A stretch of 64,000 nucleotides of DNA from Octopus bimaculoides (lineage: Eukaryota): the NCBI RefSeq assembly GCF_001194135.2, contig NC_068991.1, forward strand, positions 17,499,882-17,563,881. The letters run 5' to 3'. The notes beneath the pieces are model-generated. The model ran no database searches, had not been told where the DNA came from, and worked only from the letters and a program-made list of their open reading frames with translations. Position 1 is the first letter of the stretch. Each line of letters begins with the position of its first letter. The position numbers and the translations under genes were made by a program. Positions 1 through 64,000 of the stretch are shown one piece after another.

Positions 1-14370: not shown

Positions 14371-14446
14371 GACAGTTTAGCTTAATCGGTCTAGAGCACC
14401 GCGATGCATAATCATGGAGGTGTGAGTTCGAGTCTCATAGCTGGCC
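14371..14446 (+). tRNA. tRNA-like gene or pseudogene with CAT in the anticodon loop (Met-like), non-canonical anticodon arm
   Basis: Acceptor stem GACAGTT/AGCTGGC (one mismatch), D-arm GCTT/GAGC, T-arm GTGAG-TTCGAGT-CTCAT, A/B-box-like motifs, T6 run at 14455-14460. Confidence 0.5.
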
Positions 14447-14603
14447 GCCTATACTTTTTTCTGCAAAATAGGGGTAGCTTATCCTGTTCAGGCTATATTA
14501 TTAGCATTATCCTGCATTTGAGAATTTAAAATCACTTTCTAAGACATCTCAACGCTTCTAAAAGCAAACTTTGTTTGTTTGTTTACGTTCACCGTAATTT
14601 GAA

Positions 14604-14638
<35 letters not shown>

Positions 14639-15770
14639 AGGGAGATAAAGAGATTTGACATGCTTTCATACAGTTTCTCCTTACTAAATTTCAACACAAG
14701 ACTAGAATGAAAGATACTTGCCTATGGTGGCAAGCATTGGAATTGAACCTGGAACTACAAAATGAACTTCNNNNNNNNNNNNNNNNNNNNNNNNNNNNNN
14801 NNNNNNNNNNNNNNNNNNNNNNNNNNNNNNNNNNNNNNNNNNNNNNNNNNNNNNNNNNNNNNNNNNNNNNNNNNNNNNNNNNNNNNNNNNNNNNNNNNNN
14901 NNNNNNNNNNNNNNNNNNNNNNNNNNNNNNNNNNNNNNNNNNNNNNNNNNNNNNNNNNNNNNNNNNNNNNNNNNNNNNNNNNNNNNNNNNNNNNNNNNNN
15001 NNNNNNNNNNNNNNNNNNNNNNNNNNNNNNNNNNNNNNNNNNNNNNNNNNNNNNNNNNNNNNNNNNNNNNNNNNNNNNNNNNNNNNNNNNNNNNNNNNNN
15101 NNNNNNNNNNNNNNNNNNNNNNNNNNNNNNNNNNNNNNNNNNNNNNNNNNNNNNNNNNNNNNNNNNNNNNNNNNNNNNNNNNNNNNNNNNNNNNNNNNNN
15201 NNNNNNNNNNNNNNNNNNNNNNNNNNNNNNNNNNNNNNGGGGGGGGGGGGAGTAAGTCAATTATATTGACCTCAGTGCTCAACTGGTACTCATTTTATTG
15301 ATCTCAAAAGGATGAAAGGCTAAGTTGATCCCGGCAGAATTTGAACTCAGAACGTAAAGACGGATGAGATGCTACTAAGCTGATTCGGTCAGCCTTATTA
15401 GAGTTTGATAATATTGATGTAATGACTGTGTACTGAGTTGGTGTATCACTATATCTACCAGAATCCTGTGGTTGGGGGCAGTTGAGGTACTTGGAGGCTC
15501 TACCATACCATGCTAACTCATTGCATGTAGGCACAGACTGACAGCTAGTTAAATTGACCTCGGTACTTGACAGATAACAGATACTTTTTTTCTTATTGAC
15601 TCTGGAAGGATGAAAAGTAAATTTGATCTTAGCAGGATTGGAGCTTAAAATGTAAAGACCCAGAAGAAATACAAGGCATTTTGTACACACTATTTCTGTC
15701 AATCCAGTATGGTATGTTGAATACCTCCAAGCTTTTCTTTGACTACTTGTTTTGCAAAGCAGGTACAGCT

Positions 15771-15808
<38 letters not shown>

Positions 15809-16107
15809 GGGAGAGAGAGAGAAAGAGTGTGTGTGTGTATGAGTGTGTGTGTGTGTNNNNNNNNNNNNNNNNNNNNNNNNNNNNNNNNNNNNNNNNNNNN
15901 NNNNNNNNNNNNNNNNNNNNNNNNNNNNNNNNNNNNNNNNNNNNNNNNNNNNNNNNNNNNNNNNNNNNNNNNNNNNNNNNNNNNNNNNNNNNNNNNNNNN
16001 NNNNNNNNNNNNNNNNNNNNNNNNNNNNNNNNNNNNNNNNNNNNNNNNNNNNNNNNNNNNNNNNNNNNNNNNNNNNNNNNNNNNNNNNNNNNNNNNNNNN
16101 NNNNNNN

Positions 16108-16155
<48 letters not shown>

Positions 16156-18239
16156 TGGTGACCTGACCCAAATGCTGGTAACAGAGTGGACTCTGCTGAA
16201 GGTACCCAAGGCCTGAGAAAATCTGCTTCAATAAACTGTGTCTGGCCCATGCAAGCATGGAAAAGTGAGCATTACAATAATGCTGATGCATGCATACAGA
16301 CACAAACACATAGTGAACGCAATACAAATGTATACAAGTGTGGTGTGGAAACAGGCATGGCTGTGTGATTAAGTAGCCTGCTTTGCAACTACATGGCTTT
16401 GGAGTCATTCACACAGCATGCACCTTGGGCAAGTGTCATCTACTACGGCCTCAGGAGTGAAACTGGCAGATAGAAACCAGATGGAAGTCCATTGTCTTTG
16501 TGTGTGTGTGTGTGTGTGTACAAGCAGATGTGTGGGCAAGTATGTGTGAGTGTATACTGCTTAGGTGACTGAGTGTAAAACAATGTCAACTGTTTAAACT
16601 TTAGCATACTGTAAGTGCATCATGTCACTGTATGAATTTTCTCCCTTGTAGTCACAGGGCAGTGACAGGGGAAGCAATTCTAGAAAAAAATGCAGTGTGT
16701 TAAAGGTTAAATAGTGATATTATATCTTATGCCTCTCGTAAAAACATGTGCAGTTGTTGAATGGCTCATCTCACAAACGACCAGGGAAGTAAGTACTTAA
16801 CTTGCTTGAAAATAAGATTTGGCATCAGGAAAAGTAACCAGTTGTAGGATGCTGTGTCAAGTTTCATCCAACTCATGTCAGCAAGAAAAAAATAAATGTA
16901 AAAATGATGATGAGGATGACAACAATGATGATGACTACACATATGTATGTACATACGTCTATGTGATACCAACTACACATACATGTATGTACATGCACTC
17001 ATTGTCCCATGTACTCTCTATCTCCCTATATACTATGTCAATGTAAGCATGCATGTACGCATATATGTATATATATATATATGTGTACCTATGCATGTAA
17101 GAGGCAGAGAGAGAAAGAGAGAGAATATATGTGCAAAAATGTGTACACATGCAGATAGTATATATAAATTTATAGTCTAAAAAAAAAAAGAACCAACAAT
17201 AACCAACTCAGAATCTATAGGAAACATTTATTGGAAACATAAAAGAGAACATACAGCAGCTTTGTTCGATAAAATCAGTTATTGATTAGTGAGTGATTAG
17301 ACAGATTGTGCACCTTCAGGTGGGGGTTATTTTTGAAGTAAAGCTTACTGATCAAGGTGTGTTGCTGTACAAGTTTAGTACCTTTACATTGCTTTATCAA
17401 ATATATTAGGTTACTATCACAGATTTAAGCAGTACCTTTATTTTCAATTTGTGTGTGTGTGTGTGTGTATGGAAGCAAATTTGTATGAAATTAACAAAAG
17501 GATGAAATTTTGTGTGTGCATGTTTGAAATTATAGAAAAAAAAAATGGTTGCAGCATGTCTATGTGTATGCATGAGTAATATATTTGTGGGTATACACTC
17601 AGACATAGATACACACACACAGCATATGCAAAAATATACATACTCATGAATGTGAGTGCATATGTATTTGTATATAACACTATGTGTATATGTACGTATA
17701 CATATATGTGCGTGTGTATGTGCATGTCTGTGTGTATGTAATATGTCTATATATACAATTTGTGTGTACACTCAACACACACACACACACACAGATGTAC
17801 ACAAGCACATATGTACCATTGGAAAAACTCACATGCAGACACTCATACACATACATACACAAAATTTCTTTATACTTCAAGTTTATCGGTTTATCACAGT
17901 AAAGTCTTGTTTGTAATTCATCAAATACAATATAAAAATATTACCAATAGCTACAAAACAATGTATGTATGTATATATGTATGTTAATCAAAGGTGGGTT
18001 TGAACTCAGAAAGTAAGAAAAATGCCAGTACACTACCATTTTTGCAACACTAACACTGTTCTATGTAGTAATAATGGAGACATAAAGTATGGACAGCATA
18101 ACTAATGAAACACTACATGGGGTCAATAAGCCCACTAGAAAAAGCAACGATATTCCCTTCAAATACAAGTGAAATGGTTGCTCTTTTACATGCAGCAGTC
18201 TTTAAAGAAATGCAAGTTTTATTCGCTGAACTGGAAGAA

Positions 18240-18470
18240 GTGAGTGGTGCCTATACTTCAGAGGTCCTCCTATACCAGAGAAATTGATGCCAACCTCACT
18301 GGTAATTTTCCTCTTGAACATTTGTAAGTCGACAGCTGCAGAAAAGATATGAGAAAGGAAATTCCAGACCACTGTTCTGGGAAAGGACTGAGTATAGTGA
18401 TTAGTGCAGGGCCTTGAGAGTATGAATACATCTGATCATATAATCTTGCAGTATGTCTGAATAAAAGACA
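18240..18470 (-). mobile_element. CR1/L2-type LINE ORF2 C-terminal remnant
   Basis: Minus frame reads RPCTNHYTQSFPRTVVWNFLSHIFSAAVDLQMFKRKI, resembling the Y-x2-SFFPRT-x2-WN-x-L...L-x2-FK tail of CR1/L2-group ORF2 (recognised from memory). Confidence 0.55.
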
Positions 18471-19209
18471 AGGGTTGATACTTTTGATCATAAGTCTGCT
18501 CAATCACAGCTGATGTGGGGTTAAAAGGAACTAAAAAAAAACAAAAGAAACTGGGGAGCTATGAATGGATTGTCACAAAAAAATATAAGAGTTAATCGTT
18601 AGAAAAGTTAAACGTAGTGATTTACTAATGTAAGTGCTGCTAGAATATTAAATTTCAAATGATATAAAAGCTTTTAATGAAATCCTTAACAGAAACAATG
18701 AAAATACAAGGATATGGTGAAAGATATTTTCACATGCCATGAAATCAAATTGAACTTAGTGTCTTATGATTGTGACATGAACTTTTTAAACACTCAGTTA
18801 TGCTTTTATCCACACACACACACACACACTCTAAGGCTACTATTACTACTTATTAGATACATCCCTTGCATGAGTTAATATCTCATGAATGTCAAATGAA
18901 ATAATGAAAGCACATTACTCAGTGACTGTTACGGTGTCGGGCTCACAATAGTTAGGTTGCAGGTTTTATCCTCAGACAGGACAGCATATTGTGTCTGCCA
19001 GCAAAGCACTTAATTTCATGTTGCTCTAGTTCATTCAGCTGAAAATTAGTTAATATGACGAACTGGCATCCTATTCAGAATGGAGAGTCTTGTACTTTCA
19101 GCATAAATGCCTTCAAAATCTGAATGAGCTCTGGGTTCAAGAGCCTGTAGGCTTAAGGCAGACTTAACAGAAATAACAATGCCAGCATGGATAATTTTTC
19201 TTCAATAAA

Positions 19210-19380
19210 GGCGCAGGAGTGGCTGTGTGGTAAGTAGCTTGCTTACCAACCACATGGTTCTGGGTTCAGTCCTACTGCGTGGCACCTTGGGCAAGTGTCT
19301 TCTACTATAGCCTCGGGCCAACCAAAGCCTTGTGAGTGGATTTGGTAGACGGAAACTGAAAGAAGCCCGTCGTATATATG

Positions 19381-19411
<31 letters not shown>

Positions 19412-19650
19412 GTGTGTGTATATGATTGTGTGTGTATATGATTGTGTGTCTGTGTTTGTCCCCCAACTTCGCTTGACAACCGATGCTGGTGTGTTTAGGT
19501 CCAGGTAACTTAGCGGTTCGGCAAAACAGACCAATAGAATAAGTACTAGGCTTACAAAGAATAAGTCCTGGGGTCGATTTGCTCGACTTAAGGTGGTGCT
19601 CCAGCATGGTCGCAGTCAAATGACTGAAACAAGTAAAAGAGTAAATGAAA
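19210..19650 (+). mobile_element. SINE family A copy
   Basis: Near-identical to the 8418 and 12297 copies. Confidence 0.88.
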
Positions 19651-20965
19651 GAAACGTACGAGTTGTTGTTCATTCAACAACATAGATTCAGAACTTTTGA
19701 AGAAAAGCAACGCCATTTCTCAAAGAATACAACTTATGGAAAAAGTGTGTCTGATAAGCATTGATGTGAATGCACACACACATTCTTTTATGTTTCAGTC
19801 ATTGGGCTGTGGCCATGCTGGAGCACTGCCATAAAAGATTCAGTCAAACACATTGAACCAATGCCTACTTTAAGTCTGTTCCTTATTCTATTAGAGTTTT
19901 TCACTGAACAACTAAGTTATGGGGACATAAACAAACCAACACTAGCTCTCAAGCAGCAAGACAAAGACACACACACACACATGCATACATCCACAAACGT
20001 AAATATATGACAAGGCTTTCTTGCAGTTTCCTTCTATTGAATGTGCTCACAAGACATTAGTTGACTTGGAAGCTATAATATAAGACCCACTGGCCCAAGA
20101 TGCTCAACAGTGGGACTGAACCTGAAACCACATGGCTGAAATCTTGTGATTGTGAAGCAAAACCTCTTCGTTATGCAGCTATGTTTTCTGTGCCTAGAAA
20201 AGTAAATGGATTTCTGCTGAATTCATCAAGGAATATTCCAGAAGTTGTTTGATCAACTGAGCCACCTACTCATTGAATTACATTGCAAATGGCTGAGTAT
20301 TCCATATAGCAAGCACAATTTTGTTTGACTATACCCCTGGAAGATTAAAAAAGAGATTGGCCACTGGGTTTCGTGTTTACTGCTTACCAGTTGGCGGAAA
20401 CATTGTCTTCAGCCATTAACACAAAACCTTGTGGCCTTCCCCTGTTGCGTCTTCGAAAGAAAGTGAAATCATGTCTGCTAAAGTGTACTTGCAGGTTCAA
20501 AGGGTTAAGAGTACTGTAAAGTAATTCTCAGGCCAGTCTTGTCACATCAATGTGACAGTGTATGACAAGGTTGGCTCTTTGAATTAAAGATGTAGTCCAA
20601 CTGATCTACAGTTCACAGACCACAGTTTCTGTCAAGCCAATTTCACTTGTGAGGCTTGGTTGGACCCAGGGCTATGTATGGTAAAAGATACTTGACAAAG
20701 TTCAATCACACCATGCAACAGAATTGAACCCCAGGACCCATGACTGTGAAGTGAACTTCTTTCTTAACCACTTGCCTATACTTGCATTTTCTGTCTCTAT
20801 CTCTCACACACATTATAAAGTATATATCAATGTATGTTGATTGGTGAGTTTAAATAAATATACATTTGTGTGTGTGTGTGCGCGCACTTTTTAATGTTTT
20901 GCATACACACACAAAAACTTGTGTAGGTGTGTGTGTGAGATCAAACACACACACCTACCCACACA

Positions 20966-21006
<41 letters not shown>

Positions 21007-21270
21007 NNNNNNNNNNNNNNNNNNNNNNNNNNNNNNNNNNNNNNNNNNNNNNNNNNNNNNNNNNNNNNNNNNNNNNNNNNNNNNNNNNNNNNNNNNNNNN
21101 NNNNNNNNNNNNNNNNNNNNNNNNNNNNNNNNNNNNNNNNNNNNNNNNNNNNNNNNNNNNNNNNNNNNNNNNNNNNNNNNNNNNNNNNNNNNNNNNNNNN
21201 NNNNNNNNNNNNNNNNNNNNNNNNNNNNNNNNNNNNNNNNNNNNNNNNNNNNNNNNNNNNNNNNNNNNNN

Positions 21271-21309
<39 letters not shown>

Positions 21310-22054
21310 CTTGGTATTTCAAGCTTTACAAAGCATACACATGTTTCAATAAATCAACTGATAAGATTACACAACTGTTTGGTGAAATTACATAATCTTA
21401 TCAATTCATTTTTTCAGGGTTTCTTCTACCACATGTGTGTGTGTGTGGTGCATACACAAATACAATCACAAATATATAGCTGAGACCAAATTGACATTCT
21501 GTTAAGTGAACTCACTTCCTTAGTATTTCAAGAAGTGAATTCACTTTTGCCAGACCAACTAACTCTTCATATTGTCCTTTTCCATTTAGCCTTATGTTTC
21601 TAAATGATTTTACTCCACCTCTAGTGGTCCATCCCAGTAAACAACCAGGTCAGATAGATGGTGAATGGCAGAGTAATAAAAATCCTTGGTCTAAGACAAA
21701 CTGACAAATGCACCATTTGCTGCAAACATGTCCATAGCCAGAGTGCAAAATCCCAAGATATGGAGCATCACAGCAGAACACTATAAGAGCTGAGCTGAAT
21801 AGTGAATGGTTAGTTGGAACTAACACAAGACAATAGTAGAGGCTGGAAAGTTATGTGACAAAAGGCAAATGACAGTCTCCATTCTGAGTAAACACAACAA
21901 TAGTTTGTGCATAATTTGCAGTTGCCACTCACAAAAACCATACAACTAAATAATTGGGGAACCATCTACTGTACAACTAACTCTTTTTGCCTTTTGATAG
22001 AAATGGATACAAACAAGAGCATTTGATTGTACTATATATATATATATATATATA

Positions 22055-22218
22055 TATTATTAATCAATGAAATTGCAACTTACTCTGATTTGCACATTTT
22101 ATTATTTACAATTTTACAATATTGAAATGAGCTTTATTTCAATATTGTAAAATTGTGAAAATTGTAAATGATAAAACGTAAAAATCAGACCAAGTTGGAA
22201 TTTCATTGATTAAATATA
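22055..22218. repeat. AT-rich near-perfect palindrome (foldback)
   Basis: TTAATCAATGAAATT...TTTACAATATTGAAAT mirrored by ATTTCAATATTGTAAA...AATTTCATTGATTAA with a short central loop. Confidence 0.8.
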
Positions 22219-22242
22219 TTCTTCTATACACAATCGTACAAA

Positions 22243-22292
<50 letters not shown>

Positions 22293-22666
22293 TATATACT
22301 TACATTAAAACACACATAAATGGAGATAACAAGAATATGTGCATCAAGTGTGAGTTTTCATTTTTGATGGCTAAAACTTAAAAAGATTTACNNNNNNNNN
22401 NNNNNNNNNNNNNNNNNNNNNNNNNNNNNNNNNNNNNNNNNNNNNNNNNNNNNNNNNNNNNNNNNNNNNNNNNNNNNNNNNNNNNNNNNNNNNNNNNNNN
22501 NNNNNNNNNNNNNNNNNNNNNNNNNNNNNNNNNNNNNNNNNNNNNNNNNNNNNNNNNNNNNNNNNNNNNNNNNNNNNNNNNNNNNNNNNNNNNNNNNNNN
22601 NNNNNNNNNNNNNNNNNNNNNNNNNNNNNNNNNNNNNNNNNNNNNNNNNNNNNNNNNNNNNNNNNN

Positions 22667-22737
<71 letters not shown>

Positions 22738-25352
22738 CAAATGAGCACTTTGCATCATTTTAGCCTTTGAATAATGCCACCCCACTGGTTAGGTGAGCAG
22801 GCCAACATTACCCCCTGATCAAAAGGGAGTTTGGAGCAATGTGAAATGAAGTGTTTTGCTCAAGAACTCAACATGCCACCTGGTCTGGGTATTGAACCCA
22901 TGATCTAGTGATCATGAGTGCAACACTCTAACCACTAAGTCACACGCCTTCACATATATCATTGGTATCTTCATATATATATATATATGAAAATACCAGT
23001 GGCATGAAACTTGAATTGTGAGAAAAACTCCCAGTTTCAATTTCAATAAAAAAAAAACATATACTCTACAACATGTATTGAGCACTCCTTTCTTATTCGT
23101 TCAACATTAAGCAATGCACACACACACACACACACACACACCCTTCATCTCAATTATTTATTCAATCTGAGATTACTTATAAAAATGAAGACAATAATTA
23201 AAACAGTGCCGGTCCAGGCTGCTATTGTGATAATACTAGTGAGATCACACCTGTGAACAGTTATCAGTTGGTAGCCCATTCGATATAATTGAACCCTAAT
23301 TCTTAAAAAAAGATGTCTGATGAGAGAGGCCCAACATGGTCATAACTAACTGGAGAGAACCAGCAAAGAGTTTATTAATAAAAATGAAAGAAAAAAACCC
23401 CCCTTACCACGCCAAACTCCTGAATATCTGTCTTCTTGACCCAAAGTCAAGAAAATTAATCTTTATCACTGGCAATATCAAGGGGACCACTCTAATGAGG
23501 AAATGTTTATTTAACAGGTTACATGAAACCTGAAGAAATTGAAAGCACAGAAATTCCTACACAGAAAAATTCAGTTTTTACATTAAAATAACTCTGTACT
23601 GATTATGTAATTAAAATAAGGAAGCACTTTGGGATAATTAATTACTCACACAGAAACAAACACTGAAATAATTTCTTTTCTTGTACATTTTTAACAAAAT
23701 GATGTTTCCAAAACAGTGATATTTGAAATGGAATTTTTGGCAATCATTTATTTCAAGATTGATTGAGACTGAAATTAGTAGAACACAGATTCCTTGTTTT
23801 AAGTGTATGGAATACATCTGAAAGATTGTATGATTCAGTTGTATTTTCTTGATTATCTCTGATCACATCTTGGTAAAAATAGCTAAGTGAATTCAGCAGT
23901 ATTAATTAACAGCATGAATTAACAATGTATATGTATATACACTGGTGATAAATCCCATGGATTGACAATAATAATCTACAGTGAGATAGATGATGATATT
24001 TTGAAAAACAGTCACATATTCCAAACAGAGAAATCAAATGGATCCAAGTAAGATGGAAAAAAAAAAGTCAGGAGGGTTACCAAATGAGATCAGATAAAAA
24101 TTACAATAGAATTATGAAGACTAAAACACAATCTAGAAGAATATAATTTTCTTTGATTATTTAGCTTTGACATTTTAAAAGACAACCCCAGCTGATATCA
24201 TGTTCCAACTGATATAAAGTACAAAAATTGTTTCTGCATGTTTGATAATCAAACATGAATTTTCTAGGAAACACTAAAATTAATGGACATCATCACAAAC
24301 ATTTTTATATCGCATTGGATTATAATGACAAACAGAAAGGACTAATCATTGATCATATTGATTTTCATAAAGAATCATGTATATTTTCAGGCAAGACTGG
24401 ATCATATAATTGGTAATCTCATCAACGATCATATTGATTTTTATATACAATGGATCACATTGATCCTCATAGCACATTGAATCTTGTGAACTTTATATAA
24501 AACTGGATCATGTGTGAATTTTTACATTAAGCAGGTAACATACGGATGTCAAAACTGACATTCAATGAACAACTGAAAGATCATACTGAACTTCTCACTA
24601 ATTGATCATTAGCCCACACCAGTTCATGATCAATACAAAATTTAGAAAATAGCATAAGATCCCACATACTGCTATATACACCATAACACAACACATTATA
24701 CTGAGAATCAGAGAAGATTGGTTCATACTGATTTCCCCCATATATATCAGATCTGTTCTGTCCTGAACACTTGAACATTTCATATTGATCATTGATTGGT
24801 CAAGCTGAATTGCATGGATTTTCAACTATGGATATTTCTTCCCCGGATCTTTCTACTAGATCCAGATCATCTGATCTCTGAATTAATGTTGAAGTAATTA
24901 TTAACCCGACATAGTATTTAAATAAACACACTAAATTATACTATTCAAATAAATACACTAAAAACCAATTATCTTTCATAAAAAGAAAACTTTCAGACAA
25001 AACTATATGTGTAGACATATGATACATGTATATGTATATATATTTATATACACGCACATATTTTTTCAGCAGAAAAGTATAAATTTCTTGTGCAGTTCAA
25101 ACTTTAACTGTGCTAAAAAGCTGATTCATTAAGACAAACACCATTAAACGTACAATTGCATAATTGTGATACGTAATTGATTCAAAACCTATTTACTTTA
25201 TATATCTGAATACACACACACACACACACACACACAATACATACATATTTATAAACCCATACATACATATTACTAACAGATACAGAGAATATATACTGAC
25301 AAAGGCTTGTGTGTATATGTGCATATATGAGTGTGTATTTATGTGAATATAA

Positions 25353-25396
<44 letters not shown>

Positions 25397-25913
25397 CATA
25401 CACACACACACACATAACTGTGTCAGTGTGTTTGTGTACTCGTGCTTGTGTCCACATACATGTAGATCTATATGATTATATACATGTGTGGATATGGCTG
25501 TGCACACATGCACACACACACACAAAGAGAACGTTAAAGACATGTAAATCTACATCACTCAGGAACATTAATTAACAGTATTAATTAGCAATGTATGTTT
25601 ATACACAAGCCCACTCATGACCAATAAGAATCTACAGAGATAAAAATGACAATATTTTGGAAAAAACGGTATCACTCACTCCAGCCAAGTAAAATGGATA
25701 AAAATCAGGAGAGAGGCCAAATGAGATCACATTAAAAATAACAGGAATTATGAAGAATAAAAACCAATCCAGAAGAATACGATACTTTTGGATTATTTAG
25801 TTTACACATTTAAAAGATAGCCTCGGCTGACCCGACATCATCTTCCAACAGACACAAAATGCAATAATCCCTTTCGAATCTTTGATGATCAAACAAATTT
25901 GATAATCAAGTAA

Positions 25914-25971
<58 letters not shown>

Positions 25972-28448
25972 ACATGTGTATGTGTATGCAATTATGCCTG
26001 TAGATGTGTATTTGATCTTGTATCAGACTACAGCAGATGTTATATTTTTGAGAGGNNNNNNNNNNNNNNNNNNNNNNNNNNNNNNNNNNNNNNNNNNNNN
26101 NNNNNNNNNNNNNNNNNNNNNNNNNNNNNNNNNNNNNNNNNNNNNNNNNNNNNNNNNNNNNNNNNNNNNNNNNNNNNNNNNNNNNNNNNNNNNNNNNNNN
26201 NNNNNNNNNNNNNNNNNNNNNNNNNNNNNNNNNNNNNNNNNNNNNNNNNNNNNNNNNNNNNNNNNNNNNNNNNNNNNNNNNNNNNNNNNNNNNNNNNNNN
26301 NNNNNNNNNNNNNNNNNNNNNNNNNNNNNNNNNNNNNNNNNNNNNNNNNNNNNNNNNNNNNNNNNNNNNNNNNNNNNNNNNNNNNNNNNNNNNNNNNNNN
26401 NNNNNNNNNNNNNNNNNNNNNNNNNNNNNNNNNNNNNNNNNNNNNNNNNNNNNNNNNNNNNNNNNNNNNNNNNNNNNNNNNNNNNNNNNNNNNNNNNNNN
26501 NNNNNNNNNNNNNNNNNNNNNNNNNNNNNNNNNNNNNNNNNNNNNNNNNNNNNNNNNNNNNNNNNNNNNNNNNNNNNNNNNNNNNNNNNNNNNNNNNNNN
26601 NNNNNNNNNNNNNNNNNNNNNNNNNNNNNNNNNNNNNNNNNNNNNNNNNNNNNNNNNNNNNNNNNNNNNNNNNNNNNNNNNNNNNNNNNNNNNNNNNNNN
26701 NNNNNNNNNNNNNNNNNNNNNNNNNNNNNNNNNNNNNNNNNNNNNNNNNNNNNNNNNNNNNNNNNNNNNNNNNNNNNNNNNNNNNNNNNNNNNNNNNNNN
26801 NNNNNNNNNNNNNNNNNNNNNNNNNNNNNNNNNNNNNNNNNNNNNNNNNNNNNNNNNNNNNNNNNNNNNNNNNNNNNNNNNNNNNNNNNNNNNNNNNNNN
26901 NNNNNNNNNNNNNNNNNNNNNNNNNNNNNNNNNNNNNNNNNNNNNNNNNNNNNNNNNNNNNNNNNNNNNNNNNNNNNNNNNNNNNNNNNNNNNNNNNNTG
27001 ATGGTGGTAGTAGTGGTGGTGATGGTGGTAGTAGTGGTGGTGATTGTTTAACCCCCCCCCCCAGGTCAGCACTGACTGAGCAAGCCTACGATCAAATTCA
27101 TTCCAGCCATGACCACCCTGTTTTTAATTAAGATGTAATAAAAGTAGAACCACATTATCTCATGTACTCTTCCTTTTTTAAGAGGGTAGGGTATAACCTG
27201 AGGACTTGGTTATTATTTCTCATAAGTCAGGTGACCATGTAAAACCACCCTCGGCTCACAACAAACATCTGTTGTTTATCCTTAGATTACCCTTGATCAA
27301 GGAGACTGATGATCAAAAGTGTTCCAGTCATGACCATACCATGTTTTTATATCCATGAGCATATTAGCCAGTGAAGATATATGATCTAGTGCAGGGGTTT
27401 TCAAACTGTGGTCAGGCTCATAATCATGAGGTAGTGAGTTTGATTCCTGGACTGGGCTGTGTATTGTATTCTTGAGCAAGACATTTTATTTCACATTTGT
27501 TCCAGTTCATCCAGCTGTAGAAATGAGTTGCAATGTCACTGGTGCCAAGCTGTATCGGCTTTTCCCTTGGATAACATCAGTGACATGGAGAAGAGAGGCT
27601 GGTACACATGGGCAACTGCTGGTCTTCTATAAACAACCTTGCCCGGACTTGTGCCTCAGAGGGGAACATTCTGGGTGCAATCCCAGGGTCATTCATGACC
27701 AAAAGGTTCTTTACCTTTTCTATTAGCCAGTGAAGACATGTGGTCTAGTGGTTAGAGTGTTGGGCTTACACTCATAAAGCCAGAAGTTCTAATCCTTGAC
27801 AGGGTAGCATAGTATCCCTGAGCAAGGCACAATGTTGCCTGTTGCTCCAGTCGACTCAACTGAAAATGAGTACCAGATGACTGTTGGGGGACAGTCCACT
27901 TTCCTTCCAGCTGTCGCATCCTGAATATTTTGCTGGGTCAAAGGTGAGAGGGCTAAGAGTGTGTCTTTGTATGCTTATGACTCCAAAGACATCTAAAACA
28001 AAGATATACTACAAGCCACCAGGTCAATGCTTGTCTCTCCTCCCCTTCTCTAGTCACTCTTGTTGCATCAACTCTACCTTAGGCAATCCACTAATAACTC
28101 TTCTCAGTCCTTCATATCAAGAATTTCCCCCCTCACCCAAACACACCCACACTCAAGAACTCCCTCCTTGTTCATGTCAAGAGGAATGTTATAATGGCAT
28201 CAATTTCAACTGGCTCTGAGGGTCTGCAGAGGGGCCATAGGAACTGTTTTTCCATCAAACCTAGCAAAAAAAAGGATCCACTACGCATTCTAATTTTTTT
28301 TTTTAAAGATAGGTAAGGTGTAATTTAATGGGAATTTGGTTGCTATTTCTATTTCACAGAACTACATGGGAAGTTACTTGCCTTGCATATGTATTTGAAA
28401 GGTTTTGCCAGCAGGTAAACTGCTTATAATTGTGACAATAACGTTTTG

Positions 28449-29058
28449 GGGGTGAAAGCACATGGCTCAGTGGTTAGAGCATCGGGGTCACAATCTTGAG
28501 CTGGTAAGTTTGATTCCAGGCTAGTCTGTGTGTTGTGTTCTTGGGTAAGACACTTTATTTCACGTTGCTACAGTTCACTCAGCCGTAGAAATGAGTTGTG
28601 ATGTCACTGGTGCCAAGCTGTATTGGCCTTTGCTCTTCACTTGGATAACATCAGTGGTGTGGAGAATGGGAGGCTGGTATGCATGGGCGACTGCTTGTCT
28701 TCCATAAACAACCTTGCCTAGACTTGTGCCTTAGAGCAGGGGTTTTCAAACTGTGGTCTGCAGACCACAGGGGATCCGTGGACAGCAAATACTTTTTATG
28801 GGCAATTTGATTTTATATATGTTTTATAATCGAAATTTTTTAATTGGCAATAAACCTATTTGTTAAATACTGTTAAATAAATAAATGAAAAATATATGTT
28901 ATTTTAAGCAAATATTTATGTATAAATTTCATAAGCGTTTATAAGGGTAAAGCCTGAAATATAAAGGGGTCCGCAAGTCAAAACGTTTGAAAACCCCTGC
29001 CTTAGAGGGTAACTTTCTAGGTGCAATCCCATGGTCATTCATGACTGAAGGGGGTCTT
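28449..29058 (+). mobile_element. tRNA-derived SINE (family D) interrupted by a hAT MITE. Other copies at about 27368-27720(+), 27727-27880(+), 30945-31080(+), 22790-22955(-), 44065-44153(-), 61225-61360(-)
   Basis: GTGGTTAGAG A-box and GTTTGATTCC B-box-like head; body matches 27368..27720 once the MITE is removed. Confidence 0.8.
28737..28999. mobile_element. hAT-type MITE (263 bp)
   Basis: Perfect 15-bp TIRs CAGGGGTTTTCAAAC/GTTTGAAAACCCCTG and 8-bp TSD CCTTAGAG at 28729-28736 and 29000-29007. Confidence 0.92.
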
Positions 29059-29269
29059 AAGTTAAGTTAAAGTGTTCTAGTGGGAAGAGACAGGAGGAAA
29101 GAGGGAACAATATCAAATATGGAAGAGAAAGCTATTGGAGTTGACGGAGATGATAGCGAGTTTAAAATGGCTAACTTAACTTCAAAATACTCACAAAGTT
29201 CAAAATTGGGGATTGGTCATGCTTTGACATGTGAGAAGTGAGCAAAGAGTTAGTGTTAGGGATACTTAC

Positions 29270-30391
29270 TTAACTTCTCATTGCAATGGGAGCATATCTC
29301 AACACCAGTTACTGACACTTGTTCTGTTTTATCACTGCTAAGAGATGTCAATGATCTAGTATTAGGTAACTTGGTTGCTGCAGAGTTATCTCTTTGCTGG
29401 AATCCAGTTATTCCACCCTGGCCTTGAAATGGTCGAGCTGAGTTATTGTTCTTTGTGTACATGCTTCCATATGGATTTGAAGTGTGTTGGGAATAAGAAC
29501 CAGCAGTGGAGATGTTCGAGCTGGAGTAGCCATGGGAGAGTCCATCGTATGGCCTGGCAGAGTCCTCATATGAGGCATATGAATGACGATAGTTGGTGGA
29601 TTTCAAGGCGTTTTCAGTTGACTGGTTGATAGCAGGGGTTACTGGGGAAAACTTAGATGCTTGTTTGTAAACATATGGTTTTATCCCCACTCTGGAAACT
29701 GAGAGATCTCGCTGTGAATAGCTCGATCTGTCACCTGCAGGTCTCACAGCCCTATTCTCACTAGGACCTTTCCAAAGCTCTTCCTTTCCTTCCGTCCAAT
29801 GATCTGATAGTCTACGTTGCTCAGACTTTTCAGCCATCCAGTGAGATTGTGACCCCACTTGGCTCTGTTTTGGAAGGCCTTCTTGCCGAAGTCCACCATT
29901 ATTATATTTTGGAACATTGTCCACAGGATAGGAACTTCGGAGTTGGGAAGCTTGAGAATATTCTTTGGATACAGAAGAAGAGGAAGGAGATGTAGAATAA
30001 GAGGAGAACGATGGAGAGAACTCAGGTTTTCGGTCCGCTAACCAAGGAGCAGGCTTCCGACCAGCATCAGAATTTTCTGGAGCTATCCATTCTTTTGGAT
30101 CTCTGTGCCGAGCTTTTGGAACAGCATTTAGAGAATGAAGTTCAGTTTTACTTGGTGGCTCGCGCTTAATTGGTGAAACGTGATGGGGGAGGTTAGAGTT
30201 GAATTCAGGCTTTTCTTGCAATGGAGTAGGTTTGCGATTCATTGCTAGCAAATCTTCTCGAGTAAGTCGCTGACTCTCCTTTGGGTCAGGCTCATTCTTG
30301 GAGAAACGTGAAACAGCACTTTCCATTTTAGTGAACAGAATCAGTTTTTTCTGTGGGCTTATTTGAACAGGGCTTGATTTGAGGGGAACAT
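29270..30391 (-). CDS. LMO7: LMO7-like exon (1122 nt, phase 1 to 1) ending in the LIM domain start VSVTGVEICSHCNEKL
   Basis: Contains ORF 29256..30326 extended upstream to acceptor ttttttctag. Donor TAA|gtaagt. C-x2-C first zinc knuckle of a LIM domain. Confidence 0.9.
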
Positions 30392-31347
30392 CTAGAAAAA
30401 AAGAAAAAAATGTGTTAAAATGAAGAAAGGAGTAAATGTCACAAAGAACTTATACTGATTTACAATATCAAATATAAGAGGTTCAGTCTCACTGCATGGT
30501 ACCTTGATTGAATGCCTTGTACTCTAGCCTCAAGCTAATCAATGCCTTGTGAGGGAATTTGGGTGTGTGTGTGTGTGTGCATACAAATGCATGTGAATGT
30601 GTATGAATGCTAATAAATCATGTTTATCACTGGTTTAGTGAAACAATGGTAATGCTGACATGCTTTGTCGAAATCATGATCAGTCACTATGATGAGTGCA
30701 TCCAGCCATAAAATCTGCCTCAAAGAATTCACTATCTAAATCCATGCTAGCATGGATAAATGGAGATTAAATCAACAAAGATCGCAGTACAGCCCTGTGA
30801 TAAAGCCTCTCCATAGTCTTAGTAAGAGACGCGCTCTCCTTGATCAATTAATTATTTATATTAGTAGCTGAAGAGAACTAAAATACAAATAAACTAGAAT
30901 AAGTGAAATAAAATGATTAATCTAGTAAAACTTTAAATAAAGGTGTGAGCTTAGTGGTTAGGGTACTGACTGCATGATCATAAGATCGTGGGTTTGATTT
31001 CTGAATCAGGTAGCATATAATATATTTGTGCAAGACACTTCATTTCATGTTGCTTCAGTCTACTCAATTGAACATGAACACCAGCCAAGCACAGGTGTAG
31101 TTCTCTCTCTCTCCTTAAATCTTTCATATCCCCAATGTTCACTTGGGTTAAGGGTAAGAGGGCCAAGTATTACAAACCCGCAAATACTACACAACTGAAC
31201 AAGATTGCATAATGCATGGTATCAATGTCAGCTTTTGACTACTTAGGCACCTAAAAAAACAATCAGCCAAAGCATGACATATACTATCAAGTGATGGCCA
31301 TGCTATTTTTCATGCTCTTTTGTTTCTTGTTTTTTTTTAACAAACAC

Positions 31348-31723
31348 ATCAATGGCACCTGTGCCCAGCATCGCCTTCCTAGCACTTGTGCCAGATGGCA
31401 CGTGTAAAGACATTCGAGCAAGATCGTTGCCAGTCCCGCCAAACTGGCTCCTGTGCAGGTGGCACGTAAAATACACCATTTTGAGCGTGGCTGTTGCCAG
31501 TACTGCCTGATTGGCCTTCGTACCAGAGGCACGTAAAAGCACCCACTACACTCTCGGAGTGGTTGGCGTTAGGAAGGGCATCCAGCTGCAGAAACTCTGC
31601 CAAATCAGACTGGAGCCTGGTGCAGCCATCTAGTTTCACCAGTCCTCAGTCAAATCGTCTAACCCATGCTAGCATGGAAAGCGGATGTTAAATGACGATG
31701 ATGATGATGATGATGATGATGAT
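31348..31723 (+). mobile_element. RTE-tailed SINE-like element (family C) ending in (GAT)n; internal triplicated GGCACGTAAAA motif
   Basis: Matches 11617..11817, 42720..42897, 63225..63503 and decayed 48655..48900. Its tail matches the RTE 3' fragment at 39345..39752. Confidence 0.8.
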
Positions 31724-31840
31724 CTATTAATCAGTTTAACACTTAATGTTTTACCCAAATTTTCAGGAAAAAAAAAGAATGTTTCATTTTTATTCTAGCA
31801 TGGGGAAAATGACCAAAAGATAGATCAAAAGAAAAATTAC

Positions 31841-32129
31841 CAGAAGATGCTCTGGGCCGTGGTGCAACATATTTCGAATTTGACGTCAAAGAAAGACGAG
31901 ACAAAGAAGTAGAAAGTGGTTGCATTGTCCTTGAAGAGTCTGAATGCTGAGGTTGAGCAGAGAAAGATGGTTGTTGGATTGCTTTCTCAATAGTGCCAGA
32001 CAAAGAAGCCCGATGCATCATCTTCTTTGCTTGTTCTAACTGCTGTTGTTGTTCCTGCACCATCCGTCGGTCTTCCTCCACTCTCTGTTTTTCCTCTGCT
32101 ATTCTTTGCTTCTCTTTATCCAATTGTTC
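31841..32129 (-). CDS. LMO7: LMO7-like exon (289 nt, phase 0 to 1): coiled-coil EQLDKEKQRIAEEK... to PRPRASS
   Basis: Within ORF 31743..32135. Acceptor attacttgcag, donor CTG|gtaatt. Confidence 0.85.
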
Positions 32130-32429
32130 CTGCAAGTAATTGATAGTTCAGAGAGGTGTAGAACTGAGTGCACCATCTACCTCTTACCCAAGAAAAATAC
32201 TACATGCATGCACATAATAGACAAACTTCCTCACATTACTTCAAATACCATTGCTACACCAACCATGAGCACAATTACTCTCATCAATCACCCACCATCA
32301 CCCTAGATATATATAGGGACGTGCACATTCTCTGTATTGTGCATGTACTTCTAGCTTTCATTGCTGTCTTTCTTTATTTGACTTATATCTCTGCTCTCTG
32401 TCCCACTTTTTAACCTTTTCTGATAAACT

Positions 32430-32817
32430 GTGGAGGCGCAATGGCCCAGTGGTTAGGGCAGCGAACTCGCGGTCATAGGATCGCGGTTTCGATTCCCAGA
32501 CCAGGCATTGTGAATGTTTATTGAGCGAAAACACCTAAAAGCTCCCCAAGGCTCTGGCAGGGGATGGTGGCGAACACTGCTGTACTCTTTCACCACAACT
32601 TTCTCTCCCTCTTATTTCCTGTTTCTGTTGTGCCTGTAATTCAAAGGGTCAGCCTTGTCACACTGTGTCACGCTGAATATCCCCGAGAACTACGCTAAAA
32701 GTACACATGTCTGTGGAGTGCTCAGCCACTTGCACGTTAATTTCACGAGCAGGCTGTTCCGTTGATTGGATCAACTGGAACCCTCGTCGTCGTAAGCGAC
32801 GGAGTGCCAACACACAC
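32430..32817 (+). mobile_element. Full-length tRNA-derived SINE (family B)
   Basis: Reverse-complement match to 12973..13359 over its full length. Possible imperfect TSD ataaact/ataagct. Confidence 0.9.
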
Positions 32818-33745
32818 ATAAGCTGTAGTACACCGGAACACTGAATACAGTAAGCTCATTATTTTAATTATTATTATTATTATTATTATTATGAAGACGA
32901 AGAGTGCGATTTGATTGTAAGATATTTTATTAGTTGAACGATAATTCAACAGTACGTCTGTCTTTATCAAGTTCATGGAAAATAGGCATTAATTAATGAT
33001 GAAGATGATGACACTGATAGAAGTCCATCAGGTGTGTGTATGTGTATGTGTGTTTTAAATAAAGGGTTAAACACTTATGGTATGTGAATTAGTAGCTCCA
33101 GTTCTATGTAGCTACTTGATTTGTTGAGTATATAAACAGATTAGCTGCTTATTTATCTAGGATTGATCATATGATGCAGACACCTCTGATGAGAGTTCAG
33201 TAAGGCTAGAGAAACAATTAAGGCTCTTCATCATTCTTATCAATCGACAGAGAAATAGTTAAATTCACCAATGTTTATATTCCTAATATGTAGGTTTACA
33301 TATGTGTGTGTGTGTGTATGCATCAATGTTTGTCAGTTCGTATCTTATCTTGTCATCACATGCGGATGACAAACAAATCCCAAAGTCATATAAACAGTTG
33401 TCTTTCATATGCAATTGTCCACGCAAACATGTCCAGTCGCTGTACTGTTCATTGTTCAAAGAAACAGAGGAAATATTATTTTACTTAGAAACAGGTGAGT
33501 GTTTGTGATAGGAAGAATACCTGGCCATACAAAATTTGCCTCAACAAATACATGTTAAAATGATGATGATGATGATGATGATGATGACGATAGTAGTGTA
33601 TGATTTAGTGGAGATTTGGCTGCAGTTTCTAACTGGTCAAGTGACTACAGAGAGGCATGTAGCGTTACTTTGCCCAGCCGCTTTTTGATAATAATGGTAG
33701 TGAGCATGGACGAAGGTGGGATAATGAAGTAATAGAATATCTTAC

Positions 33746-34047
33746 CTTCTCGTGCTGCAGTAGCATCTCCTTCTCCTGGAGTCGTCTTTTCTCTTCGGCT
33801 TCTTTACGCTGTTGCTGCTCCTGGAGTCGCTTCTTTTTCTCCTCCTCAATCAGTTGCCGCTCCTGTGCGATCATGCGCTGCTCCTCAAACAGGCGTTTCT
33901 GTGCATCCAATGCAGCTTGCTCACGCTCTTCTATCCTCCTCTGCTCCTTTGTGGCTTCATCCTCTTCTTCTTCATCCTCTTCTCCATCTCTGGAAGGGGA
34001 AGTTAGAAGCTGGCTGCTGTTGTTCATCAAACTACTGTAGCTTTTAC
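33746..34047 (-). CDS. LMO7: LMO7-like exon (302 nt, phase 1 to 0): acidic stretch plus E/Q/R/K-rich coiled-coil
   Basis: Within ORF 33665..34054. Acceptor atttgtcag, donor AAG|gtaaga. Confidence 0.88.
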
Positions 34048-34411
34048 CTGACAAATGACATCAGAGAAAAAACATTAACATGCTTGTCATATACATATAT
34101 GCACACACTATATAATAAAATAGGAAAATGGAAACTTTTGGTAATTTATTCTCTATTACATATGTTTCATTTGCTAATAGGAATCACAAAGATTTACGAG
34201 TTAGATAGACATGTAAAAAATTTCCTATATAAAGAATGTTATAATTATTCTTTATCTGAAAAGTTTCTAATAGGAAATTCTTTACATGTCTTATCTAACA
34301 TGTAAATCATTGTCATTCTTATTAGCAAATGAAACATGTGTAATGGAGAATAAATAACATCAAAAGATTTTCATTTTCCTAACAATCCAACATATATATA
34401 TATATATATAT

Positions 34412-35067
34412 ATAAAGTGTAGTATATTGCCACTTAAGTGTGGCTGACCCCTAGGGGTGGATGTTACTGTTGCTTTTAGCCCCAGGAGGACATCTCCTCC
34501 AGCTGGCTTATCGACACACGACTGTGTCCTGNNNNNNNNNNNNNNNNNNNNNNNNNNNNNNNNNNNNNNNNNNNNNNNNNNNNNNNNNNNNNNNNNNNNN
34601 NNNNNNNNNNNNNNNNNNNNNNNNNNNNNNNNNNNNNNNNNNNNNNNNNNNNNNNNNNNNNNNNNNNNNNNNNNNNNNNNNNNNNNNNNNNNNNNNNNNN
34701 NNNNNNNNNNNNNNNNNNNNNNNNNNNNNNNNNNNNNNNNNNNNNNNNNNNNNNNNNNNNNNNNNNNNNNNNNNNNNNNNNNNNNNNNNNNNNNNNNNNN
34801 NNNNNNNNNNNNNNNNNNNNNNNNNNNNNNNNNNNNNNNNNNNNNNNNNNNNNNNNNNNNNNNNNNNNNNGCTTTTAGCAATAACCCTGAAATCCAGATC
34901 CGTTCGTGCTGCAGATCGTGGTGAGAGGGATAACTTCCCTTGGCAAACAGGACACAGTCGTGTGTCGATAAACCAGCTGGAGGAGATGTCCTCCTGGGGC
35001 TAAAAGCAACAGTAACATCCACCCCTAGGGGTCAGCCACACTTAAGTGGCAATATACTACACTTTAT
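34412..35067. mobile_element. Long-TIR MITE or foldback element spanning a gap
   Basis: 34412-34531 is the reverse complement of 34948-35067 (120 bp, one mismatch seen); centre partly N. Confidence 0.75.
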
Positions 35068-35109
35068 CGTGCAGTTACTGTTAATACTTCATTTAGAGAA
35101 TTAACATTG

Positions 35110-35144
<35 letters not shown>

Positions 35145-36884
35145 GCATATATGGGTGCAGGATGCCACAAACAGTAAACAACATGAAATACAAAAACAAA
35201 AGAGTTGAATACATAAACAACGAAAGAAACGAATAGAAAACAGGACAAGTAACATAAAGAACGACCCTTCATCAGTTGTCAGCTGTCCATCTACTCCTCA
35301 TTTCAAGCATTGAACAGCAATATGAGTCTTCGAAGAGCAGTTGCTCCCGCAAACCAAAATAAAATTTTGCAGAGGATCAAAGTTGGTAACAAAAACAGGA
35401 CAGTGGAGACATACAAGGAAACCAAACGAAAACAAACATGGAGAGTCATTAGACCAGACAAAGATAAAATAGCAAACGCTGAAGAAATATTCTCTTTGAC
35501 AAGAGGAAAGATAGAAGAGACAGATGGGATATGTGCAGTCTCTATGATAGCCGTGAAGGAAAAGAAAGATCATTACATAAGGAAAAGAAAGATGGACGAT
35601 GGTCACATGTGAGCAACAAGAGAGAGAGAGAGTGTAAAGGAGAGGGAGAGACAGACAGAAAAAAAACGGTGAAAGGGAGATTCAGAAGATGAAACTAGAA
35701 ACTGTAGTAAATAGTATTCTTGAATTTATTTAGCATTCCTCTTTATTTGCTTATACATACATACAGACAGAAAGATGCAGGTATGTCTGTGTAGATATGA
35801 AGCTTTCCTTATAACCATGTGATTACAGGTTCTATTTCACTGCATGGCACTGTGCATCTACTATAGCCTCAGGTTGACCAATTCCTTGTAAATGAAATTG
35901 GCAACTGAAACTATTGAAGAGAGACAGCTACAGAATAATGCAGGCAAAAGCTGAAGTTGAAGAAGAAGTAGTTTAATTCTGTATCAGTCTGTGCAATCAC
36001 TGAGGCTTTGCTTCTGGAGAGACAAGGGCATTGAACTAAGAGTAGACAACTCTGTCTTGCTTCTGTTATTCTTTTATACTTAGAAATACATTTCATACCC
36101 ACTAAACTGACATCAAAAACAAATTTTAGACATAAAATGGCTACAAATTAAATCAGTCAAAGCTTGTGTCGACCAGGGTTGACCATGTATAGCCACCTAT
36201 ATTCACAAGGTTGGGCAACATTTTCTTTTATATTTTTGTGTGTGGGACTGGTAGTTGCCCATGCATATGCAAGTCTCCTCTCTTCATGCCACCAATGTTG
36301 TCAAAGGGAAAAGTCATTACCTTAAAGATGAGAGAACTCGACACTGGTGTTGCTGTCTGAACACGAAGAATCAAATAATACTACAAGGCATCTTGTAGTA
36401 TCTGCTTTGATTTCTCTAACAATTCTGCAATCCCCATTTGGATTGCTACACTTTTTATCACTCCCAAAAGGATGAAAGATAAAGTTGACCTCAGTGAGAT
36501 TTGATCTCCCATCATACAAAGTTGGAAGAAATACCATAAGGTATTCTGTCTAACACACTAATGTTAGACTGCTGTCTTTTTTTAATCAACCATGAACAAA
36601 ACCTTTGAAAGTCCAGACCCTCAGTGGGATTTGGATTCATCTCGCAGAAAGTCAGAACAAATGCCATGAGGTTTTTTTGTCCACCACTCTAATGACTCTT
36701 CCACTTATCTGCTACATAGAAACATTTAAAATACTCATTAATAATGTTTAAAAAAAGAACTTGGAAGCCTAGTATCCATGTTAGAAATTAATAATTAAAA
36801 ACAAATAAGAATAATATATCATAAATTTTCTCCTAAAATTTTCAGCATTACATATAACAAGAAAGAATGAGAAACAGTTCTCAC

Positions 36885-36964
36885 CTTCGTCATCTGAACT
36901 TCTGTCAGCCACTTTCTCTCCATATGTTAGTTCCACATTGAAATTATATTCCGGGAGATTGCTT
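36885..36964 (-). CDS. LMO7: LMO7-like exon (80 nt, phase 2 to 1): SNLPEYNFNVELTYGEKVADRSSDDE
   Basis: Acceptor ttcttactttcatag, donor AAG|gtgaga. Phases bridge 38634 and 34047. Confidence 0.83.
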
Positions 36965-37084
36965 CTATGAAAGTAAGAAAATGAGTGATTGAGTAAGGGT
37001 TATTGCTATATGGACTGTTAGATATGTAATTCGTCTGACATTCCGTGTGTCACTGTGGTTCGTCTGAGTTNNNNNNNNNNGGAC

Positions 37085-37338
37085 TGTTAGATATGTAATT
37101 CGTCTGACATTCCGTGTGTCACTGTGGTTCGTCTGAGTTCATTGTTTCATTGTTGTTGTCTTGTGTGACTGTCATAGTAAAATGTCATTGATATATGTAT
37201 GGTGGACATGACTTTTGTTTATTCATAATGAACATTGGGTGAGTGCGTTCTTTGTATATAATTGAATAATAAATGTAATAATTAAATTTGTATAACTCTT
37301 TGTGTTATCTCTGCGAGTCTTCCGAAGGAAATACAACA
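37085..37338. mobile_element. Possible solo LTR (about 254 bp)
   Basis: TGTT...AACA termini, internal TATATA and AATAAA; no matching TSD found. Confidence 0.3.
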
Positions 37339-37413
37339 GTTATTAAAAGGATAAATTAGGAATTCGGTGGTTCATGTTTTTTACTAGCATTATCTGTGGT
37401 CAAGACACGGTTT

Positions 37414-37665
37414 TCTTAACTTTTTGAACCTACAAGTACACTTAATGAGCAGTTTCATTTGACTAATAATCCTAGAAGAAACAAAAGTGGGCAGCTGCAC
37501 AGTTTTTGTTTTTTTTTGTTAATGATTGAAAATAACAATGTTTCTGCCAATTCTACAAACCATCAACACAAAACAATGTCGCCACCTGTTTTTGTGTCTT
37601 CTAGGAATGTAGTCAAATGAAACTGCGCCCACCAAAGCTTACTTGCAGGCTCAAAGGAATTAAGA
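37414..37665. mobile_element. Decayed MITE with about 75-bp imperfect TIRs
   Basis: GCAGTTTCATTTGACTA...CCTAGAAGA on the left is mirrored by TCTTCTAGG...TAGTCAAATGAAACTGC on the right. Confidence 0.6.
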
Positions 37666-38633
37666 GATGGACACACAAACAACTACATAAATTAAAACAA
37701 AATGATAAGGGTAGTGCACTTCATGCATTCATTTTTACAACCGTTTTTTCATTGATTACATGGGTTTGGGACAGGGGATGCTTTTGAAGTAGCATTTTAT
37801 GGTTGGATACTTTTCCTGTCACCAACCTGTACCTCTTTTTCAAGAAAGGGATTTTTATACCACTAGTCTTCAAAACACCAGAGTAATCAGTCTTGATAAC
37901 AACAGTCACATAAAACATATGATAACACATATGCATACAAACACATACATACACAGACATATACACCATATATTACACACAAACACACATACATATATAC
38001 ATTCGCATGGCAGGCTACATGGTCTGCCTTCCAATTCTACCACTCACAAGCCACTGGTTGGTATCAAAGTATCCAGTGTGATGCGCAGTGAGATAGAACT
38101 CAAAACCATGTAGTTAACAAGTGAACATATCTACATAGGCAAACCATTATATAAAAAAAGAGGGAAAAAAAGGGAACTTTCTGAGTAAAGATTTTCATAC
38201 ATAAAGAGTTCTCTTCTCTTCACAATACATAGATATTTTCATCTGCAGAACATTACTGATTAATGATGGGGAGGAGGATGAAATATGTACTAAAACAAAC
38301 CAAAATGAAAAACAACAACAAAAAAGACAACAGTGAAGTGCAGGCATGGGTGTAATTAAGCAGTTTGCTTCCCAACCACATGATTTCAGGTTCAGTTCCC
38401 CTGCGTAGCACCTTGGGCAAGTGTTTTCCACTAAAGCTCTGGGCCAAACAAAATCTTGTGAGTGGATCTCGTAGACAGAAACTGAAACAAGTCCATTGTG
38501 AGTGTAAGTGTGTGTGTGTGTCTGTGTGTGTTAAAATGATAATAATGATGATGATAAATCAGAAGAGATCAGAGAAGAGGAAAGGATTGGAGTATGCAGC
38601 AGAATTGGAGATGTAGTCAAATTTATGTCTTAC

Positions 38634-38824
38634 CCTTTGTTATACATTGTTGCTTGTGGCATTTGGTTTTTAGGGTCAATCTGCAAATGTGAAGTCGAAA
38701 CTGGTGTCTGTGGGGGAATCTGGATCTTTAATGGTGCCGAAAAATTATCAGTGTTCTTCTCAGCTTTCTCTATGAGGTTCTCTGTGACTGGTTGGTCTTT
38801 GGCAATAGTTGTTTGCAATCGTAC
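38634..38824 (-). CDS. LMO7: LMO7-like exon (191 nt, phase 0 to 2): VRLQTTIAKDQPVTEN...QATMYNK(G)
   Basis: Overlaps ORF 38630..38818. Acceptor atctctctag, donor GG|gtaaga. Confidence 0.8.
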
Positions 38825-39344
38825 CTAGAGAGATTGTTTGTGTAAATGAGAAAGTTTTCCATGTTATAAACTAAACTTCCCATGAGATATTAACAACATT
38901 AGTATACTTTTAGATGATAGATTTAACCTATCACCCATTTTTTTTTACTCTACCACCTGACCTGGTCTGGAGGAAACTTCTTCCCTTTATCCACTAATCT
39001 TAAAGACTCTTAAAAAGGCCAAAAGTAGCTGGCAAGTGAGCAGAGATGTGAGATCATGAGCACCCTTGAATTTTGTCAAGGACATGACAACCTCTCTGGT
39101 GTTGGCGCCACAATAAAATGTAACCAGTACACTCTGTAAATAGTTTGTGTCATGAAGAGCATCCAGCTATAGAAACCCTGTTAAAAAATATAACATAAGC
39201 GAGGGCAGTAACTTTGAATAAGAACCAACAGACTGTGATGACCCATCTAAGTCATTCCAACATGGAAAGTGGATGTAAAATGATGACAATTTCAATCACT
39301 CTCTCTCATGCATACGCACGCGCATGCACAGACACACATACAGT

Positions 39345-39751
39345 CAAAATCATCATCCTTTAACATCTGTTTTCCATGCTAGCATGGGTTGGACAGTTTG
39401 ATCAGAGCTGGCAAGGTTGAGAGCTGCACCAGGTTCCAGTCCATTTTGGCTTGGCTTCTATGGTTGGATGCTCTTCCTAATGACAACCACATTACAGAGT
39501 GTGCCAGGTGCTTTTTACATGTAATAGCTCCTGTGCTGGAATTTAAAAGCACTCATGCCACTGGCAAGCCAATCCTCTTCACCAGGTGGAGCAGCATCAA
39601 CATTTCTGCTGTGGAGGATGGGTATTCTTGAGTACAGATGGGTACAGCAAGGCACCAGATATTTCGATTCTTGTCATCTCTTCAGTAAGGTCAAGTGTTC
39701 TGAGATTGTCCTTCAGTAATTCATCCCATGTCTTCTTGGGTTTTCCTCTCC

Positions 39752-39752
<1 letters not shown>
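39345..39752 (-). mobile_element. RTE-clade LINE 3' remnant (ORF2 C-terminus plus 3' UTR)
   Basis: Minus strand reads GRGKPKKTWDELLKDNLRTLDLTEEMT then a frameshift, resembling the RTE GRPRKTW C-terminal motif. It is followed by the family C tail and an ATGATG end. Confidence 0.65.
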
Positions 39753-39799
<47 letters not shown>

Positions 39800-40440
39800 T
39801 TAATAACAGTTTGGCTCAGTTCCTTGTAACTTAAAGTCTTGTAGGCTCATAGGGCAAACCTAACTTGTCAGGCGTCTAGAGATAGAGTAACAGGATACAA
39901 GACAAATTCAAGATAGCTTTCAGATATTAGACCCTATAGATGAACTCAGGGCACATGTTATTGGTTTGGAAACAAAATCAACTATTCTCTTTGTTCTTAG
40001 GTCCATGTTGACAGACAAGATGTAGGTAGGTAGTTCTCACTGCAATGTCTGGAAACTGTGGTATGGTTTATTTAGAGACATCACTTCACTCCATTGGCTG
40101 ATACACACGACAGAGTGGGATGCTGTCATCAGTTAATGTAGAAATAACCACTACAGTGGCAACAGCCTTTCCATAAGTGTAACCTGATTTGATGGTGCTG
40201 TATTAAAATTTGGTGATGCTACGTTGGATTGTCAGCATGATGAGTTAAGTTCATTCTATGAGCCTAGGGAACTTTAAGTTGCTTAGAGCTGAGACAACTT
40301 ACTAAAATATATGTAATTCCTACCAAATTTTGAGTAGGAACTACATATATTGAAATTATATAAATGTTGAAGAGAGCGTTGGGTACCACTTTCTTTCATT
40401 TGTCCACTTGTGTGTGCGTGTGTGTGTATGAATGAATGTG

Positions 40441-40477
<37 letters not shown>

Positions 40478-40516
40478 AAGCATGTATATTTAATTAATTA
40501 TATCTTATATATAGCA

Positions 40517-40735
40517 TGGCAGCAAGCTGGCAGAATCGTTAGCACGCCAGATGAAATGCTTGGCGGTATTTTATCTGCCGCTACATTCTGTGTTCAAATT
40601 CTGCTGAAGTCGACTTTGCCTTTCATCCCTTTGGGGTCAATGAAATAAGTACCAGTTACGCACTGGGGCTGATATAATCAACTAGCCCTCTTCTTGCCAA
40701 AATTTCTAAGGCCTTGTGCCTAGAGTAGAAATAAT
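40517..40735 (+). mobile_element. SINE family E copy. Minus-strand copies at about 5440-5560, 15250-15395, 15545-15680, 36420-36540, 36590-36680, 48420-48620
   Basis: GGCAGAATCGTTAGC head, GTTCAAATT B-box-like motif, GTCGACTTTGCCTTTCATCC core. Confidence 0.75.
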
Positions 40736-40780
40736 TAATTATATCTTATAGCATTTTATATTTTCTTCCTGGAAAATTTT

Positions 40781-41150
40781 TATTACCTTCGCCTTAGCAA
40801 AGGCGGATGTATTGTTTTCAGTCATGTTTGTTTGTCTGTCCAGGGACAAGATATCTCAAGAATCACTGGATGGATTCAGATGAAACTTACAGGGATGTTT
40901 GGCCTCATGATTGGCACAAACTGATTAGATTTTAGGATCAATCTGGTACCTGACAAGGATTCTGGATCATTTTTCCGTTTTTTATAACATAATTTTTGAG
41001 AGCGGTCAGGTTCATTTTTAGTATTCTCGTTTGTGAGAGCAGTCGAGTTTATTTCAGATATTCTCATTTTAAAAATCATCTCTACCTAATCGTTGGGAGG
41101 ACATTGATGTTGCCTTGACGGAGGTTTGTGCTCCCTGAGTGCTCTTGGTT
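40781..41150 (+). mobile_element. Helentron/DINE-1-like non-autonomous element (HINE-like)
   Basis: Starts TATTACCTTCGCC...GGCGGATG, has GTTTGTTTGTCTGTC, and ends with sub-terminal GACGGAGG, a GTGCTCCCTGAGTGC stem-loop-like segment and T-rich flanks. Confidence 0.55.
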
Positions 41151-41305
41151 AAGTTGTTTTTACTTTAAATTTTAAATTTTCTTGTATAAACAAGTCCACT
41201 GTATCACTATTTTGAAGTTTTGTGCCCCTATTTTAAAGCAATGAACCTAGTTGTAACTAACAACAATGGACAATAACATTAACAGCAACAACAAAAATTT
41301 CATAC

Positions 41306-41835
41306 CTGGTTATCTAATTTTGGCAAAAAAGTTGCAGTTCTGCTGGTATTTTCCTTTTTCCTTGCATAGCTACGGATATCTCTCACCTGGAATAACAACT
41401 GGTCACAACTATCTGATCTTTTCCTTGTTTGTATCAAGGGTGGTGTCTCCAAATTGACAGAATGTCGAGGAGGAAAAGTGGAATTCAGAGTCGCTTCTGT
41501 CTTTAGCTCAGTCTCAAAGTTGGTGTCATCACTCTTAGGAGAGATGGACATGTCTGAACTTGATGGCTGTTGGTTTTTCGTTTTCGAATTCTGCCAGCGT
41601 CTTAGGAGAGCAGGAGGTTGGATCGATGTTGATGACGATGATGACAATGGTGATGAAGATAATGAAGAAGCTGCCATAGCAGAATCTGAACTGGCACTTC
41701 TTTGATGGGGTTGGTGGGTTGCTTTTGGAAGGTTTGATGTTTCTGCCTCAGAGATTTCAAGATTAATCAATGGCGGGGACTGGGTGACTGTCGTTTTCAT
41801 TACACTGATCGATTCATTATTATTGTTGTCTAAAT
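41306..41835 (-). CDS. LMO7: LMO7-like exon (530 nt, or 449 nt with donor at 41387; phase 1 to 0): S/P-rich DLDNNNNESISV...
   Basis: Within ORF 41300..41845. Acceptor tttttgttctcag; donors CAG|gtgaga (41387) and CAG|gtatga (41306), both phase 0. Confidence 0.8.
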
Positions 41836-41968
41836 CTGAGAACAAAAAGAAACAAAGAACTTTATTATAAGAGATATAGCATACGTCTTGTTAAATAGGC
41901 TTCTTATAAGTGATAGTATTCTTCATGCAGATAACCTTACCATAACAGAGATAGTATATTGTCAAGAT

Positions 41969-42271
41969 CAGTGGTCTTGAAACTTTTTTTGGACTGCCAC
42001 CCACTTGATACCCAGGCTACATTTCTAGTGTCCTCTCGCACTCACTGCCACAAAAATAGACTACTTTCTGCAGCACATTCAAAACAACTATATTTCACAA
42101 ATAAACCTTAACCTAATTATCCCATTATTTTGTTGTTTTTACATCCATCAGCCCACTACCTGGCCACCCCTTTATCGTTCCACTTTTCTTCAACACTTCC
42201 TGGATCTTTCCACTGCTGTCCCACCCCCCAGTGGGGAAGAGGGGCAGTATCACCCGCTTTTGGAACCACTG
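41969..42271. mobile_element. Older hAT-type MITE (303 bp)
   Basis: Termini CAGTGGT...ACCACTG; 8-bp TSD GTCAAGAT/GTCTAGAT with one mismatch. Confidence 0.75.
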
Positions 42272-42719
42272 GTCTAGATAAATAACCTTACTCTAAGTGA
42301 TAGTGTAGTGCACACAAATAACCTCACTATATGTCAAGAAAACCATTGCCGCTGCTGTAACTATTGCTACTACATGGTCAATCAACATTCTAGACATAGC
42401 AGTCAAATCTTCCTTGGGTCAAAACCAACCGTTTTAAATAAGGAAAAAATTAGATAATGTAGTCCTTAAGAGATGGGATGGATATTACTAGAATACATTT
42501 GATCAAAGGTCAGGTTGATCAAGATTGACCATTTATCTGCACTTATAAGCCAGGCCTGGACAAGGTTCTTTTAGAGACGACCTGCAGTTTACACATGTTA
42601 ATCAGTCTTTCTTCTCTCTGCACCACCAGCTTTGTCCAAGGAAAGGTTTTTCCTTGAAAACCAATACAGCTTAGCACCAACTTTTCGCTAGAGAAAAAAG
42701 AGGAGTTTCATGCTGATAT

Positions 42720-42897
42720 TGGCTCCTGTGCAGGTGGCACATAAAATACACCATTTTGAGCATGGCCATTGCCAGTACCGCCTGACTGGCCTTTGTGCCG
42801 GTGGCATGTAAAAGCACCCACTACACTCTCTGAGTGGTTGGCGTTAGGAAGGGCATCCAGCTGTAGAAACTCTGCCAAATCAGATTGGAGCCTGGTA
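42720..42897 (+). mobile_element. Family C SINE-like fragment
   Basis: Matches the internal part of 31348..31723. Confidence 0.78.
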
Positions 42898-43274
42898 GGG
42901 AAATTATATGCCACAGAGCCTAGGAAACTGGCCTTATGAGTTTATATGATTTGGAAAGGAGCTTTATCCTTTTTATGCACTCATGTACACACACACACAC
43001 ACCATTTGTGAGCACGTGCATGCACACACATAAATGAGGAATAGAGATGTAAATTGTTTTTTTTTAATAGTGAAACTCAAAAAACTATAAATAATAGCAT
43101 GTAGAGTAATAGGTTAAAAAACCTTTGGATTGCCATGCAGGTTCGCAACCCATGGACAGCTTCTGAATATTTTTCTATTCATAAGGTCATTTAACACAAC
43201 TTTTTTACATGCTATTATTTGTAGCTTTGTGTACTTTGAGTATCACTGTTAAAAAAATAATTGACTTCACAATG

Positions 43275-43343
<69 letters not shown>

Positions 43344-43396
43344 TAAAAACTAACCAATCAAATCTGAATATTACGACTGATATATTATTTACAAAC

Positions 43397-43577
43397 CTGC
43401 TTTTGTCTGCATGTTTGGAGTTGGACTTGGCACTGAGTTTGACTGCTTACCTTCTGATGAACTTTTCAATGGAGATGATCTAATATCCGCATGAAACTCC
43501 TCTTTTTTCTCTGGTGAAAGCTCAGTTCTGTGAAGTTCAGTTTTTGTCAATCGTGTTATAGGTGTTGCATAGTTAGC
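43397..43577 (-). CDS. LMO7: LMO7-like exon (181 nt, phase 0 to 1): ANYATPITRLTKTELH...PNMQTKA
   Basis: Within ORF 43389..43583. Acceptor tcttacttgcag, donor CAG|gtttgt. Confidence 0.82.
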
Positions 43578-43783
43578 CTGCAAGTAAGAACATATTTATG
43601 CATTTCTTCTGAATGAAGTTTGCTTCCCAAATAACATGGTTTCAGTTTCAATCCAACAATGTTGGCATTTTAGAGATATGTGCATATATGTGCATATTTG
43701 TATATATACACGTTTATAAGAATGTAAATGAAAATTTAAGAGAAAATGGAAGTAAAACACAAAACCATCAAAACAGTACATAC

Positions 43784-43917
43784 ACGTTTTTTCGTTTCTT
43801 TTATTACCTCTGGTTCAACAACAGGATCTGACTGGGAACTGTTTACAGTAAGGATGGGCTTTGCTACTACCACATCTTTATCACTAATGTTATTTTGCTC
43901 CTCTTCGTTGTATGTTG
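43784..43917 (-). CDS. LMO7: LMO7-like exon (134 nt, phase 1 to 0): TYNEEEQNNISDKDVVVAKPILTVNSSQSDPVVEPEVIKETKKR; alternative in-frame donor at 43808
   Basis: Long polypyrimidine tract plus tag acceptor. Donors CGT|gtatgt (43784) and GAG|gtaata (43808). Confidence 0.8.
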
Positions 43918-44215
43918 CTATTGGAAGAACAAAAGTAAAATATAAAAATCGGAGTAGTATTTGCTTAACAAAGTTTTAATAGAAGAAAATTGAAATAACA
44001 GATTTCAAAGAAACAAGTGATGTTCTGTGTTGGCAAATAAATAAAGAAGTCCGTGCAATTCAATAACACAACACACAGCCTGGTCTGAGAATCAAACTCA
44101 CTACCTCATAATTTTGAGCCCAGAGCTCTAACCACTGAGCCATGTGACTTCACAATTAATCCCATTACCTATAAACTTATACACACACAAAATATAAAAT
44201 AGAGAAATTTATTAC

Positions 44216-44377
44216 CTCCTCTGAGATATCGTCGGACGCGTAACTCAATTTGCCCATGCTGATTCGCTTTATCAATGATCTGCTGTACCTTCTGTTGTGT
44301 ATGCTGTTGAATGTCTTCTCTATTGATACTAACAATCCTATCCCTTGGTCGAAGCTCACATATATCTGCTGCACTTC
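44216..44377 (-). CDS. LMO7: LMO7-like exon (162 nt, phase 1 to 1): PDZ C-half SAADICELRPRDRIVSINREDIQQHTQQKVQQIIDKANQHGQIELRVRRYLRG
   Basis: Acceptor ctaactgtag, donor GAG|gtaata. GSAA...L...D-x-I-x-SIN pattern is the PDZ alphaA/betaD signature. Confidence 0.92.
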
Positions 44378-45089
44378 CTACAGTTAGACATGGAAATAAT
44401 TGTTAATCATTACAAATAATCAGTGCTAATATTTTGACAACTATATATACATGATGAATCTCACATTGGTTTCAATGAGTACTCCAATCAGTCAATCAAT
44501 AGGACTACATATCACTGTAAGGCTATTCCACTAACCTTGTACCCTTAACCCTTTAGCATTTAAACTGACCACATCCAGGTTTTAGATTCAAACTAGCCTT
44601 GGACAACAAGTCTTAAATTGTGAGTCATGGCCTGGAAGATGGTGATGAATAGGAGAGGACTGAAAACTGAGTACTGATGGGTCCCAACCTGAATACTAAA
44701 TTTGTTAATGAGCTCATTACTAACTCTGCCTCTGTATATGGTTCGCAAGCCATATCTATCTCTGGCTTCTTAGTTTGTATTTGTTTTGGGGTTTTCATTT
44801 AACAAATCTCTTCATATTGTTTCTTTCTTCAATTTTCAAGCATCATGGTGGGATACATCATGTGGCAAGTTAAAATCCAGTGATATTATTAATGATTTAA
44901 TTAGAGAAAGAGAACTTGAATTTGAGAAGATAAAGAGATATATCAATGCCATTTGTTCACATTTTCTGATCTAAGTTATTCTGAATGGAATTTATACCTG
45001 AATTTGAGCAGATACGACAAAGTTGATTCTGAACAGGAATAGAGTGATCAAATTGTTAACCATTGCATCAATGCTTTCATTAGTAATGT

Positions 45090-45400
45090 AGGCCCTACAA
45101 ACCCCTTGAACTTAGAAACAAAGCTCATTGAGTATTTTTTTCAACTCTTTCCTAAAGGAAGTGTTTGTCAGGATGAGTGAAAAGACCATGTCAACAGAGC
45201 AACACCATTTTTGTTACATCAATGGAGGAGATAAAAGCATCTCCTGGAATGCTTTTCTCATGAGAGTTGTGGATCTTCCAAGTTACAGAGACTACTGGGA
45301 CACAAATTCAGCACTGAGACAGAAAATTAATGTCCAATCGTCAATATGAATGAACATGCTATCTGTAATCAACTTACTTGTATTCAACCTATTTGGGCAA
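45090..45400 (+). pseudogene. piggyBac-like transposase remnant
   Basis: Frameshifted EYFFQLF / KEVFVRMSE / AFLMRVVDLPSYRDYWDTNSALRQ resembles the piggyBac N-terminal YF-x-LF and LP-x3-DYW motifs (recognised from memory). Confidence 0.55.
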
Positions 45401-45767
45401 GTGACTGTGATTGTGACATGACAACAGGTAAAAACCACATTTACTAAGTACACTAATTATCATTACATCCTATCTCCAAGTTTTATCCAAGTTCATGCAA
45501 TAGTTATATTTTTATGATTTTTAAACTGCACAATGGCATTTCATCAAAATCTCTAATTTCTAAAAGGATTTATTACAGAGAAAGTACACTGGGAAGTAAA
45601 GAATTAAAAGAATACATTGGATAATGTAGTCAGGAGTTTACAATGTCTGAAAAAAGATGGGATGGTCGTGATTGGAATACTTTTGATCATGGGTCCACTT
45701 GATAGGGGACGGACTTGGAGTTAAACAACAGTAATGACCAAGGGGGATCCAACAGTCAACAACTTAC

Positions 45768-45888
45768 CCAACTCAATCCGATGTACAACAACTGGAGTGT
45801 TTTGATCCACACCACCCCGAATTAAAAACCCAAATCCTTTCTCACTTTTTAACGATTGGCTGATCTTGATTGTCCGCTCAACAAAATC
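45768..45888 (-). CDS. LMO7: LMO7-like exon (121 nt, phase 0 to 1): PDZ N-half DFVERTIKISQSLKSEKGFGFLIRGGVDQNTPVVVHRIEL(G)
   Basis: Acceptor aatattttcag, donor TTGG|gtaagt. GFGF carboxylate-binding loop followed by I-x-GG is typical of PDZ domains. Confidence 0.92.
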
Positions 45889-48238
45889 CTGAAAATATTT
45901 TCAACAACAAAAAAAAAATACTTAGGTCTACAACGAAAAAACAGTAGATACATGACACTACAAGGAAAGCAGCAATTATGTGACAACAATAATGAAGAAA
46001 AGATGGCGTCAAAATAGACGAATGGTTAAGGTGTTGACAGCTGTCATAGAAGAGTCGTGAGTTTATATCCCTCATTGTCATAGATTATGCTGTAGGTATA
46101 ATATTTCATGACTCTCTCTTCTAAATCAAGTCATCAAACCCTTGTCAGTTTGTATAGGTAGTAATAATAAAATAGGTTAATGATGGTTACAGAGGTAGTG
46201 GTGATATTGTAATAGGCACAATGTTGGTGCTTTAGTGATGGCGAATGCAGATGTGGCCTTATAATGGTGATTGTACTGATGATAATGGAGGCTGAAGTGG
46301 GGATGTTAAAATGACAGTAGAAGTCATGGCAGTAGTAGTGTTGAAATGACAGAAGTAATAATAGTAGTGGTGGCAGTTCTCTAGAGGTGGTGTCAAAATG
46401 GTAGCAGTAGTAATATGATAAAGCTGACAATGATGTAGTGGTAGTTGTAGTTGTGGTGTTGAAATATCAACAGTAGTGGTGCTGGTGCTACATTGGTGTA
46501 GTGGAAATGAAGGCTACATGTAACACTCCAGTGGATGTATTAATACAATTATTAAAAAACTATTTCGACTACTACAGCAACATTACTAATATCATAGGAT
46601 GGGTCATAGCTAGACTGCTTTTGATCTTAGGCCTGCTCAGTCAGGGTTTGAATTGGGTTAAAGTACAAGTGACACACTATGTCACTTGTACTTATTTTAA
46701 TAGCACCAACACTGGAGGAGACATTAAGGAATAGATATACAAGGATTGACTTTAGTTCTAGGAAAAAAGGAAAACACAAAGCATGGCCTCTGGATAGAGA
46801 GAGCAGAGTATGGCAGCTATTATTAGTAGCACTATGTCACCATGTTAAAGAGGATTCAAAAATTATTCTTATGTGTGATGGTTACATAGAGAGGTTCCAC
46901 GGGCAGACCATCTCAGCAAATGATTGAGGATTTTCAGGATTTTGTTGAGTGAGGTCATGTTTTGTACGTTTACCTTACCGTAGGACCAAACTCCCTAAAT
47001 TCATAATCAACTGTAACTCAAGGGACATCTACCTTCGAAAGGCTGGCTAGGCTTCATATACTGAGATAAACATTGAATACGATGAGTAAATTGATCAAGA
47101 AGAAAATAGAAAGAAGAAAAATCTCAGGACAGAAAAAGAGGAATAACAGAAAACTCAAACAAATAAAACATATGAAGGCTAAAGCAGTTGATGGCTACGG
47201 TAGAATGGGGACTAAGCAAGTTGAAGTCTCTGTCTGAGAAGGTTAAGAGACAGCTGAAGGCTCTGCTATGATGGTTGAAGATTAAGCCCGAAGAAACGTA
47301 AAAGAGTTAAAGGCTCTGACAAAGAAGGCTAAGAGAAATGAATGCTCTGAAAGAAGAAAACAAAGATAAAAAAAACAAACAGAGGAAGAAAAGAAAAGAA
47401 GACTCAGATTGAAGAAGAGGGAGGAGGAGGAACTAGAGGAAGAAAAGGATTACTGATTTTATCGAGTTTTAGTTTTCTTCCAGATACGTGCCAGACAAAT
47501 ATTGTGGTAAGGTTTCACAGGTAGATAGAACACTTTTAGACAAAGCCTCAAAGTCTTGAAACAAAATGAAAAAGGATAATAAAAAACCCACTCCATTATC
47601 TTCAACATCCTCTTTTGTTTCCATTAGGGGTAATCTACAATGTAAGAGAAGTGATGTACTCAATACTGGACGATCTGCTCTTGTTATTGATTCTTGTCTG
47701 TTGCAACGTCGGCAGCTTTGTTAACTCTGTTTCATCCAGCTAGATCCTTATTAAACTCCTGATCCTTAGATTAATTACATACTGTCATTAAAACATTTAT
47801 GATTTCAAAAGTGATAATCAGAACAGCACATAATTACAGCCACAACATCTACAACTAAATGTCCTATTAAAACCGTAACAACAAACACCATAAAGGCAAT
47901 TGTAATAGAACAGAAATTTAGTACAACCACCACCACTACCACTACCACCACAACCAACATCATTGTCACAACCACACTGATCACCAAGACAACCATGATG
48001 ATAGCCACTACTACCACTACAGTTATCATTACCATTGTCATACCACCATAACAACAATCAACAACCTGAATAACTTACTCTAACCACCACCACCACCACC
48101 ACCACTACCTTACTACACTATAGTTGGATTACACAAGATAAAAAAATCACCTATAATGCTGTACTGATCAACACTTATACTATGCCTGAGCACCAATCAA
48201 CCAATTTGACCCTATCCCCACCTCCACACATGTATGTA

Positions 48239-48290
<52 letters not shown>

Positions 48291-49850
48291 CTGTGGTGGC
48301 ACAGCTGTTTCTAGCCCTAAGTTGAATGGTGCTCTGTCACACAATAGAAAACAATATTTGACTTGAAAACAAACAAGAAAAAAAAAAAAAACAGAAAGAT
48401 CAAGAGGGAATGTGACTGCATGAAAGTTTTGTTCAAAATTTACATGCTAACAAATAACTCTGGGGAGGAGTTTAATCAATAAAATCAACTTCCAGACATG
48501 ACTGGTATTTTATTTTATTGACCATGAGAGAATGAAAAGCAAAGTTGGCTTCAGTGGGATTTGAACTCAGAACAGAGCCAGAAACACCTGTCACCAAGCA
48601 TTTGGTACAACACACTAATGATTCTGCAATAATTAATAATAAAAGTTACTTGATGACCCTGCCAGTGCTGATGCCACATAAAATGCATCCAGTCCACACT
48701 GTGAAGTAGTTGGCATTTGGAAGGGCATCCAGCTATAAAAACCATGCCAAAACTGACCTCATTTTGCTGGTGCCACGTAAAAAGCACTCAGTCCACTCTA
48801 CAGCGAGGTTGGTGTTAGGTAAAAACCATGCCGAAACAGACACAGTAGCCTGGTGTAGTCTTCTACCTGGCCAGTTCCTGTCAGACCATCCAGCCCATTC
48901 TATATGTATATAGATATATGTATATATATATGTAAATATAGATATGTGTATATATCTATGTATATATATGTAAGCAACAAACAGATGTATTAATTTAACG
49001 TTCAGGAAGTGAGAAAGTGTTTTATGTTTCAGTCCTACGCTCTTCAACAGAAAGGAACACAGAAATAAACAAAGAGAATAAAAAATGTTTAGTGGCTAGC
49101 AATCAATCATGGCGGATAGACTTAGAAGATAACTAGCTGAATACCTGTCTGTCCTGCTTAATTTAAGGAAATACTTTCCTGTCATCATGGTAATTGGAGA
49201 GTGGTATGCTGTAGCTTTACATTTTTTTAATATTTTAAGATTTTTCTCTATCTTTGTATTGTATTTCAAATGCGTAGTTGTCTATCAAGTGACTTGATCA
49301 GAAGCTGTGTGTTGAAACTGAAGCAATTGCATCATAAAAAGGAACCAAGCTAGTCATTTAATAGACACACAAAAGCTATTAAATTCACTTTAAATTCATT
49401 TCATGCGCTACGAAAATTTTCATTGCACAACTATGACCTGGTCACTGAAACAGGTCCACTGCAAGGTGTTGCACTGGGACTATGCTAGTGACCAGCTTGG
49501 AGTTCTGTGATAAAAATTTCAACAGTTCATGAAATATATTTGAAGTGAATTTAATAGCTTTGTCTGTTTATTAAATGACTAAATTTGCTACATTTCATAA
49601 TATAGTTGTGTCATCAAATTATAATCTCCTGATATATGAGTTGACTTTAGTTTAATAAAGTCCAACATACATGTAAAATATCATTAATTTTAGGTTTCAC
49701 TTATACTTTTTTAAGTCAGTTTTTGTTTTTAACATGTTTATCACTCTGTCGTTTTAAATTTCTTTTAGATACACCCATATACATATATATATTGCTCCAG
49801 CATGACCACAGCCTTATGGGTGAAATATGTAAAAGAACAAAGAATATATA

Positions 49851-50744
49851 TGAGTTCTGATCAATAAGTATCCGGACTATCACCATAGGAATGAAGCTAA
49901 AGCACACAGAGTAAAGCCACTTGGCACAGATTAACCTTCAGCTCTGCTGTGCATGCACACTAAGTTTTAACATTCTAGCTCATCTCCGCTGTTTACAGCA
50001 GTGCTTAGAAGGAAGGTGTGTAGTGTGTGAGCATCACATTGACCATGACAGAGAAAGTTGTCATGGCGATACCTACTCAGTGGCCTACGCAAAGTTGCAG
50101 AAAGTGTATGGAGAGGAGTGTACGAGCTGCACACAAGTGTGCGAATGGTTCAAACGTTTCCATGATGGCCGAAAAAATGACAATATTGACACACATTCTG
50201 GGAGACCTGCAACCATCAGAACTGAGAAAAACATTGCAGATGTGCATGCAGCTGTGAGTGGGAAATCGTTGAATCACCATCCATAAGTGATCAGAGGATG
50301 TGCAGATTAGTTATGTTTCAGTTCAATTCATTATCACTGAAGACTTGGGTACGAGATACATGTCTGCCAAGTTTGTGCCAAAACTGCTTTCAGCAGACAT
50401 CAAAAGTACACTTGGGTTTCACTTGCACAAGATCTTCTTGATGGTGTTGAGAATGATGAAAACTTTTTGAAAACTTTCTGTAGGCCTCTGAGTAGGTATT
50501 TCCAAGCTTTGGGCAAAATTTGATGCAGATTCTCTGCTCAACTTTTTCTGTCATAGTCAATGCGATGATCACACACTACATACCTTCCTTCCAAGCATTG
50601 TTGTAAACAACAGAAGTGAGCTAGAACATTAAAACTTAGTGTACATGCACAACAAAGTTCAAGGTCAATCAGTGCCAAGCAGCTTCACTCTCCATGTTTT
50701 AGCTTCATTCTTGTGATAATAGTCCGGATACTTATTGATCATCG
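49851..50744. mobile_element. Non-autonomous mariner derivative made of two inverted 5' ends
   Basis: TIR core TGATCAATAAGTATCCGGACTAT at both ends. Plus arm encodes the HTH region (...KLQKVYGEEC...EWFKRFHDGR...HSGRP...EDLGTRYMSAKFVPKLLS) with frameshifts; minus arm encodes MTEKVEQRICIKFCPKLGNTYSEAYRKF. Confidence 0.85.
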
Positions 50745-53700
50745 TGTTGAATTATATATACAAATGTATAAAAATAGGAGATGAAAGGAACAAATAGGGA
50801 AAGTGAAATACCATGCTACACAAATGCCAGAACAAGCAAAAAAACCTGACTAGAACAAAAGGAATATATCAAAATTCATCTACAAAGACTATAAGCATAT
50901 GAACCCATGCAGGAATGTTAGGTGTGTGTATTTATACATGCATATATGTATATGTATGTGTGTGAATTGTATGGAGGAAGGTTCACTCAATATATGTGGA
51001 CACAACCGTCACTGAATGATTTACAGGAATGCTTTGAGATCATGAAGACCTGTGTTCAATTCTTCTGAGGAGCACTTGGGTAAATGTGTTCTCCTGTTAC
51101 CCCAAGTTAACACAAACCTTGTGAGTGAAATTTAATACATGAAATTTATATGCTAGCCTGTTGGCTGCAGAGTACCTGTAATTCAAAGGGCCTGTCTTAT
51201 CACATGGATTCTGCCTGAAGATTACATTCCAGGTACAAGTGTACATGGGAAACATTTGCTTCTGTCATTCAATGAGTAGATGATTCAATTGATGAAACAA
51301 CTGGAAAACACTGTTGAAACTAATGGAGGGTCAGTTTAATATATATATGTGTATATAATGAAACACAAAATATATATATGGCAGACAAGCACTTGAAAAG
51401 GATCAAGGCATCTTAAAAAACCTTCAAAATGTTATCTTGGAGCTACAGTCAACACACATACCTGACCCATGTTACATCATTCACCAATCTTTCAAAAGAA
51501 AGATGGCTCTCTCTGTCCATTTATCTCCTTTTTTTTTTCATTCTTCCTTCTCTCCAGTGATACCTGGTGAAGAAGTAAACTAACCATTGCCCCCAACCTT
51601 TTACAGTTTTGTAGCTCACCACAAAACCTTTTTTGGCATTGGAGTGAAGCAGAAACAGAATTGTTGCCAAAGGTTGGCAGCAAGAGGATAATCCCACATT
51701 GAATTTTGCCAATAGCCTTACCTATGCTAAATTTGGTAGCATTTGTTTGACACAAATGGTTCATCAGTTCATTTTGTTATAAATAAATGCAAATGCTGAT
51801 GGGAAAAAAACTCTACGCAGTCACTAGATCTGTGAAAAGTAGCAGCTATGTTTCATTCAAATCACATGACTTTTGCAAAAAAGAACATATTGGATAATGT
51901 AGTCCTAGATACACTATGACTAAAAAAGACAACAATGTTGGAAAATATTCTGCTATATGTCAGCACAATCAAGAATAATTTGGGGCTAAGCAATAACAAC
52001 AAATTCATGCAAAAGTTTAAATTTGCATAACTGCCTAATCTACATTAACATGATCAAAGGCTTATATATATATATATATAACAGTACATGTTATGCTAAA
52101 AGGTTAAAAACAAAAACAAACAAAAAGAAAGAAAACAAATGGATGCAGTGTAAGTTAAAAACAATTGCAAAAGATGTGAAATAAAAAAAAACAATAACAA
52201 ACACAACACATAAAACAAGAAAGCAACTAACTGCATGGTTATGTGATACATCAGCCACTACAGAAATAACAAGATCAACAGAACTTTTAAGAAGCAGTGG
52301 AAACCTACAAGGCTACAACACTGCACAACTCCTGCAATTCCAACTATGAAAGAAAAGAAGTTCACATCCTTCTTACTTCACTGGCATCAGGGTAACAGAA
52401 ACAGAAAATAAGAATCTGATTTAATTTAGTAAAATTTATCTTCCAAAAACATTTCATTGAAAATTTGACTGGCATCAGTAAAAGAGAACTATAGTGATCC
52501 CATAACTGTTGTGTGGTTCACAATCAGGCCTTGCAATGTTGCTTATGCACACCTTGGCTGAATGACAGAAGGTTGCACTATTATTTTCCCCTCGTCTTGC
52601 ATTCTCTCCTCTCTCTTCTGTCAACTGTGCACTCTTCTAAATCATAACATCCTATCATCTCCCCACCATCTCTGCTAACCGTATCATTCTCATGACTCCT
52701 CACCATTTTGACCCTCGCCCTTCATAGGTCTAAGAGATAGCATCAAACCACCTTCATTCTTCTGTCCAACACACAATAGTTTCACTTCTCTATTGTACAT
52801 CCATCACTCTTTCCCCTCTAGGTCACCTCCATTGCTACCTAATACCTACTCATACCTTTATCTGATCCCTTCTAGGCCACTACTGTTGCCACCCATCACC
52901 TCTGTAAAGTGGTTGGCCATAGAAAGGGTATCCAACCACAGAAACTGAGTCAAATGACACATCTAAGCACCACTCTATGGAAGCAGTGGCTTATAATCAC
53001 AGGTGACTCAGACTAGGAGGGTCCTGCCAACGCATGAAAAGTGGACATAAAATGATAATGACAATGCAGCAATGTGTCCTATTACACAAGCAACTGTTAC
53101 AAAGAAATGAAATGTCAGCAGTTGCAAAACAAAAAAAAAAGCCATAGATGAAATGGTCTTTTATAGATTTTGAAGAATTTTTTTTTATGCCTATGTTTTC
53201 TTTTACAGCTAAACACTTTTGTTACATACCATTAATCCATTCACTGTTATGTGCAAGGTGCAGATGGAAACTATTGCCATCCAGAGACATTCAGAGTTAT
53301 GTCCCTTGCCTAAAGTTGCAACAACTATTAAATTTAATAGTTCAATACAAAGTTAAAATTCATTATGCATCAAATATGTAATAATGAATTGTTGGTGAGT
53401 CAGCTCCTTCACAATCCATAGTTGCTAGCAGCACTATGTAATAGTTGAAACAATATAGTTGATGAGTTTATACATCTTATGGTGAAACAAGCCACTGTTT
53501 AAAGACTACAATATATACATTCTTTACCAACAATATATTCACCTACTACTTGATGATCTTCCCAACAAAAACTGACCATACAACTAGTTTTCACCAATCA
53601 AAATAGAGCAAAACCCCTATACATAATGCATACATTGTTGTAACTTAGGAGATAAACTGCTGCTAAACTAAATTTACAACCCAGGTTGAATTTCTAGTCA

Positions 53701-55559
53701 AAAATATTGCAACTTAACTACATTAATGATTTTGCAAGAAGTATGAACAATAACATTGGTAGCCAATAAAGCTAATTACCACAGGGAGAGATCTCTGATC
53801 TCAAAAGATGAAGCAATTGATAGCATACCAAACTACTGCCTGGATAGATAAATATAGAAATAGCTTCAAATTCATTTTGTCATTTTGTCCTAAATTCTGA
53901 TTTAAATAATTTCAGATTTTAGCTCCATTTACTATTGTATGAAGCAGATGGATGGATATGTCCCGAGACATAGCTCTAGTCTGAACTCATGTAATTTATT
54001 CAAGAAAGCTTGATATATCTGGCCTACAAATGAGTGAACATGAGTACATAGACTGAATTGTCCTGTACAAAGACACACTAAAATGCTAGAAGATATGTAA
54101 TATGTATATGATATAATATGAACAAGTGATAGTCCAATACTTTATCCACTGATGTATTCTACTATTAGTTCCACTCTTCTAAACAGAATAATTATCTATT
54201 CGGTCATTAAAAAAAAAGAGATAAAGATCAAGAGATTTCATCTAAGTTATAGTGCAAATGGTGATCCTTTGTTATTTCATCATGTTGGCAAAATAGCTGT
54301 CAGCAATATTCTTAAAACTTGAATAAATAGCTTTAAACACATCTAGGTGTCTTTGATGAGTTGCTTTTAATAAAATTATAGTTTTTCATATGGTTAACCT
54401 CATCATTAGAAATTAAAATATTTCTATTTGCATTTACACTATGTTTTGATCAGCACATAGAGATACCTGGTGGATAAGAACCTTATTAACCTTGATTTGG
54501 AAATAAAGGTTCTTAGTTCAAATGGTTGGTGCTATGCATAAACTCAAGAATAAGACCTTTGATGATAAATGAGAAGCAAACTAATTGAAATAGTATAGAT
54601 TTGCATAAATTCTAGCTCAAACATACAGGTTCATGATGCTGGAGCTTATCTGAATTTCAGATACTTTAGGCAACTGGAAGTACAAAACCTCCACTCTAAA
54701 TGGGATGTCAATCCATCACAGGGTCAACCCACAGCTCAAGACCAAATATTTGCTTCAGTTGCTTGATCATGGCCACTTGAGCATGTCTCTTAGAGGCTGA
54801 TAATATGTGCATCTCTGATCATGGGCAGGAGTGCTGGAGTAGCATCATAGCCCTGTGTTGAGAGGGATTCTTTGGTGTTTGAATAAATGTAACAAAAGCA
54901 AAGTTTGAAGGAAGTATTAGCTCTTTTTCATACCTTACTCAAAGAGCACATGATACTGCTTAGTCCAAGACACAAATCCACAATGAGCCTAACATCCTAA
55001 CTAGTAGACCACGGGTTTTCAAATGGATATACATAGCACGGATTATACTATCGTCAAACACAATAAACATTTGCTTACATGTACCAAATAATTTACAGTT
55101 TAAATTTCAGCTATTTTTCAAAAGATGTTTCTGTTACCTGAGGTGAGCAAAGAAAGATGGGACAAAAAAAAGTCACACAAGAACAAAGGAATTAATTTCT
55201 TACTACCATCTTACCTCACACTCATCTTTAATCCATCCTTCATCAGTTTCAGAAGAATCAACCTTTAGGAAAAACAAAACTGACACAAATAAAACCCTTG
55301 CTGCATGTCACCAACATCCAGCTGCATTTTACTAATTAGGATTCTTGTGGGTTTTGTTGTTGTTTTTTATTACTTTTCCTAATGTGACTTTCCTAATGTC
55401 GGTAGTCATGAAATCTCCACTTAGTTCTTTAACTTTATCCTTTCCTTTTAAGCTGTCTAGCTCCCTTGCATTTACTAAGATTTTCTTTAGAATCAAATAG
55501 TTGCATCTGTGCACATGTTTGTATGTATAAACATACATACAAGTGTGTATCTATCGATC

Positions 55560-55592
<33 letters not shown>

Positions 55593-55609
55593 TTACACAT
55601 TCATATTCT

Positions 55610-55990
55610 TTTTTTCTTTTATTTGTTTCAGCCATTTGACTGCGGCCATGCTGGAGCACAGCTTTTAGTCGAACAAATCAACCACAGGACTTCTTCATTG
55701 TAAGCCTAGTACTTATTCCATCGGTCTCTTTTGCCGAACTGCTAAGTTACAGGGACGTAAACACACCAACATTGGTTGTCAAGCAATGGTGGTGGTGGGG
55801 GGGGGGCAAACACAGACACACAAACACACACATACGACGGGCTTCCTTCAGTTTCCATCTACCAAATCCACTCGCAAGGCTTTGGTCGGCCTGAGGCTAT
55901 AGTAGAAGACACTTGCCCAAAGTGCCACGCAGTGGGACTGAACCATGTGATTGGTAAGCAAGCTACTTACCACACAGTCACTCCTGCACC
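55610..55990 (-). mobile_element. SINE family A copy (inverted)
   Basis: Reverse complement of the family A head and tail motifs. Confidence 0.85.
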
Positions 55991-57169
55991 TTGATATAAA
56001 TACACAGATACATTGTCCCTATTTTCTATAGAGAGGCACTAATGTTAAATCATCCTGAAGATAAGACTAGAGTTCTAGAAATGTTACAGAAAGATTTAGG
56101 AAATTTATGGTTCTAAACACTGTTAGAGCACATATGAAATTCTTTCTAAAAAATTTTATGAAAAAAGTAAATAAAACCAGAACACTTGTAATTTCAATGC
56201 AGAATGTCTGGATGAGTCACAGACCCTGTCCCTAATTTCCACCAGGTAAGGAACAACTTAAAAATGGAAAAGTTAGTTTACTAAACTCCTTCAAATTCTT
56301 ACCTATTTTCAAATTATTTCAAATGATCCATCCAGCCACACACACACACACACACAAGTATGCATACATATTTATGAATATATCTTTCTATAAACACGTG
56401 TGTATAACAGACAGACACACACACACACAACATACACAGATATGTGTGTAGATTTATTCTTCATGAGTGGCCAAAACCTAGTATAGGCTGAAGAATGACA
56501 AGTGACGTAGATAAAAAAAAAACATACTTCCACCAAAATGAAAAAGTTATTTACTTTACTAAACTCTTGATTATTTTTCTAATTGTTTCGTATGAAAGCT
56601 AGATAGTGTATTTCCTTAGAAGTTTAAACATCAGCATCAAAAACTACTACCACCAAGATTATTCTAATAACACTGTGCAATGAAATTTTAATATTTTTTT
56701 GTCTTTGATCAGTAAGTATAATTTCGTATTTGCTTCTACCTAGAAATCAAAGAAAATGATTACTATTCCCCTTCAACTTTGCTTTTGTGACCTGGACATC
56801 AATGTTTAGAAACCGACCTATTTTCCATTACATTTCAGACAAATCCAGTACTGGGTACTGAGTAGTGGCTGACAATATGTGCGTCTCTGATCACGAGTAT
56901 TGGGGGAACATCATAGCCATGTGTTAAGAGGGGTTTATTTGGAGTTTGAATAAATGAAACAAAAGCAAAGTTTGAAGGAAATATTAGCCATTTTTCATAC
57001 TTTCTATGGGGTAAGCAAATAGGAAATAATAGTTGCTATCCAAGGACATAAATCATACTACACAGTGTAATTACTGTTTCCTCTTTTGACTTCACTTAAC
57101 CTCCATTCCAGGTTTACATTTTCATACAGTCACAATCAAGTTGACCAACAACGATTTTACTTAACCTAC

Positions 57170-57742
57170 CTTATCAGGTCTTGGAGAAGAAACCCTCTCC
57201 ACTGGAGCAGATGAAATGTTGGAGCTGCTTTTCAGCTCATTGCTTTTGGATTGATGAGGCAGTTCGTTCTGCAATACCTGTTGCTGCTGTCTTCTTCGGT
57301 TGTCTGGTGGTGGTGGTGATGATGGAGGTGGTGGCACTAATGAAGGAAACTCCACTGAGGGCAGCGGTTGTTGCTTCTCCTCCAGTCTTGCAGTTTGTTC
57401 GATGTTCTTCAAGTTGTTTGCTTCAACATCATTCTTTGTCCTGGGGCTCCTTACACTCTCAACACTTTTCACCTCTGACTGTTTCAACACTGGTTCTTCT
57501 GTCGTGTTGGCTGCAAACACGTCATCTTCGAAATTGTCGGTGGTGTTGTTATCGTTCTTGTTGCTAGTGGCATTGTTGTTGTAGTTGCCACTGATCCTGT
57601 TGCTTCTGTTGTTCTTGCTGTTGTCTTCGATGGTGTCACTTTTTTCCTTCTTTATCACAGTGTTATCACGTTTGGGGCTGATCGATGTTTGTGACACTGT
57701 TGTAGCATCACCTTTTCTCGAAACATTTTCATTTTGGAAACT
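57170..57742 (-). CDS. LMO7: LMO7-like exon (573 nt, phase 0 to 0): low-complexity N/S/P/Q-rich region SFQNENVSRK...SSPRPDK
   Basis: Contains ORF 57161..57697. Acceptor tttcatttgacag, donor AAG|gtaggt. Confidence 0.85.
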
Positions 57743-59267
57743 CTGTCAAATGAAACCAACAAAATAGACAAGACAATTTATTAGACGAGATATATCATAT
57801 ATTAGACAAAACAAATCAGAAAAGAAGATCATCATCATTTAATGTTCACATTTCATGCAGACATGGGTTGGATGGTTTAACAGGATCCAATGGGTCTTAA
57901 AAACTGCAGCATGCTCCAATGTCTGCATTGGCCTGATATTTATGGTTAGATGCCTTTCCTAATCACTAATCACTTTCCTAACACTAATCACTTTACAGCA
58001 ACTAGTGGATGTTTTTTTTTCATAACACCAGCAATAGTGAAGTTGCCATGCAGCCTATAAAACTAAGATCCTTCCTCTTCTTGTAGCTACGGTAGAAAGA
58101 GAGGCAGCTTTATGCAATGGGACAAGGGGTCAAAGTGAGAGAAAAGGGTTCAGAACAAGATTCTTGCTGTAAGGGAGCTAGACAGCTACTTACATTATAA
58201 AAAAGGGGATGGGAGTGACCAGGTGAAACTGGAGGGAGATAAAAAATAGGGGTGATGAGGTGTCAGGGAGGGCAAGAATGTAGGGGAGAGTGAGAGATAG
58301 AGTATGGATAAGAAGGTAGATACTATGATGAACAAGTGATTAAGGGATGATATGTGAGGAAAGTAGGGAAGGGTAAGCAACAACTGTAGAAAATGGGTGG
58401 GGTTGAGGGTGATCAATGATATGAGTTAGGGGATAAGAGATGACTGACAATGGAGAAAAAGCAGGCAGGATGGTGAAGAGCAGCAGAATAATAACAATAA
58501 AAACAATGTTACGTGTTTTGATTAAATGTAATTATCTTGATATATAAAAAAAAGAATGTATGTATGCTCTAAGTTATAGGCTGCAATTTTGCAACTCGAC
58601 AGCTGAAATTTTGCTTAGGAGTACACCTTTCCAATGAGAATTCCATAGACTCCTCTATGTTTTCAGAAGGATAAGGAATGAGAAAGTCATCCATGTTTTG
58701 TATCAACTTAGAGAGGATGTATGTATATCAGTTTTACAAAGCTAAATGGTGAGGACAAATTGGTTCCATTCTCAGTTCATTTATTAGTTGTCTTTGAAGT
58801 GAGGGATAAATTGTGATGTTCCATAGTACCATGTATAATTGTGTGTATGTGTCTAGGGTACAGGCATTACCAAATAACTAAGATGTTTAGTTTGTAATCA
58901 TTGCTGGATTTGATCCTAAGGTGTGGCATCTTATTACAAGTGTCTTGACCACCTGAGCATGGGAATGAAATTTGATACACAAAAAAATGTGCATAAGCCT
59001 ACAGGATGGACTGCACATGGACAAAATTGATCCTTTGAATAACAAGTGCAGCTCAAGTGACAGGTTTCCCACAGAGTTCCTACTTATACAATTTCATTCC
59101 CAAAGCCGTTGTAGAAGACACTTTCTCGAGAGGCCATGCTGTGAAAGTGAATCTAAGACCCCATGATAATGAAAAAAAGTTTATTGTGCGTATGTTGTGA
59201 GTATTGTATGTCTGTAGGCTACGTAGCATGTGCATGTGTGTTGCATGGCATGTGTCTGTTATATTGC

Positions 59268-60140
59268 GTGCACCTGTATGCTGTGTTGCATGTCTGTATG
59301 GGATGTTGCGTGTATCTGTATGGTATGTTGCGTGAATCTGTATGGTATGTTGCGTGTGTCTGTATGGTATGTTGCGTGTGTCTGTANNNNNNNNNNNNNN
59401 NNNNNNNNNNNNNNNNNNNNNNNNNNNNNNNNNNNNNNNNNNNNNNNNNNNNNNNNNNNNNNNNNNNNNNNNNNNNNNNNNNNNNNTGTTGCGTGTGTCT
59501 GTATGGGATGTTGCGTGTGTCTGTGTGGGATGTTGCTTGTGTCTGTGTGGGATGTTGCTTGTGTCTGTATGGGATGTTGCATGTGTCTGTATGGGATGTT
59601 GCGTGTGTCTGTATGGTATGTTGGGTGTGTCTGCATGGGATGTTGCATGTGTCTGTATGGTATGTTGCGTGTGTCTGTATGGTATGTTGCGTGTGTCTGT
59701 AAGGTATGTTGCGTGTGTCTGTATGGTNNNNNNNNNNNNNNNNNNNNNNNNNNNNNNNNNNNNNNNNNNNNNNNNNNNNNNNNNNNNNNNNNNNNNNNNN
59801 NNNNNNNNNNNNNNNNNNNNNNNNNNNNNNNNNNNNNNNNNNNNNNNNNNNNNNNNNNNNNNNNNNNNNNNNNNNNNNNNNNNNNNNNNNNNNNNNNNGT
59901 GCCTGTATGGGATGTTGCGTGTGTCTGTATGGTATGTTGTGTGTGTCTGTATGGTATGTTGTGTGTGTCTGTATGGTATGTTGGGTGTGTCTGTATGGTA
60001 TGTTGCGTGTGTCTGTATGGGATGTTGTGTGTGTCTGTATGGTATGTTGCGTGTGTCTGTATGGTATGTTGCGTGTGCCTGTATGGGATGTTGTGTGTGT
60101 CTGTATGGGATGTTGTGTGTGTCTGCATGTTATGCTGTGT
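59268..60140. repeat. 22-bp minisatellite, consensus TGTTGCGTGTGTCTGTATGG(T/G)A, interrupted by two gaps
   Basis: Tandem units read directly from the sequence; they explain the C/V/Y-rich ORFs 59163-60294. Confidence 0.92.
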
Positions 60141-60198
60141 ATGTCTGTATGTTAAGTTGTGTGAATGTTGTGTGTTGTATGTATGTATGAGCACTTAC

Positions 60199-60274
60199 AT
60201 CACTGGCAGGCAAACTGTCATTTTCTGTACCATCATCTGTGGAATTAAAATTTTTAAAACTCTTCCGTTTCTCT
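60199..60274 (-). CDS. LMO7: LMO7-like exon (76 nt, phase 2 to 0): EKRKSFKNFNSTDDGTENDSLPASD
   Basis: Acceptor ttctatattttcag, donor GAT|gtaagt. Exactly bridges the phase-2 end at 62541 and the phase-0 start at 57742. Confidence 0.85.
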
Positions 60275-62540
60275 CTGAAAATATAGAAGCATAAAAAAAA
60301 TTAAAGACGAGTGGTAGAAATATTCAATGAGAAATGTTCTTCCAATTGTCTTGAATAACACCAGGTGCAAATTCACATTGGATAAAAATTAAAATACACA
60401 AACAGGAAGATAAAGATTTGGGTACAAATTGAAGTTTTATTAAGTGGCTGATGGAGTGGTTCACTAATTTGTGCCTGAAGATAGAAGAGACACCAATGTC
60501 TTCAAGAATATATTTTATATTTTTTTTATCTTTTAGCTTATACTCGTTTCAATCATTGGATTGTGGCCATGCTGCAGCATCAACTTGAAACATTTAGATG
60601 AACAAGTTGGTCTCAGAGCTTATTTTTTAAGTCTGTTACTTATTCTATCAGTTACTTTTGTTAACCTACTAAGCTACAGGAATGTAAACAAACCAACACT
60701 AGTTGTCAAGCATCACACACACACACACACACACATGAAGGGCTTTCACACAGGTTTTGTCCAACAAATTTTCTTACAAGATCAGCTGAACGGTGCCATA
60801 CAGTGGAATTGAACCAACAACCACATGGCTGCAAGGTAAGCTTCTTAACCACAAGGCCAGGTCTATGCCTATGTTTATTAAGACTCAGATATTATTTTTA
60901 CAAAATTTTAAATACAAACATCTGTGCTTGTTCAAATTTCACCAAAGTCAACTTGGCAGTTCATCCCTCCAAGGTCAATAAATAATGTAGCAGTCAAAAA
61001 ATATCGGGATCAATGATATCAATGAATGCTTCTCAAAATTGCTTGCCTTGTATCACATCTGATTTTACTTACACTGAGGTTGGTCAAGAGTCCTAGGACT
61101 CATATGGCTAGAGCTTAACCCAGTTTCTACGGTGTGTAAGTGACTGAGATTGCAACACACCACACCTGGGCAAGATGCCAGTCTGTCAAATGGCCAACTT
61201 CCCAGTTACTGCTGAAGCTAACTCACAGCTGAGTAAAGTGGAGTAACATGAAATGAAGTATTTTTCTCAAGAGCACAATATGCTGCCCCTTCAAGAAATT
61301 GAAACCATAATCTTACAATCATGAGTGCAACACCCGAACCACTAGGTCACATGCCCTCTCTATCTAATACTAACCCCTCCAAAAAATTTAATGAGTAAAA
61401 ATAAAATGTAATTTTTTTCAATACATATGCTGTCATTATTTGAATGTACTTTGCACTGCTTACTATTATTACAAAGCACTAATATCTGAAAGAATTATGT
61501 TGCTATGTAGCAATACATGTTAATATTGTTTTCTATAGCAGTTCATTTCTTAGCCTAATCCTTATAGGATTTCATCTTTTATTATATAATCTACAGATCA
61601 GTCAGCATATGACACATTGAGCATATGACATACTGGTCGCAAATAACTTACTGCAAAGCAAAATTGAAAGAAGAAAAGGAAACACCTACATAGGAATGTA
61701 TGCTGAATAATCATTGATAAGTTGGTAGTTTCAAAACAAGCAACCAAAAGTAATAAAAATAGTGGCAATTGTTTGGTGCTTTCGTACATGGGATGGAGGG
61801 AGAATGAGGGGGAAAAGGTGCACAAGGAAATAAGGGCATAGTAAACACATTTATAGATAGTCAACTGAAGAGGTTTTGATTTTGAGTTATGAAATAAAAA
61901 CAAGAAAAATTGAAGCAATTTCACAAATTGTCAGATTGTTACAAAACAAATATTAGTGTGTTGTGGTTTCCGGGGCAAACCACAATCCACTAAACCAAGC
62001 CCCTCTTGAGGGGCTTAAGGGTTAATCAATTCCTTAGACCCCAAAACTTGTCTGGTGCTTTATTTTATTTACAGGAGAGGAACAAAAGGCAAAGCTGACT
62101 CTCGCAAGATTATTACCATTAATACCAACATAAAATAAAAAACAACAAAGTTCATTTCACAACCATTTTATTTCAGGCTCAATTCCAATGCACAACAGTT
62201 TGAGCTAATGTCTTTTGTAACAGACCTGAGCTGACCAAAGCCTTGTGAGTGAAATATAATAGATGGAAACTATACAGAAGCCTATAAGAACAGTTCATGT
62301 TCTTGGGTGAAAGACTAGTTTAACATTAACAGTTGGCTGATGACCTTTGAGTGTTTTTAACATGGCCCACTCTGTTGCTAGAATTTAGGACAGCTCTCTG
62401 GTTTGAAGATAATTTCCATATTACCATCCTTCCTCTCTTTGGTCATGGAGCCCCAAGATAAGATAATGGATGTTGCCATTCTTTCTCTGGGTCATGTATA
62501 AAAAATAAATAAATGAATAACAAGTAGAAGTAATATTTAC

Positions 62541-62665
62541 CTGTCTTCAACCATTTCTTTGAAAGTCTTCACAGAACGTTTAGTTACCTGAGACGTCTCA
62601 TCTGGCTCTTCAAGTGCTGATAGAGACTTCCTACTCTGTCTCCGAAACTTCCAGGAAGCAAGGTT
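62541..62665 (-). CDS. LMO7: LMO7-like exon (125 nt, phase 0 to 2): NLASWKFRRQSRKSLSALEEPDETSQVTKRSVKTFKEMVED(R)
   Basis: Acceptor ttgcttgcag, donor AG|gtaaat. W-K-x-RR...KTF-x-EM-x-E motif resembles the DUF4757 region of LMO7/LIMCH1/Smallish (recognised from memory). Confidence 0.85.
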
Positions 62666-63224
62666 CTGCAAGCAATATGTGAAGATAATCATTAAAGACA
62701 GCAACATCAGTGATGAAAATGAGAGTGAAACAGGCTAAACATCTAGCTGAATTTAAGTACGTCTCTTTTATGCTCCCGTTTCAAATTATACTGAAGAGGG
62801 CAGAGTCAACACTGCCTTTCATCTTTCCAGATTCAATAAAACTATGTACCAGTCATATGATAGGGTTGATATTTATCAAAAGGATGTGCTATAATACTAT
62901 TCCACATATACAAAAACAGCCATACCACCAATCCAACATACCTCCATCATCAGCTGCCCCACTGATATCACTATTGTTTCGACACCTGGGCAGTACCATT
63001 CAATCCGGTGGTGTCAAGAGCACTAAAATAAGTGTTGTTTGAGAACAAACATACCAAAGAAACCACAACTTTCAAACACATTTACCCTGTGTACAACCGT
63101 ATCAGTAAATAAATTCAATAAGTAAATCACAACCAACTCTAAAATACGTAACTAAACAGCAACCAATCCATTTAGTCATAGAAAAATTATATTCCCTACC
63201 ATCTTCCATAGTATAATATGTTGC

Positions 63225-63503
63225 CTTCCTGGCACTTGTGCCGGTGGCATGTGTAAAGACATTCGAGCGAGATTGTTGCCAGTGCCGCTGGACTGGCTCC
63301 TGTGCAGGTGGCACGTAAAATACACCATTTTGAGCGTGGCCGTTGCCAGTACCGCCTGACTGGCCTTCATGCCGGTGGCACGTAAAAGCACCCACTACAC
63401 TCTCGGAGTGGTTGGCATTAGGATGGGCATCCAGCTGTAGAAACTCTGCCAAATCAGATTGGAGCCTGGTGTAGCCACCTGGTTCACCAGTCCTCAGTCA
63501 AAT
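63225..63503 (+). mobile_element. Family C SINE-like copy, cut by a gap
   Basis: Near-identical to 31348..31723. Confidence 0.8.
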
Positions 63504-63734
63504 NNNNNNNNNNNNNNNNNNNNNNNNNNNNNNNNNNNNNNNNNNNNNNNNNNNNNNNNNNNNNNNNNNNNNNNNNNNNNNNNNNNNNNNNNNNNNNNNN
63601 NNNNNNNNNNNNNNNNNNNNNNNNNNNNNNNNNNNNNNNNNNNNNNNNNNNNNNNNNNNNNNNNNNNNNNNNNNNNNNNNNNNNNNNNNNNNNNNNNNNN
63701 NNNNNNNNNNNNNNNNNNNNNNNNNNNNNNNNNN

Positions 63735-63799
<65 letters not shown>

Positions 63800-64000
63800 G
63801 TATATATATATACATACTCATATGCACACGTACATACACAAGCAGTGCTCCAGTATAGCCACAGTCAAATGACTGAAAGAGATAAGAGAATAAAAACAAA
63901 AAGAATAAGAGAACAAAAATATGTGGGTAGGTGGATGCAGGATTCTAGAAAGGAATCACTGTGCTCATTCCCAACTTACTTGGGACCAGTCTTCTTCAGT

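What the first reader, a model, noticed from the sequence alone, without database searches (positions are those of the whole stretch)
45877..46949. Perfect 20-nt intronic antisense copy of the PDZ exon 3' splice site
Seen: plus 46930-46949 (ATTTTCAGGATTTTGTTGAG) is the exact reverse complement of plus 45877-45896. In the minus-strand pre-mRNA the intronic element can pair with the last 8 intron nt, including the AG, and the first 12 nt of the PDZ exon, about 1.03 kb downstream. Neither segment belongs to a repeat I recognised. Established: long-range RNA pairing can control splice-site choice (Dscam docking sites), and intronic editing-complementary sequences direct ADAR, which is very active in coleoid cephalopods. 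Inference: a structural switch that masks or edits this acceptor and controls PDZ inclusion. Skipping the 121-nt exon alone shifts the frame; skipping the block 45888-43784 (417 nt) stays in frame.
Basis: partly seen in the sequence, partly recalled or inferred. Interest (0 to 1): 0.75.

Follow-up and report, generated by a model that had tools for sequence, protein, structure and literature searches.

The report
Inverted 20-nt copy of splice acceptor
A 20-base stretch spanning the start of a PDZ-domain exon really is repeated, perfectly and in reverse, about 1 kb upstream in the same intron; it looks most like a small DNA copying accident, and although it could mask that splice site in the RNA, no available evidence shows that it does.

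Summary
Plus 46930-46949 is the exact reverse complement of 45877-45896. That segment covers the last 8 intron nt (including the AG) and the first 12 nt of a 121-nt PDZ exon on the minus strand, and 1,033 nt separate the arms. It is not chance within this window: simulations give 0.014 such 20-mer pairs per window at any distance, and none within 1.1 kb in 500 runs. It is the only exact repeat of 18 nt or more here with no flanking similarity. The predicted 20-bp duplex (-27 kcal/mol) appears in the minimum-energy fold.

Three features point to a DNA-level copying event rather than an evolved RNA helix:
- The pairing is entirely Watson-Crick.
- Its edges are abrupt.
- A 5-bp direct repeat (TGAGG) brackets the intronic copy.

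I read it as a young templated inverted insertion (template switch, MMBIR or Pol theta type). Acceptor masking or ADAR recruitment is physically plausible but untested. No cephalopod genome, RNA-seq or genome-wide count could be reached, so conservation, editing and exon skipping remain open. Dscam-type competition, snoRNA, miRNA and repeat-family explanations within the window were tested and not supported. Interest is modest.

The parts
46930..46949 (-). Intronic arm. In the minus-strand pre-mRNA it reads CUCAACAAAAUCCUGAAAAU, antisense to the acceptor junction. It is the putative 20-nt templated insertion.
   Evidence: Exact reverse complement of 45877-45896. No flanking similarity. No Rfam family. 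Only a weak local hairpin: -12 kcal/mol, z -1.8.
45877..45896 (-). Acceptor arm: the last 8 intron nt (AUUUUCAG) plus the first 12 exon nt (GAUUUUGUUGAG) of PDZ exon A. It is the presumed template of the copy, because it is constrained by the splice site and coding sequence.
   Evidence: The local RNA here is otherwise unstructured (z +0.95).
46925..46929 (.). Left copy of the 5-bp direct repeat TGAGG that immediately flanks the intronic arm.
   Evidence: Read directly. In this window, identical 5-mers at this spacing occur at 0.2% of positions.
46950..46954 (.). Right copy of the 5-bp direct repeat TGAGG. The arm itself ends in TTGAG and the left flank reads TTGAGG, which is microhomology-like.
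45768..45888 (-). PDZ exon A, 121 nt, phase 0 to phase 1. It encodes DFVERTIKISQSLKSEKGFGFLIRGGVDQNTPVVVHRIEL, followed by the first base of a Gly codon. The donor is TTGG|gtaagt.
44216..44377 (-). PDZ exon B, 162 nt. It encodes (G)SAADICELRPRDRIVSINREDIQQH...ELRVRRYLRG.
   Evidence: Boundaries are inferred from the sequence only.
43784..43917 (-). Exon C. It is 134 nt with the donor CGT|gtatgt at 43784, or 110 nt with the donor GAG|gtaata at 43808. Both are in frame.
   Evidence: No transcript evidence.
57170..57742 (-). Putative upstream exon, 573 nt, encoding a low-complexity linker. It ends AAG|gtaggt in phase 0 and so matches exon A. The intervening intron 57169..45889 is about 11.3 kb, if no exon lies in between.
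   Evidence: No Pfam domain.

Best explanation
The intronic arm is most likely a young, short templated insertion made at the DNA level. During replication or break repair, a nascent strand in the intron switched to a template about 1 kb away on the opposite strand. It copied 20 nt across the acceptor of the first PDZ exon and returned 5 nt behind its point of departure, which duplicated TGAGG. This is the template-switch, MMBIR or polymerase-theta type of event. The result is an inverted perfect copy with abrupt edges.

Shown:
- the exact inverted copy;
- the absence of any flanking similarity;
- the flanking 5-bp duplication;
- the thermodynamic capacity of the two arms to form a 20-bp helix over the AG.

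Inferred:
- the direction of copying (exon junction to intron), because the exon arm is constrained;
- the young age;
- the lack of selected function.

When transcribed, the two arms are predicted to pair. The helix would hide the AG and the first 12 exon nt from U2AF35 and the spliceosome, and it is about the minimum length for an ADAR substrate (my own knowledge, not checked here). I take any such effect to be a by-product. I put a measurable effect on splicing or editing at roughly one in three, and an evolved switch at roughly one in seven to ten.
For: - The 20/20 match is exact and local alignment of +/-120 nt flanks adds nothing. There are no G-U pairs or bulges, as expected from DNA copying rather than RNA-level selection.
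- It is the only orphan exact repeat of 18 nt or more in the window.
- It is far above chance for a pair about 1 kb apart.
- The copy is bracketed by TGAGG on both sides and ends in TTGAG next to TTGAGG. The background frequency of such 5-mer flank identity is 0.2%.
- Inverted templated insertions of 10 bp or more with junction microhomology or microhomeology are a documented germline mutation class (PMC8421209).
- Template switching is known to create perfect hairpin stems in one step (PMC5453318 and PMC8794818).
- No RNA family, snoRNA or miRNA signal lies at either arm.
- No second complementary site exists in the window.
Against: - The template is 1,033 nt away. The described short template-switch and MMB-TI events are defined with templates within about 100 bp.
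- There is no outgroup or population data, so the insertion cannot be polarised. The empty site AATGAT-TGAGG-TCATG is hypothetical.
- I found the TGAGG duplication after looking for a signature, so its 0.2% background overstates its weight.
- A neutral model does not predict that the copied segment should be a splice acceptor. Only about 1% of window positions lie at coding-exon junctions (my estimate).
- Perfect identity is also what purifying selection on a helix would give.
Confidence: 0.55

Rival explanations
1. Evolved cis-regulatory helix. The intronic arm pairs with the acceptor in the pre-mRNA to mask the AG, or to recruit ADAR. The acceptor A at 45890 sits centrally in the duplex in a C-A-G context. 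This would tune productive against frame-shifted splicing, or recode the first exon codons (GAU, GAG).
For: - Duplex energy is -27.1 kcal/mol. It is in the MFE (18 of 20 pairs) with pair probability of 0.45-0.93.
- Removing the arm costs about 21 kcal/mol of MFE in a comparable construct.
- Size, energy and spread fall within those of validated human long-range splicing helices: 13-20 nt, -15 to -36 kcal/mol, 51-9431 nt (PMC8052449).
- Splice-junction editing sites exist in squid: 444 of 214,017 genic sites (PMC9068888).
- The acceptor is otherwise unstructured.
- The coincidence with an acceptor is improbable under neutrality.
Against: - No conservation, editing or isoform evidence could be obtained.
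- The helix is perfectly Watson-Crick with abrupt ends and a flanking duplication, the mark of a recent DNA copy.
- There is no competing partner that would make it a switch.
- Skipping the 121-nt exon alone shifts the frame.
- In the squid study, editing is enriched in coding and 3' UTR sequence relative to introns, which gives no precedent for an intronic guide; 20 bp is marginal for ADAR (my own knowledge).
Confidence: 0.15
2. Pure coincidence. The two 20-mers match by chance in an AT-rich genome.
For: - The 20-mer is AT-rich (14 of 20).
- It turns up 18 times in unrelated metagenome contigs, sharing only 20-26 nt.
- Across a whole large genome a few tens of local 20-nt inverted pairs are expected (extrapolated).
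- The first stage may have read many windows.
Against: - Expected about 5e-4 per window within 1.1 kb: 0 of 500 simulations, and 0.014 at any distance.
- The orphan-repeat length distribution stops at 17 nt apart from this pair.
- The flanking TGAGG duplication is unexpected under chance.
Confidence: 0.12
3. Both arms are fragments of an unrecognised dispersed repeat or common genomic motif. Under this reading the acceptor itself derives from, or resembles, a repeat.
For: - The window is rich in SINE-like and other repeats.
- Diverged copies of one family lie on both sides of exon A: 45651-45731 and 46587-46667.
- No cephalopod repeat library or genome-wide count was available.
Against: - No third copy in 64 kb, even at 3 mismatches.
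- Similarity ends exactly at 20 nt on both sides, unlike every repeat-derived pair in the window.
- The neighbouring repeat copies are in direct orientation and do not include the arms.
Confidence: 0.1
4. Assembly artefact in a draft, gap-containing assembly.
For: - The window has 12 runs of N.
- At least one suspicious 99%-identical inverted pair abuts a gap at 34412-35067.
Against: - The nearest gaps are at 37071-37080 and 59387, several kb from either arm.
- A 20-nt segment embedded in unique sequence on both sides is not a typical misjoin.
Confidence: 0.03

Closest known systems
Templated inverted insertions and short template-switch mutations (MMB-TI/MMBIR, Osia et al. 2021, PMC8421209; Loytynoja and Goldman 2017, PMC5453318; Monttinen and Loytynoja 2022, PMC8794818)
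   Same: - A short (10 bp or more) perfect reverse-complement copy of nearby sequence.
- Abrupt boundaries.
- Short direct repeat or microhomology at the junctions.
- Creates a perfect RNA/DNA stem in a single step.
   Different: - The template is 1,033 nt away rather than within about 100 bp.
- The ancestral (empty) allele has not been observed.
- Junction microhomology can only be guessed from the derived sequence.
Long-range pre-mRNA helices that regulate splicing (PCCRs; ATE1, PLP1, DNM1 and others; Kalmykova et al. 2021, PMC8052449)
   Same: - Intramolecular complementarity of 13-20 nt.
- Energy of -15 to -36 kcal/mol.
- Arms hundreds to thousands of nt apart, within an intron and next to a splice site.
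- A helix that occludes a splice site.
   Different: - Those are defined by conservation, and often by compensatory substitutions or mutagenesis. None of that is available here.
- Here the helix is flawless, with no wobble pairs, and shows an insertion-like signature.
Dscam1 docking-site and selector-sequence system
   Same: An intronic element complementary to a sequence near an acceptor, acting at kb range.
   Different: - Dscam needs one docking site competing for many selectors in front of a cluster of mutually exclusive exons.
- Here there is one pair only and no exon cluster.
ADAR editing-site complementary sequences (GRIA2 Q/R; GluR5/6 Q/R with a distant intronic ECS, Herb et al. 1996, listed in PMC9479739; ADAR2 self-editing that creates an acceptor)
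   Same: Intronic sequence pairing with an exon or junction at up to kb distance. Editing can make or destroy an AG acceptor.
   Different: - Known ECS helices are longer and imperfect, and are defined by observed editing.
- No editing data exist here, and 20 bp is near the lower limit for ADAR (my own knowledge).
SNORD115 (HBII-52) 18-nt antisense element against the HTR2C exon Vb splice region (from my own knowledge, not checked here)
   Same: An antisense stretch of about 18-20 nt over an alternative splice region, also linked to editing.
   Different: - SNORD115 acts in trans from a C/D-box snoRNA.
- No snoRNA features or Rfam hit are found at this arm.

Membership tests
Templated inverted insertion / template-switch mutation | The inserted segment is the exact reverse complement of a nearby sequence, with no similarity beyond it | tested here: met
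   20/20 exact match. Flank alignment adds 0.
Templated inverted insertion / template-switch mutation | Template lies close by (within about 100 bp in the MMBSearch and yeast definitions) | tested here: not met
   The arms are 1,033 nt apart. The definition is in PMC8421209. Broader MMBIR/FoSTeS has no such limit.
Templated inverted insertion / template-switch mutation | Microhomology or microhomeology, or a short duplication, at the junctions | tested here: inconclusive
   TGAGG lies on both sides and the arm ends TTGAG beside TTGAGG. The background is 0.2%. This was found post hoc and the ancestral sequence is unknown.
Templated inverted insertion / template-switch mutation | Absent from the ancestral or outgroup allele | not testable with these tools
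   No cephalopod sequence was reachable.
Conserved long-range splicing helix (PCCR type) | Complementarity of 10 nt or more, dG of -15 kcal/mol or lower, both arms in the same pre-mRNA within 10 kb | tested here: met
   20 nt, -27.1 kcal/mol, 1,033 nt apart. Both arms lie on the minus-strand transcript between the inferred exons.
Conserved long-range splicing helix (PCCR type) | Evolutionary conservation or compensatory substitutions | not testable with these tools
   No orthologous introns were available.
Conserved long-range splicing helix (PCCR type) | Demonstrated effect on splice-site use | not testable with these tools
   Needs RNA-seq or a minigene.
Dscam-type docking/selector competition | One docking site with several competing complementary selectors in front of alternative exons | tested here: not met
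   Only two occurrences of the 20-mer at up to 3 mismatches in 64 kb. No duplicated PDZ exons.
ADAR substrate with intronic ECS | Stable dsRNA containing the target adenosines | tested here: met
   The 20-bp helix is predicted in the MFE and the ensemble. This is a prediction only.
ADAR substrate with intronic ECS | A-to-G differences between RNA and DNA at the paired adenosines | not testable with these tools
   No reads available. The editing supplement I wanted (PMC5499236) is not held.
snoRNA or miRNA antisense guide | Match to a known family, or a significant local precursor fold with box motifs | tested here: not met
   The permissive Rfam scan shows only a chance-level hit (E 3.2) at the arm. 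Local folds have z of -0.6 to -1.8.
PTPN3/PTPN4 (FERM-PDZ-phosphatase) gene | PDZ domain closest to the PTPN3/4 PDZ | tested here: met
   Best PDB hits are the PTPN4 and PTPN3 PDZ domains, E 4e-11 to 1e-10. The next family is at 7e-8.
PTPN3/PTPN4 (FERM-PDZ-phosphatase) gene | FERM and tyrosine-phosphatase domains in the same gene | tested here: inconclusive
   No HCSxG, WPD or NRY motifs in minus-strand ORFs of 28 aa or more in the window. The upstream exons have no Pfam domain, apart from a sub-threshold DUF4757 hit. These domains may lie outside the window.

The most novel reading that the evidence does not exclude
A one-step templated insertion created a functional cis-acting helix over the acceptor of the first PDZ exon of a PTPN3/4-like gene. 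In neurons with high ADAR or helicase activity the helix is edited (AG to IG at the acceptor, or Asp/Glu to Gly in the first codons) or unwound. The insertion would then act as a newly born, tissue-dependent switch between productive mRNA and a frame-shifted, decay-targeted isoform. This would be a caught-in-the-act example of mutation-driven origin of long-range RNA regulation in a cephalopod.
Probability: 0.1. Interest if true: 0.65.

Novelty: new member of a known kind. Interest (0 to 1): 0.3.

Why it matters
If the arm is simply a templated insertion, it is an ordinary mutation. It would then be a clean natural example of a single DNA copying slip producing a strong long-range RNA helix over a splice site.

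If it turned out to be conserved or to change splicing or editing, it would link two things directly. One is template-switch mutagenesis. The other is the birth of splice-masking or ADAR-guiding structures in a lineage known for heavy RNA editing. It would also give a simple disrupt-and-rescue test system. At present only the sequence fact and the thermodynamic potential are established.

Tried and rejected
- **Orthologue or transcript retrieval.** The protein search with the 132-aa PDZ peptide found nothing. The metagenome scan for relatives found nothing. Ten window ORFs are not in the protein collection. Conservation therefore could not be tested.
- **20-mer in metagenome contigs.** There were 18 hits, all unrelated and sharing only 20-26 nt. 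This says nothing about the host genome.
- **Repeat membership within the window.** Self-BLAST of both arm regions finds other repeats nearby, but none includes the arms.
- **snoRNA, miRNA or other known RNA.** The permissive Rfam scan and local folds were negative.
- **Dscam-like competition.** There is no further complementary site.
- **circRNA-type flanking inverted repeats.** Rejected, because one arm is the acceptor itself and not the downstream intron.
- **Gene identity beyond the PDZ.** Pfam on upstream exons and intronic ORFs gave nothing above threshold.
- **Editing-site supplement.** Liscovitch-Brauer 2017 is not held.
- **Accessibility comparison.** A wild-type against scrambled or deleted arm comparison was started, but the script machine was lost. 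I substituted a truncated fold.

Full report
**1. Observation**

The window reads ...atgattgagg ATTTTCAGGATTTTGTTGAG tgaggtcatg... at 46930-46949. It reads ...gtccg CTCAACAAAATCCTGAAAAT attttc... at 45877-45896. The two 20-mers are exact reverse complements. A search allowing 3 mismatches finds only these two sites in the 64 kb.

On the minus strand the lower site reads ttgttgttgaaaatattttcag|GATTTTGTTGAGCGGACA... It therefore covers the last 8 intron nt, including the AG, and the first 12 exon nt. The arms are 1,033 nt apart.

**2. The gene**

- *Exon A.* The minus-strand exon 45888..45768 is 121 nt, with donor TTGG|gtaagt. It encodes DFVERTIKISQSLKSEKGFGFLIRGGVDQNTPVVVHRIEL.
- *Exon B.* Runs 44377..44216 and is 162 nt.
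- *Exon C.* Starts at 43917. Its donor is at 43808 or 43784.
- *Domain.* The three exons together give a PDZ domain: Pfam PF00595, E 9.5e-13. Its closest solved relatives are the PDZ domains of PTPN4 and PTPN3, at E 4e-11 to 1e-10.
- *Frame.* Exon A alone is out of frame.
- *Upstream exon.* A 573-nt low-complexity exon (57742..57170) ends AAG|gtaggt in phase 0. It fits exon A's phase-0 start.
- *Intron.* It is about 11.3 kb, and the antisense arm sits 1.03 kb upstream of the acceptor.
- *Acceptor position.* The AG at 45890-45889 is the only AG between an in-frame stop codon and the PDZ coding sequence, so the acceptor position is well founded by sequence logic. No transcript evidence was available.
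- *Limits.* FERM and phosphatase exons were not found in the window, so the PTPN3/4 assignment rests on the PDZ alone. The organism could not be verified with the tools at hand.

**3. Is it more than chance?**

- *Simulation.* In 500 third-order-Markov simulated windows, inverted exact 20-mers at any distance of 50 nt or more occurred 0.014 times per window. None occurred within 50-1100 nt.
- *Orphan census.* I counted exact repeats with no flanking similarity in the real window. The inverted counts were 13, 9, 5, 2, 0 and 0 for lengths 14 to 19 nt, and then this one pair at 20 nt.
- *Other local inverted repeats.* Seven other local exact inverted repeats of 18 nt or more exist, and all sit inside long imperfect inverted repeats. 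The focal pair gains nothing from its flanks.

So the pair is real, non-random for this window, and unique in kind within it. The caveat is scale. Extrapolated to a multi-gigabase genome, a few tens of such local pairs are expected by chance, and perhaps 0.25 of those would fall at a coding-exon junction.

**4. Anatomy that bears on origin**

The intronic copy is bracketed by an identical 5-mer: TGAGG at 46925-46929 and again at 46950-46954. The copy itself ends in TTGAG, next to a left flank that reads TTGAGG. Identical 5-mers at this spacing occur at 0.2% of positions in the window.

Three features are what a single DNA-level copying event leaves: perfect Watson-Crick identity without wobble pairs, abrupt edges, and a short flanking duplication.

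A simple model fits the observed sequence, step by step:
- A nascent plus strand reaches ...GATTGAGG.
- It switches to the exon-junction region as template.
- It copies 20 nt, ending in ...TTGAG.
- It re-anneals 5 nt behind its departure point. There the original reads ...TGAT, which gives a TGA match with a terminal mismatch.
- It continues, and so duplicates TGAGG.

Inverted templated insertions of 10 bp or more, with junction microhomology or microhomeology, are a described germline mutation class (PMC8421209). Template switching is known to create perfect stems in one step (PMC5453318 and PMC8794818).

The misfit is distance. Those classes are defined with templates within about 100 bp, whereas here the distance is 1,033 nt. 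Without an outgroup, the direction and age of the event are inference.

**5. What the RNA could do**

- *Stability.* The isolated duplex is -27.1 kcal/mol, or -32.4 with a few flanking pairs.
- *Folding in context.* In folds of 1.2-1.8 kb of pre-mRNA, 18 of 20 pairs are in the minimum-energy structure. Mean pair probability is 0.45-0.93.
- *Without the arm.* A construct that stops just short of the arm folds 21 kcal/mol less stably.
- *Local competition.* The acceptor region has no significant local structure (z +0.95). The intronic arm has only a weak local hairpin of -12 kcal/mol.
- *Comparison with proven cases.* The helix lies within the range of validated long-range splicing helices: 13-20 nt, -15 to -36 kcal/mol, 51-9431 nt apart (PMC8052449).
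- *What it would cover.* It would hide the AG and the first 12 exon nt but leave the U-run at about -21 to -30 free.
- *Editing targets.* The adenosine with the best sequence context for editing, by ADAR neighbour preferences as I recall them, is the acceptor A itself (C-A-G, central in the helix). The two exonic A's follow G, which is disfavoured.
- *Precedent.* Splice-junction edits exist but are rare in squid: 444 of 214,017 genic sites (PMC9068888).

All of this is potential, not evidence of use.

**6. Alternatives tested**

- No Rfam family lies at either arm.
- There is no miRNA-like or snoRNA-like local fold.
- There is no further complementary site that could compete as in Dscam.
- No repeat family in the window includes the arms.
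- The nearest assembly gaps are several kb away.

**7. What could not be done**

- No cephalopod genome, transcriptome or editing table was reachable.
- The 20-mer's 18 metagenome hits are unrelated.
- The script machine failed before a scrambled-arm accessibility comparison could run.

**8. Verdict**

The best-supported reading is a young templated inverted micro-insertion that happens to copy a splice acceptor (confidence about 0.55). It has a real but untested capacity to mask or mark that acceptor. An evolved regulatory switch remains possible (about 0.1-0.15). It would be settled by an orthologous or allelic empty-site test and by RNA-seq. This is a new instance of known kinds of things, both mutational and structural, and interest is modest until function is shown.

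Noticed in passing
34412-34531 and 34948-35067: 120-nt inverted repeat, 99% complementary. Its inner ends abut the N gap 34532-34870. It may be a real palindrome or foldback, or an assembly artefact at a gap.
   Followed up: partly
49858-50060 and 50539-50741: 203-nt inverted arms, 84% complementary and 478 nt apart. It looks like a foldback or long-TIR element in an intron.
   Followed up: no
about 8423-8803, 12316-12700, 19215-19641, 1096-1352 (direct); 55850-55977 (inverted); also 31443-31660, 42720-42896, 63292-63503, 11617-11768: At least two SINE-like repeat families with many copies. They account for nearly all long exact repeats in the window.
   Followed up: partly
45651-45731 and 46587-46667: Two diverged copies (63-76% identity) of the same repeat, which matches 27270-27349 in reverse. 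They lie in direct orientation on either side of PDZ exon A and are unrelated to the 20-mer arms.
   Followed up: partly
43784 / 43808 (minus strand): Exon C has two plausible donors 24 nt apart: GAG|gtaata and CGT|gtatgt. Both are in frame, so this may be an alternative 5' splice site adding VIKETKKR.
   Followed up: no
45890-45903: A perfect 14-nt palindrome, TGAAAATATTTTCA, overlaps the acceptor arm and the end of the intron.
   Followed up: no
about 59291-60125: Tandem array of a 22-nt unit (GTGTGTCTGTATGGKATGTTGC), interrupted by N gaps. It creates long spurious ORFs on both strands.
   Followed up: no
62537-62707 (minus): The ORF ...NLASWKFRRQSRKSLSALEEPDETSQVTKRSVKTFKEMVEDR gives a sub-threshold Pfam hit to DUF4757 (E 0.026, 15.2 bits against a cut-off of 27). 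From memory, DUF4757 is an LMO7/LIMCH1-type region, which I did not check. The gene might therefore not be a PTPN3/4 orthologue despite the PDZ similarity.
   Followed up: partly
14370-14449 (+): ARAGORN calls one tRNA-Met (CAT). It may be a real tRNA gene or a tRNA-derived SINE head.
   Followed up: no
44593-44798 (minus): An intronic ORF contains ...YSVFSPLLFITIFQAM..., which from memory resembles a reverse-transcriptase motif of LINE elements. Pfam gave no hit, so this is unconfirmed.
   Followed up: partly
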